From assembly GCA_001799565.1 (NCBI GenBank), contig MGTS01000042.1, positions 157,793 through 221,792 of the forward strand: a stretch of DNA of 64,000 bases. Reading direction: 5' to 3'. This document shows, one piece after another, positions 1-64,000 of the stretch. This stretch comes from Elusimicrobia bacterium GWA2_51_34. Its GTDB lineage: Bacteria > Elusimicrobiota > Elusimicrobia > Elusimicrobiales > UBA9959. Made by a program: the position numbers and the translations under genes. The notes below the pieces were generated by a model, which worked only from the letters and a program-made list of their open reading frames with translations, searched no databases and had not been told where the DNA came from. How positions within the stretch are numbered: position 1 is the first letter of the stretch; each line of letters begins with the position of its first letter.

Positions 1-192
1 AATTTGCCTGAGAAACATGTACAAAAACTGGAGGGGTGGCGAGGGGTTGCCCTGAAACCGCATAGCGGATGGGGGGCCCCGCTTCGGGGGGAAACCACGG
101 GAGGGGTTCCTACGCGGTGCAAGGGCAAACCCCTCGACAGGCCCCCGACCTAGCGAATATACAGCTCTACGCCCAAAGGCACCAATCCGGCG
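1..192. other. GC-rich, stem-rich segment downstream of ribF, cut by the window edge; possible structured RNA or repeat
   Basis: ggggttgccc (about 43-52) pairs with gggcaaacccc (about 122-132). Internal small hairpins include ccgc-ata-gcgg. Plus frame 1 is open to 153 but encodes G/R/P-rich, non-protein-like sequence. Confidence 0.2.
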
Positions 193-1110
193 TTACCTTA
201 TGGCTAATTTTGTTTTTTTGTGAGTTTCGATAAAAAAATGGCGGGCGTTAACTATATCTGCTTTTATATGCCGGACAAGGGACTCACGGGAATGGAACTT
301 GCGCTCGGGGCGGAGATGCTTTAAGAAAACGACTTCCAGCTTTCTGCCGTATATCATTTTTGAAAAATTCAGGATATGGGCTTCAAGAACCATGCGGCCG
401 CCCAGCGTGTCCACAGTGGGCCGCCTGCCCACGTTAAGCACCGCCTCAAAAGTATCGGCGCCAAGTTTGACGCGCGCCGCGAATATCCCTGGCGGCAGGA
501 TCTTTGCCGGATGCGCTTCTATATTTGCCGTCGGAAACCCCAGTTTACGGCCCAGCCCCGCGCCCCGCACCACACGGCCTGAAACACTGTAATCCCACCC
601 AAGGCAGACATTTGCTTCCTCCACATTGCCGCAGTGCAGAAAGGCCCGTATAAGGCTTGAGGAGATCTTATGTCCGCCGTGGCGCACGAACGACATGGCC
701 CTGAAAAAAATACCGACCCCGGCGCACGCTTTTCTTAAAAAGTCCACATTACCTTCGCGCCCGCGCCCGATGGCAAAGTCGCGCCCCACGCAGAGCCCGG
801 CCGCGCCGTAATAGTCCACAAGAACATCGGAGAAAAAACGTTCAGCCTGCATGGCGGAAAGTTTTGCGGTAAAAGGCAGGGCCTCCGCGCAAACCATGCC
901 AGCCTGCCTTACAAGGCGTTCTCTCTCTTCCGGCAAAGTGATAAGACAGTTTTCAGATTGTTTTAAAAAAAAGAATTTGGGAGGAGAGGGAAAGTAAATA
1001 ACGGCCGGCTTTAAAGCCAGCTTCCGGCTGTCGCGAAGCACGGCGGAGATTATTTTACGGTGTCCCCTGTGCACGCCGTCATAAGTGCCGATGGTGATTA
1101 ATTTCCGCAT
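193..1110 (-). CDS. ribF: Bifunctional riboflavin kinase / FMN adenylyltransferase
   Basis: 305-aa ORF with N-terminal GTYDGVHRGH nucleotidyltransferase motif and C-terminal riboflavin-kinase region (GFPTANI). Adjacent to truB. Confidence 0.9.
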   Translation of the reverse strand: MRKLITIGTYDGVHRGHRKIISAVLRDSRKLALKPAVIYFPSPPKFFFLKQSENCLITLPEERERLVRQAGMVCAEALPFTAKLSAMQAERFFSDVLVDYYGAAGLCVGRDFAIGRGREGNVDFLRKACAGVGIFFRAMSFVRHGGHKISSSLIRAFLHCGNVEEANVCLGWDYSVSGRVVRGAGLGRKLGFPTANIEAHPAKILPPGIFAARVKLGADTFEAVLNVGRRPTVDTLGGRMVLEAHILNFSKMIYGRKLEVVFLKHLRPERKFHSRESLVRHIKADIVNARHFFIETHKKTKLAIR

Positions 1111-1116
1111 GTTTTT

Positions 1117-1148
1117 TCACTGGACACTGTTCACTAACCACTAGCCAC
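1117..1148. repeat. Tandem heptamer tract CACTNNN (single arm) between ribF and truB
   Basis: cactgga cactgtt cactaac cactagc cac. Overlaps the truB stop. Confidence 0.5.
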
Positions 1149-1841
1149 TTTTATAAGCCTTGCCTTAATTTCCTGCGCGCTTAAGGCAATCATTGCCTCT
1201 CTGGTAATTGAATCTGAAACATTAAAGCGCCCTATGGACTCGCGCCTTAAAGCGGCAAGGTGGCCGAAAACTCCGAGCGTGTTGCCAAGTTCGTGCGCGA
1301 TGGAGCGGATGTAGGTGCCGCCGGAACATTCAATTTTAAATTGCAGTTCCGCGCCTTTGAGCTCCCAGGAAAGCCACTTTACCCGCGCCTCACGCTTTAT
1401 TTCCGGCATGACCGCGTTATCACGGGCCATGGCGTAAAGGCGCCGTCCCTGGAAGCGCACGGCTGAAAAAGGCGGAACCTGCTGTGTTATTGTTCCGCTG
1501 AAAGCGGCAATGGCACACTTCACGGCCTCTTCCGTTAAATCAGGCAAGGGAAGCTCGGCCATAACCCTGCCCTCGGCGTCCCAGGTATCGGTTTGTGAAC
1601 CGAATTTTATAACTCCGCAGTAAACCTTTGAAGAACCCTGCAGGGATGCCTGGATTTTGGTTGCGGAACCGACCAGCAGCAGAAGAAGCCCGGTGGCCAT
1701 GGGGTCAAGGGTGCCGCCATGTCCTATTCTTTTAAGGCGCAATTTGTGCCGCAGCAGATCCACAGCGTCGTGGGAAGTAATACCTTTCGGCTTGTCAAAA
1801 AGAAACAGACCTGAGAATAAGGCGGGGGGGATAACTGGCAT
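1134..1841 (-). CDS. truB: tRNA pseudouridine-55 synthase
   Basis: 235-aa ORF with KPKGITSHD and GHGGTLDPMATG motifs. Confidence 0.9.
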   Translation of the reverse strand: MPVIPPALFSGLFLFDKPKGITSHDAVDLLRHKLRLKRIGHGGTLDPMATGLLLLLVGSATKIQASLQGSSKVYCGVIKFGSQTDTWDAEGRVMAELPLPDLTEEAVKCAIAAFSGTITQQVPPFSAVRFQGRRLYAMARDNAVMPEIKREARVKWLSWELKGAELQFKIECSGGTYIRSIAHELGNTLGVFGHLAALRRESIGRFNVSDSITREAMIALSAQEIKARLIKVASG

Positions 1842-1863
1842 GGTTTTTAAATTTCATTATCTC

Positions 1864-1898
1864 TGCAATTTTGCATTTTACACTTTGCATTTTACATT
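1864..1898. repeat. Tandem heptamer tract TTGCATT/TTACAYT
   Basis: tgcaatt ttgcatt ttacact ttgcatt ttacatt, between truB and the DHH gene. Confidence 0.55.
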
Positions 1899-2884
1899 TT
1901 CTTCTGTTTCCCCAGCATTTTTGCCAACAAATCCAGCACCTTTACACGCGCGGCCTCAAATGGTTCCGGCAGCCGGCAGCCGGCCGCGTGCATATGGCCT
2001 CCGCCCCCTAAAGCTTTGGCCACCGCACTCACGTCAAGATTCCCTCTGGAACGAAAGGTTACATTAACTTTATCAGTACCCTCGCGCAGCAGAACCGCCG
2101 CCTTGACTCCCGGCACCATCATACCATGGTTAATAACACTTTCAGCGTGCTGGGGCGAAGCGCCGAAATCTTTAAAATCGGAATTCCTGAGGGCCATCAC
2201 CGCCAGCTTTCCCGCCCCTGTTATTTCAAGGCTTTCAAGCGCTCGGCCGAGTATTTTAAGGGAAAGGCAGCTGCGCGTGGCGTAAAGCAAATCGTTTATT
2301 TTTGAAAAATTAAAGCCGATTTCAAGAAGGCGCGAGGCAATTTCAAGCGTCCGCGGGCTGGTGGCCGGAAAATGGAACCGCCCGGTATCGGTGACAATAC
2401 CTGTATACAGGCAGATAGCCTCGCGTTTGGTGATATTAACTCCCATGTTATAGAAAAGCCGGTAGACAATCTCCGCTGTGGAAGAAGCGGTGGGCTCCAC
2501 AATATTAACGTCGCCGTAAAACTGCGAAGTGCGGTGGTGATCTATATTTACCACGGAAACGCAGCGTTTGAGCAAAGCGCCGATATCTCCGGCGCGTTCC
2601 GGACTTGAACATTCAAGCAGAATGGCGGCGTCAAATTTCGTTTTCGGAATTCGCGCTATTTTTACGCTTTTAAGATGCGGCAGGAAAGCCAGATTTTCAG
2701 GCGCGGGATCCTGCGAAAAAAGGAAGACCTTCTTGCCAAGGCGCTTCAGGACCGAGGCGATGGCGAGCATGCTTCCCAAAGTGTCGCCGTCCGGGTTCAG
2801 GTGGCCGGCCAGAAAAAAGCTTTCCGAACGCTCTATTACGGCCTCAAACGCTTTCAGTTGCTTTTCCAAATCAGGGGTTTTCAT
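1892..2884 (-). CDS. nrnA: DHH/DHHA1 family phosphoesterase (NrnA-like)
   Basis: 330-aa ORF with DHH motif (NIDHH) and DHHA1 GGGH motif. Lies between rbfA and truB. Confidence 0.75.
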   Translation of the reverse strand: MKTPDLEKQLKAFEAVIERSESFFLAGHLNPDGDTLGSMLAIASVLKRLGKKVFLFSQDPAPENLAFLPHLKSVKIARIPKTKFDAAILLECSSPERAGDIGALLKRCVSVVNIDHHRTSQFYGDVNIVEPTASSTAEIVYRLFYNMGVNITKREAICLYTGIVTDTGRFHFPATSPRTLEIASRLLEIGFNFSKINDLLYATRSCLSLKILGRALESLEITGAGKLAVMALRNSDFKDFGASPQHAESVINHGMMVPGVKAAVLLREGTDKVNVTFRSRGNLDVSAVAKALGGGGHMHAAGCRLPEPFEAARVKVLDLLAKMLGKQKKM

Positions 2885-3245
2885 GCGCGTCAGTGTCTTT
2901 TTTTTCGGACTTTATTTTAGAGAACAGGTCTTCAATGTGGGCCGCGTACTCCGGGGTGCTGTCAAACTTAAAAACCAGGTTGGGAATGACGCGAAGCCGC
3001 AGCCTTTTTTTGAGCGTCTGGCGTATGTCCCAGATGGCGGCCTTTAAAATACGCTCGCAGCGCTCCTTCTGCTGCGCCGTGCCGATTACTGAATAATACA
3101 CCGAAAGGTCTTTCGCGTCGTTAGTCAGGTCAACGCCGGTTATGGTAAGTATGCCTGCCGTAGAATTAAGGCCGTTTACGCCGCGCAAAGCCGCCGTTAC
3201 CTCGCGCAGAAAAAGCTCTTTAAGACGGTCTTCGCGTTTGAACAT
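2871..3245 (-). CDS. rbfA: Ribosome-binding factor A
   Basis: The ORF track starts at a TTG (3266). The ATG at 3245 gives MFKREDRLKELFLREV..., typical RbfA size and position downstream of infB. Start is uncertain. Confidence 0.8.
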   Translation of the reverse strand: MFKREDRLKELFLREVTAALRGVNGLNSTAGILTITGVDLTNDAKDLSVYYSVIGTAQQKERCERILKAAIWDIRQTLKKRLRLRVIPNLVFKFDSTPEYAAHIEDLFSKIKSEKKDTDAHENP

Positions 3246-3271
3246 AATAATCTTAGTACCGCTCAAGTAGA

Positions 3272-3356
3272 CAGAATCCAGGAGTCAGAATTCAGAATAG
3301 TTTAACTTTTTCCGCCACGGACATCCCGATTCTGGCTCCTGAATTCTGACTACCTG
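3272..3356. repeat. Heptamer-arm hairpin, CAGAATY/CAGGAGY dialect
   Basis: Left arm cagaatccaggagtcagaattcagaata and right arm gattctggctcctgaattctgactacctg. Lies between rbfA and infB. Confidence 0.7.
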
Positions 3357-3358
3357 TT

Positions 3359-5632
3359 TCAACTATTTGTTATTCTTCTTATAACCTCTTCTTTTGAAAT
3401 AGCCTCAACGATGTCGCCGGCCTTAAAGTCTTTTATCCCTTCAAGAAGGATGCCGCATTCAAGACCTTTATCCACCTCGCGCACGTCTTCCTTGAAGCGC
3501 TTGAGCCCGGAAATTTTACCGGCGCCTACTACATCTTTGCCGCGCATCAGACGCACGCTCTGGTTGCGCGTAAGTTTGCCTTCGCGCACCAGGGAGCCCG
3601 CCACCTTGCCAGAGCTGAGTTCAAATATCTGCTGGATCTCGGCGCGGCCCGTTACAGTTTCAACTATTTCCGGCGCGAGCATGCCGCTCATGGCCGCTTT
3701 AACATCCTCTATAAGGTCGTAGATTATCTTATACGTCCTTATTTCCACCCCGGCGGCTTTCGCCTCTTCCTTAACTACCGCGTCGGCTTCCACATGGAAA
3801 CCGAATATAACCGCGTCGGAAGCCTTGGCAAGAAGCACATCTGACTCCCTGATATTTCCCATGTTGGAATGCAGCAGGTGTATGGCCACTTCACCAGTGC
3901 TCAGTTTTTCAAGCGAGTCCTTTATTGCCTGCATTGAGCCGAACACGTCCGTTTTCAGGATGACATTCAGCATTTTAAGAGTTTTGTTTTCCACCTGCGA
4001 TTTAAGCGATAGCAGACTTACATGTTTCTGATGTATAAGCGCGTCTTCACGGCGGTTCAGTTTGCGCTTTTCCGCCATATGGCGCGCTTCTTTCTCGGAT
4101 TCCATCACCCTTAACACATCGCCCGCGTGCGGAACTCCGCCGCTTATTCCCAAAAGCTCCGCCGGCATGCTGGGACACAGGGCGTCAAGGCGCTCGCCCT
4201 TGTCGTTTAAGAGGGCGCGTACCTTGCCGTACATCGTTCCAACCACAAAAGCGTCGCCCACCTTTATGGTGCCGCTTATGTTGATTATAGTGGCAAGAAT
4301 GCCTTTTTGCGGGTGCAGCTCGGACTCTATAACTACGCCGTGACCGGGTTTGTCCGGGTTGGCTTTCAGTTCCATAAGCTCGGCCTGTATGGAGATCATT
4401 TCAAGCAATTTATCCAGGTTAGTATGCTTCTTAGCCGAAATTTCAACCATAACGGATTTCCCGCCCCACTCCTCGGGATTAAGCCCGTGGTTTGCCAGCT
4501 GCTGCTTGATCTGCTGGGGATTGGCGTTCGGCAGGTCCATCTTGTTTATGGCCACAATTATCGGCACATTGCCGGCCTTGGCGTGGTTAATGGCTTCAAG
4601 CGTCTGCGGCTGCACGCCGTCAACGGCTGAAACCACCAGCACAACTATGTCGGTAATCTTCGCGCCGTGGGCGCGCATAGCCGTGAATGCCTCGTGACCC
4701 GGGGTATCAAGCACGGTTATAAGGCCCCTTGAGGTTTTCACCGTGTAGGCGCCAATATGCTGGGTTATCTGGCCTGACTCGCTCTCTACCACATTAGAAT
4801 GGCGAAAGGCGTCCAAAAGCGTGGTCTTGCCGTGGTCCACATGGCCCATTATAGTGATTATCGGAGCCCTGGGTTTAAGATCTTCAGGCTTTTCTTTTTC
4901 TTCCAGTTCCACCACCTGCTCCTCGCCGAACATCGGAACAACTTCCAGATCATAGCCGTAATCGGCGGCTATAAGCTCGGCGGCGTCGGGGTCAAGCCGC
5001 TGATTTATGGTGGCAAATACACCCATGCCCATGAGTTTTTTTATCAGGTCGGTAGTTTTCACATTCAGCTTTTCCGCTAGTTCGCGCACTATAAGCTGAG
5101 TGGACACTTTCAATTTAGGAAGCGGCGGCTTTTCAACAGGGGGCGCGGGGACGGCAATAACCGGCTCTTTTACCGCGGGAACTACGGGCTTCTTAACCGG
5201 AGCCGGAGCTACGTGGGATACGGCTACAGCGGGCTTTTGCGAAGGCGGCACGACAGGCGAAACAGGCGGCTTGACGGCGGAGGGAGACTGGACAGGCGCG
5301 TCAGGCTTACGCGCCGCCTGGCGCGGAGAAACCAAAACTTTCGGCGGTTCTGCCGGTTTTACTGTTTTTCCCGCCGTAGCCGCGGTTTTCGGCTTTAGTG
5401 ACTTAGCGGGGCGGACTTTCTTTTCTTTGGCGGTGATTTCAGCCGCGCCTCCGGCCTGGACGGTCAAAGTTTTTTTAACGCGCGGAGCCGGCTTTTTTGC
5501 GGAAAGCTTTTTTTCGACCGCCTTTACGACTGCGGGTTTCTCAGCCTTTTTAGACGCGTCAGCCGCGGGCGCGGATTGCGCTTTTTTATCCTTACTCAAA
5601 TTTTCTTCATTTTTTGTTTTCTTCGGGCTCAT
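3359..5632 (-). CDS. infB: Translation initiation factor IF-2
   Basis: 757 aa with G domain motifs [17 protein letters not shown] and NKMD. N-terminal region is low-complexity and rich in P/A/K. Confidence 0.95.
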
Positions 5633-7019
5633 TTTGCACCTCTTTTTTCTCTAAATCCCCTTCAGGCGGTTTTTGCTCCGCTTCAGAAGCATCCTCGTCA
5701 ACAGCGGCGGAAGCCGCTTTCGCCTGCGGGTTACCGTAATCAGGGTGTTCCTTAATAAATTTCTGCGCCCCGCTTATTATTTTCTGGGCTGTTTTTTCCC
5801 CTATTCCTTCAAACGAGGTCAGATCTGCAACGCTCAGCGCGGAAAGTTTACGTATATCATTCATGCCCACTTTCACCAGCGTATCAGCCGCTTTTGGACC
5901 TATGCCCTCAATTTGCAGAAGATCCTGCGTGGAAGCCTCGGTATTTTTCCGTACCTCCTCCAACTTCTGACCCTCGGATTTAACTTCCAGCTGCCAACCG
6001 GTCAAACGCGACACCAGGCGGATATTCTGGCCCTCGCGGCCTATGGCTATTGCAAGCTGATCGTCCGGCACTATAACCATGGCTTTCTTGCTTTCTTTAT
6101 CCAGCACCCGCACAGAACTCACAGTAGCGGGCGCAAAGGCTTTGGCAAGCAGCGCCATCGTATCTTCAATATAGGGAATAAGGTCAATTTTTTCATTACT
6201 GAGTTCGCTCATTATCACGCGGATGCGCGAACCCCTTATGCCCACACAGGCCCCCACCGGGTCAACTTTAGTGGAATTGCTTTTTACAAGCACTTTGGCC
6301 CTGAAACCGGGATCGCGCACAATATCCACTATCTCAACCACCTTCTCAGCTATTTCGGGAATTTCCGCCTCAAAAAGGCCTTTCATGAAGGCGGTGGAAG
6401 CGCGGGAAAGAACTATCTGAAGCCCCTTATTCTCTTTGTCAACGCGGTGAATTATCGCGCGCACGCGCTGGTTCATGGTGTAATGTTCCCGGCGTATCTG
6501 CTCGCCGTAAGGCAGAATGGCCTCGGTCTTTCCCATGTCCACAAAAATATCGCGCCCGGCCAGGTGGTGCACCAGCCCGGTAACTATTTCACCTTCGCGC
6601 GGTTTGAATTCTTCGTAAACTTTGACTTTTTCAATTTCTCTTATCTTCTGAACAAGCACCTGCTTAGCGGTCTGCGCGGCTATGCGGGAAAAATCCTGTA
6701 TACCGACCTCCATGCTCAGGTCGTCGTCAAGTTTGGCTTTAGGGTTCTTCTTACGGGCCTCTTCAAGAGTGATCTCAAGTTCATCCGTAAACACCTGCTT
6801 AACCACTTTTTTAACCAAAAAACCTTTCATTTCGGCCGTTTCCGGGTCTATGGTGGCGGTTATCTGGGCGGTCTTGCCGAAGTACTTGCGAAGAGCCGAA
6901 ACCAGCGCGTCAGTTATTGTTTTAAAAACATCCTCGCGCAGGATACCTTTTTCCCTCTCAAGCTGTTCCAAAACCACCATCAGCTCGCTTTTGCCCTTAA
7001 ATACTTTTTCCGTGGTCAT
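5607..7019 (-). CDS. nusA: Transcription termination/antitermination factor NusA
   Basis: NusA-like S1/KH region with C-terminal HhH repeats. The track ORF extends to 7145 and overlaps rimP. The ATG at 7019 (MTTEKVFKGK...) follows the rimP stop and a weak RBS. Confidence 0.9.
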   Translation of the reverse strand: MTTEKVFKGKSELMVVLEQLEREKGILREDVFKTITDALVSALRKYFGKTAQITATIDPETAEMKGFLVKKVVKQVFTDELEITLEEARKKNPKAKLDDDLSMEVGIQDFSRIAAQTAKQVLVQKIREIEKVKVYEEFKPREGEIVTGLVHHLAGRDIFVDMGKTEAILPYGEQIRREHYTMNQRVRAIIHRVDKENKGLQIVLSRASTAFMKGLFEAEIPEIAEKVVEIVDIVRDPGFRAKVLVKSNSTKVDPVGACVGIRGSRIRVIMSELSNEKIDLIPYIEDTMALLAKAFAPATVSSVRVLDKESKKAMVIVPDDQLAIAIGREGQNIRLVSRLTGWQLEVKSEGQKLEEVRKNTEASTQDLLQIEGIGPKAADTLVKVGMNDIRKLSALSVADLTSFEGIGEKTAQKIISGAQKFIKEHPDYGNPQAKAASAAVDEDASEAEQKPPEGDLEKKEVQNEPEENKK

Positions 7020-7038
7020 TATATTATTACCCCTGTTT

Positions 7039-7566
7039 TTATTTATCCTTAAAAATATCGCCGTCGTCCGGGTTAAGCCTGACTTCCTTAATATCCTCAA
7101 GGTTGAATTTAAGATCATCGGACAGCAGAACCTGCCCGTTTTCAAAGCCGATAAGCGTGCCGTAATAAACCCGGGCTTTATTCAAAGGCTTTTTGAGTTC
7201 AACTTTTACCTTGCTGCCTGAAAATTTTTTAAAATCCTTCTCGCGCCTGAGCACGCGGTCAATGCCGGGGGAGGAAACTTCAATAATGTAACCTCCCTCA
7301 ATAATATTGTTCATATCCAGATACGCGCCTATTTTTTCCGTCAGAAGTCCGCAATCGTCAAGTGTAACCCCACGGCCCGCTTTTCCGCCTGAGACGGGCC
7401 CTTCCGGTCCCGAATCCGGCGATACGGCCAAGCCTTCTGTAACCCGGTCAACAAAAAACTGAAGCAGGGGCTTACCGTTATGACGGGATTCTTTGAAATC
7501 TGTTATCTCAAAACCGCTGTCAGCCAGCGTACCGGCAACAGCGGTCTCAAGCTCTTCCTTATCCAT
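7039..7566 (-). CDS. rimP: Ribosome maturation factor RimP
   Basis: 175-aa ORF immediately upstream of nusA. Contains the RimP-like SSPGIDR motif. Confidence 0.85.
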   Translation of the reverse strand: MDKEELETAVAGTLADSGFEITDFKESRHNGKPLLQFFVDRVTEGLAVSPDSGPEGPVSGGKAGRGVTLDDCGLLTEKIGAYLDMNNIIEGGYIIEVSSPGIDRVLRREKDFKKFSGSKVKVELKKPLNKARVYYGTLIGFENGQVLLSDDLKFNLEDIKEVRLNPDDGDIFKDK

Positions 7567-7634
7567 AAATATTCCCAGGTTACCCTGAAAAATGCAGTCG
7601 CATTATTGAACTGCAGGATTCGGGTTGCCGGCAG

Positions 7635-7661
7635 AAAAAAAAGCGGCTGAACTTCAGCCAC
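7635..7661 (-). terminator. Leader hairpin plus U-run upstream of rimP (candidate attenuator)
   Basis: On the minus strand, stem ggctgaa/ttcagcc (7643-7661) is followed by 8 T (7635-7642). It lies about 70 nt upstream of the rimP ATG. Confidence 0.35.
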
Positions 7662-7671
7662 CTTCATTGTT

Positions 7672-7700
7672 ATATTAGCAATTTACGCAAAAAAAAACAA
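7672..7700 (-). promoter_or_regulatory. Candidate sigma70-type promoter of rimP-nusA-infB
   Basis: Minus strand reads TTGTTT - 17 nt - TAATAT. The -35 is weak. Confidence 0.25.
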
Positions 7701-7824
7701 CACGCGGATTGATTATAACTCCCGGCACGCAAAGCAGTACGGTTTGGACGCCATTCGCAATAGCGTCCCCTGCGGTGATCTGTTGCGGTAAGGCAGACTA
7801 AAAGCGGCAAATATAAAATCTAAA

Positions 7825-7863
7825 ACAGCGGGCGCGGGTAAAATCCGTGCCCGCTGTTTTTTA
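7825..7863 (-). terminator. Rho-independent terminator (bidirectional shape) after the DUF1116 gene
   Basis: 12-13 bp GC-rich stem acagcgggcgcgg/ccgtgcccgctgt with loop gtaaaat, flanked by T-runs on both strands. Confidence 0.7.
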
Positions 7864-7878
7864 TACTAATTATTCCTT

Positions 7879-9276
7879 TCACCGCAGTTCTCCCGCAAAA
7901 AACTCAAAAGCTTTAACAAAAGGCTCCGACGGCGCGCTTAATACGCCCGCGCCCACCTGCCCTATTCCGGCTTTTTTATGGGCTACGCCGGTATCAATAA
8001 ACGGCAAAATACCCGTGCGCGCCACTTTGACAACATCAATACCCGTGGGCGTGCCGCGGAAATCCAGGTACGGGATCCTGTAAACATTATTTTCGCCGGC
8101 AGTTATTCCATACATAGCCAGAGTGTAACTCACGGCATCGGCCGCTTTTCCACCCACAAACTGCACAATAGCCGGCGCCGCCGCTATGGCAAAACCGCCC
8201 AGGCCGTTAGTTTCGGTAATGGCCGAATCTCCTATGTCGGGGTTTGCGTCAGCTTTTGTGAAACCGGGGAAATAGAGCGCGTCCGGAACGGGCGCGGGAC
8301 CTGTGAACCAGCGCCCGCCCCCGCCTGAAAGCTGAACGCCGAAATCCGTGCCGTTTCTTGCCATCACTACTACCAGGCTTGAGTTTTTCACTCCGCGCCC
8401 CGCGTCAAGCGAGGCCTTGCTAAGTGCCATGGAAAGGTTCAGGAAGAAATGGTCATTGCCGTTTATGAATTCAAGGGCTTTTGCCGCCACGTCAGGGGGG
8501 GAGGTTTTTATAACGGCCGGAGCTATGGCGCGATAGAACAGCGAAGTGGCCGCGCGGTTGCGGTTATGCACCTCGTCACCCATATGCAGGGCCTGGGCCG
8601 CTATAGTTTTCAGGTCAATGCCGCCCGATAGCGCGATCGCCGCCTTAAGAGCGGGGTAAAGCCCGGTCTCCATCCATTTAAGTCGCTCTATAACCTCCGG
8701 CGAATAAGCGCCGTAACGCAGTACCTTGCCCAGCCCCTCATTCATGGTGGCATAAGCGTAATTGCCGCCCGCTTTATTTTTCACGATAAAAACCGGCATG
8801 GAGGCCGAAATAATACCGGCCATGGGCCCCACGGCGCAATGTTCGTGGCAGGGCGCGTATTTTATTTTACCTGAAGCCGCCAGTTTTTCGGCTTCAGCGT
8901 GGGTTTTGGCCATGCCCTCATACATCAGGGCCGCAGCTATAGCGCCGCGCATAGGCCCGCACATACGCTTCCAGGTTATGGGAGGGCCGGCATGCAGGAT
9001 AAGATTTTTTTTCATGCCCGGGATCACTTTTGAAGCGATATCCATTTCTACCAGCACCGGCTGCGCAGCAAATATTTTTTCCAGCGCGGCCCGGTTGGCT
9101 TTAGCCACGGAGGAGGCGTGTTTTTCAACTTTTTCAAAAAGTTTCCTGTCACTGACCAGCGGCGGCTTAAACTGAACCTGCACGCTTTTAACACCCGCGT
9201 CCGAAAGCCCTTTCCGGAAAGATTCCAGGCCGAAGTTTACAATTTTCAATTCCTCGTTAAATAAAGTTGATTTCAT
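7879..9276 (-). CDS. DUF1116 protein (E. coli YlbE-like)
   Basis: The long ORF resembles the YlbE/DUF1116 family by my recollection and context (next to fdrA-like and DUF2877 genes). The track start at 9306 lies inside a repeat arm. The ATG at 9276 has a GGAGA RBS. Confidence 0.7.
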   Translation of the reverse strand: MKSTLFNEELKIVNFGLESFRKGLSDAGVKSVQVQFKPPLVSDRKLFEKVEKHASSVAKANRAALEKIFAAQPVLVEMDIASKVIPGMKKNLILHAGPPITWKRMCGPMRGAIAAALMYEGMAKTHAEAEKLAASGKIKYAPCHEHCAVGPMAGIISASMPVFIVKNKAGGNYAYATMNEGLGKVLRYGAYSPEVIERLKWMETGLYPALKAAIALSGGIDLKTIAAQALHMGDEVHNRNRAATSLFYRAIAPAVIKTSPPDVAAKALEFINGNDHFFLNLSMALSKASLDAGRGVKNSSLVVVMARNGTDFGVQLSGGGGRWFTGPAPVPDALYFPGFTKADANPDIGDSAITETNGLGGFAIAAAPAIVQFVGGKAADAVSYTLAMYGITAGENNVYRIPYLDFRGTPTGIDVVKVARTGILPFIDTGVAHKKAGIGQVGAGVLSAPSEPFVKAFEFFAGELR

Positions 9277-9291
9277 GTTATCTCCATATTT

Positions 9292-9397
9292 AAGGTCACA
9301 TGCCACAAGTCAGCTTAGTCTCAAGTTTCAAGTTACAAGTTCAAGCGAACTCACATTCTGGACTTGTGACCTGTGACCTGTGACTTGTGACTTGTAA
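9292..9397. repeat. Heptamer-arm hairpin, GTCACAR dialect, AACTCACATTCT loop
   Basis: Left arm is made of ..cacaagt/caagttt units and the right arm is gacttgtgacctgtgacctgtgacttgtgacttgtaa. The loop motif is shared with 26564.. and 29688... Confidence 0.8.
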
Positions 9398-10931
9398 TTA
9401 TTCTTCCGGCCAGCCTGCACGCGGCGGCATTTGAGGGCATTACCAGCACGCCTTCTGCCTCAAGGCCCTTCACCACTTTTGAACGCGTCTGCGGGTCCGT
9501 CTCGGTGCCGGTTACAGATGACACAATTGAAAGGCTCTTGTTGGCCTGAAAGGCTTTCCGTATGGACGGCAAAATATCATCCAAGGGCCGCATGTTAGAG
9601 CCGTAGCCCAGCACTACGTCAAGCAGAATAACGGACACATCAGGTCTGACGGCTTCAGAAACTATCATTTTGTTGCGCAGGGAATAGTCTATCATCGGGT
9701 GAGGGCGGCCTACGGTAAATTCGTCCTCGCCCAGATCAACAACCGCGTGCTCAGTAAGACGCATTGAGTCTTTCAATTTCCATTTTTTATCCAGCGGAGC
9801 GTTGGACCAGAGCGGGCCGATAATGCCAGGCAGGATTACCTGCGCTTCGCTTACGAAGGTGCCGCCTGAAAACAGGCCTCGCAAGTATTTACCGGCGGAT
9901 TTTTTCAGCGCAGCTTCCTTCCGCGCCAGGGTTTCCGCTTTCAGGTTCGTGTCGTAAATAATTTCTTTGGCCCTGGCCATTTGCCAGCCCTTACTGAGGC
10001 AGACCGCCTTTAACGCCGCTTCCTCAAGAGTGTTCGCCGCGTAAAAATTATCTTTTATCTTTCCCTTTATTTCTCCGCCCAGAAAGATCGCCGCCACGGG
10101 TTTTTTTATTTTTTTGATTTCCACGATTATCTTTTTAAGTATTTCAGGATGGGGGGGCTTTGAAACTATAAGTATTACCTCAGTGGCGGAGTCCGCGGCC
10201 AGCATTTTCAAACCCTGCAGCAGGGTAAGGGCCCCCACCTCAAGTTTAACGTCGCGCGAGCCGGTGCCTATAGCCTGAGAAACACCCGCGCCTTCATTTG
10301 AAATAAGCGTGGACACTTCCTGAAGGCCGGTGCCTGAAGCCGCCACTATGCCTATGTTCCCGCGCCGCACGGAGTTGGCAAAAGCGAGCGGCGCCCCGTT
10401 TATTATCGCGGTACCGCAGTCGGGGCCCATTACCAGCAGGCCTTTGGCAAGCGCCAGCTTTTTAAGTTCCACCTCCGTTTCCAGCGGAACGTTATCGGAA
10501 AAAAGCATCACATTAAGATTTTTTTCAAGGCAGTCGGCCGCCAACGCTCCGGCAAAGCGGCCTGCCACCGAAACTATGGCCAGGTTAGCACCGTCAAGCG
10601 TTTTAACTGCGTCCTCAAGGCCGGAGGCTTTTCTGTCGGAGCCGGCTTCGGCGGGGGCGGGCTTCCTGTTGAGCAATTCTTCTGCGGCCTTAAGCGCCGC
10701 TTCAGCCGCCGGCGGGTTTTTGGCTTTAACGGCCACAGCCAGGTCGCTGTCGCCGGCTTTAAGCACTTCCGGAGTAAGCAGACCGGACGCTTTTATAATT
10801 CCCTTGTTTTCCCTGGTGGCCATCACCACGGCCGAGTCTATTACTCCGGGAATAGAGTTAAGTTTTCTCGCGACCTGCATAAGCGAAACCGAGTCAAAAT
10901 AAGCGCCTTTTTTAATAATCGTTTTTATCAT
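9351..10931 (-). CDS. fdrA: FdrA-like acyl-CoA synthetase family protein
   Basis: 526 aa with a succinyl-CoA-synthetase-alpha-like CoA-binding/ligase fold signature. Clusters with DUF1116 and DUF2877 as in E. coli fdrA-ylbE-ylbF. The C-terminal tail SHKSQVTGHKSRM is encoded by the repeat arm. Confidence 0.75.
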   Translation of the reverse strand: MIKTIIKKGAYFDSVSLMQVARKLNSIPGVIDSAVVMATRENKGIIKASGLLTPEVLKAGDSDLAVAVKAKNPPAAEAALKAAEELLNRKPAPAEAGSDRKASGLEDAVKTLDGANLAIVSVAGRFAGALAADCLEKNLNVMLFSDNVPLETEVELKKLALAKGLLVMGPDCGTAIINGAPLAFANSVRRGNIGIVAASGTGLQEVSTLISNEGAGVSQAIGTGSRDVKLEVGALTLLQGLKMLAADSATEVILIVSKPPHPEILKKIIVEIKKIKKPVAAIFLGGEIKGKIKDNFYAANTLEEAALKAVCLSKGWQMARAKEIIYDTNLKAETLARKEAALKKSAGKYLRGLFSGGTFVSEAQVILPGIIGPLWSNAPLDKKWKLKDSMRLTEHAVVDLGEDEFTVGRPHPMIDYSLRNKMIVSEAVRPDVSVILLDVVLGYGSNMRPLDDILPSIRKAFQANKSLSIVSSVTGTETDPQTRSKVVKGLEAEGVLVMPSNAAACRLAGRIITSHKSQVTGHKSRM

Positions 10932-10948
10932 ATGTTCTCCATAAATTT

Positions 10949-11061
10949 CAGTCTCAAGTCACAGGTCACAAGTCACAAGTGAAAACAAGACAATCACAAG
11001 TCCCCAGTAAACTGCAGAACTGCTATTTACTTGTGACCTGTGACTGGTGTCCTGTAACCTG
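10949..11061. repeat. Heptamer-arm hairpin, GTCACAR dialect
   Basis: Left arm ctcaagtcacaggtcacaagtcacaagt... and right arm acttgtgacctgtgactggtgtcctgtaacctg. Confidence 0.75.
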
Positions 11062-11065
11062 CGCT

Positions 11066-11890
11066 TCAAGACGTAGTCAAAACGTCTTGAAGCGCAAAGA
11101 CCAATCCCGCGCAGAAATCCGCGCCTGAGGTATGTCCGCTTTTAAAGGCGTCCGCCGCCGCGGAAAGTAATTCCCGCTTTCCGGAACCGCAAAGGGCGAT
11201 CATAAGCCGCTTTATTTTAAACGTTACCAAGCCCTCATATGAACAGCGCAGGAAGGTATTGGAAATAAGGTTTCCGCCCTCTGAATTTTTATAAACCGCC
11301 AGGGCCGCTTTTTCAGTGTTAAGGCGCAGGCTTTTGCGCGCGAAACCAAGGCCGGCAAGCATGCCGCTTAAAAAATCATCGCCGGAGGGGGTAAGCCCGA
11401 AGCCAAGTCCGCGCATCATTCTGGCTCCGGCGGCGTAAGCCCCGGCGCTTAACAAGCCAGCGGCTTTTTTCATGCGCAATAGCATCTTACGCTCAAAAAC
11501 CCGCCGGAACTCAAGTTCCGCGTCCGGGTCAAAAATAAAACGCATGCTTCGCGGCGGAGCTCCGACCGCGAAAAAAACCTTCAGGGTTTCAATATTTTCG
11601 CGGACAAGGGCCGGCTCCGCGTCCAGTTCCGGCACGGAAGAATCATACATGGCGTCGGGCGCCTTCCGCAGGCGGTTATCGTCAACATAAAAAGAGAATT
11701 TGGTGGCCCTGAATTTTCTGGCGCCCGCGGGGATCTGCTTGACAACCAGATTAACCGGCCCGGCGCCCGCGCCCGGCGAAACCAGTGAAATTATCAGGCG
11801 TCCCCTGCGGAAATTAACCGCGTGCTCAAATGCCGAATGCAGGCGGTAATCGCCTTCAGGGATATTGTCGCCGAATGAGAGTAAGTCCAT
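11066..11890 (-). CDS. DUF2877 protein (E. coli YlbF-like)
   Basis: 274 aa. Size and position beside fdrA-like and DUF1116 genes match the ylbF family. Assigned from context and recollection. Confidence 0.6.
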   Translation of the reverse strand: MDLLSFGDNIPEGDYRLHSAFEHAVNFRRGRLIISLVSPGAGAGPVNLVVKQIPAGARKFRATKFSFYVDDNRLRKAPDAMYDSSVPELDAEPALVRENIETLKVFFAVGAPPRSMRFIFDPDAELEFRRVFERKMLLRMKKAAGLLSAGAYAAGARMMRGLGFGLTPSGDDFLSGMLAGLGFARKSLRLNTEKAALAVYKNSEGGNLISNTFLRCSYEGLVTFKIKRLMIALCGSGKRELLSAAADAFKSGHTSGADFCAGLVFALQDVLTTS

Positions 11891-11894
11891 GGTT

Positions 11895-12049
11895 AGTCAC
11901 AGGTCACAAGTCACCAGTCACAAGTAATAAATAGGGAAAGTCCTGGGGCTCATGTCACAAAACACAGGTACCAAGTCACATGTAACAAGTCATCAGTAAC
12001 GGCAAAGAGCCTCCTTAATACTTGTGACCTGTGACTTGTGACTTGTGAC
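11895..12049. repeat. Heptamer-arm hairpin, GTCACAR dialect (double left arm)
   Basis: Left arm agtcacaggtcacaagtcaccagtcacaagt plus a second degenerate arm. Loop is ggcaaagagcctccttaata. Right arm is cttgtgacctgtgacttgtgacttgtgac. Confidence 0.75.
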
Positions 12050-12815
12050 AATTTTCCTGCCAGGGAAAATCCTTACGCTCTCCTATAAACGGAAACCGCG
12101 CGCGCGTTTTTTCCACTAAAGCTTTATCAATATGCGCTTCCGATATGTAAATGCCCTCAGCCGTGCCCGCGTCCAGAACCGTCTTCCCGAGCGGGTCGAA
12201 GCACATGGAATTGCCGCTATACTCAACCGTGCCCTCAAGGCCGATGCGGTTTACACCGGCGCAATAAGCCTGGTTTTCCACGGCGCGCGCACGAAGCAGC
12301 GTCATCCAGTGTTCCGCGCGGCGCATGGGCCAGGCGGCTATCACGATATAAATATCAGCTTTCGCCGCCATGTTCCAGAATAAATAGGGAAACCGCAGGT
12401 CAAAACAGACCGCCGGCATTACTTTCAGGCCTTCAAGCTCAAAAAGTTCCTGCTTTGAACCCGCTTTATAACATTTATCTTCGCCGCCGAAAGCGTAGAG
12501 GTGGATTTTTGAATAAGTATTTATGCGGTCACCGTGCCTGTTCAGCGTTACAAGGTTGTTGAAGCCGTTTTCCACCCCGCCGTAGGAAATATTAATGTTT
12601 CGTTTCTGGGCCAGATCGCGAAAGAAATTCCTGTCGGAGTCGTTTAATTCGGCTATGGCGGTCTTCATGGTGAAACCGCTTAAAGTCATCTCGGAAAATA
12701 TAAGCCAGTCAATCTCGTTCTTGCGCGGACAGTTTTCTATCAGTTCTTCAATTTTTTTCTTATTGGCTTCCTTGTCTTCCCATTTGACATTGTACTGACA
12801 TAGGGCAAGTTTCAT
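12015..12815 (-). CDS. Carbon-nitrogen hydrolase family protein (nitrilase/amidase superfamily)
   Basis: 266 aa with Glu-Lys-Cys triad contexts (FSEM, KIHLY, PAVCFDLRFP). The C-terminal HKSQVTGHKY is encoded by the repeat arm. Confidence 0.8.
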   Translation of the reverse strand: MKLALCQYNVKWEDKEANKKKIEELIENCPRKNEIDWLIFSEMTLSGFTMKTAIAELNDSDRNFFRDLAQKRNINISYGGVENGFNNLVTLNRHGDRINTYSKIHLYAFGGEDKCYKAGSKQELFELEGLKVMPAVCFDLRFPYLFWNMAAKADIYIVIAAWPMRRAEHWMTLLRARAVENQAYCAGVNRIGLEGTVEYSGNSMCFDPLGKTVLDAGTAEGIYISEAHIDKALVEKTRARFPFIGERKDFPWQENCHKSQVTGHKY

Positions 12816-12835
12816 TATGGTACGGCCTCCTGTTT

Positions 12836-12926
12836 GACTACAAGCTAGTAAGCTGGTAGGCTAGTATGCTGGTATGCTTTTTAAGGAACTCCTTATAAGG
12901 CCTACTAGCCTACCCGCCTACTAGCA
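12836..12926. repeat. Octamer-arm hairpin, CTACCAGC dialect, palindromic AAGGAACTCCTT loop
   Basis: Left arm agctagtaagctggtaggctagtatgctggtatgc, loop tttttaaggaactccttataagg, right arm cctactagcctacccgcctactagc. Shares a 27-nt identical run with 42143... Confidence 0.8.
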
Positions 12927-12936
12927 GACCCATGCC

Positions 12937-15333
12937 TCACTTCTTAGCGGCTGCAACAGCTAACGCCACTTTCTCTTTCGTCACCGGCATTGATTTTATC
13001 CTCACACCAAGGGCGTCTTCTACCGCATTAGCTATAAGGGGGGCGGCCGGTATCATGGTATGCTCGCCCACTCCGCGCGCGCCGTAGGGGCCGTCGGGCT
13101 GGGCCACTTCTATTATTATCGGCACTACCACGTCAGGCATATCCTTGGCGGTGGGAATTTTATAATCCGAAAAATTAGCGTTCAGCAGGCGGCCCGTTTC
13201 GCCAAAGCGCATATCCTCGTACAGGACTGTGGCAAAGCCCTGCAACAGGCCGCCCACTATCTGGCCTTTTACCAGGTCCGGGTTTATAGCCTTGCCGCAG
13301 TCCACGGCAAGCGCCGCCTTTTTTATTTTCATCTTGCCGGTTTCTCTATCCACTTCAAGAATGACTCCGGCCGAACCGGTGGTGTAGTGCACATTGGGGT
13401 GCCCGCCCTGTCCGGTCTCCGGGTCGCCTATAGCGGAGGCGAATTCAGGCATGAACATGCCGGAGCCCATTATGGGGCCGCCCTTAAAGGTGTGGTCTTC
13501 GGCCTGTATACCGTTTATCACAAAGTCCCGCAGACGCAGTTCAAAATCCGGCCTGGTGTGGCAGCGCACCGTTTCGTTTTTCAGGTACAGCGTGGACTTG
13601 TCCAGGCAGTGTACGCGCTGAACCAGATCAAATATTTTTTCCCGCGCTTCCATGGCGGCGCTCTTTACGGCATTGCCGCAGCCCCAGGTCACATGGGAAC
13701 CCACCGTCTGCCACTCGTAAGGGTTACGGTCGGTATCGGGCGTTTCCACCCGTATTTTAGACACAGGCACGGTAAGCACCTCGGACGCTATCTGCGCCAT
13801 TACCGTCATCAGACCCTGGCCTATTTCCATGCCGGAAACAAGAATATTGATGCTGCCGTCCTCGTTAAATTTAAGGAAAGCGCTTGAAGCGGCGTTCGGC
13901 GGCATGGCGGGGGATTTCCAGAAGCATACCAGCGCCTTGCCTATGGCCTTTTTCGGGTCCTTTGATTCTTCCTTCACACCCCACTTTATTTCTTTTTCCA
14001 CTTTTTCTATGGCTTCTTTAATACCGTTAGGATTCATGGGCGCGCCATAGGGCAGGGTGTCGCCTTCCTTTATGGCGTTTTTCTTGCGGAAAGCCACCGG
14101 GTCCATGCCCAGCTTACCGGCTACGCGGGTAATGTGCGATTCCAACCCGAACAGAAACTCGGAATAGCCGAAGCCGCGGTAAGGCCCGCCGGGGGGGAGA
14201 TTGGTGTAAATACACATGGAGTCTATTTTCAGATTGTCCACTTTGTAGGGGCCGGAAGCCGAAAGTCCCGCCGCGTTTACCACATTCGCGCCGTACTCAA
14301 CATAAGCGCCGGCGTCCCAGCACATTTCAAAATCCAGCGCGGTAATGCGGCCGTCTTTTTTCACGCCCATCTTTATTTTGGCGGTTACGCCCTGGCGCTG
14401 ATAGGTGTTGTAAAATTCCTGCGCGCGGTTCCAAAGAACTTTTACGGGCCGGCCCTGCACAGACACAGCCAGCGCCGCTCCTATTATCTCCATGCTGACG
14501 CCCGCTTTACCGCCGAAACCGCCGCCGATATAGGTGCTTATCACGCGCACATCCTTGTGGCTTATCCCCATAGGCTCTAATACCTGCACAAACACATTAC
14601 GCTGGGTGAACGGCGACTGCGAGGAGGTCCACATGGTAAGACGGCCTGATTCGTCATAAAGGCCTATCACGCAATGCGGCTCTATGGCGCAATGCGCGTA
14701 TCTGGGGACATAATACGTATCCTCCATTACCAGATCCGCTTCTTTGAATCCTTTGGCCAGGTCGCCTTTGCGGGTTTTGCGCCAGTGAGCGATATTGGTG
14801 TTCGGCTTGGGGAAAAACCACGGCACATGGCGGTAGTTTTCTAGGTCGGGGTGTATGATGGGCGCATTTTTCTCAAGAGCTTTAACGGGGTCAAATACGG
14901 GGGTAAGTTCTTCGTATTTCACTTCTACGAGTGCCGCGCCGCGCAGCGCAACCTTGGGATCTGTTGCCACTACGGCGGCAACCTGTTCTCCTACAAAGCG
15001 CACTGTGTCGGTGGCGAAGACATAGCGGTCGGTCATATACAGGCCGAACTTGTGCTTAAAATTATCGCCGGTGACAACTTTTACCACCCCGGGAAGTTTT
15101 TCAGCTTTGGAAGTATCTATGGACTTTATGCGCGCATGGGCGAACGGACTTTCCACGATAGCCGCGTAAAGCAGCCCGGGCCCGAATTCCAGATCGTCGG
15201 TATATTTGGCCGCGCCCTTGATCTTCTCCCACCCGTCCACGCGTGGAACGCTGGTCCCCACCACCAACAAATCGTCCTGGGTTTTCACCTTGGTTGTTTT
15301 TTTAGGTTTGCTTATAATTTTCTGAAGATTCAT
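12937..15333 (-). CDS. Xanthine dehydrogenase family molybdopterin-binding large subunit
   Basis: About 800 aa with an aldehyde oxidase/xanthine dehydrogenase a/b-hammerhead and Mo-binding domain pattern (GGGFGGK). The ATG at 15333 has a GAGG RBS. The track start at 15411 is probably an extension. Confidence 0.85.
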   Translation of the reverse strand: MNLQKIISKPKKTTKVKTQDDLLVVGTSVPRVDGWEKIKGAAKYTDDLEFGPGLLYAAIVESPFAHARIKSIDTSKAEKLPGVVKVVTGDNFKHKFGLYMTDRYVFATDTVRFVGEQVAAVVATDPKVALRGAALVEVKYEELTPVFDPVKALEKNAPIIHPDLENYRHVPWFFPKPNTNIAHWRKTRKGDLAKGFKEADLVMEDTYYVPRYAHCAIEPHCVIGLYDESGRLTMWTSSQSPFTQRNVFVQVLEPMGISHKDVRVISTYIGGGFGGKAGVSMEIIGAALAVSVQGRPVKVLWNRAQEFYNTYQRQGVTAKIKMGVKKDGRITALDFEMCWDAGAYVEYGANVVNAAGLSASGPYKVDNLKIDSMCIYTNLPPGGPYRGFGYSEFLFGLESHITRVAGKLGMDPVAFRKKNAIKEGDTLPYGAPMNPNGIKEAIEKVEKEIKWGVKEESKDPKKAIGKALVCFWKSPAMPPNAASSAFLKFNEDGSINILVSGMEIGQGLMTVMAQIASEVLTVPVSKIRVETPDTDRNPYEWQTVGSHVTWGCGNAVKSAAMEAREKIFDLVQRVHCLDKSTLYLKNETVRCHTRPDFELRLRDFVINGIQAEDHTFKGGPIMGSGMFMPEFASAIGDPETGQGGHPNVHYTTGSAGVILEVDRETGKMKIKKAALAVDCGKAINPDLVKGQIVGGLLQGFATVLYEDMRFGETGRLLNANFSDYKIPTAKDMPDVVVPIIIEVAQPDGPYGARGVGEHTMIPAAPLIANAVEDALGVRIKSMPVTKEKVALAVAAAKK

Positions 15334-15420
15334 ATTCACCTCGGTTTCAGAGACGCTGCCTACTTTCTTACTTGTTTCCGCCGGACGGCGGCTATTTTTA
15401 CCTATCCGCATCCTTTAAAT

Positions 15421-15465
15421 TTCACTTGACCATGTCCCCTGCGTCACTTGTGACCTATGACTTTA
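15421..15465. repeat. Single degenerate CACTTGTGAC-type arm
   Basis: Sequence ttcacttgaccatgtcccctgcgtcacttgtgacctatgac, with no obvious partner arm nearby. Confidence 0.4.
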
Positions 15466-15734
15466 AAAAGGCGCCAGACGCCGCTTCGGGTTATATCTTT
15501 TTACTATAGTTGATTGCGCGTCAGACGCAGGCGCGCCGCAGCCTGCTTTAAAGCGGACCGTGTTGACTGAAATGTGGTTCTTGCCCGGAGAAAACAACCA
15601 GGTTGAACGGGAACGAGCCGACGCGGCGACGGGGACAATACGGGACGTTACCGGCGGCACCGGAGCTGACTGGCTTTCATCCGTTTTGGCTCGCCGTAAA
15701 CAAATTCCCATTGATACTCCAAAAAGGCTGCCTT

Positions 15735-15780
15735 TTCACTCTTTCTTACTCTACACTCGCCACTATCCACTAGACACTTA
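15735..15780. repeat. Tandem heptamer tract (..CAC T.. units), single arm
   Basis: Units tcactct ttcttac tctacac tcgccac tatccac tagacac. Overlaps the 2Fe-2S gene stop. Confidence 0.4.
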
Positions 15781-16245
15781 TTTTCCTTTCGCCGCCTCCG
15801 CTATCGCTTCTACTATCGGTTCATAGCCGGTGCAGCGGCAGAGGTTGCCGGCAATGGCTTCTTTAATTTCGTGATTATCGGGCTTTGAGTTCTTCTCAAG
15901 TAATTCGGTGGCGGAAAGAATCACTCCCGGAGCGCAGAAGCCGCACTGAAAGGCGTTCTTTTCATGAAATTTTTTCTGAAGCTTCTGCGTCCACTTGCGG
16001 GTATTGGCGCCTTCAAGCGTAACTATCTCCGCGCCGTCCGCCTCTACGGCAAGTGCCAGGCACGAACGTACGGTTCTGCCGTTCATCAGCACTGTGCAGG
16101 TGCCGCAGTCGCCGCGGTCGCAGCCCACTTTCGGGCTTTTGATCCCCAGCTTATTGCGCAGCACGTCCAGCAGGACATCATTGGGTTCTACTTCAATAGA
16201 AATTTTTTCATTATTTAAGCTAAATTGAATATTGTGTCGTTTCAT
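15778..16245 (-). CDS. (2Fe-2S)-binding small subunit of the XDH-family enzyme
   Basis: 155 aa with plant-type ferredoxin cysteines (CDRGDCGTC) and a second cluster motif (CGFCAPG ... CRCTGY). Confidence 0.9.
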   Translation of the reverse strand: MKRHNIQFSLNNEKISIEVEPNDVLLDVLRNKLGIKSPKVGCDRGDCGTCTVLMNGRTVRSCLALAVEADGAEIVTLEGANTRKWTQKLQKKFHEKNAFQCGFCAPGVILSATELLEKNSKPDNHEIKEAIAGNLCRCTGYEPIVEAIAEAAKGK

Positions 16246-16259
16246 TAATACTTCCTTGA

Positions 16260-16286
16260 TAGTCGAGAGTTTAGAGTCGAGAGTCT
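16260..16286. repeat. 3' arm (mRNA sense) of the stem bracketing four-helix gene 1, GAGAGTC/TAGAGT dialect
   Basis: tagtcgagagtttagagtcgagagtc is complementary over tagagtttagagt and flanks to 16667-16701. Confidence 0.7.
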
Positions 16287-16639
16287 GGGATTTTATTTGA
16301 ATTTGAGAGTCCTGTTATCATTCTCCCTATTCCATCAGCATCAGAATACAAAGTTTTATGTTTGACTTCTTCAATATAATTCAACTCTAGAGAAAGTCGC
16401 AGGAGAGTTGTTGTTTCACAAAGCGATCCATAAGACATAGACAAAAAATGTTTAAATTCTTTTTTAGATTTTCGCCCGGCGCCTTCAGCGATATTAAGCA
16501 CCACTGAAACTGCCGCCCTGCGTATTTGAGATGTGACCCCGAACATCTCATCCGCAGGAAAGCCCTTGGTCACCATATAGATTTCCTTAGTAAAAGATAA
16601 TGCCTTTTGCCAGACCATTAGTTTTTCAAAGCCAAACAT
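16271..16639 (-). CDS. Four-helix-bundle protein (23S rRNA intervening-sequence protein / Avd family)
   Basis: 122 aa with the hallmark pattern LxVWQKA...FPxxExFGxTSQxRRAAxSVxLNIAEGxGR...GSLxE. The last codons (DSRL) lie in the repeat arm. Confidence 0.85.
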   Translation of the reverse strand: MFGFEKLMVWQKALSFTKEIYMVTKGFPADEMFGVTSQIRRAAVSVVLNIAEGAGRKSKKEFKHFLSMSYGSLCETTTLLRLSLELNYIEEVKHKTLYSDADGIGRMITGLSNSNKIPDSRL

Positions 16640-16666
16640 TATAAGTCTCCCGCCTTTCCGCTTTCG

Positions 16667-16701
16667 GACACTCTAAACTCTAGACTCTCCACTCTACACT
16701 A
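16667..16701. repeat. 5' arm (mRNA sense) of the stem bracketing four-helix gene 1
   Basis: gacactctaaactctagactctccactctacacta. Overlaps the stop of the FAD-subunit gene. Confidence 0.7.
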
Positions 16702-17587
16702 TATTGTTTTCTCCATAACACGGACCTTTCCCGGACAGACGGGCCAGCGCTATTTCAAGCGCGCGCTCGAGCATAATTTCGGCCATATGCAGACGGTATT
16801 CCTTGCTGGAGCGGATATCTGCTATGGGACTGATTTCTGAAAGTATCAGTTTTCTGGCTTTTCCCAAAACCGGGGCGGAAAGTTTGTTGCCGTTAAGCAG
16901 CCGTTCGGTTTTTGGGCATCGCGCCGGTTTTGGCCCCAAAGCGCAGGTTGCCACGCGATAAGTGTTGTCCGCAAAAGCCAGAACGGCTATACCGCCCTGG
17001 GCCAGATCTTCGCCTTCATAGCGGCAAAGCTTCATGTAGCAGCCGGCGTGTTTTTTCTCCGGGAGCGGGAGTTCAAGCCCGGTAACTATTTCGTCGGCGG
17101 CAAGCGCGGTTTTTTTAGGGCCCGCGAACCAGTTGTGTATGGAAACGGCGCGTTCGCCCCTTATAGCGCGGACCAGCACCACCGCGTCGTAGACGGCCAG
17201 CACGGGCGCGGAATCCGCCGAGGGCACGGCCGAGCAGATATTACCGGCCACAGTGGCGCGATTGCGCACCCCTGTTGAGGCCACGGTAAGCGAAGCCTCC
17301 CACAGCAGGGGATACCTGGTTTTAACCAGGTCGGATTCTATGAGGTCCGCAAAAGTGACAAGCGCCCCTATTTTCAGTTTGTTGCCGTCAAGCGTCAGGC
17401 CGCGCAGCTCTTCAAGGTTTTTTATGTCAACCACTATTTCGGGTTTGGCGATATTTTCTTTAAGTTGCACAACCAGGTCGGTGCCGCCGGCAAGGGCTTT
17501 GGCTTTCTCACGGTAAAGTGAAAAGACATGAAGAGCTTCGTCCATGTCTTTGGGTTTAATGTACTCAAATTCAGTAGTAATAGGCAT
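16694..17587 (-). CDS. FAD-binding medium subunit of the XDH-family enzyme (CoxM/XdhB-like)
   Basis: 297 aa with a FAD_binding_5-type N-terminal region (AGGTDLVV) and a CO-dehydrogenase flavoprotein C-terminal-like region. Confidence 0.85.
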   Translation of the reverse strand: MPITTEFEYIKPKDMDEALHVFSLYREKAKALAGGTDLVVQLKENIAKPEIVVDIKNLEELRGLTLDGNKLKIGALVTFADLIESDLVKTRYPLLWEASLTVASTGVRNRATVAGNICSAVPSADSAPVLAVYDAVVLVRAIRGERAVSIHNWFAGPKKTALAADEIVTGLELPLPEKKHAGCYMKLCRYEGEDLAQGGIAVLAFADNTYRVATCALGPKPARCPKTERLLNGNKLSAPVLGKARKLILSEISPIADIRSSKEYRLHMAEIMLERALEIALARLSGKGPCYGENNIV

Positions 17588-17608
17588 GTAATTTACCTCC
17601 GGTAAATT

Positions 17609-17641
17609 AAGTCACAAGTCACAGGTCACAAGACACAAGCC
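17609..17641. repeat. 3' arm (mRNA sense) of the stem bracketing four-helix gene 2, GTCACAR dialect
   Basis: aagtcacaagtcacaggtcacaagacacaagcc is complementary (about 21 bp with 1 mismatch) to each unit at 18053-18225. Confidence 0.75.
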
Positions 17642-17672
17642 AGCAGTAATTAGTTACAGGCAGTTCCGACAC

Positions 17673-18023
17673 CTAAAGACTTTTATAGAAACACCACAAC
17701 AAACGGCCTGTCTCACACCTTAACGTCTCAACCTCAGCAAAAACTTTTTCCGGCAAATATCCCACGTCTTTACAAAACTCAAGCAGGTATTCGGTCTCGG
17801 CAAGAGAACCAAGAGCTATGTTTGCAAACTGCTTTAATTCTTTATTCCCTTGCCTACCGGTTCCCTCAACTATATTCACAGGCACAGATAGTGCGGCACG
17901 CCTCAACTGGCTTGTAACCCCATAAACTTCATCTTTTGGAAAAGACGATGTAGCGGCATAAACGGCCTTTGCCAATGCATCCGCTTTCTTCCATACCTCA
18001 AGCTTTTTGTATCCCTTTTCCAC
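17673..18023 (-). CDS. Four-helix-bundle protein (23S rRNA intervening-sequence protein / Avd family), paralog 2
   Basis: 116 aa with GTG start. Same hallmark pattern (LEVWKKA...FPKDEVYGVTSQLRRAALSVPVNIVEGTGR...GSLAE). Confidence 0.85.
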   Translation of the reverse strand: MEKGYKKLEVWKKADALAKAVYAATSSFPKDEVYGVTSQLRRAALSVPVNIVEGTGRQGNKELKQFANIALGSLAETEYLLEFCKDVGYLPEKVFAEVETLRCETGRLLWCFYKSL

Positions 18024-18052
18024 GCTTATCCCTTCTGATTTCTGTCTTGTGA

Positions 18053-18225
18053 CAACATAAATTCTGCTACTTGTGACCTGTGACTTGTGACAACAGAAAT
18101 TCTGCTACTTGTGACCTGTGACTTGTGTCTTGTGACAACAGAAATTCTGCTACTTGTGACCTGTGACTTGTGTCTTGTGACAACAGAAATTCTGCTACTT
18201 GTGACCTGTGACTTGTGTCTTGTGA
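18053..18225. repeat. Tandem array, one 38-nt plus three 45-nt units (caacagaaattctgctacttgtgacctgtgacttgtgtcttgtga)
   Basis: Units start at 18053, 18091, 18136 and 18181. The three full units are identical or nearly identical. Each contains a GTCACAR-dialect arm. Confidence 0.9.
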
Positions 18226-18226
18226 C

Positions 18227-18254
18227 AGCAAAATGAGCGAAAGCTCATTTTGCT
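18227..18254 (-). terminator. 12-bp stem with GAAA-type tetraloop right after the cyclase stop codon
   Basis: agcaaaatgagc-gaaa-gctcattttgct. There is no clean U-run beyond the stem, so it may be a stabiliser or processing hairpin rather than a terminator. Confidence 0.3.
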
Positions 18255-19069
18255 TACGCTGTCCAGGCCACTACCCGGCCCATGGCGGATTCCAACTCAA
18301 TGCCCTTCAGGGGGAAAAAGCCCAGCCAGCAGCGTTTATTGGATAGTTTGTCTATTTCTCCGCCGATATTCTCAGCGTGCACAAGACGCTTGGGGAACAG
18401 TTTCAGGTGCATTACCTGATAGTATTCTTCAAAAGGAAACATCTCATCCCATGCCTTACCGTAATTTACCTTAAGCTTGTGTTCGGCCTCCAGGAACAGC
18501 TTGGGATGCCAGTTGCGTATTATGGTGTTCATGGGATGATCGGCGGAACCGCAGTCCACGCCTATCCATTTAAATTTCATGGCCAGCGCCCACTTATGAA
18601 ATTTAGGGCCGGGGCCGGGGTGTTTGCAGAAATAACGCACCTCGTCGCAGACATTTTTTTCATACCACGCGTATTTGTGATAGCCGGTGTTGATTATTAA
18701 AATGTCTCCCTTACGGATATCGGCGCGCTTCATAAGCATTTCGGGCTCATAGAGATCGTAATCTCCGACATCTTTGGAAATATCAACAACAACCGCGTTT
18801 CCTATCCACTCATTCATGGGAACTTCACCTATGGTGCGGCCGGCGCTGTAGAAATGAATTTCGCCGTCCATGTGCGTGCCCACATGGTTGGAAGTCTTCA
18901 TTATCTGGCCGTTTGCGCCCTGCCCCATATGCGCGCCCGCTATGCGCTTGAAATACTGAAGCTGGAGCGGCATGTAGCTTGGCCAGGGGGGGGTGTGGAT
19001 GCTCAAAGGCTGGGTAAGGTCGTACATTTTCGCATGCTCCATTACTTTGATAAAGTCAGTGGGTTTCAT
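18254..19069 (-). CDS. Cyclase family protein (kynurenine/aryl-formamidase-like)
   Basis: 271 aa with the metal-binding motif HVGTHMDGEIH (HxGTHxDxxxH). Confidence 0.8.
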   Translation of the reverse strand: MKPTDFIKVMEHAKMYDLTQPLSIHTPPWPSYMPLQLQYFKRIAGAHMGQGANGQIMKTSNHVGTHMDGEIHFYSAGRTIGEVPMNEWIGNAVVVDISKDVGDYDLYEPEMLMKRADIRKGDILIINTGYHKYAWYEKNVCDEVRYFCKHPGPGPKFHKWALAMKFKWIGVDCGSADHPMNTIIRNWHPKLFLEAEHKLKVNYGKAWDEMFPFEEYYQVMHLKLFPKRLVHAENIGGEIDKLSNKRCWLGFFPLKGIELESAMGRVVAWTA

Positions 19070-19089
19070 ATTTTTTCCTCCGTAAAAAA

Positions 19090-19250
19090 TGCCATAAGCC
19101 GTAAGTTTCAGATACGGCTATTTGCCATAAGCCATAGGCAGAAAGACTGCCATAAGCTTTACGCCATATGCCATAGGCTTGTAAGGAACTCCTTAAAAGC
19201 TTACGGCCTATGGCGGGTGCGGCGCCCTTATGGCCTACGGCGTAACAAAG
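19090..19250. repeat. Hairpin, CCATARGC dialect, AAGGAACTCCTT loop
   Basis: Left part gccataagccgtaagtttcagatacggctatttgccataagccataggc..., loop gtaaggaactccttaaaagc, right arm ttacggcctatggcgg..cttatggcctacgg. Homologous in reverse orientation to 27403... Confidence 0.8.
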
Positions 19251-19336
19251 CGATAGACGCTTTGTTACTATGAATTTTAACAAATGCGGGAGGGGGGTTC
19301 AATGTAAGAAAAATTCAACTCTGGCTCTCTTTATAT

Positions 19337-19367
19337 TGGATTCCTGCCAAAAACTTGCAGGAATGAC
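19337..19367 (-). repeat. Small palindromic element GTCATTCCYGC-N8-9-GCRGGAATCC
   Basis: Reverse complement reads gtcattcctgcaagtttttggcaggaatcca. A second copy is at 28275-28305. Confidence 0.6.
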
Positions 19368-19460
19368 AATCCTCAGTCACGGACAGCGCCATAGGCCCGC
19401 GACAAGCCAGTGTCACTGGAGGTGCCGTCTCAAAGGCCTATGGCCCTCAAACGGCCAGCG
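19367..19460 (+). repeat. ~95-nt palindromic element, intergenic copy A
   Basis: caatcctcagtcacggacagcgccataggcccgcgacaagccagtgtcactggaggtgccgtctcaaaggcctatggccc... is about 90 percent identical by eye to 40611-40706 inside yidC. Confidence 0.8.
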
Positions 19461-19496
19461 CGAATGATGGGTTTATCGAATATTTACGCGGACGGG

Positions 19497-20300
19497 TTAT
19501 TCGTAAAAATTAAACCGCCAGCCGAGGCCGAGCCCGAAACGCAGGTTTTCCAGTTTTTCAGCCAGCGGCCCCGCAAGCTTTTTGTCGCCATCGGGAAGCC
19601 AGATTTTCTCATATATCAGGTAAAGGGAAGCCGCAAAACCGCGGTTTATCAAAGCGGGCGCGCTCAAACTGATTTGAAGGCCGGGGGAAAAAAGAAGGCC
19701 ATACGAAGCGGCCCGCTCGCTAAAGGCGGAATTATCCGCCAAAACACAGTCAACGGAATAGAACCGGTAAATACCTCCTGCACCCGCAAGCAAAGAAAAG
19801 TTTGCGAATTCACCCTGATAAAGCTCGCGGCCGAAATAAAGCGTAAGCGAGCGCGTTCTTGTTCTAAAACTATTCACCGCGTCCGAAGAATAGGTAACCG
19901 TGCTGTGCTCTATTATAACGGAAGTTATATTTTCTTTAACGTTAACGCCATTAGCGCGTAAAAAAGAGCCTTCATCTTTTATCGCAGGCAGGGCTGAGTC
20001 GCTGTATAAAAGCCGGAATGATCTTTTACTTTTGCCTGAACCCAGTTCAAAAGCCGGCAAACCGCGCAGGCTGTCATGGAAAAATATCAACTGCGCGGTC
20101 CAGTCGCGCTTAAATAATCCCCTGGGGGCGATTACTCCCTGCAAAGTTCCGGGCGCGTTTAAATCCAGAGAGGGGGAAATTCTTTCAGGAACCCGAGCGG
20201 AAGAAGTGGAGAGAGGAACGGCATATTCCGCAAAAACCGGGATTGAAACAAGAAAACACACTATAATTGAAAAAACAAAAACACCTTTGTATAGGAGCAT
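19497..20300 (-). CDS. Hypothetical secreted / outer-membrane-like protein
   Basis: 267 aa with an N-terminal hydrophobic signal-like segment and an aromatic-rich C-terminus (WRFNFYE). No family recognised. Confidence 0.55.
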   Translation of the reverse strand: MLLYKGVFVFSIIVCFLVSIPVFAEYAVPLSTSSARVPERISPSLDLNAPGTLQGVIAPRGLFKRDWTAQLIFFHDSLRGLPAFELGSGKSKRSFRLLYSDSALPAIKDEGSFLRANGVNVKENITSVIIEHSTVTYSSDAVNSFRTRTRSLTLYFGRELYQGEFANFSLLAGAGGIYRFYSVDCVLADNSAFSERAASYGLLFSPGLQISLSAPALINRGFAASLYLIYEKIWLPDGDKKLAGPLAEKLENLRFGLGLGWRFNFYE

Positions 20301-20347
20301 TTGTCCGTCACCCCCAAAAAGCAGCCTGAACCTGACAACCTGAGCAG

Positions 20348-22084
20348 TTACTTTAGTTCCGCCAGTTTGGAGGGAAGTTCGGAAAGTTTCCAGCGCACCG
20401 CTGTCTTTTCAGCGCGCTTTTTAAATTCGCACTCGCCGTCCTTCAAAGTTTTGGCGCTTACAACAATACGATACGGCAGACCGATAAGATCCGCGTCCTT
20501 GAACTTTACTCCGGGCCGCTCGTTGCGCTCGTCCCAAAGAACCGAGAATCCGGCGGCGTGTATCTGTTCGTAAACTTTCAGGGACTGCGCCATTGAATCT
20601 GTATCTTCCGTTTCAATGGTAACCAGGGAGAATTCAAAAGGCGCGATGGCCGGCGGCCAGATTATACCCCACTCGTCGTGAAACTGCTCTATCGCGGCGG
20701 CAACGGTTCTAGAAACCCCGATACCGTAGCAACCCATCACCATAAGCGACGATTTCTGGCGCTCATCCAAAAACTCGCACTTCAGGGATTTTGAATATTT
20801 GGTGCCTAGCTTGAAGGTCTGCCCTACTTCTATACCGCGCTTAAACTCAAACGGCTTCCTGCAATTGGGACACATATCGCCTTCAGCCGCCACGCGCAAA
20901 TCGGCAAAGCTGTCAGGGTTGTAATCGCGGCCTATGTTCACGCCGGTGGTGTGCGTATCGTTCCGGCACGCGCCGGAAACTCCGTTAAACACGCCTTTAA
21001 GAGCGTAATCGGCTATAACTGTTTTAAGCGGCTTGGTATCCTTACCCGGGACATATTTATTTTTTATATCAACAGGGCCGGCAAAGCCGGCGGGACACCC
21101 GGCTATGGCTTCGTAAATATTCTGCGGAGCTTTTTCAAGCCCGGTAACGCCCAGGGCGCGGCGCAGCTTGTTTTCATTAAGTTCGTGGTCGCCGCGCACC
21201 AAAGCCATTACCGGTTCTCCGTCGGCAAGAAAAAACAGCGTCTTTATGAACTGCTTTTTATTCACTTTAAGGAATTTAGCCACCTCATCAACGGTATAAA
21301 GGCCGGGTGTGGCCACATCCGTAAGCGGATGGAATTTAGACGGATCGGCCTTCCTCTCCGGCATTTCAGCCACGGCGGCTTTTTCAGTGTTGGCGGCATA
21401 TCCACAAGCCGGGCAAAGGGCTATTTCAGCCTCGCCGGTGTTGGCTATCACCATAAATTCGTGCGAATGGTTGCCGCCTATCGGACCGCTGTCGGCTTCA
21501 ACGGGTTTGAAGCCAAGTCCGCACCGGCGGAAAATGCGCTCATAGGCGCCGTACACAAGGCCGTACCACTTTTCGCAATCCTGCTCGGAAGCGTGGAAAG
21601 AATAGGCGTCTTTCATCAAAAATTCCCGCGCGCGCATTACCCCGAAGCGCGGCCGTATTTCGTCGCGGAATTTGAGGCCGAACTGGTAAAGCATTATGGG
21701 CAGCTGCCGGTAAGAACTGACGTCGCGGCGCACCATGTTAGTAATAACCTCTTCGGCGGTGGGGGCAAAGCAGAATTCAGAATCTTTTCTGTCTTTGATA
21801 CGCAAAAGCTCCTTGCCGTAGATCTGCCAGCGGCCCGTTTCCATCCACAGCTCTTTGGGCTGTATGACCGGCAGCCACACTTCCTGTCCGCCTATGGCGT
21901 CAAGTTCTTCGCGCACGATATTTTCAACTTTCCTGAGCACCCGCAATCCCAGCGGCAGCCACTCGTAAATACCGCTGGCAAGCTTGCGTATCATGCCGGA
22001 ACGGAACATAAGTTTGACCGAAATATTATCCGCATCCTGCGGGGCTTCCCGAAGAGTGGGAAGAAAATAATTAGATAATTTCAT
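20348..22084 (-). CDS. proS: Proline--tRNA ligase (bacterial type with editing domain)
   Basis: 578 aa with class II aaRS motifs and an INS editing region. The N-terminus MKLSNYFLPTLREAP is typical of ProRS. Confidence 0.95.
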   Translation of the reverse strand: MKLSNYFLPTLREAPQDADNISVKLMFRSGMIRKLASGIYEWLPLGLRVLRKVENIVREELDAIGGQEVWLPVIQPKELWMETGRWQIYGKELLRIKDRKDSEFCFAPTAEEVITNMVRRDVSSYRQLPIMLYQFGLKFRDEIRPRFGVMRAREFLMKDAYSFHASEQDCEKWYGLVYGAYERIFRRCGLGFKPVEADSGPIGGNHSHEFMVIANTGEAEIALCPACGYAANTEKAAVAEMPERKADPSKFHPLTDVATPGLYTVDEVAKFLKVNKKQFIKTLFFLADGEPVMALVRGDHELNENKLRRALGVTGLEKAPQNIYEAIAGCPAGFAGPVDIKNKYVPGKDTKPLKTVIADYALKGVFNGVSGACRNDTHTTGVNIGRDYNPDSFADLRVAAEGDMCPNCRKPFEFKRGIEVGQTFKLGTKYSKSLKCEFLDERQKSSLMVMGCYGIGVSRTVAAAIEQFHDEWGIIWPPAIAPFEFSLVTIETEDTDSMAQSLKVYEQIHAAGFSVLWDERNERPGVKFKDADLIGLPYRIVVSAKTLKDGECEFKKRAEKTAVRWKLSELPSKLAELK

Positions 22085-22154
22085 AATAAAGCCTCCCAGA
22101 AAATTGATGCATAGATGCGTGGATGCGCGGCAATGTGGAAGTAAGAAGTTCCCG

Positions 22155-23252
22155 TCACCGGGAACTTCTTATCTTCCTGATAATTTCATTGACCCATTCG
22201 CTTTCTTTTACCACTTTGATCTGTTTGCCTTTCTCTATCCACACGCCCCTGCCCACGGCGCCCGCTATCCCAAAATCCGCCGAACGCGCCTCGCCCGGTC
22301 CGTTTACCACGCAGCCCATCACGGCAATCTTCAGGCCTTGCGAGCGCTTAAGAAGGGCCTTGTCGGAATAAATCCTGTCTTCAAGCTCGTGTATTATTTT
22401 GCTCACGCTCACCTGGCAGCGCCCGCAGGTGGGGCAGCTTATAAGGTTTGGGCCGTAAACGCGCAGCCCCAGGGCCTTTAAAATTTCATAAGCGGCGCGC
22501 ACCTGCATGACCGGGTCCTCGGTAAGCGACACGCGCACGGTATCACCCACTCCCTGGGAAAGCAGCAGACCTATGCCAAGCGAAGATTTCACCGTGCCGG
22601 AGAGAAAACTGCCGGCCTCTGTCACGCCAAGATGCAGCGGTATATCCGATTTTTCCGAAAAGAGCAAATTGGCCATTACCGTGCGCTCCAGATCGTCGGC
22701 TTTCAGCGAAACCACTATGTCGCCAAAATCCATATTTTCAAGAACGCGCGCCTGGTCCAGCGCCTCTTTAACCATCATCTTCGCCCACTCACCGGGTTCC
22801 CAACGCGGATTTGGATTGGTTTTAAGGGCGTTAAGCGAGCCTGCGTTTACGCCTATCCTTATGGGCACATCCGAAGACTTGCAGGCCCTGGCCACTTCCC
22901 TGACCTTGTCTCTGTCGCCTATATTTCCCGGGTTTATGCGTATTTTATCTACGCCCTGCCTTACGGCTTCAAGGGCCAGCCTGTGGTCAAAGTGAATATC
23001 CGCAACCAGCGGGATGCCTATGGCGCTTTTAATGCGGCCCAGGTTTTGGGCCGCTTCCATGTCGGGCACGGCCACCCTTATAATTTCGCAGCCCGCGTCT
23101 TCCAACCGGCGTATCTGGTCTACCGTGGCTTTAAGATTACGCGTGTCTGTGTTGCACATGGACTGCACTGAAACGGGGTTTGAGCCGCCTATAGCGAAGC
23201 GGCCCACTTTTACCGTCCTGGTTTTTTTGGTTTTGGAATGGCCGTGTGTCAT
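22155..23252 (-). CDS. ispG: 4-hydroxy-3-methylbut-2-en-1-yl diphosphate synthase
   Basis: 365 aa. IspG-like, with C-terminal 4Fe-4S cysteines (CPTCGRC ... GCVVNGPGE). Confidence 0.95.
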   Translation of the reverse strand: MTHGHSKTKKTRTVKVGRFAIGGSNPVSVQSMCNTDTRNLKATVDQIRRLEDAGCEIIRVAVPDMEAAQNLGRIKSAIGIPLVADIHFDHRLALEAVRQGVDKIRINPGNIGDRDKVREVARACKSSDVPIRIGVNAGSLNALKTNPNPRWEPGEWAKMMVKEALDQARVLENMDFGDIVVSLKADDLERTVMANLLFSEKSDIPLHLGVTEAGSFLSGTVKSSLGIGLLLSQGVGDTVRVSLTEDPVMQVRAAYEILKALGLRVYGPNLISCPTCGRCQVSVSKIIHELEDRIYSDKALLKRSQGLKIAVMGCVVNGPGEARSADFGIAGAVGRGVWIEKGKQIKVVKESEWVNEIIRKIRSSR

Positions 23253-24391
23253 GGCTGCGGCGCCCCGGAAACCGCGGCCGCCTTGCGCGCCTTGTGCGAA
23301 GTTATTATGCGGTTTATATCGCTATAGGTGGCAAATACCAGGATCCCTATCAGCATGGCTATGCCCATGGAATTAACCACCTGCATTATTTTTGGGGTGA
23401 CTTTTTTACCGGTCAGGCCTTCAAATATATAAAGGACAGCGTGCCCGCCGTCCAAAAGCGGGATCGGCAAAAGATTAAAAAAACCCACGGCCACGGAAAT
23501 CAAACCGATAAGAAAAATCAGGTCCGAAAATCCGCTGTGCGCCGCTTTGCTTACAATGTTCACTATGCCTATGGGACCGGCCAGATCGGGTTTTTCCTTG
23601 TGACGGATATTTGAAGCCAGAGATTTCACCGTAAAAGCGGTCCAGAACCAGCACTGGCCGGCGGCCATTTTACCGGATTTAAACAGGCCGATGCGAATGA
23701 ATGTCATACCGGGGGAAATGCCGATAACGCCTACGCGTTCGGGGCCCCTGGCTGTTTTAATTTTAACAGTCTTATTTTCAGTCCCGCGCTGGTATTTAAC
23801 AGCCACTTCCTTCTCAACTTTTGCGTGAATAAGCGCGGCCATCTTATCCCAGGCCGCCACCGGCGCGCCATCCACGGAAAGTATTCTGTCGCCTATTTTC
23901 AGGCCCGCTGTTTCGGCCGGGTAGCCCTGGGCTATCTCGCCTATAACCGGCTCATTTGAAGGCACGGGCTCCCCCGTAATAAATATTACCCCCGCGAAAA
24001 GCGCGAAAGCGAGGATATAATTCATGGTGGGGCCGGCAAAAACCACGGCGAGGCGGTAATACCAGGGCTTTGAAAAATATTCGTCCGCAGCCCCGGTAGC
24101 CTCTTCCATATTTTCTCCGGCGGGTTTTACATAACCGCCAAGGGGAATGGCGCGCAGACTGTAGCGCGTGACGCCGTAAGTGCGGCCAAAAAGCTCCGGC
24201 CCGAAACCAAAAGAGAAAGCCTCCACTTTTATTTTCACAAGTTTACAGACAATAAAATGGCCGAACTCATGCAGAAAAATAACCAGCCCGAAAGTGAAAA
24301 GCACCGCTATTATTGATACTCCTCCATCTTTCAGGAACGCGAATGAAGGAGCATGAAAACCAAATAAAGCCAGAGTTCCGGATGTAAACAT
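23249..24391 (-). CDS. rseP: RIP metalloprotease RseP (site-2 protease)
   Basis: 380 aa with an HEFGH zinc motif, a PDZ region and multiple TM segments. 4-nt overlap with ispG. Confidence 0.9.
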   Translation of the reverse strand: MFTSGTLALFGFHAPSFAFLKDGGVSIIAVLFTFGLVIFLHEFGHFIVCKLVKIKVEAFSFGFGPELFGRTYGVTRYSLRAIPLGGYVKPAGENMEEATGAADEYFSKPWYYRLAVVFAGPTMNYILAFALFAGVIFITGEPVPSNEPVIGEIAQGYPAETAGLKIGDRILSVDGAPVAAWDKMAALIHAKVEKEVAVKYQRGTENKTVKIKTARGPERVGVIGISPGMTFIRIGLFKSGKMAAGQCWFWTAFTVKSLASNIRHKEKPDLAGPIGIVNIVSKAAHSGFSDLIFLIGLISVAVGFFNLLPIPLLDGGHAVLYIFEGLTGKKVTPKIMQVVNSMGIAMLIGILVFATYSDINRIITSHKARKAAAVSGAPQP

Positions 24392-24395
24392 TTTT

Positions 24396-25574
24396 TTACC
24401 TCTTTTTTATATTCGCCGCTATACCGGCCGCTTTTTGCCGGGCCCAGCCGTCGGTTTCAACAGCCTCCGAAAGCGTTATCACTCCCGGTTTATGTTCATG
24501 GTGGGCAGAAAGCGTTTTCTCCACTATTACGGTTATGTCCGTGAAACGGACCGCGCCTCTTAAAAATTTTTCAACCGCCACTTCATTCGCGGCGTTGAGA
24601 ACCGCGGGATAGCCGCCTCCTTTTTTTCCCGCCCAAAGCGCGAGCTCAAGGCAGGGGAATTTTTTAAAATCAGGCCTCGCGAAATCAAGCTTGGCGAGCT
24701 TAAAGAAATCAAGCGGCTTCACAGGCGAACGGCGCCTCTGCGGCCAGGTAAGCGCGTATTGTATGGGGAGGCGCATGTCAGGCCAGGACAGCTGGGCCAG
24801 CACAGAACCATCCACAAATTCCACGCCCGAATGCATTACCGACTGCGGATGTATGAGCACCTGTATTTTTCCAAGCGGCACGGAAAATAAGTTCGCTATT
24901 TCTATGGCCTCAAGCCCTTTGTTCATAAGCGTGGCCGAATCCACGGTAATTTTGGGGCCCATGCTCCAGCGGGGATGGTTAAGCGCCTCTTTAACGGTCA
25001 CAGTTGAAAATTTCGTCTTGCGCGCGTAGAAAGGCCCGCCCGAAGAGGTCAGAAAAATCCTTGAAACCGCGGAGTTGTAATCGCCGTCTTTCACTCCGGC
25101 AAGACACTGGAAAATAGCGGAGGGTTCCGAATCCACTGGAATAAGTTTCGCCTGCCAGCGCGCGGCCTCTCTCATCAGCGCCGGGCCGGCCATAACCATA
25201 GGCTCCTTGTTGGCAAGCGCTATGTGCTTTGAAGCCCTTATGGCGGCAACAAGCGGGGCAAACCCCACCGCGCCGGTAACGGCGTTAAGAACTATATCCG
25301 CGTCTTTAAGGGACGCCATTTCGCTTAAACCTTCCACACCCGGCGCGAGCAGTTTTACGCCTTGCGGCAGAAGGCCTTTAAGGCGTTGCGAGGCGTCATA
25401 GTCAAAAACTGAAACATAACGGGGACGAAAAGCCCTGACCTGGGCCAGCAGTTCTTCAAGGTTTGAATTGGCGGAAAGGCCGAACGCTTTGTAGCCGGCG
25501 CCCAGTTTTTTAACGGCGCTCAGCGCGTTTTTGCCTATGGAGCCGGTGGAGCCCAGAATAACTATTTTTTTCAT
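24396..25574 (-). CDS. dxr: 1-deoxy-D-xylulose 5-phosphate reductoisomerase
   Basis: 392 aa with N-terminal GSTGSIG NADPH-binding motif. Lies in the conserved dxr-rseP context. Confidence 0.95.
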   Translation of the reverse strand: MKKIVILGSTGSIGKNALSAVKKLGAGYKAFGLSANSNLEELLAQVRAFRPRYVSVFDYDASQRLKGLLPQGVKLLAPGVEGLSEMASLKDADIVLNAVTGAVGFAPLVAAIRASKHIALANKEPMVMAGPALMREAARWQAKLIPVDSEPSAIFQCLAGVKDGDYNSAVSRIFLTSSGGPFYARKTKFSTVTVKEALNHPRWSMGPKITVDSATLMNKGLEAIEIANLFSVPLGKIQVLIHPQSVMHSGVEFVDGSVLAQLSWPDMRLPIQYALTWPQRRRSPVKPLDFFKLAKLDFARPDFKKFPCLELALWAGKKGGGYPAVLNAANEVAVEKFLRGAVRFTDITVIVEKTLSAHHEHKPGVITLSEAVETDGWARQKAAGIAANIKKR

Positions 25575-25587
25575 CTTTAATGAAGAG

Positions 25588-25718
25588 ATTACAGCGATAA
25601 CATACGGCGATTACAGTGATAGATGAACCAACAATTTGTTAACCTGATATTTCTTATTATCGCTGTCGTCTCTTTACCCATCGCCGTAATCCCTGCGTTC
25701 TTTATCGCTGTAATCATA
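25588..25718. repeat. Hairpin with GATTACAGCG/CGCTGTAATC-type arms
   Basis: Left arm agattacagcgataacatacggcgattacagtgataga. Right arm tattatcgctgtcg...catcgccgtaatcc...ttatcgctgtaatc. Followed by stem gggctgc-ttttca-gcagccc at the cdsA stop. Confidence 0.7.
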
Positions 25719-25737
25719 GGGCTGCTTTTCAGCAGCC

Positions 25738-26547
25738 CTACCTGGTGAACACGGCCAGATAGTAAATTATGGGCGCGAGGAATATATACGAGTCAAACCG
25801 GTCAAGCACTCCGCCGTGTCCCGGCAGGAGATTGGAAGAATCTTTCACTCCCACGGCCCGCTTAAGCATTGACTCCGCTATATCGGAGACCTGGCCGAAA
25901 ACTCCTATCAGCGCTCCGGCCGCCAGAGCGAAGGCCGGGGAAACGGTTTCTTTGGCGGCAAGGCGCAGAACGAAAACAGAACCGATGGCGAAAATAAAGC
26001 CGGCCGCCGCTCCCTCCCAGGTTTTTTTAGGGCTAATGGTTGAAAGCTTTCGTCTGCCGAAACGCCTGCCGATGACATAAGCGGCTGTGTCCATGATCCA
26101 GACCGTCACTATCAGCATGAAAGTAAGCCATTCGCCGTCGGGCCTTAAGTCCCGCAGGGCTATAAGGTGAAAAAGGCACCAGCTCACCATAAAAATACCC
26201 AGCAAAGTCAGCCCTATGCGCTCAAGGTACTTGTGGGTGGAAAAAAGCTCGTAAATCATGGTAAAGATAACGGTGAGCGTTATAAAAAAACCTGCAAAGT
26301 TATCACCGCCGGCCTGGGCCGCGTAGTTGTGGTCAAAAAAAAGCGCAACCGGCAACAGCATCCCCATGATAAAAAGCGTGGCTCCCTGCACCGGCTTTCT
26401 GCCAAGTTTAAGCAGGGAATTATACTCGTACAGGGAAAGCATGATAACGGTGAAAATAAAACAGGCGTAGGTCAGGCCGCCGACATGGATGAACCAAATT
26501 ACCAGGGGTATGCCGGCTATTGCGGTTAAGAATCTGGGTAAAGGCAT
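25738..26547 (-). CDS. cdsA: Phosphatidate cytidylyltransferase
   Basis: 269 aa multi-TM protein with the C-terminal CDS signature (SxxKRxxGVKDSSNLLPGHGGVLDRFDS). Confidence 0.9.
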   Translation of the reverse strand: MPLPRFLTAIAGIPLVIWFIHVGGLTYACFIFTVIMLSLYEYNSLLKLGRKPVQGATLFIMGMLLPVALFFDHNYAAQAGGDNFAGFFITLTVIFTMIYELFSTHKYLERIGLTLLGIFMVSWCLFHLIALRDLRPDGEWLTFMLIVTVWIMDTAAYVIGRRFGRRKLSTISPKKTWEGAAAGFIFAIGSVFVLRLAAKETVSPAFALAAGALIGVFGQVSDIAESMLKRAVGVKDSSNLLPGHGGVLDRFDSYIFLAPIIYYLAVFTR

Positions 26548-26563
26548 AAATTATAGGCTGATT

Positions 26564-26663
26564 TACAAGTCACAAGTCACAAGCCATATTAATCTCAAGT
26601 TGCAGGTCACAAGTCTGAAGTAAACTCACATTCTGCACTTGTGACGTGTGACTTGTGACTTGC
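26564..26663. repeat. Heptamer-arm hairpin, GTCACAR dialect, AAACTCACATTCT loop
   Basis: tacaagtcacaagtcacaagcc...ctcaagttgcaggtcacaagtctgaagtaaactcacattctgcacttgtgacgtgtgacttgtgacttg. Confidence 0.8.
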
Positions 26664-27371
26664 CTAAGCGCCTCTCCTTCTTTCACGGGCCTGGTAATCC
26701 AGCAGAGCCCGGGTAAACTCCTTCGCGCCGAAATCCGGCCAAAGGGTGTCGGTGACATAAAATTCCGAATACGCGGTCTGCCAAAGCAGGAAATTTGAAA
26801 TGCGCCGCTCGCCGGAAGTTCTTATCAGCAGATCCGGGTCCGGCAAAGCCGGAGTGTAGAGCAGAGCGGAAAAACTTTTCTCGTCCACACTTTTGACACC
26901 CGAAGAAAGAGCGGTGTTGACAGCGTCAAGTATCTCCTGGCGGCCGCCGTAATTTATGGCGACATTCAGCGTCATACCGGTGTTGCCGGAAAGTTTTCGC
27001 GTAGTCTGATCTATTTTTTCCCGCGCGTTCGCGCTCAGAGCGTCAAGCCTTCCGCTTATCACCAGGCGCACTTTTTCACGGTTCAGCTCATCGGCGTAAC
27101 TGGTAATAGCCTGCTCAAGCAGAAACATAAGAGCTTTTATTTCCAGTTTTGAGCGGCTCCAGTTTTCTGTTGAGAAAGCGTAAAGAGTAAGGGCTTTAAT
27201 GCCGGCGTCGCTGGCGGCTTTTACCACGGTATGCACGGCTTCCACGCCTTTTTTATGGCCCGCTACGGCGGGCAGACCGCGGCTCCGCGCCCAACGGCGG
27301 TTGCCGTCCATAATAATGGCCACATGTCCGGGAAGGCGGGCGCGGTCAAGGGTATCAGTAGTGGTTTTCAT
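26664..27371 (-). CDS. uppS: Isoprenyl transferase (undecaprenyl diphosphate synthase)
   Basis: 235 aa with HVAIIMDGNRRWA and RTSGExRxSNFLLWQ motifs. Confidence 0.95.
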   Translation of the reverse strand: MKTTTDTLDRARLPGHVAIIMDGNRRWARSRGLPAVAGHKKGVEAVHTVVKAASDAGIKALTLYAFSTENWSRSKLEIKALMFLLEQAITSYADELNREKVRLVISGRLDALSANAREKIDQTTRKLSGNTGMTLNVAINYGGRQEILDAVNTALSSGVKSVDEKSFSALLYTPALPDPDLLIRTSGERRISNFLLWQTAYSEFYVTDTLWPDFGAKEFTRALLDYQARERRRGA

Positions 27372-27402
27372 TGTAGATAGGGCACAATGACAAGGCTATT
27401 AT

Positions 27403-27520
27403 TGCCATAGGCCGTATGCCATAGGCTTTATGAAGAATTTCCTTAATACGGCTTAAGAGCATATGGCCTATGGCAATAGCCGTATCTAAAATTTACGGCT
27501 TATGGCTTAAGCTTATGGCT
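27403..27520. repeat. Hairpin, CCATAGGC dialect
   Basis: Left arm ttgccataggccgtatgccataggc, loop tttatgaagaatttccttaatacgg, right part catatggcctatggcaatagccgtatctaaaatttacggcttatggcttaagcttatggc. Confidence 0.8.
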
Positions 27521-27527
27521 TTACTTT

Positions 27528-28097
27528 TTACACCGTAAGCAGCTCTTTTTCCTTACCGGCCACAGCTTCGTCAACATTTTTCGTGTAGACATCGGTTGTT
27601 TTTTGCACGGAGGCCTCGTGACGTTCCAGATCATCCTCTGAAATTTCCCCGGCTTTCTGGGCTTTTTTGATTTTTTCAAGGGTATCGCGCCGGATGCTGC
27701 GTATGGCCACCCTGGAATCCTCACCCATGCTATACACCACCTTCACCATCTTTTTACGCTGGTCCTCGGTCATAGCGGGAAGGCTGATGCGTATAACATC
27801 GCCGTTCCGGGAAGGGGACGTGCCAAGATCCGTCTTTCTGAGTTCCAGTTCCACCGCCTCTATTGCGGTCTTGTCCCAGGGTCGCACCTCAATGGTTCTA
27901 GGCTCAGGAATTGAAATGGCGGCTATCTGTTTTAAAGGCACACGGACGCCGTAATATTCAACATATACATTATCAAGCAGCTGCGGATTAGCGCGGCCGG
28001 TACGCAGCGAAGTGAGCTCCCTCTTGAATTTTTCCACTTTTTCCATCATATCCATCTCAAGCTGTTCAAGTATATCGCTTATCTGTGGTCCTGGCAT
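27528..28097 (-). CDS. frr: Ribosome recycling factor
   Basis: RRF-like. The ATG at 28097 (MPGPQISDILE...) follows AAGGAGA at 7-nt spacing. The track start at 28124 is likely an extension. Confidence 0.9.
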   Translation of the reverse strand: MPGPQISDILEQLEMDMMEKVEKFKRELTSLRTGRANPQLLDNVYVEYYGVRVPLKQIAAISIPEPRTIEVRPWDKTAIEAVELELRKTDLGTSPSRNGDVIRISLPAMTEDQRKKMVKVVYSMGEDSRVAIRSIRRDTLEKIKKAQKAGEISEDDLERHEASVQKTTDVYTKNVDEAVAGKEKELLTV

Positions 28098-28274
28098 AAA
28101 AGCATCTCCTTGGCTTTGCGCCACGCAAAGCCGCGAAATATATTTTAATTATATAACTTTAGAGGCCGGCGGGGAAAACAACATTTTCCAAATCCTCCGA
28201 TAAGGGAGGATTTGGGACCTCTGGGACTGATATGGGAAATGAATTTAACAACCTCCGGGCGGATTTTTTTATCT

Positions 28275-28305
28275 GTCATTCCCGCAGCTGTTGGCGGGAA
28301 TCCAG
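28275..28305 (+). repeat. Small palindromic element GTCATTCCCGC-N8-GCGGGAATCC
   Basis: gtcattcccgcagctgttggcgggaatccag. 8-bp stem attcccgc/gcgggaat. Confidence 0.6.
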
Positions 28306-28407
28306 AAATTCATTAATCCCTAGTTTTTTGTTGAATGCTGAAACCTGCCGCCGGCAAATTCATCCCCAACGTCCCAAAAAATCAGTTTTATCTGTTTTTT
28401 TGGAAAA

Positions 28408-28974
28408 TCAGGAAACCGCGGAATCTTCAATAAGTTCGCAGATTATGTGGGCGCAGAGCAGGTGCATTTCCTGGACACGGGGGGTGTCGGTCTCGTCAAT
28501 TACAAGCGCCAGGTCGCAGGCGGGCTTTATAGAACCGCCGCCGCGGCCAAGCAGGCCGAGCGTAAAAAGACCAAGCTCGCTGGCTTTTTCTACGGCCTTA
28601 AGAACATTGGCGCTGACACCTGAGGTGGAAATGGCCACAAGGGCGTCGCCGCGGCGGCCAAGCGCTTCTACCTGACGCTCGAAAACACGCTCAAAGCTGT
28701 AATCGTTTGAAAGGCAGGTAAGTATAGAGGTGTCGGTAGTAAGCGCCACAGCAGCTATGGCGCGGCGCTCTTTTTTAAAACGGCCCACAAGTTCTCCGGC
28801 TATGTGCTGGCTGTCGGCGGCGGAACCGCCGTTTCCGCAAACCAGTATCTTTCCGCCGGATGAAACAACTCCGGAAAGCGCCGCGGCCGCGCGTTCAATT
28901 TCAGGCGCCATGACCGCCATTTTTTCCGCCGCGGCAAGGTGGCTTTTAATGGCAAGAACTATTTTGGGGTTCAT
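28408..28974 (-). CDS. SIS-domain sugar phosphate isomerase (GmhA/DiaA-like)
   Basis: About 189 aa from the ATG at 28974, which forms an ATGA overlap with the pyrH stop. Carries the [11 protein letters not shown] and STSGxS motifs typical of phosphoheptose isomerase. Confidence 0.8.
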
Positions 28975-29675
28975 TTTATGAGTGTGCCGACTTTTTCGCC
29001 GTGCAGGGCTTTTTTTATGTTGCCTGGGGTGTGAAGGTTGAAAACAAGGATGGGAATATGGTTTTCCATGCAAAGCGTAAGGGCGCTGGTATCCATAAAC
29101 TTAAGGCCTTTTTTCACCGCTTCCATGTAGGCTATGCCCTTTATGAGCTTCGCTTTTTTGTCTATCTTCGGATCGCCGGTATAAACGCCGTCAACCTGCG
29201 TGGCCTTGAAAATAACATCGGCCCCTATCTCCGCCGCCCTGAGCGCCGCCGCTGTATCGGTTGTAAAATACGGATTGCCGGTGCCGCCCGCGAAAATGAC
29301 CACGCGCCCCTTCTCAAGATGCCGTATGGCGCGACGCCGTATAAACGGCTCGGCCAGGCTTGAAATTTCTATGGCGGTCTGAACCCGGGTGGAAACACCC
29401 TCATGCTCAAGGGCTGACTGCAGCGCCATGGCGTTTATAACGGTGGCTAGCATACCCATATTATCAGACGTAACACGGCCTATCATGCCTTTGCCGTCGC
29501 GCGCGCCGCGCCAGATGTTACCGCCGCCTATAACAACGGCAAGCTGCAGGTCTTTTTTCAGAGCCTGACGTATTTCTCCGGCTATATAGGTAAGCGCATT
29601 CGTATTTATGGCGCGGCTGTCACCCGCGCCTGCTAGGGCCTCGCCTGACAGTTTAAGAAGGACTCGTTTGTACAT
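28971..29675 (-). CDS. pyrH: UMP kinase
   Basis: 234 aa. N-terminus [14 protein letters not shown] and GGGNIWRG motif. Confidence 0.95.
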
Positions 29676-29687
29676 AATTAAGAAGGT

Positions 29688-29786
29688 TGCAAGTCACAAG
29701 CCAGCATAATTTCAAGTTTCAGGGTACAAGTTTCAAGCAAACTCATATTCTTCACTTGTGTCCTGTGACTTGTGTCTTGTGACCTG
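29688..29786. repeat. Heptamer-arm hairpin, GTCACAR dialect, AAACTCATATTCT loop
   Basis: ttgcaagtcacaagcc...ttcaagtttcagggtacaagtttcaagcaaactcatattcttcacttgtgtcctgtgacttgtgtcttgtgacc. Confidence 0.8.
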
Positions 29787-29790
29787 GCTT

Positions 29791-30699
29791 TTATTCCACT
29801 CCTACAATGTAACAGTCAAAACGCTTTACGGTAATATTGCCGCCGAGCTTTGTTGCCATGTTTTTCACCGTCTGCGACACACTCAGTTTGGCGTCCCGTA
29901 TTGAAGCCTGCTCTAGCAGACATGATTCCTGGTAAAACTTGCTCACCCGGCCTTCCAGCATTTTGGCTATGCCTTCCGGCGACTTGGCTTTATACGGCTT
30001 GCCGGTCTCAGCGGCGATGGCCTTAGAGTCTTCCTCGTCTTTTTCCATCTTGGCGCGATATATCTCCCGTTCTTTCGCCACTAAGTCGGCGGGAACATCT
30101 TCTTTCTTGAGCCACTTCGGGTTCATCGCCACGCTCTGCATGGCAATTTCTTTAGCGAGATTTAAAAGTTCGGCTTCGGCCGCGGGCAACCCGCCATCAA
30201 ATTCCACTTCCACCATGGCTGCTTTTTTGGTGTCGGAATGAAGATAAAAATTCACGGCGGACGCGGGCCCAGCGTGATAAACTACGCCGCGGCGTATCTG
30301 CATATTTTCGCCCATCTTAACGGCCACGGCCTGCAATTTTTCTTTGGCAGAGGCGTTTTCGGCGGGGTTGGCCGGAGCGGCATCGGCAAGCATGGAAGAA
30401 ACAAGCTCCTGAGCTAAACCGGCGACTGCCGGGTTTTTAGCCACAAAATCCGTTTCACAGTTTATTTCTATCATGGCGCATGTTTTGGAGTCGGGGGAAG
30501 TTTTAAGCGCCACTACTCCCTCCTTCATCATGCGTCCGGCGCGCTTGGCAAGGCCGGCAAGGCCTTTTTTCCTTAAAAGTTCAACAGCCTTGGCCAGGTC
30601 GCCGGCGGTTTCTTTCAGGGCGCTTTTACAATCCATTATTCCCGCTCCGGTCCGGCTCCTTAAATTCATTACCTGTTCGCTGGTTATTGTGGCGGTCAT
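29791..30699 (-). CDS. tsf: Elongation factor Ts
   Basis: 302 aa with an N-terminal UBA-like region (LRSRTGAGIMDCKSAL). Lies in the rpsB-tsf context. Confidence 0.95.
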   Translation of the reverse strand: MTATITSEQVMNLRSRTGAGIMDCKSALKETAGDLAKAVELLRKKGLAGLAKRAGRMMKEGVVALKTSPDSKTCAMIEINCETDFVAKNPAVAGLAQELVSSMLADAAPANPAENASAKEKLQAVAVKMGENMQIRRGVVYHAGPASAVNFYLHSDTKKAAMVEVEFDGGLPAAEAELLNLAKEIAMQSVAMNPKWLKKEDVPADLVAKEREIYRAKMEKDEEDSKAIAAETGKPYKAKSPEGIAKMLEGRVSKFYQESCLLEQASIRDAKLSVSQTVKNMATKLGGNITVKRFDCYIVGVE

Positions 30700-30732
30700 A
30701 AGTTATGCTCCATGATAGTAATTGACCAAGTT

Positions 30733-30809
30733 GTTCAGGCTGTAGGGAGTTAGACTATTAGGTAAGAATTCTGATTTGACTAATAGCCTACCGCCTACCC
30801 GCCTGAACA
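30733..30809. repeat. Hairpin, GGCTGTAGG/CTAATAGCC dialect
   Basis: gttcaggctgtagggagttagactattaggtaagaattctgatttgactaatagcctaccgcctacccgcctgaac. Confidence 0.75.
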
Positions 30810-30815
30810 GTTACG

Positions 30816-31670
30816 TTATTCCTCGGTTTTCGCGGATTCAACCGGCGTTTCTAAGGGGGCCTCTTCAACTGCCGGCGGTTCTTCAGCCGAAGGCTGCTCG
30901 GCGGCCGTAAAGTCCGATACCTGGAGTTCGGCCTGCTGCGCGTTGTGGAGTTCCGCCGGCTGGACGGCAGCAGCCTTTGCCGCTTCCGCCTCGGCGCGGC
31001 CGTCTATCACGGCATCGGCCACAATGGCGCAAAAAAGCCGTATGGAACGCGCGGCGTCGTCGTTTCCGGGAATGGGCCAGTCAAGCGCGTCAGGGTCGCA
31101 ATTGGTATCGCAGACGCCAACCAGAGTGATGCCAAGTTTTCGCGCTTCCCGAAGAGCGTTATTTTCCTCAATGGGATCGATTATGAATACAACTTCAGGC
31201 AGATTTTTCATGTGGCGTATGCCCGTAAGCAGTTTCACCAGCCGGTTCTTTTGTTTAGTCAGGCGGGAAACTTCTTTTTTTGACATTACGCGGAAAAGGC
31301 CGTCACTTTCCATCTTTTCCAGATCTTCCAGTCTTTTAACGGACTTTTTTATGGTCTCAAAATTAGTAAGCGTGCCGCCGAGCCATTTTTCGTAAACACA
31401 GGGGACATTAGCCCTTTCGGCTTCTTCCTTGAGTATGTCCTTGGCCTGCTTCTTGGTGCCCACGAAAAGGAAGCGTTTGCCTTCCTTGGCGCAATCCTTC
31501 ACAAAATTGTAGGTCTTTTTAATTTCCTTGACTGTTTTCTGCAAATCCAGGATATGGATGCCGTTCCTCTCTCCGAATATATAACGGGCCATCTTGGGGT
31601 TCCATCTATAGGTCTGATGACCGAAATGCACCCCGGCTTCAAGCATGCTTTTCATTGATATGTTCAACAT
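30816..31670 (-). CDS. rpsB: 30S ribosomal protein S2
   Basis: 284 aa. uS2 N-terminal 230 aa ([11 protein letters not shown]...) plus an Ala/Glu-rich C-terminal extension. Confidence 0.95.
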
Positions 31671-31719
31671 CTGTGTTGTTCCTCCGTGCTCTCAACGTTT
31701 CTTTTCCCGCCCTCTGAAC

Positions 31720-31795
31720 AAAGTCACAAGTTTACATGTCTCAAGTCACAAGCCAGAAAGTTCCAGTCTCCCCACTTGCAACCTGTAACTTGCGC
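31720..31795. repeat. Heptamer-arm hairpin, degenerate GTCACAR dialect
   Basis: Left arm caaagtcacaagtttacatgtctcaagtcacaagcc and right arm ccacttgcaacctgtaacttgcg. Confidence 0.6.
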
Positions 31796-31860
31796 CGCAC
31801 TGGAGCAGGATTTCACTTGTGCTATGTTATCATATTAAGGGAGCTTGATTCAACGGTTTT

Positions 31861-31889
31861 TTACACGACCGCTCCATATTTTCTATACT
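31861..31889 (+). promoter_or_regulatory. Candidate promoter of nadE
   Basis: TTACAC - 17 nt - TATACT, 28 nt upstream of the nadE ATG. Confidence 0.35.
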
Positions 31890-31917
31890 CTTATTCTAAG
31901 TCAGAACGCACAATATT

Positions 31918-33573
31918 ATGAAAATAGCCGTGGCGCAGATAAATCCGAAAGTGGGCGATATTGAAGGCAACCTTGCCCGCGTAAAAAAATTCTCCCTGGC
32001 GGCGGCCTCGGCCGGCGCGGAACTGACGGTTTTCCCTGAACTGGCGCTCACCGGCTACCCGCCGCTTGACCTGCTTGAGAATGAAGACTTCATAAAAGCG
32101 AATCTGCGCGCTCTTAAAAAACTAGCCTCCCTTAAAATTAAAACAGCCATTGTGGTAGGGTGTGCGGATTTTAATCATTCTCCGAAAGGCAAGGCGCTGC
32201 GGAACTGCGCGGCGCTTGTAGCGGGAGGCAAAATACTCGCGCTCAGAGCGAAGTCGCTTTTACCCGCCTATGGCGTTTTTGACGAGGCGCGCTATTTTGA
32301 GCCCGCCGCGGAAAACCTGCCAGTGGTATTTAACGGAAGAAAGCTGGGGCTCACCATATGCGAAGATATCTGGGCGGGCACTGAACTTTTACCAAAGCGC
32401 CTGCTTTACAGAAACAACCCCGTTGAAACGCTCTGCGCGCGCAAGGCGGAAATTATTATAAACATCTCCGCCTCTCCTTATTATTACGGTAAAACAGCCA
32501 GGCGGTTCGCCGTACTTTCCGGTCTGGCTAAAAAAATAAAAAAACCCGTTATTTACGCCAACCAGACCGGAGCCAACGACGAACTTATATTTGACGGCAA
32601 CAGTTTCGCGCTTGACGCGAAAGGGCGGCTGACCGCCAAGGCCCGATCTTTCCGGGAAGACCTTATACTGACGGATACCGGTGAAAAAACCGCGCGCGTT
32701 GAATTCGACCTGCCGTCTAAAGGCGCAGAACTGGGCTTGGCTCTCACGCTTGGGATACGGGATTATTTTTTAAAGTCAGGCCACTCAAAGGCCGTGCTTG
32801 GCCTCAGCGGGGGAATAGACTCCGCCGTGGCGGCGGCGCTGGCCGCCCGGGCGCTTGGGCCCGGCAATGTGGAGGCACTGCTTATGCCCTCCGCCTACAC
32901 CTCTGCAAGAAGCGTTTCAGACGCGCTCGCGCTTGCCGGGAACCTGGGAATAAAATCAGAAATTCTGCCCATAAAAAACATTTACTCGGCCTTCCTTAAA
33001 ACGCTTGGGTGCGCGCGAAATAAGAGCGTGCCCCTTTACATGCAAAACTTACAGGCGCGCGCGCGCGGCACGCTTTTAATGGCGCGCGCGAACATTACGG
33101 GGGCGTTGGCGCTTGTAACCGGAAATAAATCCGAGATAGCCGTGGGTTACTGCACGCTCTACGGCGACACGGCGGGCGCGCTTGCCCTGTTAGCCGACCT
33201 GGTGAAGGAGGATGTTTACGCCGTTGCGCGCTGGCTGAATTCCACCGGGGAACTGATACCGCTCTCCATAATAAACCGACCGCCCACCGCAGAGCTAAAG
33301 CCCGGACAAAAAGATTCCGACGACCTGCCTCCTTATAAAATTCTTGACCGAGTGATCCGCCTGTATATCGAGCAGAATAAAAATCCCGCGGCAATCGCCG
33401 CGCTTTCCGGCCTTGGCAAAAAAACCGTGATCGCGCTGTTAAAACGGATTGAGTCTTCCGAATACAAGCGCAAACAACTTCCAACCGGGCTTATAGTTTC
33501 TGAAAAATCATTCTGCGCCGGTAGAAAAATGCCGGTAACTAAAACCATGGATTTTATTTCGCGACACTCATGA
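31918..33573 (+). CDS. nadE: Glutamine-dependent NAD+ synthetase
   Basis: 551 aa. N-terminal C-N hydrolase domain plus a C-terminal NAD synthetase domain with the SGGIDS PP-loop. Confidence 0.9.
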   Translation: MKIAVAQINPKVGDIEGNLARVKKFSLAAASAGAELTVFPELALTGYPPLDLLENEDFIKANLRALKKLASLKIKTAIVVGCADFNHSPKGKALRNCAALVAGGKILALRAKSLLPAYGVFDEARYFEPAAENLPVVFNGRKLGLTICEDIWAGTELLPKRLLYRNNPVETLCARKAEIIINISASPYYYGKTARRFAVLSGLAKKIKKPVIYANQTGANDELIFDGNSFALDAKGRLTAKARSFREDLILTDTGEKTARVEFDLPSKGAELGLALTLGIRDYFLKSGHSKAVLGLSGGIDSAVAAALAARALGPGNVEALLMPSAYTSARSVSDALALAGNLGIKSEILPIKNIYSAFLKTLGCARNKSVPLYMQNLQARARGTLLMARANITGALALVTGNKSEIAVGYCTLYGDTAGALALLADLVKEDVYAVARWLNSTGELIPLSIINRPPTAELKPGQKDSDDLPPYKILDRVIRLYIEQNKNPAAIAALSGLGKKTVIALLKRIESSEYKRKQLPTGLIVSEKSFCAGRKMPVTKTMDFISRHS

Positions 33574-33633
33574 CCCCACCACCTGCTTGCCCGACTTTGG
33601 CGGGCCCTTTCGGTCCCGAAGCAGGTGGTGGGG
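33574..33633. repeat. Perfect 15-bp GC-rich stem immediately after the nadE stop
   Basis: ccccaccacctgctt ... aagcaggtggtgggg with an internal gcccg/cgggc hairpin. Its left 15 nt recur (1 mismatch) inside mnmG at 46444. Confidence 0.7.
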
Positions 33634-33659
33634 TAAACCGCGCCGGCTCCCGTTTCCGC

Positions 33660-33690
33660 CATTTTTCATTTTTCATTTTTCATTTTGCAC
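33660..33690. repeat. Tandem heptamer tract (CATTTTT)x4
   Basis: catttttcatttttcatttttcattttgcac, directly upstream of the Omp85-like ATG. Confidence 0.7.
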
Positions 33691-33695
33691 TCCCC

Positions 33696-35057
33696 ATGTT
33701 CCTCGCCCTGTGCCTTTTATGCACGGCCTCCGTCCACGCCCAGACCGTTAAAAAGAAAAGGAACCCGCTTCCCGCCACTGCCGCTTTGACGGGTCCGCCG
33801 AAGCTGTTTGGCGGAAAACCCGCCCCTCCGACAAAAGCGGAAATAATAAAACCGCTTGAAACGCCGGCCGCCGCTTATCAGGATAACATCGTGGGACGCC
33901 TGATACGCAAACTTTCCGTGGAAACTGCCTACGGCCCGCTGATAACTTTGCCGATACTGGAATCCAGCAAGGATATGGGGGCCGCTTACGGCGTAATGCC
34001 TATAATGGCCATAAGAAACAAAACAGACCGGACCGTAAAAGCGGTGTTGGCGCCCTCAATAAACTATAACCGCAACCTGGGCGCCACTCTAGCCTGGCGC
34101 TACTATATTTTTCCAAATGAGAAACGCCTTATAGTGATGCGCGCGGCCATGTCGCAGCATGTTGAAAAAGACTTTCTTTTCAGTTATTTCGCGCCGGATT
34201 TTTGGAGCAGCCGCCTGCGCCTGCACGCGGAAGCCCGGGACGGAATAACCGGCAAACCCTCTTTTTACGGTTTTGGCCCGGACTCGTCCAAAAGCGCAAA
34301 AGCCAATTACTCCCTGCACCGCCGGGGGGAGGAAATAGGTGTTGAAACGCGTTTAATAAAAAATCTGTATGCGGACCTGACACACTCTTACTATGTCCAA
34401 AGTGTCTCAAGGGGCCCCGTGGCGGGAGTACCGCAGCTGGCCGACACTTTCCCCGCGGCTTTTACCCCGGCCGCCGGGGACAATAACTTTGTAGTCCACC
34501 GCCTGGCCCTGCTTTATGACGACACAGATCATCCCTTCCTGCCGAAGGTAGGCACCTACGCCTCACTTTCCGGCGCCTTCTCCTCAAAGGCCTTTCTGTC
34601 GGATTATTCATACAGCCTCTATACCGCTGAAATCAAGCAGTATTATAATTACAAGGAAGAGGGGCACTTTGTAACCGCTATACACTACCTGCTTCAGGAG
34701 CAGAAAGGCGAAACCCTGCCCTTCTACGCTATGCCGCAGCTGGGCGAATCCACCGGCCTTCGCATGGCGGGGGAGGGCCGCTTCACCGACCGCGGGCGTT
34801 TCGTGGTAAATATAGAAGAGCGGATGACCATTTCACGTTTACCGTTCATGGATTTTATCAGTGAAATTGAAGTAGCGCCTTTTTTGGATGTCGGCACGGT
34901 ATTTCCGGAGCTTTCAAAAATGCGCTTCAGGGATCTTAAATGGGGCCCCGGCGTGGCGATGCGCCTGCTGATAAGACCGCAGGTGGTTGCCACGCTTGAC
35001 TTCGCCTTCGGTTCCGAAGGAACCAACGCCATTATAAAGATAGGGTATCCGTTCTAG
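33696..35057 (+). CDS. Omp85/BamA-superfamily-like outer membrane beta-barrel protein (hypothetical)
   Basis: The start at 33696 gives a signal peptide MFLALCLLCTASVHA. The C-terminus ends in ...KIGYPF (terminal aromatic). Alternating beta-strand-like pattern. Family assignment is tentative. Confidence 0.6.
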   Translation: MFLALCLLCTASVHAQTVKKKRNPLPATAALTGPPKLFGGKPAPPTKAEIIKPLETPAAAYQDNIVGRLIRKLSVETAYGPLITLPILESSKDMGAAYGVMPIMAIRNKTDRTVKAVLAPSINYNRNLGATLAWRYYIFPNEKRLIVMRAAMSQHVEKDFLFSYFAPDFWSSRLRLHAEARDGITGKPSFYGFGPDSSKSAKANYSLHRRGEEIGVETRLIKNLYADLTHSYYVQSVSRGPVAGVPQLADTFPAAFTPAAGDNNFVVHRLALLYDDTDHPFLPKVGTYASLSGAFSSKAFLSDYSYSLYTAEIKQYYNYKEEGHFVTAIHYLLQEQKGETLPFYAMPQLGESTGLRMAGEGRFTDRGRFVVNIEERMTISRLPFMDFISEIEVAPFLDVGTVFPELSKMRFRDLKWGPGVAMRLLIRPQVVATLDFAFGSEGTNAIIKIGYPF

Positions 35058-35079
35058 CGGCCATTCCGGCCGCGCTTTA

Positions 35080-35220
35080 CGCCATAAGCCATAGGCGTAA
35101 ATACTGCCATAAGCTATAAGCCATATGCCATAAGCTTCTAAGGTGGCTCCTTAAAAAGCGTATGGCCTAAAGCATACGGCATATGGCGCGGCTGGAACAG
35201 CCGCCTATGGCTTATGGCAA
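35080..35220. repeat. Hairpin, CCATAAGC dialect
   Basis: Left arm cgccataagccataggcgtaaatactgccataagctataagccatatgccataagc, loop ttctaaggtggctccttaaaaagc, right arm gtatggcctaaagcatacggcatatggcg...gcctatggcttatggc. Confidence 0.8.
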
Positions 35221-35221
35221 C

Positions 35222-37390
35222 CTACTGTAATTGCGACAAATCGGCTACATCTTCAAAAAGCAGAACCAGGGATTTTATAAGGTTCAGGCGGTTGTCGCGG
35301 ACCTTCGGATCTTCGGCCATTACCATAACCGTGTCAAAAAAACTGTCCAGGCTGGCTTTTATGGAGAGCAGTTCCTCAAAACTTTTTGAGTAGTCCCGGT
35401 TGGCCAGATGGCTCTTAAGTCCGGCGGAGACACCGGCGATGCTCCGGCAAAGAATTTTCTCTTCTTCCTTTTCAAACAACCCCTCTTCGGGAATACCGGT
35501 AAGGGGTGTTTGGGCCTGCCTTAAAATGTTCTTCGCCCGCTTGAAAGCCATGGACATGGCCGCAAAGTCCGGGTTTGAGCGGAAAGCATGTATATCCTTA
35601 AGGCGGGCCCTGCAATCTGGCAGATCTCCGGCCTCCATAAAAAATCCTCTTACGGCCTTGATTTCATCAAACTTAAAACCCTCGTCCTCAAAAACGCCTT
35701 GCGCCCTGGCCCATGTAAAATCAAGCAGCTGGGCTTTTACAGCGGCTGCGTCAAAGGAGGAAGATGGTAGCGGCAAAAACTCCAGGGCGCGCCCAACAGC
35801 GTCGGAGAGATTAATTTTAAACCCTTTTTCCAGCGCAATGCGCGCCATACCCTGCGCCTGCCGCCTCAAGGCGTGCGGGTCCTCGCTGCCGGTGGGAATA
35901 ATTTTAAGCGCGAAATCGCCGGCCAGCGTGTCCAATTTTCCGGCAAGGGAAACCAGCGCTCCCTCGCACGAAGACGGAAGGGGGGATTTGGCTGAAAGCG
36001 GCCAGTAAAATTCACCCACCGTGCGGGAAGCCGTTTCGCTAAAACCCGAGTTTTTTGCGTAGTAATAACCCATGGCGCCCTGTAGTTCGGTAAATTCCCG
36101 AACCACATTGCTTACAAGATCAGCGTAAACATAGCCCGAAGCTTTTATGGCCTCTTCCTTATTAACAAGGGAGCCGCAATTATCGCAAAGCCAGCTGGTT
36201 AGTTTTTTTACCCGGTCGGTTTTGTCGCACATTGAACCCAGCTTCTCCTGAAAAACTATATTCTTCAGCTTACCGGCGAACTCATCCAACGGAACGGCCA
36301 AATCGCGCGAGAAAAAAAACACGGCGTCCCGGAAACGCGCCTCAAGCACATTTTTAAACCCGCTTTCAACATTGCGCTGGCCCTTTGACACGCCGTCGCG
36401 TATACCCACAAAATGCGGTTCAAGCCCCGCCCTTTTGGGCAAGGGAGCGCGGCCTGCCGCCGCATCCGCATCGCCCGGACCGGCTGATGACTCCAAAAGA
36501 GCGGGGCCTTTCGGGCCGGAGACGGTAAAGAATTTAAGCTGTTTTTTCATTACCAGATGCACCAGCTCAACGGGGAGTTTTAAAAAGTCCTGCGAATATT
36601 CACCCGCCACGCAAACAGGGTATTCCACCAGATAAAGGTTTTCGTGCAGCAGTTCCGGATCCGCATCCACCTCAAGCTTCATCCTCTTTGACATCCGCTC
36701 TATCTCCGTGCGCAGCATTTCAAGACGCTCTGCGTCCTTAACTATTACATTGGCGTTTTCAAGCAGTTTAAAATACTTTTCCGCCGAGGGAACGCTAAGG
36801 CGGCGCGAACCTTTGGCGCTTAAGCCCGCGCTAAGGCGGCCCGACCTCACACCCGCGATTTTAAACGCCACGGGCTTGTCGCCATAAAGGGCGAGCAGGC
36901 CTCGTATGGGACGGGCGAAACGGAAGCGCCCGGCTTCCCACACCATATTTTTCGGGAACTGAAGTTTTGAAATAATCCGGGGAAATATTTCAGAAAGCGT
37001 TTTAGCAGCGGGGCTGCCCGGGATTTTTTCCTCAAAAACCAGCACCTCTCCCTTGTTCGGCACGGTTTCAACGCCAAGCTTGTCGGGAGTTGTCCCCCGC
37101 GAACGCGCGAAACCCGAAGACTGCGGTGTAAATCCGCCTTTTTCGTCTTTAAGCAGGCGGGCGGCGGGGCCGTATGCCTTGCGCGTTATTTCCCCTGTAC
37201 GCGCGTTCACGCCCGAAATATAAAGCGTCAGGCGCTTGTAAGTGCCGAAGGCGTCTATAGCGTCGCACGCAAGATTGGCCTCCGCAAGCATTACGGCCGC
37301 GTATTTTTTCATCTGCTCTTCGGCGGAAGTTACAAAACGGGCCGGAATGTTCTCAATAAGTATTTCAAGCAAGGCGTCTCGTTTAGTCAT
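35222..37390 (-). CDS. glyS: Glycine--tRNA ligase beta subunit
   Basis: 722 aa downstream of glyQ. GlyS-like N-terminus (LLEILIENIPARF). Confidence 0.9.
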   Translation of the reverse strand: MTKRDALLEILIENIPARFVTSAEEQMKKYAAVMLAEANLACDAIDAFGTYKRLTLYISGVNARTGEITRKAYGPAARLLKDEKGGFTPQSSGFARSRGTTPDKLGVETVPNKGEVLVFEEKIPGSPAAKTLSEIFPRIISKLQFPKNMVWEAGRFRFARPIRGLLALYGDKPVAFKIAGVRSGRLSAGLSAKGSRRLSVPSAEKYFKLLENANVIVKDAERLEMLRTEIERMSKRMKLEVDADPELLHENLYLVEYPVCVAGEYSQDFLKLPVELVHLVMKKQLKFFTVSGPKGPALLESSAGPGDADAAAGRAPLPKRAGLEPHFVGIRDGVSKGQRNVESGFKNVLEARFRDAVFFFSRDLAVPLDEFAGKLKNIVFQEKLGSMCDKTDRVKKLTSWLCDNCGSLVNKEEAIKASGYVYADLVSNVVREFTELQGAMGYYYAKNSGFSETASRTVGEFYWPLSAKSPLPSSCEGALVSLAGKLDTLAGDFALKIIPTGSEDPHALRRQAQGMARIALEKGFKINLSDAVGRALEFLPLPSSSFDAAAVKAQLLDFTWARAQGVFEDEGFKFDEIKAVRGFFMEAGDLPDCRARLKDIHAFRSNPDFAAMSMAFKRAKNILRQAQTPLTGIPEEGLFEKEEEKILCRSIAGVSAGLKSHLANRDYSKSFEELLSIKASLDSFFDTVMVMAEDPKVRDNRLNLIKSLVLLFEDVADLSQLQ

Positions 37391-37437
37391 AAAGTTTTTC
37401 CTAAGTGTAATAGCATGAAAACGAAATGATTTATCAG

Positions 37438-37520
37438 TATAGAGTGGAGTGTTTAGAGTGTAGAGAATATAAGGGATTTCCTTAAAAACTCCCGACTCTC
37501 AACTCTAGACTCTCAACTAT
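37438..37520. repeat. Heptamer-arm hairpin, TAGAGTG/GACTCTC dialect
   Basis: Left arm tatagagtggagtgtttagagtgtagag, loop aatataagggatttccttaaaaact, right arm cccgactctcaactctagactctcaacta. Confidence 0.8.
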
Positions 37521-38380
37521 CATTTTATTCCAGGAGCTGATTCATTGTCCTTTACATAAGCTGCGGCGCAGGCGCGCGAGATAACGCGTATCCTTTTTAT
37601 CAGGTCCACCCGCTCCGATACCGAAATAGCGCCGCGCGCGTCAAGCAGGTTGAAATTATGAGAACATTTCATTACCAGATCATAGGCGGGCAGGTAACAG
37701 CTCATTTTTACCAGGCGGAAAACTTCTTTTTCCCAACGCTCAAAGTTGGACCGCAGATTCTCCACATCGGCCGCTTCAAAATTATAATGGGAAAACTGCT
37801 CTTCCTGCTCCTTATGCAGCTCGCCATAGGTAACGTGATTATTCCACTTTATATCAAAGATGCTGTCCTTTTTCTGCGCGAACATGGCCAGGCGCTCAAG
37901 GCCATAGGTTATTTCCACCGTTATGGGATTTAGTTCAAAAGAAGCCATGTGCTGAAAATAAGTGAACTGCGTTATCTCCATTCCGTCAAGCCACACTTCC
38001 CACCCCACACCCGAAGCGCCAAGCGTGGGCGATTCCCAGTCGTCCTCTATCCAGCGTATATCATGCTCGCTGTGATCTATGCCGACCGCTTTTAAGGAAT
38101 TAAGATATACCTGTTGGATATCCGCGCGCGGCGGTTTTATAATTACCTGGTACTGGTAGTACCTGCCAAGGCGGTTCGGGTTTTCACCGTAACGTCCGTC
38201 GGCCGGGCGGCGGCAGGGTTCCACATAGGCCGTACTGACAGGCAGCGCGGTAAGCGAACCAAAAAAAGTGGCCGGGTTATAAGTGCCGGCGCCCTTTTCA
38301 AGATCATAGGGCTGTATTATGGCGCAGCCCTGGCGGGCCCAGTACCGGTCAAATTTTAAAATTATATCCTGCAGATTCAT
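37520..38380 (-). CDS. glyQ: Glycine--tRNA ligase alpha subunit
   Basis: 286 aa. Highly conserved GlyQ N-terminus ([17 protein letters not shown]). Confidence 0.95.
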
Positions 38381-38526
38381 TAGTCCTCCGTGGAGCCGCT
38401 GAAAGTCAGCAACCCCATCATAGTTCCTGCGACTTTCTGTGCAGGAACAATTATACCTATTTTAAAATTCACCGGCTGTCGCAGCCGGCAGCGCCGGAAG
38501 TCAGTTTCTTTGCCAGTTGCCAGGAG

Positions 38527-38571
38527 TTTACCAGCCTACCAGCTTACCAGCATACAAGCCTACTAGCAAGC
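38527..38571. repeat. Single CTACCAGC-dialect arm
   Basis: tttaccagcctaccagcttaccagcatacaagcctactagcaagc, with no clear partner arm. Confidence 0.55.
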
Positions 38572-38573
38572 AG

Positions 38574-39197
38574 TCACACAAACTGCGCCGTATTCAGCGT
38601 TATACCCAGTTCCTCTCCAAAAAATTTATTTATCAGCCCCTCAAGCATGTTTTCGGCGGCACGGTCATCCTTTAACTCCGCCACTTCAAGCCAGGAGCCG
38701 CAATGCATCGCCTCCCAAAACCGTGAATCAAAACCGAGTGAAGTTTCTTTAAGGCCGTAGCCGGCAAGCTCCATAACACGCAAAATAAAAGCGAACCGCA
38801 TCCACGCGGAGGGGGGGTTGACGTCCAGCGCCTGAAGCGCGGAAAGCAGCAGTTCGTATTTCCCGGCGCTCGGCTGGGCCGCCGGAGTCAGTTTGTTGAC
38901 TACCTCGCAAAAATGAAACGCCATAAAAATTCTGTCCCGGCTGGCGCGCAGGCCGGGAAAAATAGACAAGGTGGCGCCTCCTGTGCATACGGGGAAGTTT
39001 GAACCGCCGCGCAGATAAAAACGATAATCGCCCCAGGTTATGGGTTCGCTCAGGGCTTTAAGCTTGCCTGCCGCCCTGCGCACACTTTTAAAATTCACCT
39101 CCAGCTTGCCTCCCCCTTTGGTGAAAACCGTGACTATGCGGTCGTTCTCCCGCAGCGGGCGGCTTCTAAGGACTATTCCGTAATCGCAAAAAATCAT
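38574..39197 (-). CDS. recO: DNA repair protein RecO
   Basis: 207 aa with an N-terminal OB-fold-like region (GIVLRSRPLRENDRIVTVFT). Confidence 0.8.
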   Translation of the reverse strand: MIFCDYGIVLRSRPLRENDRIVTVFTKGGGKLEVNFKSVRRAAGKLKALSEPITWGDYRFYLRGGSNFPVCTGGATLSIFPGLRASRDRIFMAFHFCEVVNKLTPAAQPSAGKYELLLSALQALDVNPPSAWMRFAFILRVMELAGYGLKETSLGFDSRFWEAMHCGSWLEVAELKDDRAAENMLEGLINKFFGEELGITLNTAQFV

Positions 39198-39215
39198 ATT
39201 TTATTTATACATATT

Positions 39216-39327
39216 CAGGTTCACGGTTCAGTGGTTCAAAGGTTCAACGGTTGGGAATCAGGGAACACAAAAAGACCGTGAAAAAAATAACCGTGAACCG
39301 CTGAACCGTGAACCTGGTAACCTGAAC
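39216..39327. repeat. Hairpin, GGTTCAC/GGTTCAG dialect
   Basis: Left arm caggttcacggttcagtggttcaaaggttcaacggttgggaatcagggaac and right arm ccgtgaaccgctgaaccgtgaacctggtaacctgaac. Confidence 0.8.
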
Positions 39328-39372
39328 AGGCGCTTACATTTTACCAAACATCCGGCGCGCCACAGGTTTGTT

Positions 39373-39401
39373 TTGCAATTTACCGCCGTTATTTATATAA
39401 T
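39373..39401 (+). promoter_or_regulatory. Near-consensus sigma70-type promoter of rpmH-rnpA-yidD-yidC
   Basis: TTGCAA - 17 nt - TATAAT. The -10 ends 9 nt before the rpmH ATG and there is no SD. Confidence 0.55.
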
Positions 39402-39410
39402 TAACGCACC

Positions 39411-39548
39411 ATGCTACCTACATACAGACCAAACGTCAGAAAAAGAAAGAAGCATATCGGCTTCCGCGCTAAAATGAAAACCCCGGGCGGCAGACAGACA
39501 CTCGCGAGGCGCCGCCGGAAAGGCCGATGGAGCTTAATACCCGATTAG
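39411..39548 (+). CDS. rpmH: 50S ribosomal protein L34
   Basis: 45 aa, [45 protein letters not shown]. Translated by hand because it falls below the track length cut-off. Confidence 0.9.
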
Positions 39549-39562
39549 CGGCGTAATGCGCC

Positions 39563-39633
39563 GCAAGTCACAAGTTTTCCGCCGAAGGCGGACCCGCCGG
39601 GTTGTATTGGCGGGCAAGTCACAGGTCACAAGT
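39563..39633 (+). repeat. GC hairpin core embedded between direct GTCACAR tracts, copy 1
   Basis: gcaagtcacaagtttt-ccgccgaaggcggacccgccgggttgtattggcggg-caagtcacaggtcacaagt. A reverse-complement copy lies at 57656-57722. Confidence 0.75.
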
Positions 39634-39645
39634 AAGAGTTTACTA

Positions 39646-40002
39646 TTGAAAAAGTTAACTTTTTCAAAAACTTCGCGACTGCGCCTGCACAAGGCATTTG
39701 AGCTTATTTTCGCCAACGGCTCAAAGACCGCCACAAAAGATTTTGTGATGTGGCACACGCTTGACACCAAGCCGGAAACGGAAAAACAAATAGGCGTTAT
39801 AGCCTCAAAAAAAACCGGCGGCGCGGTAAGGCGGAACAGACTTAAAAGGCTTCTAAGGGAAGCCTTCAGGTTGTCAAAAGACGAGTTGAAAGATGGAGCG
39901 CGCGTTATAATCTACTTCAAAGCGGGCTGCGCAATAGATAGTTTAAAAGAAGCCGCGGCCGCCCTTGATGGAATATTGATAAAAGCGCGCCTGAAAAAAT
40001 GA
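39646..40002 (+). CDS. rnpA: Ribonuclease P protein component
   Basis: Follows rpmH. The probable TTG start at 39646 ([14 protein letters not shown]...) is chosen because the upstream part of the track ORF (from 39556) is repeat sequence. Start is uncertain. Confidence 0.8.
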
Positions 40003-40241
40003 AAGCCGGCAAAACCTGCCTTAAAAACTTTACAGGTAAAACACTGCGGGGACTTGAGTCCGCTTACCGGATGCTTCGGCCTTTTTTAGGCCCGAAGGCC
40101 TGCAGATTCAGCCCCACCTGTTCTGAGTACGGTTTTGAATCTCTTAGGAGCCACGGCCCGCTTAAAGGGTCCGTACTAGCTTTAAAAAGAATAGCCCGCT
40201 GCCATCCTTTCAACCCGGGCGGTTACGACCCGGCGCCCTGA
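39999..40241 (+). CDS. yidD: Membrane protein insertion efficiency factor YidD
   Basis: 80 aa with the CRFxPTCSEY motif. Confidence 0.9.
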
Positions 40242-40478
40242 AGTTTCCCTTGAAACCATTAAACAACGGCAACCTGATACTGGACACAGTAATAATGGTG
40301 TTTACCATATTGTTCAAGGAATTACCGCTTGGGAGGTTCAGCGAACGACTGAACGAAGTGAAGGCAGTGAGCGAACACAAGGAGGGCGAAGCCCTTCCTT
40401 GTGGGAGCACCGCCCGTCACCCATAAAGGGCGGCGTTAATCGCCCGCCTTAGGCGGATGCGACAGAGGGGAGGTTTAA

Positions 40479-42134
40479 ATGCAGAAAAATCTTGTACTTG
40501 CCGTAGTTTTATCATCGGTGGTATATATTTTTTGGTACTCTTTTATGGAGAAGAGGATGCCTCCTCGCGCCGCCTCCTCCGTTTCATCGTCCTCTTACCC
40601 GCAAACCGCTCAATCCTCAGTCGCGGACAGCGCCAGAGGCCCGCGACAGGCCAGTGTCACTGGAGGTGCCGTCCCAAAGGCCTTTGGCCCACAAAACGGC
40701 CAAAACCCCGCGGCTGCAAACACCTCTTCCCCGCAGCCCCCGTCACAGCAGGCTTCATTACAGCCGACCTCAGGCGAACTGCCGGCCGATTGGAAAACAA
40801 AGGCCGCCCGCGTTAAGCTCGGCAAAGCGGAATATTTTATCCACCCCGCCGGAGCTTCCATAAAAAGCATGGTTTACGAAGGCCCGGTGGCCCCCATAGA
40901 ACTGGTGCTGTCGCCGGAAGACGGGCTGTTTTCAAGCTTTGAAGGCCTTACCTTTTCCATAAAGAACAAAAACGCGCAAAACCCGGAATTCTCGGCAAAA
41001 ACAAAACAGGGCGTGACCATATCAAAAAAATTCTTTCTAAACGGTCCCGACGGTATAAATTCCATTGAAATAACCGCCTCAAACGCCTCATCGGAACCCG
41101 CCGCGCTTGAACCCTGGACGCTTTCTATCGGCCCGGGCCTTGGTACGGCGCCCAGCGAGGAAAAAGAAAATCCCGGACTGACATACGCCCAATACACTTT
41201 TCAAGAACCGGGGAAAAAACACCCCACGATAAAAAAGCTGAAGGAAGACGTCCGGACGGAGCCGTGGGTGTGGGCCGGGGTGGATAACCGCTACTTTATC
41301 GCGGCGGTTATAGGCGGTGTTTTCGACAGGGACCGCCTTCTCTACTCCGCGGTGGAAATAAAAGGCAACAAGGTTCCTCGCCTCGCGATCCCATTCGGAG
41401 AGACAAAACTCGCTCCCGGAGCGGTAAAAACCTGGAAGCTTGATTTTTACGCCGGCCCGAAAGACTACGCCCTGCTTAAAAGCCTCGGCAGCGGGCTTGA
41501 CCGCGCGGTGGACTTCGGCTTCTTCGCTCCGCTGGCCAAACTTGCCGACTCCTCGCTTGGGTACTTTTACCGCCTGACCGGCAATTATGGCGTGGCCATA
41601 ATCATACTCAGCGTGCTTATACAGATAATGCTCTCCCCTTTAAGCATAAAAAGCTACAAATCCATGGCGCTGATGAAAAAAATACAGCCGGAAATGCAGG
41701 AGATACAGAAGCGCTACAAAGCCGACCCCAAACGCATGAACCAGGAGGTAATGGACCTTTATAAGCGCCACGGCACCAATCCTCTTGGCGGCTGCCTGCC
41801 GATGCTCCTGCAGATACCGGTCTTTTTCGCGCTATTTACGGCACTGAGAAATTCCTGGAATTTACACGGCGCGCCGTTTATTTTCTGGATAAAAGACTTG
41901 TCGTCCAAGGACCCGTATTATGTGCTGCCGCTGGTAATGGGAGCGATAATGTTTTTTCAGCAGACTTTGAACCCGCAGGCGGGCGACCCTGCCCAGGCGA
42001 AGATGATGAAATGGATGCCGGTTATTTTCACGTTCATGTTTCTCAGCTTCCCCGCGGGGCTTGTAATGTACTGGCTTATAAACAGCATGTGGGGATTTGC
42101 CCAAACGATGTATCTGCAGAAAAAGATGGCGTGA
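40479..42134 (+). CDS. yidC: Membrane protein insertase YidC
   Basis: 551 aa. N-terminal TM segment, large periplasmic region and a C-terminal 60-kDa insertase core (GCLPMLLQIPVFFALF). Carries a repeat-derived in-frame segment at 40611-40706. Confidence 0.9.
   Translation: MQKNLVLAVVLSSVVYIFWYSFMEKRMPPRAASSVSSSSYPQTAQSSVADSARGPRQASVTGGAVPKAFGPQNGQNPAAANTSSPQPPSQQASLQPTSGELPADWKTKAARVKLGKAEYFIHPAGASIKSMVYEGPVAPIELVLSPEDGLFSSFEGLTFSIKNKNAQNPEFSAKTKQGVTISKKFFLNGPDGINSIEITASNASSEPAALEPWTLSIGPGLGTAPSEEKENPGLTYAQYTFQEPGKKHPTIKKLKEDVRTEPWVWAGVDNRYFIAAVIGGVFDRDRLLYSAVEIKGNKVPRLAIPFGETKLAPGAVKTWKLDFYAGPKDYALLKSLGSGLDRAVDFGFFAPLAKLADSSLGYFYRLTGNYGVAIIILSVLIQIMLSPLSIKSYKSMALMKKIQPEMQEIQKRYKADPKRMNQEVMDLYKRHGTNPLGGCLPMLLQIPVFFALFTALRNSWNLHGAPFIFWIKDLSSKDPYYVLPLVMGAIMFFQQTLNPQAGDPAQAKMMKWMPVIFTFMFLSFPAGLVMYWLINSMWGFAQTMYLQKKMA
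40611..40706 (+). repeat. ~95-nt palindromic element, copy B, in-frame inside yidC
   Basis: caatcctcagtcgcggacagcgccagaggcccgcgacaggccagtgtcactggaggtgccgtcccaaaggcctttggccc... encodes QSSVADSARGPRQASVTGGAVPKAFGPQNGQ. Confidence 0.8.
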
Positions 42135-42142
42135 GTTTATAA

Positions 42143-42231
42143 GGCTGGTAAGCTAGTAGGCTAGTATGCTGGTATGCTTTTTAGGAGTTACTAAAAGGCC
42201 TTCTGGCCTACCCGCTTACCAGCATACTAGC
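42143..42231. repeat. Octamer-arm hairpin, CTACCAGC dialect
   Basis: Left arm ggctggtaagctagtaggctagtatgctggtatgc, loop tttttaggagttactaaaagg, right arm ccttctggcctacccgcttaccagcatactagc. Confidence 0.8.
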
Positions 42232-42267
42232 AATAATTCTCTGAAAGTTAATCTGGAGGAATAAAAA

Positions 42268-43242
42268 ATGAAAGAGATAAAAGCGGAAGCGAACACTATA
42301 CAGGACGCCGTAGAGAAAGGCCTTTCCGAAATAGGCATGCGGCGCGACCAGGTTGAGGTTGTGGTGGTGCATGAAGGCACCCGCGGTTTCCTTGGCATAG
42401 GCGCCAAAAAAGCCTGCGTTATTTTAAGGGAGAAAAAATGGACCGGAACCGGCGCCCAGCAGGAAGATGACAGCCGGCGCCGCCCGTCTTATGGAAACAG
42501 CGAGCCCAGGCGTTCCCGCGGCGGCCGCGGGGGCGGGCGTTATGAGCGGGGGGGAGAACGGCGCCCCGATGCAAGAGCAAATTACGCGGCAAGGGGAAAC
42601 CGCGACGCGGCGCCGTCCCCGCAGTTCCAGACAGCGCCGGAAGCGCGTGACAGATCGGAATCACGACCGTTCGCAAGGAGCGCAATGGCCCGTCCGCCCG
42701 CGGCTGACCTTGTATTCAAGGAAGAGAGCCTGCCGGAATCCGTAACTTCCTTTAAGGCCCCCGAGGACCCGCTTGAACACTCAAAGCTGGCTCTTATAAA
42801 AACGCTGGAACTTCTTGGCATGCCCGCCACCATCGCGGACGCCTCCTACAACCAGGCGGAAGCTCTTGTTTCGCTGCGCTTTGACTGCGCCCAAACGCAG
42901 TTTTTCACCGCCGAAAACGGCCGCGCCCTGCAGGCCCTGCAGTTCCTTGTAAATTCCATGCTGAATAAAAACCGCCAGCCGCGCCTGGCGCTGAGAGTGG
43001 ACACCGGCGACTACTGGAAAAACAAAGAAACTGAAATAGCTAAAAGAGTTGAACAGGCCGTAAATGAAGTAAAAACCAGTTCACAACCATGCCGGCTTGA
43101 ACCTATGCCCGCGCCTATGCGCAAGCTGATTCATAACCTTGTAAAAAGCTCCTATCCCGAAATGGAAACCATGTCGGAAGGAGAAGGCCAATGGCGAAAA
43201 GTAGTGATACGCCAGATGACACCCAAGCAGGAAGTAAAATAA
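42268..43242 (+). CDS. jag: RNA-binding protein Jag/KhpB (Jag_N-KH-R3H)
   Basis: 324 aa downstream of yidC. Jag_N-like N-terminus, an RGG/R-rich disordered linker and a C-terminal KH/R3H-like region. Confidence 0.8.
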   Translation: MKEIKAEANTIQDAVEKGLSEIGMRRDQVEVVVVHEGTRGFLGIGAKKACVILREKKWTGTGAQQEDDSRRRPSYGNSEPRRSRGGRGGGRYERGGERRPDARANYAARGNRDAAPSPQFQTAPEARDRSESRPFARSAMARPPAADLVFKEESLPESVTSFKAPEDPLEHSKLALIKTLELLGMPATIADASYNQAEALVSLRFDCAQTQFFTAENGRALQALQFLVNSMLNKNRQPRLALRVDTGDYWKNKETEIAKRVEQAVNEVKTSSQPCRLEPMPAPMRKLIHNLVKSSYPEMETMSEGEGQWRKVVIRQMTPKQEVK

Positions 43243-43254
43243 GAAGCCGAGGGT

Positions 43255-43337
43255 ATCAGGTGGCAGGTTACAGGTTACAGGAAGAACTCTGAAAAATTCT
43301 GCCTGCTGCCTGCCGCCTGCCACCTGTGCTTTTTTTA
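43255..43337 (+). terminator. Heptamer-arm hairpin (CAGGTKR dialect) followed by a T-run; terminator after jag
   Basis: Left arm caggtggcaggttacaggttacaggaag and right arm ctgcctgctgcctgccgcctgccacctg (outer 11 bp perfect), then tgcttttttta. Confidence 0.65.
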
Positions 43338-43349
43338 TATGCCTCATAT

Positions 43350-44735
43350 ATGCCGATAGCCGATACCGGAAGTACCATAGTGGCCCCCTGCACCCCGCCG
43401 GGGGCCGGCGCCATAGCTATATTGCGGCTCTCGGGGCCCAGGGCTTTCGCCATTGCCGCCTCCTTTCTTAAGCCGGTACGTTCGCTAAAAAACCCCAGGC
43501 CGCGTATGGCCTATATGCTTTCCGTTACCGACGGAAAAAAACTGGTGGACAAGGCTGTGGCGCTGTTTTACAAAGGCCCAAAGAGCTACACGGGGGAGGA
43601 TACCGTGGAAATTTTCTGCCATGGCTCACCCTATATAATACGCTCCATCCTTAACCTGTCAATAAAAGCCGGCGCGAGCCCCGCCGGACCCGGTGAATTT
43701 ACCATGCGGGCGTTTTTAAAAGGCAAACTTGACCTGGCGCAGGCGGAAGCGGTAAACGACCTTATCGCCTCGCAAACCAGAAGCGCCCACCGCGCGGCCT
43801 TAAGCCAGGTAGAGGGTTCACTTTCAAAACAAGTGGCGGGACTTAAAGGAAAACTGGTAAACCTGCTTGCGCGCCTTGAAGCGCGCCTTGACGATTCCTA
43901 CGGAGATATGCCGCCTTTCGGAGTACGGCAATTTCTCGCTAAAGCCAATTCCGTCACGGCCGAAATACGGAAGCTTTCCAATGGCTTTGAAAACGGCCGC
44001 CGTGTGAAAGAAGGCATAAAAGTTGCGATCGCCGGCGCGCCCAATTCCGGCAAATCTTCACTTTTAAACGCTATACTCGGCTACCCGCGCGCCATAGTTT
44101 CGCCGGCGGCCGGCACCACCCGCGACACTGTTGAAGCCGGACTTGAGATTGACGGGTTTGAAGTAAATTTCACCGATACGGCCGGACTTAAAGTGCGCAC
44201 GCCCGACAGCATAGAACGCCAGGGAATAAACCGCACGATGGCCGCCATGGGAACAGCGGACATAATACTGCTGGTAAAAGACGCCTCCATAGCGCAAAGC
44301 CCCATGGACCGCCTGGCGCTTGAAACCGCGCTTAAAAATACCGGGGGGAAAACCGCAAGACTGATAAGGATTTTAAACAAATCCGACCTGCTGACAGGCA
44401 AAGTTAAAAAAATAAAAAAAGGCGGACTCGTAGTTTCCTGCAAGACGGGGTTGGGCCTTTCCGGAGTAAAGCGGGCGATTATAAGCGGAGAAAAAAAATA
44501 TTTTACCGCGCGGACTACAGCTCTCGTCACATCGGCGCGGCACTTTGAGGCCCTCTCGCTTGCCGCCGGTGAGCTTGAAAAATTACGCGGGCTGAAACGA
44601 CGGCCGGCATTCCCCCTTGAACTCGCGGCCGAACATATACGCGGGGCGGCAAGCAGGCTTTCCTCAATACTCGGCGAAACCGCGCCGGATGAAATACTTG
44701 CCGATATTTTTAAAAATTTCTGCGTAGGGAAGTAA
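43350..44735 (+). CDS. mnmE: tRNA modification GTPase MnmE
   Basis: G domain motifs GAPNSGKSSLLN, DTAG and NKSD. C-terminal FCVGK. The ATG at 43350 is preferred over the GTG at 43326. Confidence 0.9.
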   Translation: MPIADTGSTIVAPCTPPGAGAIAILRLSGPRAFAIAASFLKPVRSLKNPRPRMAYMLSVTDGKKLVDKAVALFYKGPKSYTGEDTVEIFCHGSPYIIRSILNLSIKAGASPAGPGEFTMRAFLKGKLDLAQAEAVNDLIASQTRSAHRAALSQVEGSLSKQVAGLKGKLVNLLARLEARLDDSYGDMPPFGVRQFLAKANSVTAEIRKLSNGFENGRRVKEGIKVAIAGAPNSGKSSLLNAILGYPRAIVSPAAGTTRDTVEAGLEIDGFEVNFTDTAGLKVRTPDSIERQGINRTMAAMGTADIILLVKDASIAQSPMDRLALETALKNTGGKTARLIRILNKSDLLTGKVKKIKKGGLVVSCKTGLGLSGVKRAIISGEKKYFTARTTALVTSARHFEALSLAAGELEKLRGLKRRPAFPLELAAEHIRGAASRLSSILGETAPDEILADIFKNFCVGK

Positions 44736-44759
44736 GTAATATTTCAGAAAGCGTGGGGG

Positions 44760-44853
44760 AAGCTAGTAGGCGTGTATGCTTGTAGGCCTAATTTAGGAAC
44801 TCCACAGAAAGCATACCAGCATACAAGCTTACCAGCCTACCAGCAAACTTCAC
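44760..44853. repeat. Octamer-arm hairpin, CTACCAGC dialect
   Basis: Left arm gctagtaggcgtgtatgcttgtaggcc, loop taatttaggaactccacagaaa, right arm gcataccagcatacaagcttaccagcctaccagc. Confidence 0.8.
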
Positions 44854-44866
44854 TACGGAACTAATT

Positions 44867-45607
44867 ATGAACGAAACAGCCCGCCTTTTTTTGGCTATAC
44901 TGGCCCGCCCGCTCTCGGCTATAGCCGGCCTTACGGCTAAAAACTCATCCCTGAAAGCGCCGCTGATCATGTTTTTACTTTACTCGGCCCTCCACGCGCT
45001 TATTCTGCCGTGGCTTTCACCCGCTTTTATACCGGAAGCTCCGGCGGCCGCTTTCGGAAATCCTTTTTATTATTATTTTTGGGGCGCGCCTCTGAACCTG
45101 TTTACAGGCGCAATGCTGGCCGCCATTCTGCCGTCGGCGGCGTCATTGTTTTCCTCCGGCAGAATAACCGCGCGGGTGCTTTTAGCGGCCCTGATTTCAA
45201 TTATTGTCTTTACAGCGGCTTCGGCGTCGGGGAAAACAGCCGCCGCCTCATGGCTTTTACCCGCGGCATTTATCGCTTCAGCCGCGGCATGTGCCGCGCG
45301 CCGCCTGGATGAAAGCCGCGCTATATTTGCCGTAATACTCTCGTCCTCCGCCGTTTCGCTTGCCATGCTTCCCGCTGAAATACTCTCCATTTATTTAGAC
45401 TCAAAAATACTTTTTGAAATATTCTACGCCCTGGAAGCCATATGGATCCTATGGCTCCTGGTAAAAGCGCTCGGCGTTACGGAACACTTGAGCGCTCCCA
45501 GAACGGCCGCAGCCGTGCTCTTTACCGCCGTGCTCTGCGGAGCGTTAATATTCGGCCTTGCAAGGCTTCTGCCTGATTACATTGCGGCTATTCTGCTGGT
45601 TTGTTGA
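44867..45607 (+). CDS. Hypothetical polytopic membrane protein
   Basis: 246 aa with 5-6 hydrophobic segments. No family recognised. Inserted between mnmE and mnmG. Confidence 0.6.
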   Translation: MNETARLFLAILARPLSAIAGLTAKNSSLKAPLIMFLLYSALHALILPWLSPAFIPEAPAAAFGNPFYYYFWGAPLNLFTGAMLAAILPSAASLFSSGRITARVLLAALISIIVFTAASASGKTAAASWLLPAAFIASAAACAARRLDESRAIFAVILSSSAVSLAMLPAEILSIYLDSKILFEIFYALEAIWILWLLVKALGVTEHLSAPRTAAAVLFTAVLCGALIFGLARLLPDYIAAILLVC

Positions 45608-45611
45608 AATG

Positions 45612-45722
45612 TAGCGGGCAGGCTGGTAGGCGAGTAGGCCAGTAGGCTGGTATGCGGGTAAGTTTTTTGTAGAATTCACAATTAGGCCTACAAGCATACA
45701 CGCCTACCAGCCTACTAGCTGG
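45612..45722. repeat. Octamer-arm hairpin, CTACCAGC dialect
   Basis: Left arm gcgggcaggctggtaggcgagtaggccagtaggctggtatgcggg and right arm aattaggcctacaagcatacacgcctaccagcctactagc. Confidence 0.8.
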
Positions 45723-45743
45723 CGGCCTTACATACATCTTACT

Positions 45744-47639
45744 ATGCCTTTTTTCAACTGCCCTGAAAAGTTTGACGTTATAGTGGCCGGCGGCGGACAC
45801 GCCGGCTGCGAAGCCGCGCTTGCCGCCGCCCGGATGGGCGCTAAAACTCTTCTTATAACCCAGGATCTGGATACCATAGCCCAGATGTCCTGCAACCCCT
45901 CCATAGGCGGCGTGGGCAAGGGCCAGTTGGTAAGAGAAATTGACGCACTGGGCGGCCAGATGGCGAAAGTAGCCGACGCCTCGGCGCTCAGCTATCACAT
46001 GCTTAACCTCTCACGGGGGCCGGCCGTGCAGTCCCCGCGCGCTCAATGCGATAAAAAACTATACCAGTTCACCATGAAAAGTGTTCTTGAAAAACAAAAA
46101 AACCTGCGCCTTGTGCAGGATGAAGCCGCGTCCGTGTGGACGAAAGGCTCTAAACTTGAGGGAATAATTACAGTCCGCTCCACGCGTTACAAAGCAGGAG
46201 CCGTGGTGCTTAGCGCCGGAACTTTTCTGCGGGGAGTAATACACATAGGGATGCGCGACTTCAGGGGGGGAAGATACAACCACCCGCCAAGCGACGAGCT
46301 TTCAAAAAGCCTTAAATCCCTGGGCCTGAAACTGGGAAGGCTGAAAACCGGCACCCCCATGCGCCTGAGCGGCGCAAGCATAGATTTCACAAAATGCGCG
46401 GAACAGAAACCCGACAATCCTTTTGAGCCTTTTTCGCATTTTACCCCGCCACCTGCTTCGGGCAGAATGCCCGTTTTCGGGCAGGCCGATAGCGGGGTTA
46501 CGGCGTCGCAAGTTAAGGCTTTTATGCCGTGCTGGATAACCCGCACCAACTTAAAAACTTCCGCCGTAATAAAAGCCAACCTGTCAAAATCCCCGCTTTA
46601 CTCCGGCAAGATAAAATCCACTGGCCCGCGCTACTGTCCGTCCATAGAGGACAAGGTGGTAAAATTCCCTCATCATCCGGAGCACCACCTTTTTCTTGAG
46701 CCGGAAGGTTATAATACGCTTGAGTATTACGTGAACGGCCTTTCCTCAAGCCTGCCGGAAGAAACTCAAACTGAATTTGTGCATACCATCGCCGGCCTTG
46801 AAAAAGCGGAACTTATGCGGCCCGCTTACGCCATAGAATATGATTTTTCTTGCCCGTTCCAGCTTAAATATTCGCTTGAGAGCAAGCTTGTGGACGGCCT
46901 GTTCCTGGCAGGCCAGTTAAACGGCACCACCGGCTACGAAGAAGCCGCCGCCCAGGGACTTATGGCGGGCGTAAACGCCGCGCTTAAAATTCAGGGGCGC
47001 GCCCCTTTGATCTTAGGCCGGGACGAGGCCTATATAGGCGTGATGATAGACGACCTGATAGCCCGCGATCTGGACGAACCCTACCGTGTTTTCACTTCAA
47101 GGGCGGAATACCGCCTGCTACTGAGAAAAGATAACGCCGACCTGCGGCTCTCCGGTCACGGCTTTAAACTGGGGCTTCTTGACGCGGGGCTGGCTCCGGC
47201 TTTTGAGCGTTACCGCCGCGCGGCCAAAGAGCTGCTTGAAAACCCGAAGGCCCGGCCCGGCCCGGACTTAAAGCTTTCACCCTGGAGCGCGGCTAAAGCC
47301 GCCAAAACCGCGCAAATAGAACGGGATTACGCGCCTTATATAGAAAGGAACCGCAAAGAAGCCCAAAAACTGAAAACTTTTGACCAGGTGCTCATACCCG
47401 GAACACTTGACTTTAACGCCATAAAAGGGCTGCCGCTTGAAGCGAAACAGAAACTTAGCCGTTCGCGCCCGCTTAATATGGCGCAGGCTTCGCGCATAAG
47501 CGGAGTTACACCGGCGGATCTGCAGTTGCTCCGGATAATAGTAGAAAAATATAATTACTCAGGTTCACGGTTCAGCGGTTCAACGGTTGGAAATCAGGGA
47601 ACGCAAATACTTGCGGAAAAACATGGAAAAAGAAATTGA
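45744..47639 (+). CDS. mnmG: tRNA uridine 5-carboxymethylaminomethyl modification enzyme MnmG
   Basis: 631 aa with FAD-binding [10 protein letters not shown] and the conserved [11 protein letters not shown] motif. The C-terminal about 25 aa are encoded by a GGTTCAC-dialect half element. Confidence 0.95.
47561..47608. repeat. Half element (left arm only) of the GGTTCAC dialect inside the mnmG 3' end
   Basis: caggttcacggttcagcggttcaacggttggaaatcagggaacgcaaa matches the left half of 39216... Confidence 0.7.
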
Positions 47640-48282
47640 AGAAAGACTGGGTCTCTGGGGCTTGAAACTTGACGCGGAGACTTTGGCGAAACTTAAAATA
47701 CTTGCGCGTGAAGTAAAAGAGAAAAACGCGGGACTTAATTTAATTTCAAAAAACGACGAGCCATGTTTTTGGAGCCGCCACCTTGCCGACTCGCTGGCCG
47801 CGGCGCCCCTGCTTCAAAAACTTGTTTTACCAGGCGCGCTGGCTGCAGACGCGGGCTCAGGGCCGGGTTTCCCGGGCCTTCCGCTAGCTGCCGCCCTGCC
47901 GTCGGTCAATTTTGAGCTTTGGGATTCAAACCGCAAAAGGGTGGAGTTCGCCCTGTGGGCCGCCGGCTCAATGAAACTGAAAAACGCCGCGGTATTCTAC
48001 CGCAGAATAGGCCAAAGCGGGGCGTTTGAGAAGGCCCGCTACGATGCCGTGCTTGAACGGGCCATGGGAAAACTTGAAAATATACTGCCCCAATGCTTAA
48101 ATATGCTTAAATCAGGCGGGGTGTTCCTGGCCTGGCAGAGCGGCCTTGAAGACGCCGCCGCCCCGGGCTCGCTAAAAGCTCTTACGAAAGCGGGCGCGAA
48201 GCTTGAAACCAGGTTCACCTACGCACTTCCGGGTGAAACACGCGAGCGGCTTATACTGGTTTTTCGAAAAGGAAAGTTGTGA
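47623..48282 (+). CDS. rsmG: 16S rRNA (guanine527-N7)-methyltransferase RsmG
   Basis: SAM-binding [12 protein letters not shown]. The ATG at 47623 ([10 protein letters not shown]...) overlaps the mnmG end by 17 nt. Confidence 0.85.
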
Positions 48283-48384
48283 GTTTGGAGTTTAGGAGTT
48301 TGGAGTTCAAGAGTTTTTGAGTTTAGAGTCCTCAAACTCCCAACTCCCCAACTCTCAACCCCTGACTCTCAACTCCAAACTATC
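48281..48384. repeat. Heptamer-arm hairpin, GGAGTTT/AAACTCC dialect
   Basis: Left arm gagtttggagtttaggagtttggagttcaagag and right arm ctcaaactcccaactccccaactctcaacccctgactctcaactccaaac. Confidence 0.8.
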
Positions 48385-48408
48385 AATACTCGTTATGGAG
48401 ATAATACA

Positions 48409-48921
48409 ATGCACATACTCAACTATTACTTCACGCCCTTCGCGGTGATACTTATAGCTTTCGCCATATTTTTCTCGGAGCCGGAACGGGGCGTAACTTA
48501 CGCCTCCTTCGGCCTGTTGGCGGCGGCTTTCGGACTTAACTACTGGATGTCCTCCAATGTTTACCAGCTCATGCGCTTCACCCGCAGCATAAGGGGCATT
48601 ATTGTCTGGATAAACCTGATAACCAGCGCGGCGCTTTTTTATCTGCTGTCGCCTTATTGGGCGCCGATGTGGCTGCTGTTCTTAACGGCGCCCGCCGCCT
48701 CCGCCATGTTTATGAAAAAATGGCAGGTATTTCTTACGGCGCTCTCCGCCGCGGCTATGATGCTTGGCATCTATTATCTGCGCAGTGTTATTTACGGCAT
48801 AGGGCTTAGTACGCAGTTACTCGGCATGGCCGCCACGCAGGCGGTTTTTATAGTGTTTTTTTCCATGTTCACCGCGGCCATGACGGAAATGACAGTGAAA
48901 GTGAGGGATTCGCTCAGGTGA
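48409..48921 (+). CDS. Hypothetical membrane protein
   Basis: 170 aa with about 5 hydrophobic segments. No family recognised. Confidence 0.55.
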   Translation: MHILNYYFTPFAVILIAFAIFFSEPERGVTYASFGLLAAAFGLNYWMSSNVYQLMRFTRSIRGIIVWINLITSAALFYLLSPYWAPMWLLFLTAPAASAMFMKKWQVFLTALSAAAMMLGIYYLRSVIYGIGLSTQLLGMAATQAVFIVFFSMFTAAMTEMTVKVRDSLR

Positions 48922-48940
48922 TATGACTTTGGAAGAGATA

Positions 48941-49058
48941 GTTAGTGGAGAGTGTAGAGTTGAGAGTGTAGAGTGTGAAGAGAACTCTCTTCCAATCTCT
49001 ACACTATCTACTTCAATTATTTCTGCTCTACACTCCAGACTCTACACTCTCCACTATC
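48941..49058. repeat. Heptamer-arm hairpin, TAGAGTG dialect (outer 17 bp perfect)
   Basis: tagtggagagtgtagag ... ctctacactctccacta, with further gagagtgtagagtg / ctctacac units inside. Confidence 0.8.
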
Positions 49059-49082
49059 AACTTCTTATTACGCTCTCAACGA

Positions 49083-50234
49083 ATGGACATCTTAGCTAAA
49101 CTTCGCGTACTTTTCTGGGGCCTGGTAGCAGGGCTTTGGGGGCTATTCATGTACCAGTACATGAACAATGACCTCTCTCTCCCGCCGCAGATACGCCTGT
49201 CAAAAAATCCTTTTACCGGCAAGCCGATGGAAGAAAGAATAGTAAAAAAACACGCCGCTCCAGGCGTTTACGCCCCGCCGGAAGCCCGCATCATCCCGCC
49301 GCAGACCTCAACAAGCCGGCCCCAGGGCGGTCTTATTAAACCCCTGGGCGGCGCCGACATCAAAGAAATTGTGTCACCCTCCGGCGGCGCCGCGGACCGG
49401 CAGCAGGACGTTGTCACAGAAGATATGATCCCCGGACACTCCGCCAAAGAAAAAACCGCCATGCGCGCCTCCGGCGCGCGGAGCGAAACCTACCCGGAAA
49501 CGCCAAAGGGTTTTTCAATGGAAGAAACGCGCAATTTCGTGTTTTACGAGGAGGGGCTGAAAGTATCGGACGAGCTAAAGAGCACGGTTGAAAACCTGCA
49601 CGGCAGCATCATGCTTGACCTGGTGGCTTTTTCGCCCTGGACAAGGGATAATAAGGTTTTCATTTTCTACTCACAAACCCCCGCCACCTATCGCCGCATA
49701 ACCGGGAGGCCCGCCTGGTCGGGGGGGGCTGCTTCTTTGAGCGAAAGAAAAATTTATCTTTACAAAAGCGATGAAGCGTTCGGCATACTCGCTCACGAAC
49801 TGACGCATATGTATTTTGACGGTTTTTTCACGCCTTCAAACCCAAGCCCGCTCTGGCTGAGCGAAGGCATAGCCACCTATATACAATCCGAACGCGGTTA
49901 TTCCACTCCCAACTGGCTCACACATAACCTTAATTTGCTGCAAAAGGGCGGCGGCTTTAAACTGCAGGATCTGGTGCGCATAGAGAACCTGCAGGATGCC
50001 GACGAGGAAAATGTGCGCCTTTGGTACGCCCAGTCCTACAGTGTGGTCCGTTTTCTGCTTAAAATCAAAGCGGGAGACGCTTTTTATGTTTTTTGCAGGG
50101 GGGTAAGGGACGGCAAACCCGCGGCCCAGGCCCTGTATCAGGCCTACGGCATGCCCTACAATAAACTTTCCTCGCTTGAATACGCCTGGCGTTACGACCT
50201 GAAGACCGGAAAACTTGCTACCGCTAACCGGTAA
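49083..50234 (+). CDS. Membrane-anchored zinc metallopeptidase-like protein (HExxH, MA clan)
   Basis: The start at 49083 (MDILAKLRVLFWG...) lies after the repeat. Has an N-terminal TM segment, the HELTHMYF motif and a downstream SEGIATY glutamate. Confidence 0.6.
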   Translation: MDILAKLRVLFWGLVAGLWGLFMYQYMNNDLSLPPQIRLSKNPFTGKPMEERIVKKHAAPGVYAPPEARIIPPQTSTSRPQGGLIKPLGGADIKEIVSPSGGAADRQQDVVTEDMIPGHSAKEKTAMRASGARSETYPETPKGFSMEETRNFVFYEEGLKVSDELKSTVENLHGSIMLDLVAFSPWTRDNKVFIFYSQTPATYRRITGRPAWSGGAASLSERKIYLYKSDEAFGILAHELTHMYFDGFFTPSNPSPLWLSEGIATYIQSERGYSTPNWLTHNLNLLQKGGGFKLQDLVRIENLQDADEENVRLWYAQSYSVVRFLLKIKAGDAFYVFCRGVRDGKPAAQALYQAYGMPYNKLSSLEYAWRYDLKTGKLATANR

Positions 50235-50288
50235 AAGCGGGTACGCCGGCGGTAAACCTAAATGACAGGCTTTACCCGGAGGAATTGA

Positions 50289-52109
50289 TTGAGCGCGGAA
50301 TTTCCCTGGAAACGGGCGGTTGCGGTGTTCCTGCTGGCGTTCGCTGTGCGGGCCGCCTTCCTGGCGCAGTGGGCGCATCTTCCTTATATAGACTCCTTCT
50401 GCACGGACGCCTGGGCGTACAACAGGTGGGCGCTTGACATCCTGCACGGGCGCCTGATAAGGCACACCGCTTTCTACCAATCCCCTTTCTACCCGTATTT
50501 TCTGGCCGCCTTCTATAAACTTGCCGGCTATCATCCCCAGGCCGTCCTTTGGGTCCAGGCGTTTGCGGACTCATGCGCCTGCGTAGTCCTGATGCGCGTG
50601 GCGCAGCGCTGTTTCGGCGCGCGCGCCGCTCTGCCGGCGGGCCTGCTCTGCGCCTTTTACCGGCCGCTCATTTTCAACACTGGCCTGTTAACGAAGGAAA
50701 CTTTCGTAGTGCTCGCTCTGTCGCTTTTCGTGTTGTCGGTACTCCGCTGCGACGCGCGCGCTAAGGCGCGCGACTATTTCCTGTGCGGAGCGCTGGCGGG
50801 CTGGTGCGCTCTGCTGCGCGCCAACGTCCTGCTGCTTGTGCCGGCCGCTTTGCTGTGGCTCTGGCTGCGCCGGCAGCAGCACCCGCCGGAGAAAAGAGCC
50901 AGGGGGGGAAAGTGGAGAGCGGCTATCGCCCTGGCGGCGGGGCTGGCCATTGCCATACTGCCCGCCGCCGCGCATAATTTTATAGCCAGCCGGGACGTGG
51001 TGCTTATTAATTATACCGGCGGCTTCACTTTTTTCACAGGGAATAATCCCGAAGCCACGGGGACGGTAACATATCCTTCCGGCATAGATTCGGACCCGCT
51101 CCTTGAGGAGAGACAGTCCACGCTGTTCGCGCAAAAGGCCGAAGGCAGGACGCTGAAGCCATCGGAGGTTTCCTCGTTCTGGTTCCGGAAAGGCACTGCG
51201 TTCATCATTAATAACCCGTACAAGTGGCTAGGCCTGACCTGCCTGAAGTTCTGGTACTTCTGGAACTGGTATGAGATCCCTGATAATTATAATCTCCCGT
51301 TCATCACCAAACATTTTGACACCGTCTTAAACTGGCCGCTGGCGTCTTTCGCGCTGATAGGCAGCCTGGGCGCGGTAGGCCTGTTCTTCTGCCGTTTGAA
51401 CGGGGTTTCAGGTTTATTGCCGGTCCTGCTTGCGGCTTACCTCGCCTCTATCCTCCCGTTCTGGATAAGCGGCCGTTACCGCCTGCCTGGAGTGGTTTTT
51501 CTGCTTCCGCTGGCCGCAGGCGCCCTTATGCGGCTGGCTGACGCCGCAAAACGCCTTGAACCGGGCGCCATATTAAAACCCTGCCTGGCCGCCGTACCGC
51601 TTATCCTGCTCTGTCTGAGCAGGCCGCCGGTAAACGTTAAATTTTCAGAGGCGGCGGGCTGGGGGCAGTTAACCGGCATTTACTGCGATCGGGGCGAGTA
51701 CCGCAAGGCCGTGGAAGCTTTTTTGCGGGCTTCCGCGCTTGAACCGGAAAGTCTCAGCCCGTCGGATATCTCCAAGGCGGCTGTTTCTTTGCATCGTCTC
51801 GGTCAATCCGAAAAAGCCCTGGAGCTTTACAGACAGGGAAACGTAATTTATCCGCAATCAGCCCTGCTGTATAATAACCAGGGCAGCCTGCTTTTTCAGC
51901 TTGGAAGGACGCGGGAGGCTGTGGAGATGTTGAAGAAAGCCGTTGAAACCGATCCCGACCCCGGGCTTGAATACCGCAATTTATTCCATGCTTATTCCAA
52001 GCTGGGCAAAAGAGACCAGGCCATAAAATACGGAGAACTGGCCGCCGCGCGTTTTCCGGAGGATGAGCAACTTCAGCGCGATGTGCGGGCTATAATAAAA
52101 GCCCGCTAA
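50289..52109 (+). CDS. GT-C-type glycosyltransferase (ArnT/PMT-like) fused to C-terminal TPR repeats
   Basis: 606 aa. TTG start 6 nt after GGAGG. Many TM segments, then TPR-like repeats (YRKAVEAFLRASALEP..., ALELYRQG..). Confidence 0.65.
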   Translation: MSAEFPWKRAVAVFLLAFAVRAAFLAQWAHLPYIDSFCTDAWAYNRWALDILHGRLIRHTAFYQSPFYPYFLAAFYKLAGYHPQAVLWVQAFADSCACVVLMRVAQRCFGARAALPAGLLCAFYRPLIFNTGLLTKETFVVLALSLFVLSVLRCDARAKARDYFLCGALAGWCALLRANVLLLVPAALLWLWLRRQQHPPEKRARGGKWRAAIALAAGLAIAILPAAAHNFIASRDVVLINYTGGFTFFTGNNPEATGTVTYPSGIDSDPLLEERQSTLFAQKAEGRTLKPSEVSSFWFRKGTAFIINNPYKWLGLTCLKFWYFWNWYEIPDNYNLPFITKHFDTVLNWPLASFALIGSLGAVGLFFCRLNGVSGLLPVLLAAYLASILPFWISGRYRLPGVVFLLPLAAGALMRLADAAKRLEPGAILKPCLAAVPLILLCLSRPPVNVKFSEAAGWGQLTGIYCDRGEYRKAVEAFLRASALEPESLSPSDISKAAVSLHRLGQSEKALELYRQGNVIYPQSALLYNNQGSLLFQLGRTREAVEMLKKAVETDPDPGLEYRNLFHAYSKLGKRDQAIKYGELAAARFPEDEQLQRDVRAIIKAR

Positions 52110-52371
52110 CCTTATATTTTTTACAGACAACTACCTGACCGGTAAAATGACAGAGAAGCGGCTTCCGTGGTATAGAAGCTGAGTTCCGGCCCCTCCAGGC
52201 AGATCTCAAAAATCTCGCGTTCCTGCCCGTTCCCTGATACTCCACCCCCCGGTTCAGACGCGCACGAATCACACTTTTAAAATATTTCTCGCTGCTGTCA
52301 TAAATGTTATAAAATAATGGCGGGCCCGCTTTGGGCCTGTATTACTAACCGGTACAAGCGGAGGCATGTTA

Positions 52372-53391
52372 ATGAAGAACAACGGGAGAAGTTATATTTA
52401 CGGATTGGCGGCGTTACTAATGGCGCTCTCCGGCGGCACGCCGGCTTTCAGCAAAGATCAGGCCCCAAAGAACATAAAAGAGCAGATAGACTCTATCCAG
52501 AATCTCATTAAACAAAAAGGCGGGAAATGGGTGGCGGGAGAGACCTCTCTTTCCAATCTGTCAAAAGAAGAATGGCGGATGCGCGTCGGTCTTAATTTCA
52601 AGGCGCTCAACGCGCCCGCCCTGCCTGAACTGGCCGCGGTAAATCCTCCCGTCAGCCTGGATTGGAGAAATTCCAACGGCAGCTACGTAACCGGCATCCG
52701 CAACCAGGCGAAATGCGGCTCCTGCTGGGCGTTCTCTCTTACAGCGGCGCTTGAATCGTATATTCTTATTAACCGCAACACACCGGGCGCGGATCTTGAC
52801 CTGTCCGAACAGGTTATGCTCTCGTGCAGCGGAGTGGGGTCCTGCAGCGGAGGCTATCTGGAAGCCGATTATCTGCAGAGCAACGGCCTGCCGCCGGAGA
52901 CGGCTTATCCCTATACCGCAACCGACGGCGACTGCTCTTCCGCTTCCACCGGCTGGCAGAGTTCAGCCTATAAGATAAAATCATGGGGCACTGTTCCGCA
53001 AAGCCCCGCCTACATCAAGTCTGCTCTGGTCGCGTACGGGCCTTTGCCTACCGGCTTTATGGTATACGAGGACTTCATGCATTATAAGTCGGGGATATAT
53101 TCATACACCACGGGCAAAAGATTAGGCGGCCATGCCGTCCTGATAGTGGGTTATAATGACACGGAAAATTACTTCATCGTTAAAAACAGCTGGGGTCCCG
53201 GCTGGGGCGAGGACGGCTTCTTCAAGATTGCCTACTCCGAAGTGGACAATGCCGTTAACTTCGGCATGAGCACCATCGCCTATAAAGCCGATTCCCACAA
53301 CCCCTTTCCGGTACCTGATGTCCGTTTTAATTCCGAAGACACGTGGGCCAGAACAGCGCCCCTATTTGCGCCGCTGCTTCAGTGGAAGTAA
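52372..53391 (+). CDS. Secreted papain-family (C1A) cysteine peptidase
   Basis: Signal peptide present. Catalytic Cys context QAKCGSCWAFS, His in GGHAVLIVGY, Asn/Trp in KNSWGPGWG. The ATG at 52372 has GGAGG at 7-nt spacing. Confidence 0.85.
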   Translation: MKNNGRSYIYGLAALLMALSGGTPAFSKDQAPKNIKEQIDSIQNLIKQKGGKWVAGETSLSNLSKEEWRMRVGLNFKALNAPALPELAAVNPPVSLDWRNSNGSYVTGIRNQAKCGSCWAFSLTAALESYILINRNTPGADLDLSEQVMLSCSGVGSCSGGYLEADYLQSNGLPPETAYPYTATDGDCSSASTGWQSSAYKIKSWGTVPQSPAYIKSALVAYGPLPTGFMVYEDFMHYKSGIYSYTTGKRLGGHAVLIVGYNDTENYFIVKNSWGPGWGEDGFFKIAYSEVDNAVNFGMSTIAYKADSHNPFPVPDVRFNSEDTWARTAPLFAPLLQWK

Positions 53392-53429
53392 TATAGGGAA
53401 CAATCATTAGCCGCAACTGACCAGGTGGA

Positions 53430-53596
53430 TAGGCTGTAGGCTATTAGACTATTAGGTAAGGCCGTCTGATGGCCATAGGCCTTGGCCGCTTTTTTGCGCA
53501 TAGCGCTCGTTGCGGCACGCCCAAAGGTCAGATACGACACTGGCATAGCCTTGAATCAGATTTGACTGACAACCTAATAGCCTTCAGCCCTCAGCC
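53430..53596. repeat. Hairpin, GGCTGTAGG/CTAATAGCC dialect with an expanded (~110 nt) loop
   Basis: Left arm aggctgtaggctattagactattaggtaagg and right arm gaatcagatttgactgacaacctaatagccttcagccctcagcc. Arms match 30733.. but the loop is much longer. Confidence 0.7.
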
Positions 53597-53608
53597 TAAA
53601 CACCTTAA

Positions 53609-54490
53609 ATGCCCCACCCTAAATATTTTGACGCGCATAACCACATTCAAAACTATTCGGGCCCGTGTGAAGCCGGCGCAGGGCGCGCGGGACTGATACT
53701 CTTAAACGGCACAGCGCCGGATGACTGGCAAAAGGTCCTGGACCTGGCCGCCGCCGACGAGCGGATTTGGCCCTGTTTCGGCCTGCACCCCTGGTTCATA
53801 AATAAAGCCGGACCGCGCTGGCTTGAAGAACTGGAACTGTTTCTTAAGCGCGCGCCCTCCTGCGTGGGCGAGATAGGCCTGGACGGCGCGAAAAATACCG
53901 GCGCCAAGCGGCAGGAGGAAGTTTTCACGTCCCAGCTTAAACTGGCCGCCCGGCTCAGGCGGCCCGTCTGCCTGCATTGCGTAAAAGCCTGGGGAAAGAT
54001 GTTGAAAATAATTAAAGAAGAACTGCCGGGAACTTTCATGCTGCACTCTTACGGCGGCCCGGCCGAAATGATAAAAGAATTTTCCGCGCTGGGCGCTTAT
54101 TTTTCGTTCGGCTCCGCGATAATGGATCCGAAAAGGGGGAAATTACGCGAAGCGCTTTTAACCGTTCCTCCGGATCGCCTGCTTTTTGAAACCGAGCCGT
54201 CCTACTTCGCCAAGGCTTCGAAGGGACGTGGTCCTGCGAAGCTATTGTCGAGCGAAGCAAACCCGTCCTCCTTCGCCAAGGCTTCGGAGGGACGTAGTCC
54301 TGCGAAGCTGTTGTCAAGCGAAGCAGACCCGTCCTCCTTCGCCAAGGCTTCGGAGGGACATGGTCTGCCGGTATTGATTTCCGCAGCGGCGGACGTTATG
54401 GGCAGACCCGCCCAGGAACTTGCGGAACTTTCCTGGGTCAATGGAATTAAATTTTTAGGAGATATAGTAGATGTAAATAGTAAAGAGTAA
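53609..54490 (+). CDS. TatD-family metal-dependent hydrolase carrying an in-frame tandem repeat insertion
   Basis: 293 aa with an N-terminal FDAHNH metal motif and a TatD-like core. Residues around 197-254 are encoded by the 66-nt repeat. Confidence 0.8.
   Translation: MPHPKYFDAHNHIQNYSGPCEAGAGRAGLILLNGTAPDDWQKVLDLAAADERIWPCFGLHPWFINKAGPRWLEELELFLKRAPSCVGEIGLDGAKNTGAKRQEEVFTSQLKLAARLRRPVCLHCVKAWGKMLKIIKEELPGTFMLHSYGGPAEMIKEFSALGAYFSFGSAIMDPKRGKLREALLTVPPDRLLFETEPSYFAKASKGRGPAKLLSSEANPSSFAKASEGRSPAKLLSSEADPSSFAKASEGHGLPVLISAAADVMGRPAQELAELSWVNGIKFLGDIVDVNSKE
54197..54369 (+). repeat. 66-nt palindromic element, 2.6 tandem copies, in-frame in tatD
   Basis: Units start at 54197, 54263 and 54329. 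Units 1 and 2 differ at 6 of 66 positions. They encode PSYFAKASKGRGPAKLLSSEAN / PSSFAKASEGRSPAKLLSSEAD / PSSFAKASEGHG. Confidence 0.9.
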
Positions 54491-54576
54491 AGCGTAAATA
54501 GTCACTTCTACTCACCATTCACTCTTTACTTTTTACCCTTCACTCTTTACACTTTACGCTTTACTCTTTACTTTCT
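54467..54576. repeat. Heptamer-arm hairpin, GTAAAGM/CTTTAC dialect
   Basis: Left arm gtagatgtaaatagtaaagagtaaagcgtaaatagtcac and right arm cactctttactttttacccttcactctttacactttacgctttactctttac. The left arm encodes the TatD C-terminus. Confidence 0.8.
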
Positions 54577-54580
54577 TATT

Positions 54581-55333
54581 ATGACCGAAGACCGACTCGC
54601 GCGCATAAGACTGCTGGTGGGCTCCGGCGGCGTTGAACGCCTGAAGAATTCCTTTGTTGTTGTGGCCGGGCTTGGCGCGGTAGGCAGTTACGCCGTGGAA
54701 GGCCTGGCAAGGGCCGGCGTGGGCCGCCTTCGGCTTGTGGATTTTGACATTATAAAGGAAAGCAACATCAACCGCCAGCTTTACGCTTTGGGCTCTACCA
54801 TCGGAAAACACAAAGCCGACGTAGCCGCCGGCCGGGTGCTGGACATCAACCCTGCCTGCCGCGTGGAACCGCTTAAAATTTTCGCGGCGGACGAAACTTT
54901 TGACACAATACTTGAAGGCGACCCCGACATAGTAATAGACGCCATTGACGCCATGGGCCCGAAGACCGCCTTCATAGCGGAAACGCAAAAGAGGGGGATA
55001 AAACTTATCTCTTCCATGGGCGCGGCCCTGCGCACCGACCCTTCCGCCATACGAGTGGGCCCCTTCGCGCAAGCGCACGGCTGCCCGCTGGCCGCCAGGC
55101 TTAAGTACTGGCTCAGGAAGAAGAACTCGCCCCCGCAGTTCACCTGCGTTTACTCCGTAGAACCGCTGGGCCGTCTTCGCCTTGCGGCACGCCAGGCTGC
55201 GGCTCCTGAAAAAGATTATTACGACCGCGGCCGCCGGCGGGCCGCTTTAGGCAGCCTTCCCACTATTACGGGAATTTTCGGCCTCACTATAGCCAATACC
55301 GCGATACAAACATTGATAGCGAGTAGGGGTTAG
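54581..55333 (+). CDS. tcdA: tRNA threonylcarbamoyladenosine dehydratase (ThiF/E1-like)
   Basis: 250 aa with a Rossmann GLGAVGS motif. TcdA/CsdL-like length and pattern. Confidence 0.8.
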   Translation: MTEDRLARIRLLVGSGGVERLKNSFVVVAGLGAVGSYAVEGLARAGVGRLRLVDFDIIKESNINRQLYALGSTIGKHKADVAAGRVLDINPACRVEPLKIFAADETFDTILEGDPDIVIDAIDAMGPKTAFIAETQKRGIKLISSMGAALRTDPSAIRVGPFAQAHGCPLAARLKYWLRKKNSPPQFTCVYSVEPLGRLRLAARQAAAPEKDYYDRGRRRAALGSLPTITGIFGLTIANTAIQTLIASRG

Positions 55334-55474
55334 CGAATAGCGAATAGCGACGGAGTTTCTTAAATAAAGTTCCCGTTCCTCCCCAGTCGCGGACAACGCC
55401 AGAGGCCCGCGACAGGCCAGAGTCACTATTCGCTAACCCCTATTCGCTATTCGCTTTCCTACTATTCGCTACGC
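55321..55474. repeat. Heptamer-arm hairpin, GCGAATA dialect, with a partial copy of the 95-nt element in its loop
   Basis: Left arm aggggttagcgaatagcgaatagcga, loop contains cagtcgcggacaacgccagaggcccgcgacaggccagagtcact, right arm attcgctaacccctattcgctattcgc. Confidence 0.8.
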
Positions 55475-55530
55475 ACTACCTCAAATTCCACAAAAAATCC
55501 TTATTTTTCAATGCTTTTTTGTACAGGGTA

Positions 55531-55559
55531 TTGACAAGTACGGAGGCATTCACTATACT
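55531..55559 (+). promoter_or_regulatory. Consensus-like sigma70-type promoter of the dcw cluster (Pmra)
   Basis: TTGACA - 17 nt - TATACT, 60 nt upstream of the mraZ ATG. Confidence 0.65.
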
Positions 55560-55568
55560 CTAGGTCCG

Positions 55569-55603
55569 GTGGTTTAAAGTGGTGGATAGTATATTAAGAG
55601 TGG
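55569..55603 (+). promoter_or_regulatory. Candidate MraZ operator: GTGG boxes at about 10-nt phasing
   Basis: GTGG at 55569, 55579 and 55600 (also 55582), just downstream of the -10. Confidence 0.4.
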
Positions 55604-55619
55604 AGCAAAAAGGTTAAAC

Positions 55620-56069
55620 ATGGGCGCTCTATACGGTGAATATTCATATATCATGGACGGCAAGAGCCGTATATTCATTCCCGCCCGGTTCCGTCAAGAG
55701 CTGCAGAAAGAAGACAAAACGCATTTCATGATCACCATCGGCTTCGACCGCTCGCTCTCGCTGTTCCTGCCGTCTAAGTGGGAAGAACTCATTTCAAACA
55801 ACATGCAGATTTTCAATTACGAGAATAAGGAAGAGGAAAGAGCCTTTAAAAGGTATTTCTTCGGCAACGCCGCGGACGCGTCTTTGGATGAACAGGGCAG
55901 GATACTGCTGCCCCACAACCTTAAAGCCTTCGCGAATTTAAAAAAGGACGTGCTAATACGGGGCGTCGGGAACAAGGCGGAAATATGGGATGTGCAAGCC
56001 TGGACAGAATACAAAAAAACAAAAGTAGACCCCTCGCTGGACAAATTCAGCAAGATCTTCGACCTATGA
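55620..56069 (+). CDS. mraZ: Transcriptional regulator MraZ
   Basis: 149 aa with duplicated SpoVT/AbrB-like halves (GKSRIFIPARFR ... QGRILLPHNL). Confidence 0.9.
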   Translation: MGALYGEYSYIMDGKSRIFIPARFRQELQKEDKTHFMITIGFDRSLSLFLPSKWEELISNNMQIFNYENKEEERAFKRYFFGNAADASLDEQGRILLPHNLKAFANLKKDVLIRGVGNKAEIWDVQAWTEYKKTKVDPSLDKFSKIFDL

Positions 56070-56953
56070 CGGAGAATTACACGCACCTTCCGGTAATGCC
56101 GGAGGAAGTCGCGCGCTTGCTGGTAACAGATAAGGAAGGGGTTTATGTTGACGCCACACTCGGCATGGCCGGGCATACCCTTAAGCTGCTGTCCGTACTG
56201 GGGCCGAATGCGCGGGTTATAGGCGTTGACTGGGACCCCGAGATGGCGGCCATAGCGGCCAAAAATACGGCGGGTTTAGGCGACAGGGTAAAGATCATAC
56301 AGGGCAATTTTGCCAACATTGACGAGATGATGAACCGCGAAAACATTAAAAACATTTCCGGCGTCCTTTTTGACCTGGGCGTTTCTTCTCTGCATTTCGA
56401 CAAAGCCCTGCGCGGTTTCAGCTTAAGGAATGACGGCCCGCTGGACATGCGCATAAACCAGACAAATCCCCTGACCGCCTACGCGATATTACGGTATTGG
56501 CCTTACGAGCAGATAGAACACCTTATCCGCGTTTGCGGCGAGCGCAACGCGGGCAAAATAGCCAGGGCCATAATCACAAAAAGGGAAACCAAACCCCTTG
56601 AAACCACGGGGGAACTCAGGGACCTTGTAGAGCGCGTGCTGCCCTACAGGGGGGAAAAGACCCACCCCGCCACTAAAACTTTTTTATCCCTCCGGGTGGC
56701 CGTCAATTACGAATTTGACAACCTCACGCGCGGCATACAGAAAATAATACCTTTCCTGTCAAAGGGCGGCAGGATAGGGATAATAACTTTCCACTCGCTC
56801 GAGGACCGCATCGTTAAAGAGACCTTCAAATTTATGACCAAGATGGGCGACTGGCACGCTGTCACAAAAAAACCGGTAACCCCGTCGCAGGAAGAAGAGG
56901 CGGCCAACAACCGGGCCAGAAGCGCCAAACTTAGAGTGATAGAGAAGATATAA
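56066..56953 (+). CDS. rsmH: 16S rRNA (cytosine1402-N4)-methyltransferase RsmH
   Basis: The ATG at 56066 forms an ATGA overlap with the mraZ stop. N-terminus HLPVMPEEV and motif DATLGMAGH. Confidence 0.9.
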   Translation: MTENYTHLPVMPEEVARLLVTDKEGVYVDATLGMAGHTLKLLSVLGPNARVIGVDWDPEMAAIAAKNTAGLGDRVKIIQGNFANIDEMMNRENIKNISGVLFDLGVSSLHFDKALRGFSLRNDGPLDMRINQTNPLTAYAILRYWPYEQIEHLIRVCGERNAGKIARAIITKRETKPLETTGELRDLVERVLPYRGEKTHPATKTFLSLRVAVNYEFDNLTRGIQKIIPFLSKGGRIGIITFHSLEDRIVKETFKFMTKMGDWHAVTKKPVTPSQEEEAANNRARSAKLRVIEKI

Positions 56954-56959
56954 GGAGGC

Positions 56960-57133
56960 ATGATGAACCCTGAGAACATCCTTAAAGCCGGTGCGAAATT
57001 ACAAAGGCTCTTCACGAGCCGCGCGTCAAGAGCCAAACTCAACGGGCTTAAAGCTTCCCTGTGTCCCACTAAGATCTTCTACCTCTGGGAAAAACACGGC
57101 GTCAAACGAATAGAACTCTTCAGCATGGAATAA
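56960..57133 (+). CDS. Hypothetical 57-aa basic protein between rsmH and ftsL
   Basis: Hand-translated: MMNPENILKAGAKLQRLFTSRASRAKLNGLKASLCPTKIFYLWEKHGVKRIELFSME. AAGGAGG lies 1 nt upstream of the first ATG and 4 nt upstream of the second. Below the track length cut-off. Confidence 0.45.
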   Translation: MMNPENILKAGAKLQRLFTSRASRAKLNGLKASLCPTKIFYLWEKHGVKRIELFSME

Positions 57134-57137
57134 AGGG

Positions 57138-57232
57138 AAAGGCTGTAGGCTGAAGGAAGACTAGGCTGAAGGTAAAGCAGACTAAAAAGTTACACCTAAT
57201 AGCCTTTCTTCCTAACAGCCTTCAGCCTTAAT
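57138..57232. repeat. Hairpin, GGCTGAAGG/CCTTCAGCC dialect
   Basis: Left arm aaggctgtaggctgaaggaagactaggctgaaggtaaagc and right arm cctaatagcctttcttcctaacagccttcagcc. Confidence 0.75.
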
Positions 57233-57239
57233 ACTTACT

Positions 57240-57608
57240 ATGATGAGACGGACGCGAAAACTGAAATTCACGGCGCTAGCAGCGACAAGCGCCGTATTTT
57301 TCCTCTTCGCCTGGGAAAATATCCAGGCCGTAAAGCTTGGTTACCGCATAGAACAGCTCCGCAAGGACAATACAGACCTTGAAAACGCCAACACCTACCT
57401 GAAAAAAGAAATTCAAATTTCTCTGTCTCCCGAAAAACTGGAAGCTGAAGCCTTAAAACTGGGCATGGTATATCCCGAACCCTCTTCTATTGTCCAGCTT
57501 GATTCAAAACCAGAAGACAAAACGCGCGCCTTCGGCTGGCTGGCAAGGCTGCTCCGGCGTCTGGGGGGAAGCGCACAGGAGCACGTGAGCACAAGCAAAA
57601 CAGTCTGA
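57240..57608 (+). CDS. ftsL: Cell division protein FtsL-like
   Basis: 122 aa. Short cytoplasmic tail, one TM segment and a coiled-coil-like periplasmic part (LRKDNTDLENANTYLKKEI). Canonical dcw position. Confidence 0.7.
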   Translation: MMRRTRKLKFTALAATSAVFFLFAWENIQAVKLGYRIEQLRKDNTDLENANTYLKKEIQISLSPEKLEAEALKLGMVYPEPSSIVQLDSKPEDKTRAFGWLARLLRRLGGSAQEHVSTSKTV

Positions 57609-57655
57609 GAGTCTTAGAGCCGGGAATCTGCGCGTAGTGGAATCAGATTTCTGCC

Positions 57656-57722
57656 CTCTGACCCCTGACTTGTGACCTGCCCGCCAATACAACATGGCGG
57701 GTCCGCCTTCGGCGTAAAACTT
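57656..57722 (-). repeat. GC hairpin core embedded in GTCACAR tracts, copy 2 (reverse orientation)
   Basis: ctctgacccctgacttgtgacctg-cccgccaatacaacatggcgggtccgccttcggcg-taaaacttg. Ends 3 nt before the ftsI ATG. Confidence 0.75.
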
Positions 57723-57724
57723 GA

Positions 57725-59422
57725 ATGGCCGCCAGAATATTAAAAACAAGGATTAAGCTCTGTATGTTTCTGGCCGTGCTGCCCGCTTTGCCGATTTCCA
57801 TCCGTTTATTCTACCTGCAGACCGTAAAACACGAAAACCTTACGGCGGCCGCTTCCAATGAATTCAACCGCACAGTCTCGGAAACGGGGCCGCGGGGCAG
57901 GATCTTTGATTCCTCCGGCGCGCTGCTTGCCGAATCCATAACCGCCTGGGATTGTTCCCTCTCAAAGAAAGATTTTAAAAACCCCGCCAGCTCGCTTGAC
58001 GCCCTGGCGGCCGCGCTGGCCATTCCACCCTCCCGGCTGCGCGAGAAATACCGCAAGGCTAAAAATTTCGTGGTTGTAAAACGAAGACTTGATAAAGCGT
58101 CCCACGAGAGAGTAAAAGCGCTGGCCTTAAAAGGCGTACGCCTTGACGTGGCCCAGACACGCTACTATCCGTCGGGGGAACTCGCCCGGAATGTGCTGGG
58201 GGTTGTAGGCGGGAACACCGGCCTTACCGGCATTGAGCTTCTCTACGACAAGGTTTTAAGCGGCCTTGTAAGCCGCCGGGGAGTGATACGGGACGCTTCC
58301 GGCAGGGTAATTTACGAAAACAAGGAGGGGGGGGAGGAACACCCGCGCGATATTTACCTTACGCTTGATAAAAACATACAGTTTTTTACCCAGGAAGCGG
58401 TAAAAAAAGAGGTGCAGAGGAACCGCGCCGCTTTTGGCATGGGACTGGTACAGGACCCGAACACCGGCAAGATACTTGCCATGGCCACCTACCCCGATGA
58501 TCCGGTAAAACTGCCGCCTGTTGAGTGGGTATACGAACCCGGTTCCACCTTCAAGAGCATAATGATTGCCGCGGCGCTTGAAAAGAACATAGTTTCGGAG
58601 CGTGACACCTTTTTCTGTGAAAACGGCGCCTGGAAATTCAACAACAGGGTCACCCTCCACGACCACGAACCCGAAGGCGTGCTGACGCTTTCAGGTGTAA
58701 TAGAACGCTCCTCAAATATCGGCTCCGCTAAAATAGGTCTTAAACTGGGGCTTGAAAATTATTACCTTTACACCAAAGCCTTCGGCTTCGGCACCAAGCC
58801 GGGCCTTGGTTTTTACGGCGAATCGGCCGGCATTCTGCGGGCGCAGAAGAACTACCGCCAGGTAGATCTGGCCGTGGGCGCTTACGGGCACGGGCTTGCC
58901 GCCACGCCGCTGCAGGTTATAAGCGCGTATTCCGCGCTCGCGAACGGCGGCCGCCTGCTTGAAGCCCGCCTGGTTGACAGGATAACCGATTTTTACGGCA
59001 GGGAAATTGCGCACGAAGAACCGGCAGCCATAAGGCGCGCGGTTTCCGAAGAAACGGCGCGCCGGGTTAAAACGATACTGCTTGCCGTGGTGGATAAAGG
59101 CACCGGAGTAAACGCCGCCGTTACCGGCTACCGCGTGGCGGGAAAAACCGGCACCTCAAAAAAAATAGACCCAAAAACCGGCAAGTACCTGACAGGAAGC
59201 AATGTCGCCTCTTTCTGCGGCTTCTTTCCGCTGGACAAACCGCTTTACACCGTGCTTGTGGTAATGGACAACCCGAAAATCTCGCAATACGGCGGCGAAA
59301 GCGCCGCGCCGGCTTTCCAGGTGATTGCAAAAAAGATAATTACCATGAAAGGCATAAAGCCGGACGCGCCGGAACAGTTTAAAAAAACCTTAAAAGATTC
59401 GCCCCGCCATGTTTCGGATTAA
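57725..59422 (+). CDS. ftsI: Penicillin-binding protein (FtsI/PBP2-type transpeptidase)
   Basis: 565 aa with an N-terminal TM segment, a PBP dimerisation region, and STFK, SSN and KTGT motifs. Confidence 0.9.
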   Translation: MAARILKTRIKLCMFLAVLPALPISIRLFYLQTVKHENLTAAASNEFNRTVSETGPRGRIFDSSGALLAESITAWDCSLSKKDFKNPASSLDALAAALAIPPSRLREKYRKAKNFVVVKRRLDKASHERVKALALKGVRLDVAQTRYYPSGELARNVLGVVGGNTGLTGIELLYDKVLSGLVSRRGVIRDASGRVIYENKEGGEEHPRDIYLTLDKNIQFFTQEAVKKEVQRNRAAFGMGLVQDPNTGKILAMATYPDDPVKLPPVEWVYEPGSTFKSIMIAAALEKNIVSERDTFFCENGAWKFNNRVTLHDHEPEGVLTLSGVIERSSNIGSAKIGLKLGLENYYLYTKAFGFGTKPGLGFYGESAGILRAQKNYRQVDLAVGAYGHGLAATPLQVISAYSALANGGRLLEARLVDRITDFYGREIAHEEPAAIRRAVSEETARRVKTILLAVVDKGTGVNAAVTGYRVAGKTGTSKKIDPKTGKYLTGSNVASFCGFFPLDKPLYTVLVVMDNPKISQYGGESAAPAFQVIAKKIITMKGIKPDAPEQFKKTLKDSPRHVSD

Positions 59423-59452
59423 ACCCTGATAAAAAATTGTAGAATAGTTTTC

Positions 59453-60307
59453 ATGGGGAAAATTAAAATACTGTGTATGGTAATCCTGGCAGCTGGCGCC
59501 GTATTCGCTGCCATGGAAGGGTACCGCTACATCACCGCGAGCATCTCAAAAAGCGCCGTGCAAAAATCAAAACGACGCATAGCCGTGATCGGGTTTTCTT
59601 CGGAAACCGGCCGCAAGAACCGTTCAAGCGCCATAGTAACTGAGCGCCTGACCGTTGAAATGGCCTCCAACCCTAAAATTGAAGTTATTGAGCGGGCGAA
59701 ACTGGATCAGGTTCTGGAAGAGCAGAACCTTCACGCCAAAGGCGTGATGGACCAGCAAACCACGAAAAAAATAGGCCATATACTTGGAGTTGACGCCGTG
59801 GTTATGGGCACGGTTATAAATGTAAACAGCGATGAGGTGGAAATCAACGCCCGCCTGGTTGACACCCAGAACGCCCAGGTACTGAAAGCCGTAACCAAAA
59901 CTGTAAGAAAAGACTGGGACGAAGGAAATTCTTCCTGGGATTCAATGGCGATGAACATGGATGTGGATCCTGAAAACATACCATCACTCCTGCCTGATAC
60001 TTTTAAAGAATTGGACTGGGATTCCAACTGCCGCGGATACTCGCTGGAAGAGGTTAAATTTATTGAACTGGCGGTGGACTTCAAGGCCAAAAAGACCGCC
60101 CTGGAAGTAAAAAAAGGAACGCTGGATCCCCAACAAATAACCAGAAACCCGGGGAGCGAAATAAAAAATGACGCCCTGCGAAAAATATTTTATAACAGAC
60201 TGACACAGTGGCATAAAAACCCGGAACTAAAAAACTTGACCCCGAAAGAAGAAGCGCTTGTGGCGAAGGTAGAGCCGCTGCTAGACACCTACCCCTGCCG
60301 TCAATAA
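59453..60307 (+). CDS. Periplasmic FlgO/CsgG-N/LpoB-like domain protein
   Basis: 284 aa. N-terminal hydrophobic anchor followed by IAVIGFSSETG...VIERAKLDQVLEEQNL...LGVDAVVMGTV...ARLVDTQNAQVL, a pattern I associate with the FlgO/LpoB-type fold. Tentative. Confidence 0.5.
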   Translation: MGKIKILCMVILAAGAVFAAMEGYRYITASISKSAVQKSKRRIAVIGFSSETGRKNRSSAIVTERLTVEMASNPKIEVIERAKLDQVLEEQNLHAKGVMDQQTTKKIGHILGVDAVVMGTVINVNSDEVEINARLVDTQNAQVLKAVTKTVRKDWDEGNSSWDSMAMNMDVDPENIPSLLPDTFKELDWDSNCRGYSLEEVKFIELAVDFKAKKTALEVKKGTLDPQQITRNPGSEIKNDALRKIFYNRLTQWHKNPELKNLTPKEEALVAKVEPLLDTYPCRQ

Positions 60308-60314
60308 GGACCGG

Positions 60315-60437
60315 CTCAGGTTGTCGGGTTCCCGGTTCAGCGGTTCACGGTTAAAGATTAAATAATTTAATATTTTTATTTTCACAATCTTCTTATTCCT
60401 TGATTTTCAACCGTTGAACCATTGAACCGTGAACCAA
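60315..60437. repeat. Hairpin, GGTTCAC dialect with an AT-rich loop
   Basis: Left arm ctcaggttgtcgggttcccggttcagcggttcacggtt and right arm caaccgttgaaccattgaaccgtgaacc. Confidence 0.75.
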
Positions 60438-60459
60438 AGCAGTTATACATGTCCACAAA

Positions 60460-62028
60460 ATGACCCTCACCGACATTCTAAAAAATACGGGGGAAACTCC
60501 GGGCGCGGACGGGTCTGCTTCGCTTAACAATAGTTTCGCAGGACCACGTCCCTTCGAAGCCTTGGCGAAGAAGGACGGCGGCGTGGAAATAACGGCCATT
60601 ACGAACGATTCGCGCAAGGCGGTTAAAGGCGCGCTTTTTTTCGCCCTGCCCGGCGCCAAAACCGACGGAAGCCTCTATATCCGGCAAGCCCTTGAAAACG
60701 GCGCTTCAGCCGTTGTTTCACAAAACGCCGCGGACCCCGCTTTGAAAACCGCCTACCCCTCGGCCGTCTGGCTTCGCACCCCGGACATTTCAGCGCTCCT
60801 TTCCACCGCAGCGGCCAACTTTTACCATAACCCTTCGGCAGAGCTTAAAGTAACAGGGCTTACCGGCACAAAAGGAAAAACCACCACCGCCTACCTTCTT
60901 GAAAGCATACTGGCCGCGCACGGCGACAAGCCGGGCGTGGCAGGCACCATAAACTACCGCGTGAACGGCAGGGTGCTTTCAAAAGCCGCGAACACCACCC
61001 CGCTCGCCCACGACCTGCAGGCCCTGCTTCGCGCTATGGTCGGCGCCGGGGCGAAAAGCGCCATAATGGAAATTTCGTCCCACGCGCTCGCGCTCAAACG
61101 CGCCGACAATGTGCGATTTGACTGCGCCGTATTCACAAACCTGCAAAGCGACCACATGGATTTCCACAAAACCCGCGGGGACTACTTCCTTGCCAAGGCC
61201 CGGCTTTTTGAACTGCTGGCCGCTTCGCCTAAAAAAAACAAAACCGCGGTTATAAACGCGGACGACGAAATGGCCGCTGAACTTATAAGCGGGCTTTCCC
61301 GCGGCCTGAAAACCCTTACCTTTGCCGTTGACGGGAAAGCGGACTTTAAAGCCTCTGCGGTACAAATACTGGAACAAAAAACGCTTTTCAACCTTAACGC
61401 GCCCGGGGGTAAAACGCCTGTCGTCCTTAACCTGCTAGGCCTGCATAATGTTTACAACGCGCTCGCCGCGATAACGGCGGCGTGCGCCATGGGCGTAGGG
61501 CTTGAAACCGCCGTTAAAGGCGTCCAGGCGCTCACACGGGTGCCGGGGCGCCTTGAGCGTATAGACCTGGGGCAGAATTTCACCGTATTTGTGGACTACG
61601 CCCACACCGGCGCGGCCCTTGAAAGCGTGCTTACAAATTTAAAAAAACTGCCGCATGCGAAAATAATCACCGTTTTCGGCTGCGGGGGCGACCGCGACCG
61701 CACCAAACGCGCGCCCATGGGAGCGGTTTCCTGCTCTTTAAGCGACCGGGTTATAATAACAAGCGACAATCCTAGGACCGAGGACCCCGCCCGGATTTTC
61801 TCGGATATTGAAAAAGGACTCGCCGGTGTATTCTTAAATTATGAAACACTCCCCTGCCGCCGGGAAGCCATTTTCAAGGCCATAGCCGCCGCTTCAAAAG
61901 GCGACATCGTGCTTATAGCCGGAAAAGGCCACGAGGACTATCAGATACTAAAGAACGAAACTATCCATTTCAGCGACCGGGAAGAAGCCGAAGAAGCGAT
62001 AAAAAAGAAAATGCAAAATGCAAAATGA
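60460..62028 (+). CDS. murE: UDP-N-acetylmuramoyl-L-alanyl-D-glutamate--2,6-diaminopimelate ligase
   Basis: 522 aa with the GTKGKTTT P-loop, a Mur ligase middle and C-terminal domain pattern, and a DNPR motif. The N-terminus carries one reverse-oriented copy of the 66-nt element. Confidence 0.9.
   Translation: MTLTDILKNTGETPGADGSASLNNSFAGPRPFEALAKKDGGVEITAITNDSRKAVKGALFFALPGAKTDGSLYIRQALENGASAVVSQNAADPALKTAYPSAVWLRTPDISALLSTAAANFYHNPSAELKVTGLTGTKGKTTTAYLLESILAAHGDKPGVAGTINYRVNGRVLSKAANTTPLAHDLQALLRAMVGAGAKSAIMEISSHALALKRADNVRFDCAVFTNLQSDHMDFHKTRGDYFLAKARLFELLAASPKKNKTAVINADDEMAAELISGLSRGLKTLTFAVDGKADFKASAVQILEQKTLFNLNAPGGKTPVVLNLLGLHNVYNALAAITAACAMGVGLETAVKGVQALTRVPGRLERIDLGQNFTVFVDYAHTGAALESVLTNLKKLPHAKIITVFGCGGDRDRTKRAPMGAVSCSLSDRVIITSDNPRTEDPARIFSDIEKGLAGVFLNYETLPCRREAIFKAIAAASKGDIVLIAGKGHEDYQILKNETIHFSDREEAEEAIKKKMQNAK
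60511..60578 (-). repeat. 66-nt palindromic element, single reverse-oriented copy, in-frame in murE
   Basis: The reverse complement ccgtccttcttcgccaaggcttcgaagggacgtggtcctgcgaaactattgttaagcgaagcagaccc differs from tatD unit 1 at about 5 of 66 positions. In murE it encodes GSASLNNSFAGPRPFEALAKKDG. Confidence 0.9.
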
Positions 62029-62075
62029 AAAACGGGGTGTCGCCATTATACCGGGGGAAATGCAAAGTGAAAAGC
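62008..62075. repeat. AATGCAA/AAGTGAA heptamer tracts at the murE 3' end
   Basis: aaatgcaaaatgcaaaatgaaaaa ... gaaatgcaaagtgaaaagc. Reverse complement of the TTGCATT tract at 1864-1898. Confidence 0.55.
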
Positions 62076-62089
62076 AGGGCGCGATTATT

Positions 62090-62956
62090 ATGTTATATAA
62101 TCACGCTATGGGGAAGGATATATTTAAAACACTTTGCGTAGTTTTTTTACTGGCCGCGCCGCAATTTCTTTCCAGCGCGCTGGTGACAAGCGAACCCGCG
62201 GCCGGTATGACGCTGGAAGCCCGCGAAAGGCTGATTTCCGGCGGCGATCCCGCAGATGAGCCCGTAAGGTTTTTTATTACCAGCGAAGATTCTTCCTTCG
62301 GCGTGGACGAACAGAATTTTCAGGGCGTGAAAATATGGCAGATACGTATTTCTGATTCACAAAACCGCAAAGTCAGCTATATTCAGGGGGTCGGCCGGCC
62401 GGACGAGCGGCCAATCCTTTGGAACGGCCTGTCGGCGTCCGGGAAACCTCTTCCCGACGGTTTCTATAACGCCAGCCTTATACTTGCGGACTCAAACGGC
62501 AAATTCCGTGAAACGCCGGAGGTTACGGTTTCCCTTGTGACTCCGCTGGAAGTAGCGAATCTGGCCACATCAGGACTGGGCTTCAATTATACGCCTGAAG
62601 GCCTGGTAGTGTATATTTCAAACGCAATGACATTCTCGGTAGGCAATAATAAGATCCGGGCCGAGGCAAAGCCGGCTCTTGACTCAATGGTCGCATTCCT
62701 TAAACTGCATCCCGCGAATAAAATTATTATCCGCGGTTACACCGATTCCACCGGCACGCGGGAAATAAATGTCGCGCTCTCCAAAAGAAGAGCTTTTTCC
62801 GTTTACGGTTATTTCCGCCAGAACGACATTGACCCCAGCCGTCTGTCTTATGAAGGCCTTGGTTCAAGCAACCCGGTTTATTCAAACGCCACCGCCGAGG
62901 GGAAAACCAGGAACAGAAGGGTTGAAGTTGTAGTATTAAAAACCGTCGTAATTTAA
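62090..62956 (+). CDS. OmpA-family protein with N-terminal Ig-like region
   Basis: C-terminal OmpA domain (RGYTDSTGTREINVALSKRRA ... NRRVEVVV) and a signal-like segment FKTLCVVFLLAAPQFLSSA. Start is uncertain (62018, 62090 or 62108). Confidence 0.8.
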   Translation: MLYNHAMGKDIFKTLCVVFLLAAPQFLSSALVTSEPAAGMTLEARERLISGGDPADEPVRFFITSEDSSFGVDEQNFQGVKIWQIRISDSQNRKVSYIQGVGRPDERPILWNGLSASGKPLPDGFYNASLILADSNGKFRETPEVTVSLVTPLEVANLATSGLGFNYTPEGLVVYISNAMTFSVGNNKIRAEAKPALDSMVAFLKLHPANKIIIRGYTDSTGTREINVALSKRRAFSVYGYFRQNDIDPSRLSYEGLGSSNPVYSNATAEGKTRNRRVEVVVLKTVVI

Positions 62957-63364
62957 CTAGCCCAAATAACCGCCGCAATCAGGCAAAAAATCCCATAAAT
63001 CCACATCTGTCCGGGGAAATTCCGCCACATATCACAAAAAATTGGCGTAAACAGCCGTATTTATGCGTATTTCCCTGCGGAAACCGTCATGCTTGACTTT
63101 TAAAACGCTCAACGACGCAAGCCATCCCCCAAAATGGACATGATTCTGCATTTCCCGGTTTTGCCGCCTTACCGGACAGCACCGCTAAATTGACATAAAA
63201 TCCCTTTCTCATAGGAGATTTGGCCTATTCTAAGGTCCGACTCGGTTTACACCCCACCCCAGTTTAAAACTTTCCCCGGACAGCTGTGCATAAATCGCTT
63301 TTATCACCGCGACAATACGCTGTCGCGTTGGTCTGCTATGATATTTAAGCGGCAAAGGAGGAAT

Positions 63365-64000
63365 ATGATTATAAAAAAACCGGCAAAGTCTTTTGGACAG
63401 GGTACCACTGGACATGATTTCTCGGTTTTAATTCAAGACCTCAGGAATCTTCATGACCACCTTAAATATCAAACAGTCAAGGCTGTCAACACAAACCTGA
63501 CCCTGCGTAACTGGCTGTTCGGCTGCCGCATTAAGAAATACGAGTTAAAGGGCAGAGACCGCGCAAAATACGGGGAAGGATTATTTGCCGCCTTAGCTGA
63601 AAAGCTTACCGGGCAGGGAATTCCCAATTGCGCCCAATGGCAACTTTATCTCTACCGTAACTTTTATCTGGCCTTCCCGGAGATTTTTGGGACGCTGTCC
63701 CAAAAATTACAATCCATGCTTCCCGACGAACCACAAACAAGCGTAAAATCAGGTGCGTTGTTCCCGAAATCAGACTTTCTTCCGGATAAACTCCTAAACG
63801 ACCTTTCCTACAGCCATTTTGAAGAATTAACAAAAGTGGAGCCCGGACTTAAACGTAACTTCTATGTTGCCGAATGCATCCGCGGGAACTGGTCCGTCAG
63901 GGAGTTGAAGCGGCAAATCGCAAGCCTTTACTACGAGCGAGCCAGCCTTTCAAAAAATAAGGCTAAACTTTCTAATATAACACATGCAAAAGCCGAGACG
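63365..64000 (+). CDS. DUF1016/YhcG-like (PDDEXK nuclease family) protein, 3' end beyond the window
   Basis: Hand-translated from an ATG preceded by AAAGGAGG: MIIKKPAKSFGQG...RNWLFGCRIKKYELKGRDRAKYGEGLFAALAEKL...NFYVAECIRGNWSVRELKRQI. Open to the window end. The pattern matches the N-terminal DUF1016 region as I recall it. Confidence 0.6.
   Translation, partial: MIIKKPAKSFGQGTTGHDFSVLIQDLRNLHDHLKYQTVKAVNTNLTLRNWLFGCRIKKYELKGRDRAKYGEGLFAALAEKLTGQGIPNCAQWQLYLYRNFYLAFPEIFGTLSQKLQSMLPDEPQTSVKSGALFPKSDFLPDKLLNDLSYSHFEELTKVEPGLKRNFYVAECIRGNWSVRELKRQIASLYYERASLSKNKAKLSNITHAKAET

What the first reader, a model, noticed from the sequence alone, without database searches (positions are those of the whole stretch)
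54197..54369. A 66-nt palindromic element is tandemly inserted in-frame (2.6 copies) into a TatD-family hydrolase
- **Repeat:** Units start at 54197, 54263 and 54329 and are about 91 percent identical. The 66-nt period equals 22 codons, so the reading frame is preserved.
- **Translation:** PSYFAKASKGRGPAKLLSSEAN / PSSFAKASEGRSPAKLLSSEAD / PSSFAKASEGHG.
- **Structure:** Each unit contains a hairpin (gcttcg-aag-ggac-gtg-gtcc-tg-cgaagc).
- **Position in the protein:** The insertion begins right after the LLFETE segment. That corresponds to the conserved ETD-type metal-binding region of TatD proteins, so catalytic competence is an open question.
- **Precedent:** In-frame colonisation of ORFs by small palindromic repeats is established for Rickettsia palindromic elements but is otherwise rare.
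Basis: partly seen in the sequence, partly recalled or inferred. Interest (0 to 1): 0.7.

Follow-up and report, generated by a model that had tools for sequence, protein, structure and literature searches.

The report
Palindromic mobile repeat inside TatD gene
A 66-base hairpin-forming mobile DNA repeat of groundwater Elusimicrobia sits in frame, two and a half times in a row, in a surface loop of a TatD hydrolase gene and once more in the nearby murE gene; this is a new example, in a new phylum, of the "selfish DNA inside protein-coding genes" already known from Rickettsia and some other bacteria.

Summary
A 66-nt unit occurs 2.6 times (54197-54365, 92% matches) inside a TatD-family ORF. The identical array is found in four independent assemblies.

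It is an insertion, not a native linker:
- A 72%-identical ortholog has the empty site (GAGCCG|ATAGGG).
- 109 of 112 orthologs lack the segment.
- A fourth copy lies in the opposite orientation, in frame, in murE 6 kb away. There, murE orthologs lack exactly 66 nt.
- Further copies occur in other Elusimicrobia contigs. They sit inside IspE, a PASTA protein, a TPR membrane protein, ribosomal protein L19 and others, in four reading frames. Three copies are intergenic.

The unit is two inverted hairpins. It inserts 3' of YCG, often before TCC, apparently without target duplication. AlphaFold models keep both enzyme folds and show the inserts as disordered loops.

- ETE is the native motif of this clade.
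- The third unit was cut by a microhomology deletion that also removed the native linker.
- Intragenic REP-type repeats, including clusters, are already documented beyond Rickettsia.

No transposase was found, so the mobilising enzyme is unknown. Verdict: interpretation supported; a new member of a known kind; moderate interest.

The parts
53609..54490 (+). Host gene: TatD-family metal-dependent hydrolase, 293 aa (orthologs are mostly about 240-265 aa)
   Evidence: Pfam PF01026 E=9e-44. Best solved relative is E. coli YjjV 1zzm, E=3e-21. 100% identical to a protein of 'Elusimicrobia bacterium GWC2_51_8'. AF2 TIM barrel has pLDDT >90 outside the insert.
54197..54199 (+). Native CCG (Pro197) codon immediately 5' of the inserted DNA; this is the insertion target
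   Evidence: The empty-site ortholog L018 reads GAGCCG|ATAGGG. Filled sites in the window, L017 and L019 read GAGCCG|(T/C)CCT(A/C)CTTCGC.
54197..54262 (+).
   Evidence: R1 covariance model 73 bits. 92-94% identical to copies at other loci.
54263..54328 (+). Unit 2 (PSSFAKASEGRSPAKLLSSEAD)
   Evidence: R1 97.6 bits. Shares the TCC/GGAGG/CTGTTGTC variants with the L022 copy.
54329..54365 (+). Unit 3, left 37 nt only (PSSFAKASEGHG), truncated inside the central hairpin
   Evidence: Shares ACATGG with the L022 copy.
54362..54371 (+). Deletion junction GGTC|TGCCGG joining unit 3 to the native sequence that encodes LPVLISAAA. The right half of unit 3 and about 43 nt of native linker (IGPEAPGPGSGPQG in P0004) are missing.
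   Evidence: DNA alignment with L017, L018 and L019. The element has GGTCCTGCG and the native sequence has AGTCTGCCGG / GGTATGCCGG, which gives microhomology. The net gain is 123 nt = 41 codons.
54215..54242 (+). Central hairpin of unit 1 (GCTTCG-AAG-GGAC-GTG-GTCC-TG-CGAAGC); the same feature in unit 2 is at 54281-54308
60460..62028 (+). Second host gene: murE (UDP-MurNAc-tripeptide synthetase), 522 aa
   Evidence: Pfam Mur_ligase, Mur_ligase_M and Mur_ligase_C. The N-terminus MTLTDILKNTG is conserved with orthologs, so the ORF starts at 60460 and contains the element. AF2 mean pLDDT is 92.7.
60510..60578 (-). Fourth copy of the element (66 nt plus flanking CCG), opposite orientation, in frame in murE (encodes GSASLNNSFAGPRPFEALAKKD)
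   Evidence: 92% identical to unit 1. R1 99 bits. Orthologous murE genes L032 and L033 lack exactly 66 nt here. Residues 19-35 have pLDDT <50.

Best explanation
**What it is**
- The 66-nt unit is a copy of a small non-autonomous mobile DNA element of the REP/RPE type, present in a lineage of groundwater Elusimicrobia.
- Consensus: TCCTTCTTCGCCAAGGCTTCGAAGGGACGTGGTCCTGCGAAGCTATTGTTAAGCGAAGCAGACCCG.
- It is built as two imperfect hairpins in inverted orientation. These can also fold into one long hairpin.

**Shown**
- It inserted after the CCG codon that follows the ETE motif of TatD, in the loop between beta-strand 8 and the C-terminal helices.
- It inserted independently, in the other orientation, into the variable N-terminal linker of MurE.
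- Related copies sit in frame in many unrelated genes, and some are intergenic.

**Inferred**
- Insertion is site-directed, 3' of YCG and preferentially 5' of TCC, without target-site duplication. That geometry is typical of single-strand (HUH/IS200-IS605/RAYT-like) transposition.
- YCG|TCC is also the element's own end-to-end junction. Each resident copy therefore recreates a target at its boundary, so re-insertion gives seamless head-to-tail arrays with period 66.
- In TatD, two or three units accumulated this way (possibly with one in-situ duplication). A microhomology deletion then fused unit 3 to the native sequence.
- Copies persist in genes because three conditions hold: the length is 22 codons, the frame in use has no stop, and the insertions that survive lie in loops or termini where a disordered Ala/Ser/Lys/Gly/Pro-rich peptide is tolerated.
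- The peptide itself probably has no function.
For: **Repeat and host gene**
- Repeat confirmed and ORF identified.

**Empty sites**
- TatD ortholog L018.
- murE orthologs L032 and L033 lack exactly 66 nt.
- PASTA gene: empty in L034, filled in L022.

**Distribution among orthologs**
- 109 of 112 TatD orthologs lack the segment. The modal loop is 21 aa against 62 aa here.

**Dispersed copies, 85-100% identical to one another, with conserved ends**
- Four loci in two Elusimicrobia MAGs of the genome collection, and 12 metagenome stretches.

**Host genes**
- Pfam-supported: IspE/GHMP kinase, PASTA protein, TPR membrane protein, MurE, TatD; the ParB-HTH match is below Pfam's cut-off.
- From the peptide search: ribosomal L19, an MMPL fragment, a cytochrome-c-like protein.
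- Frames used: +0, +1 (a stop-free variant), -1, -2.

**Intergenic copies**
- L026, L027, L028.

**No target duplication**
- In L022 the left trinucleotide is TCG, matching the native Ser codon (TCA) in L034, while the right end is CCG.
- TCC follows the right end in 7 of 12 copies.

**Structure**
- Both the two-hairpin and the long-hairpin structures are 96-98% base-paired across 11 copies. There is one compensatory U-A to C-G change.

**Array origin**
- Units 1 and 2 are each 94-95% identical to copies at other loci but only 91% identical to each other.

**Protein tolerance**
- TatD: barrel pLDDT >90, insert residues 197-252 pLDDT 38-51.
- MurE: mean pLDDT 92.7, insert residues 19-35 below 50.
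- Catalytic residues are intact.

**Stability**
- The array is identical in four assemblies.
Against: - **No mobilising enzyme found:** None of the 55 ORFs of the window is a transposase or RAYT by Pfam or by the gene tables of overlapping contigs. None was seen next to the other copies.
- **Thin support for no target duplication:** The no-TSD inference rests on one informative site (L022/L034). A 3-bp CCG duplication with one later substitution is not excluded.
- **Array origin unresolved:** Re-insertion and slippage cannot be separated. The identity argument amounts to about 2 sites in 66.
- **No sign of tuning for coding residence:** Four of six frames open is not unusual for this composition (P=0.17 by shuffling), and a length divisible by 3 has a 1-in-3 prior.
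- **Modest hairpin stability:** z is -1.1 to -2.7.
- **Unknown copy number:** The number of copies in the source genome is unknown. Only 2 loci were seen in 64 kb, and none in 43 kb of two related genomes.
Confidence: 0.8

Rival explanations
1. There was a single ancestral insertion in TatD. The array then grew in place by replication slippage or unequal recombination between direct repeats, and the units diverged afterwards. No re-insertion is needed.
For: - The units are exactly head-to-tail with no extra bases.
- Units 2 and 3 share TCC and GGAGG and differ at only 2 of 37 positions.
- Relatives P0002 and P0003 carry a single (variant) copy at the same CCG, consistent with one old insertion.
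- Every other locus read carries a single copy.
Against: - Units 1 and 2 differ at 6 of 66 sites. Each is closer (94-95%) to copies at other loci than to the other (91%).
- The variants that separate them (TTC/TCC, GAAGG/GGAGG, CTATTG/CTGTTG) recur at other loci as subfamily markers.
- The relatives' copy is an 81-nt variant with an extra side hairpin, not the 66-nt form.
Confidence: 0.4
2. The element is a classical MITE. It has imperfect terminal inverted repeats, is mobilised in trans by a DDE transposase, and generates a 3-bp target-site duplication of CCG.
For: - CCG is present at both ends in 10 of 12 copies; L022 starts with TCG and L020 ends with CCA.
- The ends are imperfect inverted repeats (CCGTCCTTCTTCGC vs CGGGTCTGCTTCGC, about 10 of 14).
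- The size is within the MITE range.
- A Tn5-like transposase gene lies next to the TatD ortholog in L017, although it has no evident link to the element.
Against: - A true duplication copies whatever host triplet was hit. Here the flank is almost always the same triplet.
- At the one site where the left flank differs (L022: TCG, native Ser codon per L034), the right end is still CCG.
- No partner IS with matching ends was seen in any locus.
- Tn5/IS4 elements make 9-bp duplications (general knowledge).
Confidence: 0.15
3. The repeat has been co-opted. The hairpin RNA inside the mRNA (stability, pausing or translation control) or the encoded flexible peptide provides a function to TatD and the other hosts, and is maintained by selection.
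For: - The array is identical in strains that differ elsewhere.
- Some intergenic copies lie within about 10 nt of a stop codon, where a hairpin could stabilise a transcript (L028).
- REPs are known to act post-transcriptionally (PMC3733652).
Against: - The hosts are functionally unrelated, and four different reading frames and both orientations are used, so no common peptide is made.
- The close ortholog P0004 (no element) and P0003 (a 45-nt remnant) manage without a complete element.
- There is no Rfam match.
- The inserts are predicted to be disordered.
Confidence: 0.1
4. The segment is a native low-complexity linker of this TatD that expanded by internal duplication, or it is an assembly artefact.
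For: The loop after ETE varies in length among orthologs (12-39 aa without the element). Other small inserts occur there in P0029, P0056 and P0060.
Against: - The same 66 nt occurs in reverse orientation in murE and in unrelated genes and intergenic regions of other contigs.
- Empty sites exist.
- The array is identical in four independent assemblies.
Confidence: 0.02

Closest known systems
Rickettsia palindromic elements (RPEs; Ogata et al. 2000, as summarised in PMC10969869 and PMC3733652)
   Same: - Small palindromic repeats dispersed in the genome.
- A large share sit in frame inside unrelated housekeeping genes, in positions compatible with the protein fold.
- They add a peptide of no known function.
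- No linked transposase is known.
   Different: - Different phylum: free-living groundwater Elusimicrobia rather than an obligate intracellular alphaproteobacterium.
- No sequence relationship was established.
- 66 nt rather than about 100-150 nt for RPE-1.
- Here the element is also found as a seamless head-to-tail tandem array inside an ORF.
CGTC-tagged (and GTAG-tagged) REPs with intragenic copies (Di Nocera, De Gregorio & Rocco 2013, PMC3733652); RPE-4 and RPE-6 belong to the CGTC class
   Same: - A CGTC tetranucleotide lies at the outer end (CCGTCC).
- Two inverted stem-loops are nearly abutting, like 'HH dimers' whose tags face outward.
- Intragenic dimers encode 20-30 aa and clusters encode 43-82 aa.
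- No dedicated transposase is known.
   Different: - Stems here are 7 bp with a bulge rather than 8-9 bp starting with A-T pairs.
- Loops are 14-19 nt rather than 4-5 nt.
- There is no CCA tail.
- The second arm carries GGTC rather than CGTC.
- Elusimicrobia does not appear in the passages of that paper that I read.
- In this element the 'CG' of the tag appears to be host target sequence rather than part of the element.
REPINs mobilised by RAYTs (Bertels & Rainey 2011, PMC3116915)
   Same: - Two inverted REP-like hairpins form one unit of about 70-110 nt that can fold as a single long hairpin.
- The unit is non-autonomous.
- Sequence subfamilies exist.
   Different: - REPINs are extragenic, GTAG-tagged, and accompanied by a single-copy RAYT gene flanked by REPs.
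- None of these three features was found here.
IS200/IS605-family single-strand transposition and its miniature derivatives (general knowledge)
   Same: - Insertion 3' of a short specific sequence.
- No target duplication.
- No true terminal inverted repeats.
- Subterminal hairpins at both ends.
   Different: - No TnpA or TnpB gene has been linked to this element.
- The recognised target (YCG) is shorter than the usual 4-5 nt.
- The hairpins lie closer to the ends.
Bacterial MITEs occasionally found in ORFs (ERIC, BOX, QMITE1, Anabaena MITEs; reviewed in PMC10969869)
   Same: - Small structured repeats that can generate in-frame fusions with host ORFs.
   Different: - Those elements have clear terminal inverted repeats and target duplications.
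- They are mainly intergenic.
- Here most of the loci read are genic (8 of 12), and target duplication is doubtful.

Membership tests
TatD family hydrolase (Pfam PF01026), the host protein | Significant match to the family profile and to solved TatD/YjjV structures | tested here: met
   PF01026 E=9.1e-44, 150 bits against a cut-off of 27. 1zzm YjjV E=2.9e-21; 4pe8/1xwy TatD E=1e-18.
TatD family hydrolase (Pfam PF01026), the host protein | Metal-binding residues: HxH, Glu, His, His, and the acidic residue of the ETD/ETE motif | tested here: met
   H10, H12, E88, H123, H146 and E194 are invariant, and E196 is nearly invariant, in 112 orthologs; all are present in the window protein. The clade uses ETE natively.
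TatD family hydrolase (Pfam PF01026), the host protein | TIM-barrel fold retained despite the insert | tested here: met
   AF2 mean pLDDT 84, pTM 0.80. Eight strand/helix repeats are confident. Only residues 197-252 have low confidence. This is a prediction, not an experiment.
Rickettsia palindromic elements (RPE) | Palindromic repeat found in frame in many unrelated ORFs and also intergenically | tested here: met
   In frame in TatD, MurE, IspE, a PASTA protein, a TPR protein, L19 and others. Three intergenic copies.
Rickettsia palindromic elements (RPE) | Membership of one of the RPE sequence families of Rickettsia | not tested
   No RPE consensus was available in the tools. Host phylum and unit length (66 nt against about 100-150 nt) make membership unlikely. 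The resemblance is functional, not familial.
CGTC-tagged REP superfamily (PMC3733652) | Terminal CGTC tetranucleotide at one end of the stem-loop | tested here: met
   The left end is C-CGTC-C in 11 of 12 copies and TCGTCC in L022. The inverted arm ends in GGTC, and such degenerate tags are allowed in the paper.
CGTC-tagged REP superfamily (PMC3733652) | Stem of 8-9 bp beginning with A-T pairs, loop of 4-5 nt, 3-nt CCA tail | tested here: not met
   Stems are 7 bp with a 1-nt bulge. Loops are 14 nt (left) and 19 nt, or 7 nt with an inner stem (right). There is no CCA tail.
CGTC-tagged REP superfamily (PMC3733652) | Predominant organisation as inverted dimers with tags outside; intragenic units occur | tested here: met
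   Every full copy is a pair of inverted hairpins about 2 nt apart with the tags at the outer ends. 8 of 12 loci are in ORFs.
REPIN/RAYT system | Two inverted REPs forming one mobile unit | tested here: met
   The long-hairpin structure is 98% paired and the two-hairpin structure 96% paired across 11 copies. The model also matches the opposite strand at 36-39 bits.
REPIN/RAYT system | A RAYT (IS200-like tyrosine transposase) gene flanked by the REPs; GTAG tag; extragenic location | tested here: not met
   There is no GTAG tag, and most copies are intragenic. No Y1 transposase was found among the 55 ORFs of the window or the neighbours listed. The rest of the genome could not be searched, so absence of a RAYT is unproven.
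MITE (DDE-transposase dependent) | Terminal inverted repeats plus a target-site duplication of host sequence | tested here: inconclusive
   The ends are imperfect inverted repeats (about 10 of 14). CCG flanks both ends in 10 of 12 copies, but the L022/L034 pair shows host TCG on the left and element CCG on the right, which argues against a duplication. Only one site is informative.
IS200/IS605-type single-strand elements | Insertion 3' of a fixed short sequence, no duplication, subterminal hairpins | tested here: inconclusive
   The geometry is compatible. No enzyme has been identified, and no excision or insertion event was observed.

The most novel reading that the evidence does not exclude
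The 66-nt element would be the Elusimicrobia branch of a cross-phylum superfamily of two-hairpin elements. A 29-nt hairpin module, GTCCTCCTTCGCCAAGGCTTCGGAGGGAC, is identical in MAGs of Omnitrophica, CPR bacteria, Planctomycetes and Alphaproteobacteria.

Under this reading:
- The elements move by an unidentified single-strand (HUH-like) mechanism that targets YCG|TCC.
- That target is the element's own circle junction, so the elements build seamless in-frame tandem arrays.
- They act as a recurrent source of new disordered loops in essential proteins of uncultivated groundwater bacteria.
- The 'CGTC tag' used to classify REPs and RPEs would be partly target sequence. That would give a mechanistic handle on the orphan CGTC class, which has no known transposase.
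Probability: 0.2. Interest if true: 0.7.

Novelty: new member of a known kind. Interest (0 to 1): 0.45.

Why it matters
**Biology**
- In-frame colonisation of essential genes by palindromic selfish DNA extends to a free-living, uncultivated phylum (Elusimicrobia). It is not a peculiarity of Rickettsia or of a few Proteobacteria.
- The TatD site preserves several stages of the process:
  - the empty site;
  - a single variant copy;
  - a half-deleted copy;
  - a 2.6-unit array in which the native linker has been replaced.
- This shows how such elements remodel protein loops.
- The filled/empty pairs also suggest an insertion geometry (3' of YCG, no duplication, target equal to the element's own junction). 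That geometry could guide the search for the unknown enzyme that moves CGTC-type REPs.

**Annotation**
- Such elements mislead gene callers. The NCBI murE model starts inside the element.
- They inflate protein lengths in MAG annotation.

Tried and rejected
- **Rfam:** A gathering-threshold scan of the window and a permissive scan of 54100-54650 gave no family for the element. The only hits were spurious miRNA matches to the neighbouring heptamer hairpin.
- **Forward-frame peptide search:** The 55-aa forward-frame peptide was searched against 1.84 billion representative proteins. The single hit (P0246) is an unrelated repetitive protein, so the search was uninformative.
- **Five-frame peptide search:** A word-indexed search with peptides of five frames gave only 5 hits. 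They added hosts (L19, MMPL, a cytochrome-like protein) but cannot serve as a census.
- **Viral contigs:** No match for either pattern, so there is no sign of a phage vector.
- **Source genome:** GWC2_51_8 gave no match in the species-representative genome scan, so a genome-wide copy count and in-ORF fraction could not be obtained.
- **Covariation:** Copies are too similar (96% mean column identity) to choose between the long-hairpin and two-hairpin folds. There is one compensatory pair only.
- **Adaptation for coding residence:** Tested by shuffling. Four of six frames open is not significant (P=0.17), so the idea is rejected as unsupported.
- **Transposase in the window:** The 55 ORFs look like ordinary cellular genes or have no family match.
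- **P0029/L039 insert:** It does not align to the element. It is a different small palindrome.
- **Rejected readings:** CRISPR-like, intein-like and native-linker explanations were all rejected on anatomy: no spacers, only 22 aa, and empty sites exist.
Full report

Yes.
- Tandem Repeats Finder reports one array at 54197-54365 with period 66, 2.6 copies, 92% matches and no indels.
- The array lies inside ORF 53609..54490 (+), 293 aa. This ORF matches Pfam TatD_DNase at E=9e-44, and its best solved relative is E. coli YjjV.
- A 28-nt core of the unit has 3 matches in the window, against none in 100 shuffles.
- The protein is 100% identical to one from 'Elusimicrobia bacterium GWC2_51_8'.
- The exact protein is recorded on 15 contigs. 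The 270-nt array region is identical in four independent assemblies, including a strain with 21 differences over 13.9 kb.
- Assembly artefact is therefore excluded, and the array is stable in the population.

**2. Insertion or native linker?**

I aligned the protein with 21 and then 111 orthologs.
- Between the ETE motif and the C-terminal helices, 71 of 112 sequences have a 21-residue loop (consensus ETEAPDADAPGWRAGPAG...). The window protein has 62 residues there.
- Only the two closest relatives carry related peptides at that place: P0002 (about 79% identical) and P0003 (about 78% identical).
- The next relative, P0004 (72% identical), has none.

At the DNA level:
- The P0004 locus (L018) reads GAGCCG|ATAGGGCCGGAAGCC..., which is an empty site.
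- The P0002 locus (L017) has, right after the same CCG, an 81-nt variant of the element with an extra side hairpin (TCCGGCGCTTTTGCCCGGA). Native sequence follows it.
- The P0003 locus (L019) retains only the left 45 nt of that variant.
- In the window, two full units and 37 nt of a third follow the CCG. They are fused at GGTC|TGCCGG to the sequence encoding LPVLISAAA.
- Comparison with the relatives shows that the right half of unit 3 and about 43 nt of native linker (IGPEAPGPGSGPQG in P0004) were lost. The deletion lies between short homologies: element GGTCCTGCG and native AGTCTGCCGG.
- The net gain is 123 nt, or 41 codons.

'ETE' is the native motif of this clade, with E196 nearly invariant. 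Every invariant catalytic position (H10, H12, E88, H123, H146, E194) is intact.

**3. The same element elsewhere in the window.**

- A fourth copy, 92% identical, lies on the minus strand at 60510-60578.
- It is inside ORF 60460..62028, a MurE ligase, and reads in frame as GSASLNNSFAGPRPFEALAKKD.
- The N-terminus upstream of it (MTLTDILKNTG) is conserved with orthologs (MTLKEIFKNTG, MKLSRILENSG). The element is therefore inside the gene.
- The alignment shows a clean 22-residue insertion.
- The murE genes of two relatives (L032, L033) lack exactly 66 nt at this point.
- The NCBI gene model (P0121, 488 aa) starts at a TTG inside the element and is probably wrong. Other gene callers give 522 aa.
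- A covariance model built from 11 copies, run with filters off, finds no further copies in the 64 kb.

**4. The element in other genomes.**

- An exact-pattern scan of species-representative genomes found full copies in two other Elusimicrobia MAGs (L003, L006, L008, L015).
- A metagenome scan found 12 more stretches.
- Among 12 copies the consensus is CCG|TCCTTCTTCGCCAAGGCTTCGAAGGGACGTGGTCCTGCGAAGCTATTGTTAAGCGAAGCAGACCCG. Pairwise identity is 85-100% and the ends are sharply conserved.

Host context:

| Locus | Context | Frame |
|---|---|---|
| L029/L006 | IspE-type GHMP kinase | -2 |
| L022 | PASTA-domain protein | +0 |
| L024/L003 | TPR membrane protein | -1 |
| L025 | ParB-HTH-like ORF (Pfam match below cut-off) | +1, using a stop-free variant |
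| L021/L015, L020 | Long hypothetical ORFs of 443 and 280 aa | -1 |
| L026, L027, L028 | Intergenic (L028 is 10 nt after a stop codon) | n/a |
| L023 | Truncated copy, undetermined | n/a |

- With TatD and MurE, that makes 8 of 12 DNA-ascertained loci inside ORFs.
- The coding fraction of the window is 88%. The element is therefore not enriched in genes. Rather, it is not purged from them, unlike ordinary REPs.
- A peptide search added ribosomal protein L19 (C-terminal tail; DNA confirmed in L034, 96% identical), an MMPL fragment and a cytochrome-c-like protein.

**5. Anatomy and insertion geometry.**

- The unit is two imperfect hairpins in inverted orientation.
  - Left: GTCC-TTC ... GAA-G-GGAC.
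  - Right: GGTC-C-TGC ... GCA-GACC.
- It can alternatively fold as one long hairpin (3+6+6+4 bp).
- Both folds are 96-98% paired across 11 copies. There is too little variation to choose between them, with one compensatory U-A to C-G change favouring the left hairpin.
- Folding energies are only modestly better than shuffles (z -1.1 to -2.7).
- All copies are flanked by YCG on the left and end in CCG (CCA in L020) on the right. TCC follows in 7 of 12.
- The PASTA gene gives the one informative pair. The empty L034 site reads ...TTT CAT TCA|TCC GAA GAC. The filled L022 site reads ...AAT TCG[TCC...GAC CCG]TCC GAA GAC.
- In that pair the left trinucleotide is the host Ser codon and the right CCG belongs to the element.
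- This argues for insertion 3' of YCG without target duplication, at sites that resemble the element's own end-to-end junction (CCG|TCC).
- The inferred pre-insertion murE sequence (GCCGCCG|TCCGCGC) fits the same rule. The TatD site was CCG|ATA.
- This geometry is what single-strand HUH transposition gives (IS200/IS605, RAYT). That link is an inference from general knowledge.
- It also predicts that each resident copy offers a perfect target at its boundary, which would produce seamless period-66 arrays.
- Units 1 and 2 are each 94-95% identical to copies at other loci but only 91% identical to each other. Units 2 and 3 share variants with the L022 copy.
- This weakly favours re-insertion over in-place duplication, but the difference is about two sites. 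I rate slippage at 0.4.

**6. Effect on the proteins.**

- The AlphaFold2 model of TatD, with a 112-sequence alignment, keeps a confident TIM barrel (pLDDT >90 for 202 residues, pTM 0.80).
  - Residues 197-252 fall to pLDDT 38-51.
  - They form a disordered excursion between strand 8 and the C-terminal helices.
- MurE is modelled at mean pLDDT 92.7, with residues 19-35 below 50.
- The inserts thus sit where a flexible Ala/Ser/Lys/Gly/Pro-rich peptide is likely to be tolerated.
- The same TatD loop carries other small inserts in P0029, P0056 and P0060.
- Whether a 55-residue loop beside the active-site face affects TatD activity cannot be decided here.

**7. What I could not show.**

- No transposase or RAYT is encoded among the 55 ORFs of the window. 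They look like ordinary cellular genes or have no family match. None was noticed beside other copies.
- The source genome gave no match in the scan of the searchable genome set, so the genome-wide copy number is unknown.
- Two features that look like tuning for coding regions are not statistically remarkable:
  - four of six frames are open (P=0.17 by shuffling);
  - the length is divisible by three (prior of one third; intergenic copies are also 66 nt).
- There is no Rfam family and no viral copy.

**8. Comparison with what is known.**

- The behaviour matches Rickettsia palindromic elements, as summarised in PMC10969869.
- More precisely, it matches the intragenic REP-type repeats catalogued by Di Nocera et al. 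(PMC3733652).
  - Those are GTAG- and CGTC-tagged stem-loops, mostly arranged as inverted dimers.
  - When intragenic they encode 20-30 aa, and clusters encode 43-82 aa.
  - RPE-4 and RPE-6 belong to the CGTC class, which has no known transposase.
- The present element has a CGTC at its outer end and the inverted-dimer layout.
- It fails the stem, loop and tail criteria of the four described CGTC families, and it has no GTAG.
- I therefore do not file it as a member of those families, nor as a REPIN.
- It works like them and is a new sequence family in a phylum that none of the REP papers I read mentions (PMC3733652; for PMC12306157).

**9. Verdict.**

- It is a new member of a known kind. Its main value is the unusually complete series of states at one site (empty, single, half-deleted, tandem with linker replacement) and a testable insertion rule.
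- Interest is moderate (0.45).

Noticed in passing
window 9317-9395, 10950-11061, 11895-12049, 12844-12931, 26565-26662, 27393-27521, 29710-29783, 39217-39327, 45626-45719, 48281-48386, 48944-49055, 54473-54574, 55316-55471, 60327-60436: Many intergenic regions carry two short tandem arrays of a 7-8-nt unit in inverted orientation. Each locus has its own unit, for example (AGTCACA)n/(TGTGACC)n, (GAGTTTG)n/(AACTCYC)n, and (GTAAAGA)n/(ACTCTTT)n right after the TatD stop. They form long hairpins made of heptad repeats. The pair at 60327-60436 brackets the AT-rich region upstream of murE. I know of no description of this.
   Followed up: no
window 16274-16639 (-) and 17676-18023 (-): Two small genes of the '23S rRNA intervening sequence protein' family (PF05635, also matching the related bAvd-like Pfam family) are interspersed in a xanthine-dehydrogenase-like operon. 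Each is flanked by the heptamer arrays (16261-16285 / 16668-16700; 17609-17639 / 18045-18234, the last being a 45-nt-period array). A homolog also sits in relative L033 (4203-4562) at a position where L032 has none, which suggests a mobile gene cassette.
   Followed up: partly
L001-L016 (e.g. L002:3134-3194, L012:4512-4568, L014:5273-5335, L007:3561-3631): The left 29-nt hairpin module GTCCTCCTTCGCCAAGGCTTCGGAGGGAC is identical in MAGs of Omnitrophica, CPR bacteria (Magasanikbacteria, Vogelbacteria, Saccharibacteria), Planctomycetales and Alphaproteobacteria. In Omnitrophica and Planctomycetales it is followed by a second hairpin (TCTGCGAAGC...GCGAAGCAGAG), giving a related two-hairpin element (50-58 bits with the R1 model). 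About 0.3 chance matches were expected for the 22-mer, and 16 were found.
   Followed up: partly
window 60460-60562: The NCBI model of murE (P0121, 488 aa) starts at a TTG inside the palindromic element. The conserved N-terminus shows that the true start is the ATG at 60460 (522 aa). The element misled the gene caller.
   Followed up: yes
L039:2001-2813 (P0029); also P0056 and P0060: More distant TatD orthologs carry other small inserts in the same loop. P0029 has an unrelated short palindrome (ACTTCC...GGAAGT, encoding PHFRSGEVGNSRKCEAD). P0056 and P0060 have an 18-aa insert slightly downstream. The loop is an indel hotspot.
   Followed up: partly
L017:586-2454: A Tn5/IS4-like transposase gene (Tnp_DNA_bind, Dimer_Tnp_Tn5, DruA hits) lies directly upstream of the TatD ortholog that carries the 81-nt element variant. 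No link to the element is evident.
   Followed up: no
L034:8251-8319 and L034:4344-5348: In the metagenome sample that also yielded the half-deleted TatD copy (L019), ribosomal protein L19 carries a full element in frame in its C-terminal tail. On the same contig, the PASTA-protein gene is an empty site for the insertion seen in L022.
   Followed up: yes
window 55620-56069 / 55985-56953: The longest rsmH ORF overlaps mraZ by 85 nt. Other gene callers start rsmH about 80 nt later (295 aa), so the overlap is probably a start-codon artefact.
   Followed up: no

What the first reader, a model, noticed from the sequence alone, without database searches (positions are those of the whole stretch)
60511..60578. 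The same 66-nt element is inserted in the opposite orientation, still in-frame, in the N-terminus of essential murE
- **Match:** The reverse complement of 60511-60578 matches tatD unit 1 at about 61 of 66 positions.
- **Translation:** In murE it is read on the other strand as GSASLNNSFAGPRPFEALAKKDG.
- **Position:** It lies between a typical MurE N-terminus (MTLTDILKNT...) and the conserved ITNDSRKAVKGALFFALPG block.
- **Why it matters:** The element stays open in both orientations and is tolerated in an essential peptidoglycan enzyme. This implies selection on the element for stop-free frames, the defining oddity of RPE-like selfish DNA.
Basis: partly seen in the sequence, partly recalled or inferred. 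Interest (0 to 1): 0.65.

Follow-up and report, generated by a model that had tools for sequence, protein, structure and literature searches.

The report
Palindromic repeat inserted in-frame in murE
A 66-base palindromic repeat has landed inside the start of the cell-wall gene murE of an uncultured groundwater bacterium without breaking its reading frame; related bacteria carry copies of the same repeat inside many other enzyme genes, so this is a new family of a kind of selfish DNA already known from Rickettsia.

Summary
Window 60513-60578 is a 66-nt unit, 61/66 identical to tatD unit 1 in reverse complement. It reads in the murE frame as SASLNNSFAGPRPFEALAKKDG.

- **Insertion:** None of 55 MurE orthologues has these 22 residues, and the closest empty site differs by exactly 66 nt. 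The conserved N-terminus (M-x-L-x-x-I/L-L/F) lies upstream, so the element sits inside the ancestral coding sequence.
- **Anatomy:** The unit is two 33-nt hairpins in opposite orientation, like a REP dimer or a small MITE. It is flanked by a 3-nt direct repeat, usually CCG.
- **Family:** I found 21 distinct loci in groundwater Elusimicrobia. Fourteen lie inside long ORFs, including alanine racemase, alpha-amylase, QueG, IspE (twice) and TatD. They occur in both orientations, in length classes of 66, 81 and 84 nt, all multiples of three.
- **Not supported:** The claim of selection for stop-free frames. Only 4 of 6 frames are open, which happens by chance with P of about 0.2.
- **Not settled:** Whether murE is still translated from the upstream ATG. 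NCBI calls a TTG start inside the element.

This is a new family of a known kind (Rickettsia palindromic elements, intragenic REP dimers). The first hairpin also belongs to an undescribed hairpin family found across several phyla and in viral contigs.

The parts
60513..60578 (-). The 66-nt unit in murE. In unit orientation it reads CCGTCC...CAGAC on the minus strand. On the plus strand it is read as codons 19-40 of murE (SASLNNSFAGPRPFEALAKKDG).
   Evidence: The gap against the empty site L039 is exactly 66 nt.
60546..60578 (-). Module A hairpin: CGTCC-TTC-TTC-GC-CAAG-GC-TTCG-GAA-G-GGACG.
   Evidence: Stem pairs are kept in 96.9% of cells, and pair 8/25 covaries as TTC/GAA versus TCC/GGA. The consensus unit folds with z of -2.3 to -3.7. 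Across the wider hairpin family the tip stems change in a compensatory way.
60513..60545 (-). Module B hairpin: GGTC-C-TGC-GAA-GCT-ATTGTTA-AGC-GAA-GCA-GACC. It has the same architecture as module A read on the other strand.
60507..60512 (.). GGACGG, a direct repeat of 60573-60578. The inner CGG (CCG in unit orientation) is the candidate 3-bp target-site duplication.
   Evidence: A CCG follows the unit in most copies; L036 has CTG at both ends and L016 has ACG at both ends. The filled and empty tatD sites compare cleanly.
60460..62028 (+). murE ORF counted from the ancestral ATG (522 aa).
   Evidence: The AlphaFold model has mean pLDDT 91.5, and the insert (residues 19-37) scores below 50.
60562..60564 (+). 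TTG inside the element. This is the start codon in NCBI's annotation of this genome (488-aa product MAKKDGGVEITAI...).
   Evidence: P0001.
60583..60585 (+). An AAGGA lies 7 nt upstream, at 60571-60575, inside the element.
54197..54365 (+). Tandem array of 2.55 units in tatD: u1 54197-54262, u2 54263-54328, partial u3 54329-54365. It is read as PSYFAKASKGRGPAKLLSSEAN PSSFAKASEGRSPAKLLSSEAD PSSFAKASEGHG.
   Evidence: DNA alignment to a filled and an empty orthologous site.
53609..54490 (+). tatD-family hydrolase ORF that hosts the array (293 aa, against 245-264 aa for orthologues without an insert).

Best explanation
The 66 nt at 60513-60578 are a copy of a small, non-autonomous, palindromic mobile repeat. 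It resembles a REP dimer or a miniature transposon (MITE).

**What is shown**
- The unit is two 33-nt imperfect hairpins in opposite orientation.
- It is bracketed by a 3-nt direct repeat, usually CCG.
- It occurs at many unrelated loci in a clade of groundwater Elusimicrobia.

**What is inferred about murE**
- The copy in murE is a recent insertion private to this lineage (Elusimicrobia bacterium GWC2_51_8).
- It landed in the linker between the short N-terminal helix of MurE and the first strand of domain 1.
- Because the net addition is 66 nt and the frame it landed in has no stop, the gene stays open.
- Most likely it is still translated from the ancestral ATG at 60460. That would give a MurE with a 22-residue flexible surface loop.

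**What is inferred about the family**
- The element spreads by transposition, catalysed in trans by an enzyme I did not identify.
- Insertions that break genes are purged. Those in tolerated loops, in the two frames that encode hydrophilic peptides rich in Pro, Gly and Ser, persist.
- Once resident, a copy can expand in tandem, as in tatD.
For: **Insertion into murE**
- All 55 aligned MurE orthologues (51-83% identity) lack the 22 residues.
- The closest empty site, L039, differs by a gap of exactly 66 nt.
- M1 and L3 are conserved in at least 90% of orthologues, and the motif M-x-L-x-x-I/L-L/F lies upstream of the insert.
- In the AlphaFold model, residues 1-10 score pLDDT 92, residues 19-37 score below 50, and residues 41 onwards score about 95.

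**Family**
- There are 33 copies at 21 distinct loci, 92-100% identical to the consensus, in Elusimicrobia genome bins and groundwater or sediment metagenomes.
- Fourteen loci lie inside ORFs of at least 260 aa. Ten have Pfam support: alanine racemase with both domains flanking the insert, an alpha-amylase domain spanning it, QueG, IspE twice at different sites and in different orientations, glycosyltransferases, TatD and MurE.
- Four loci are intergenic, and three of these lie just downstream of genes.

**Mobility**
- A filled and an empty tatD site compare cleanly: GAG|CCG|CCC becomes GAG|CCG-TCC...GAC|CCG|CCC.
- The flanking 3-nt repeat is CCG in most copies, CTG at both ends in L036 and ACG at both ends in L016.
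- Length classes are 66, 81 and 84 nt.

**Structure**
- The consensus folds better than shuffles, z of -2.3 to -3.7.
- 96.9% of stem cells are paired.
- The tip of the same hairpin type varies with compensating changes in 34 distinct variants (43 Watson-Crick pairs against 7.7 +/- 3.0 in shuffles).

**Frame use**
- Among genic loci, frame use is 8, 5, 1 and 0 over the four open frames (p about 0.01).
Against: - No transposase or autonomous parent element was found. The rest of the genome could not be searched.
- The terminal inverted repeat is weak (8 of 11 by eye).
- The constant CCG could be a target preference rather than a duplication. Only two copies (L036, L016) are informative.
- For murE specifically there is no expression or protein evidence.
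  - The ATG at 60460 has no Shine-Dalgarno motif. However, only 16 of 49 gene starts in the window have one.
  - NCBI annotates a TTG start inside the element.
  - The element supplies an AAGGA 7 nt before GTG 60583.
- Because the insertion is recent, conservation of the upstream 18 codons says nothing about selection since the insertion.
- The frame-use test rests on 14 loci. Four of their host ORFs have no Pfam support.
Confidence: 0.7

Rival explanations
1. The element is now in the leader of murE, not in its coding sequence. After the insertion, translation moved to TTG 60562 or GTG 60583. The element supplies an AAGGA ribosome-binding motif, and the ancestral first 18 codons are a decaying remnant or a short upstream ORF.
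For: - NCBI's annotation of this genome starts at TTG 60562 (P0001, 488 aa).
- AAGGA lies 7 nt before GTG 60583.
- The ATG at 60460 has no Shine-Dalgarno motif.
- Solved MurE structures align only from residue 41-46 onwards.
- Di Nocera et al. 2013 (PMC3733652) note that many REPs at ORF N-termini may in fact lie outside the gene.
Against: - The upstream frame is intact and continuous with murE.
- The N-terminal motif is conserved in at least 90% of 55 orthologues, and AlphaFold models it with pLDDT 92 packed on domain 1.
- About two thirds of gene starts in the window lack a Shine-Dalgarno motif anyway.
- The frame used in murE is the one used most often for copies that lie in the middle of enzymes, where read-through is the only option.
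- The NCBI start is probably a by-product of choosing starts by homologue length. This last point is my inference.
Confidence: 0.25
2. This is not transposition. The murE copy arose by ectopic gene conversion or template switching from another copy, such as the tatD array, primed by the short homology GGACGG/CCGTCC.
For: - The murE copy is flanked by a 6-nt repeat identical to the start of the unit.
- The copies are nearly identical to each other.
- No transposase was found.
Against: - Copies sit at 21 unrelated loci in several genomes, with precise boundaries and the same 3-nt flank.
- Two copies carry matching non-consensus flanks (CTG at both ends, ACG at both ends).
- The murE copy is closer to the family consensus (65/66) than to either full tatD unit (61/66 to unit 1; 89% to unit 2).
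Confidence: 0.07
3. The 22-residue peptide is a selected functional module, for example a linker or an interaction motif, that host proteins have recruited. It is not a merely tolerated passenger.
For: - Frame use is non-random and favours two hydrophilic frames.
- Copies are tolerated in many enzymes.
- Tandem expansion has occurred in TatD.
Against: - The hosts are functionally unrelated.
- The same DNA is used in three different frames and both orientations, giving unrelated peptides.
- Intergenic copies exist.
- The insert is predicted to be disordered.
- Close orthologues do without it.
Confidence: 0.05

Closest known systems
Rickettsia palindromic elements (RPEs; Ogata et al. 2000, as summarised in PMC10969869 and PMC3733652)
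   Same: - Interspersed palindromic repeats with no coding capacity of their own.
- Repeatedly found in-frame inside unrelated housekeeping genes whose orthologues lack them.
- They add a short peptide that is expected to be a tolerated surface segment.
   Different: - Different phylum: free-living groundwater Elusimicrobia rather than obligate intracellular Alphaproteobacteria.
- Shorter: 66-84 nt against about 100-150 nt.
- A two-hairpin dimer architecture, with a 3-nt flanking direct repeat.
- Both orientations and three frames are used.
- Sequence similarity to RPEs was not tested. Nothing beyond an internal CGTC tetranucleotide suggests any.
Intragenic REP dimers and BIME/REPIN-type elements (Di Nocera et al. 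2013, PMC3733652; Bertels and Rainey 2011, PMC3116915)
   Same: - The basic unit is a 20-40-nt imperfect palindrome (33 nt here).
- Two units in opposite orientation form the common arrangement.
- Intragenic dimers encoding 20-30 amino acids have been reported in several phyla.
- Intergenic copies lie just downstream of genes.
   Different: - There is no unpaired GTAG or CGTC tag. CGTC is present but lies inside the stem.
- No associated RAYT transposase gene was seen.
- Most copies found here are inside genes, whereas REPs are mostly extragenic.
- A flanking 3-nt repeat is present, and RAYT-type transposition is not expected to leave one.
- The encoded peptides are absent from the intragenic REP table of that paper.
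Bacterial MITEs (for example Correia, Nezha, ERIC; review PMC10969869)
   Same: - Small and non-coding.
- Imperfect inverted ends.
- A short flanking direct repeat.
- Presence/absence polymorphism between orthologous sites.
- Occasional in-frame fusions with host ORFs.
   Different: - Shorter than the 70-300 bp given for MITEs in PMC3733652.
- The inverted ends are only about 8 of 11 matched.
- No parent insertion sequence is known.
- The internal structure is two REP-like hairpins rather than a deleted insertion sequence.

Membership tests
RPE-like intragenic palindromic repeats (a functional class) | A repeated element present at many unrelated loci. | tested here: met
   21 distinct loci, 92-100% identical to the consensus.
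RPE-like intragenic palindromic repeats (a functional class) | Inserted in-frame in genes whose orthologues lack it. | tested here: met
   - murE: 55 orthologues lack it, and the gap is exactly 66 nt.
- tatD: filled and empty sites compared directly.
- Pfam domains lie on both sides of the insert in alanine racemase, alpha-amylase, QueG and IspE.
RPE-like intragenic palindromic repeats (a functional class) | Palindromic, able to form a hairpin. | tested here: met
   z of -2.3 to -3.7 against shuffles; 96.9% of stem cells paired.
Rickettsia RPE families 1-10 (homology) | Sequence similarity to a described RPE consensus. | not tested
   No RPE consensus was available in the tools. Length and host phylum both differ.
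REP / REPIN (mobilised by a RAYT transposase) | A 20-40-nt imperfect palindrome, commonly as inverted dimers. | tested here: met
   Two 33-nt modules of the same architecture in opposite orientation.
REP / REPIN (mobilised by a RAYT transposase) | An unpaired terminal GTAG or CGTC tag (PMC3733652). | tested here: not met
   There is no GTAG. CGTC occurs at unit positions 2-5 but pairs with GGACG as part of the stem.
REP / REPIN (mobilised by a RAYT transposase) | A cognate RAYT (IS200/IS605-type Y1 transposase) gene flanked by the repeats. | not testable with these tools
   Only the 64-kb window and fragments of 1-15 kb were available. ORFs next to the intergenic copies gave no transposase hit.
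REP / REPIN (mobilised by a RAYT transposase) | Predominantly extragenic location. | tested here: not met
   14 of 21 loci lie inside ORFs of at least 260 aa.
MITE | Target-site duplication. | tested here: inconclusive
   The 3-nt repeat is CCG in most copies, CTG at both ends in L036 and ACG at both ends in L016, with one-base mismatches in L017, L018 and L029. This is also compatible with site-specific insertion 5' of CCG.
MITE | Terminal inverted repeats matching a parent insertion sequence. | tested here: inconclusive
   The ends TCCTTCTTCGC and GTCTGCTTCGC match at 8 of 11 positions (read). No parent insertion sequence was identified.

The most novel reading that the evidence does not exclude
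Module A of the element belongs to an undescribed hairpin family that spans several phyla: CCTCC-TTCGC-[self-complementary tip, often with a TTCG loop]-GCTTCG-GAGG.

- Its members were found in Elusimicrobia, Omnitrophica, Planctomycetes, candidate-phyla-radiation bacteria, Alphaproteobacteria and viral contigs.
- Its 3' arm is a Shine-Dalgarno sequence and its 5' arm is the complement of one.
- On this reading the hairpins are mobile RNA-level modules that hide a ribosome-binding site.
- In Elusimicrobia a dimer whose length is a multiple of three has become able to colonise coding sequence. In murE it may have donated a new ribosome-binding site and start codon.
Probability: 0.15. Interest if true: 0.75.

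Novelty: new member of a known kind. Interest (0 to 1): 0.5.

Why it matters
- **Reach of the phenomenon:** Colonisation of protein-coding genes by palindromic selfish DNA is not special to Rickettsia and a few Proteobacteria. It also occurs in free-living, uncultured Elusimicrobia, with an unusually compact 22-codon two-hairpin unit.
- **A natural experiment:** The family shows which loops of essential enzymes (MurE, alanine racemase, IspE, QueG, TatD) tolerate insertions.
- **Annotation:** The element misleads start-codon annotation. NCBI's murE start lies inside it.
- **Strain typing:** It gives a marker for strain-level polymorphism.
- **A lead:** The link to a hairpin family spread across phyla and viral contigs could be followed into where REP-like elements come from.

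Tried and rejected
- **Rfam:** No family matched the window at gathering scores. At relaxed thresholds the tatD array gave only a chance-level hit, E = 7.9.
- **Folding the murE and tatD copies with their own flanks:** z of +0.03 to -1.1, not significant. Only the consensus unit with its CCG ends folds significantly better than shuffles.
- **Peptide searches:** The tandem peptide against the 5.8-billion protein index found 2 candidates. The full HMMER scan of 1.84 billion representatives found 3 hits, one of them an unrelated repeat protein. Short inserts are invisible to these searches.
- **Promoter and terminator scan upstream of murE:** Nothing found.
- **Selection for open frames:** Rejected, P of about 0.2 by shuffling.
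- **Membership of the CGTC-tagged REP superfamily:** Rejected, because CGTC is paired in the stem.
- **Carriage on known plasmids or cultured phages:** No blastn hit in PLSDB or INPHARED.
- **Literature:** No paper holds the sequence or peptide strings, and no paper links Elusimicrobia with such repeats.
- **Transposase next to intergenic copies:** None found.
Full report
**Observation**

The reported match is real.
- Window 60507-60579 is 93% complementary over 73 nt to 54196-54268 in tatD, and 92% complementary to the next tandem unit.
- No shuffle of the window matches the murE copy. blastn finds no other copy in the 64 kb.
- The ORF 60460-62028 reads MTLTDILKNTGETPGADG-SASLNNSFAGPRPFEALAKKDG-GVEITAITNDSRK.
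- A second assembly of the same organism (MGUJ01000061, locus L038) is identical through the region.
- The window comes from Elusimicrobia bacterium GWC2_51_8. Its TatD is 100% identical to the protein of locus tag A2X34_06040.

**Is it an insertion into the coding sequence?**

Yes, relative to the ancestral gene.
- The best 60 MurE hits all start M-x-L-x-x-(I/L)-(L/F) and reach (E/D)I(T/S)xIxNDSR after about 20 residues. None carries the 22 extra residues.
- In a 56-sequence alignment, every orthologue has a gap where the window has its extra residues. M1 and L3 are at least 90% conserved.
- The DNA of the closest empty site (L039, encoding P0004; 80-83% protein identity to the window MurE by BLASTP and by the alignment) aligns with a single gap of exactly 66 nt.
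- An AlphaFold model built on that alignment is confident overall (mean pLDDT 91.5). That includes residues 1-10 (pLDDT 92, helix 3-6) and everything from residue 41. Residues 19-37 score below 50. The insert is modelled as a low-confidence, probably flexible stretch between two ordered parts.
- Solved MurE structures align only from residue 41-46 onwards.

**Anatomy of the element**

I aligned all copies I could collect.
- The unit is CCGTCCTTCTTCGCCAAGGCTTCGAAGGGACG TGGTCCTGCGAAGCTATTGTTAAGCGAAGCAGAC.
- It consists of two 33-nt imperfect hairpins.
  - Module B reads GGTC-C-TGC-GAA-GCT-loop-AGC-GAA-GCA-GACC.
  - Module A, read on the other strand, has the same layout: CGTCC-C-TYC-GAA-GCC-TT-GGC-GAA-GRA-GGACG.
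  - The unit is therefore an inverted dimer. It can fold either as two hairpins or as one long hairpin.
- The consensus with its CCG ends folds better than shuffles as RNA or DNA, on either strand (z of -2.3 to -3.7).
- The murE and tatD copies folded with their own flanks are not significant.
- Across 13 distinct copies, 96.9% of stem cells are paired. The copies are so similar that only one pair covaries, TTC/GAA against TCC/GGA.
- A longer class replaces the CAAG tip of module A with a longer self-complementary tip, giving 81 or 84 nt. All three lengths are multiples of three.

**The family**
- A scan of species-representative genomes with the module A core found full units in two Elusimicrobia genome bins (PEXO01 and JAHJSU01).
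- A metagenome scan with the module junction found 22 more stretches in groundwater and sediment samples.
- After removing duplicates there are 21 distinct loci, 92-100% identical to the consensus.
- Fourteen loci lie inside ORFs of at least 260 aa. Ten of those have Pfam support:
  - alanine racemase, with both domains flanking the insert;
  - an alpha-amylase catalytic domain spanning it;
  - QueG, between DUF1730 and the 4Fe-4S domain;
  - IspE in two different genomes, at different sites, in different orientations and frames;
  - two glycosyltransferase-type proteins;
  - a long membrane protein with C-terminal TPR repeats;
  - TatD;
  - MurE.
- Four loci are intergenic, and three of these lie shortly downstream of a gene. 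Three loci are unclear.

**Frames**
- The consensus has four open frames, one conditionally open frame and one closed frame.
- Shuffles of the unit reach four or more open frames in 17-21% of trials. The stop-free property is therefore not evidence of special selection.
- Frame use among the 14 genic loci is skewed:
  - eight use the murE frame (SASLNNSFAGPRPFEALAKKD);
  - five use the tatD frame (PSFFAKASKGRGPAKLLLSEAD);
  - one uses LLRLTIASQDHVPSKPWRRRT;
  - none uses VLLRQGFEGTWSCEAIVKRSR.
  - Against equal use of the four frames, p is about 0.01.
- The two favoured peptides have more Pro, Gly and Ser than the other two (7 against 5) and contain no Cys or Trp. I read this as filtering after insertion. 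The sample is small, and four host ORFs have no domain support.

**Evidence for mobility**
- The tatD site gives a clean comparison.
  - The empty orthologue (L090) reads GAG CCG CCC.
  - The filled orthologue (L089, the 81-nt variant) reads GAG CCG-TCC...CAGAC CCG CCC.
- In murE, the sequence left after removing 66 nt has the same length as the L039 empty site.
- Nearly every copy starts with CCG and is followed by CCG. L036 has CTG at both places and L016 has ACG at both places.
- This fits a 3-bp target-site duplication with a preferred target. Insertion next to a fixed CCG cannot be excluded.
- No transposase was identified.

**tatD**
- Orthologues in this clade read LLFETE followed by a variable loop of roughly 9-20 residues and then xxVISAAA. 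They are 245-264 aa long.
- The window has two full units and a 37-nt partial third unit in place of that loop, a net gain of 123 nt.
- P0126 has one 81-nt unit at the same site, and P0127 has a truncated one.
- The site has therefore been occupied for some time and has been remodelled by tandem duplication and deletion.

**Where does murE start now?**

This is the one point the sequence cannot settle.
- Points that favour a downstream start:
  - The ATG at 60460 has no Shine-Dalgarno motif.
  - NCBI's record starts the gene at TTG 60562, inside the element.
  - GTG 60583 has an AAGGA 7 nt upstream that belongs to the element.
- Points that favour the upstream ATG:
  - Only 16 of 49 long ORFs in the window have a Shine-Dalgarno motif, against a background of 8%. 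Its absence at 60460 therefore says little.
  - The upstream frame is intact and encodes the conserved N-terminal motif.
  - The frame in use is the one most often read through in the middle of other enzymes.
- I put about 0.65-0.7 on the upstream start.

**Comparison with what is known**
- In-frame palindromic repeats in genes are known from Rickettsia (RPEs; reviewed in PMC10969869).
- More generally, Di Nocera et al. 2013 (PMC3733652) report intragenic REP dimers encoding 20-30 residues in several phyla. They also caution about copies at ORF N-termini.
- The present element fits that kind but not their families.
  - It has no unpaired GTAG or CGTC tag.
  - Most copies found here are genic.
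  - It has a flanking 3-nt repeat.
  - Its peptides are absent from their table of intragenic REPs.
- No paper in the library holds the sequence, and Rfam has no match.
- I therefore file it as a new member of a known kind.

**Beyond the finding**

The module A core is not confined to Elusimicrobia.
- The exact 22-mer occurs in Omnitrophica, Planctomycetales, Vogelbacteria, Saccharibacteria and Alphaproteobacteria genome bins. In most of these hits the bases just upstream, which were not part of the search pattern, complement GGAGG wholly or in large part.
- A near-identical 21-mer occurs in 14 viral contigs.
- The general form CCTCC-TTCGC-[tip]-GCTTCG-GAGG occurs in 45 viral contigs, as 52 distinct hairpins with 34 different tips.
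- Tips of 7-13 nt are self-complementary far beyond chance (43 Watson-Crick pairs against 7.7 +/- 3.0). Many close on a TTCG loop.
- In several viral contigs the hairpin begins a few bases after a TGA triplet. In some, an ATG follows within about 25 nt. Its arms are CCTCC and GGAGG.
- I did not pursue what these hairpins do. They have no match in PLSDB plasmids or in cultured phage genomes.

Noticed in passing
L001-L015; L040-L088: The module A hairpin belongs to a hairpin family spread across phyla: CCTCC-TTCGC-[variable self-complementary tip, often with a TTCG loop]-GCTTCG-GAGG. It occurs in Omnitrophica, Planctomycetales, candidate-phyla-radiation bacteria, Alphaproteobacteria and 45 viral contigs. 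The hairpins are often arranged as head-to-head dimers. In several viral contigs the hairpin begins a few bases after a TGA triplet, and in some an ATG follows shortly after. The arms look like a Shine-Dalgarno sequence and its complement. I found no published description.
   Followed up: partly
window 60305-60456; also 39203-39336 and 47541-47624: A large hairpin lies immediately upstream of murE (z = -5.35). Its arms are arrays of the 8-mer GGTTCANC. The same oligomer family recurs in two other intergenic spacers.
   Followed up: partly
window 9304-9400, 10937-11054, 11882-12049, 17597-18233, 26573-26662, 29690-29779 (CTTGTGAC type); 12836-12893, 42136-42191, 44754-44844, 45613-45720 (GCTGGTAGGC type); 19091-19186, 27475-27506, 35074-35143 (GCCATAAGCC type); 37457-37532, 48343-48386, 48930-49066 (ACTCTMNACTCT type); 54473-54571 (GTAAAGAG type, between tatD and the next gene): Many intergenic spacers carry inverted repeats whose arms are short-period (7-8 nt) oligomer arrays. 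There are several distinct oligomer families, each shared by a set of spacers. The pattern is unusual and was not explained here.
   Followed up: no
window 19367-19451, 40611-40695, 55377-55461: A different 85-nt interspersed repeat (CAATCCTCAGTCRCGGACAGCGCCAKAGGCCCGCGACA...) is present in three copies, 62-93% identical to the reference copy (family D5).
   Followed up: no
window 60562 (NCBI start of murE); P0001: The public annotation of this genome starts murE at a TTG inside the repeat. That cuts off the conserved N-terminus. It is probably an effect of choosing starts by homologue length.
   Followed up: yes
window 59453-60307: A CsgG/FlgO-like lipoprotein gene sits between ftsI and murE. 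The relative L039 has ftsI directly followed by murE, then a response regulator, murF, mraY, murD, ftsW and murG. The cell-division and cell-wall gene cluster is therefore interrupted in this genome.
   Followed up: no
L023 (contig Ga0315280_10225124), ORF spanning the 81-nt copy: By my recollection, the host ORF ends with a motif (CPDCNLEMKPVAVILNDKEFVRLLTHLGLP) that resembles the C-terminus of IS91-family transposases. Pfam gave no hit. This may simply be an element inserted in a transposase gene.
   Followed up: no
L089 70-1938: A Tn5/IS4-type transposase gene (DruA, Tnp_DNA_bind and Dimer_Tnp_Tn5 domains) lies directly upstream of the tatD orthologue that carries the 81-nt variant.
   Followed up: no
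window 54188-54196 and TatD orthologues: The whole Elusimicrobia TatD clade has ETE where well-studied TatD proteins have the metal-binding ETD motif.
   Followed up: no
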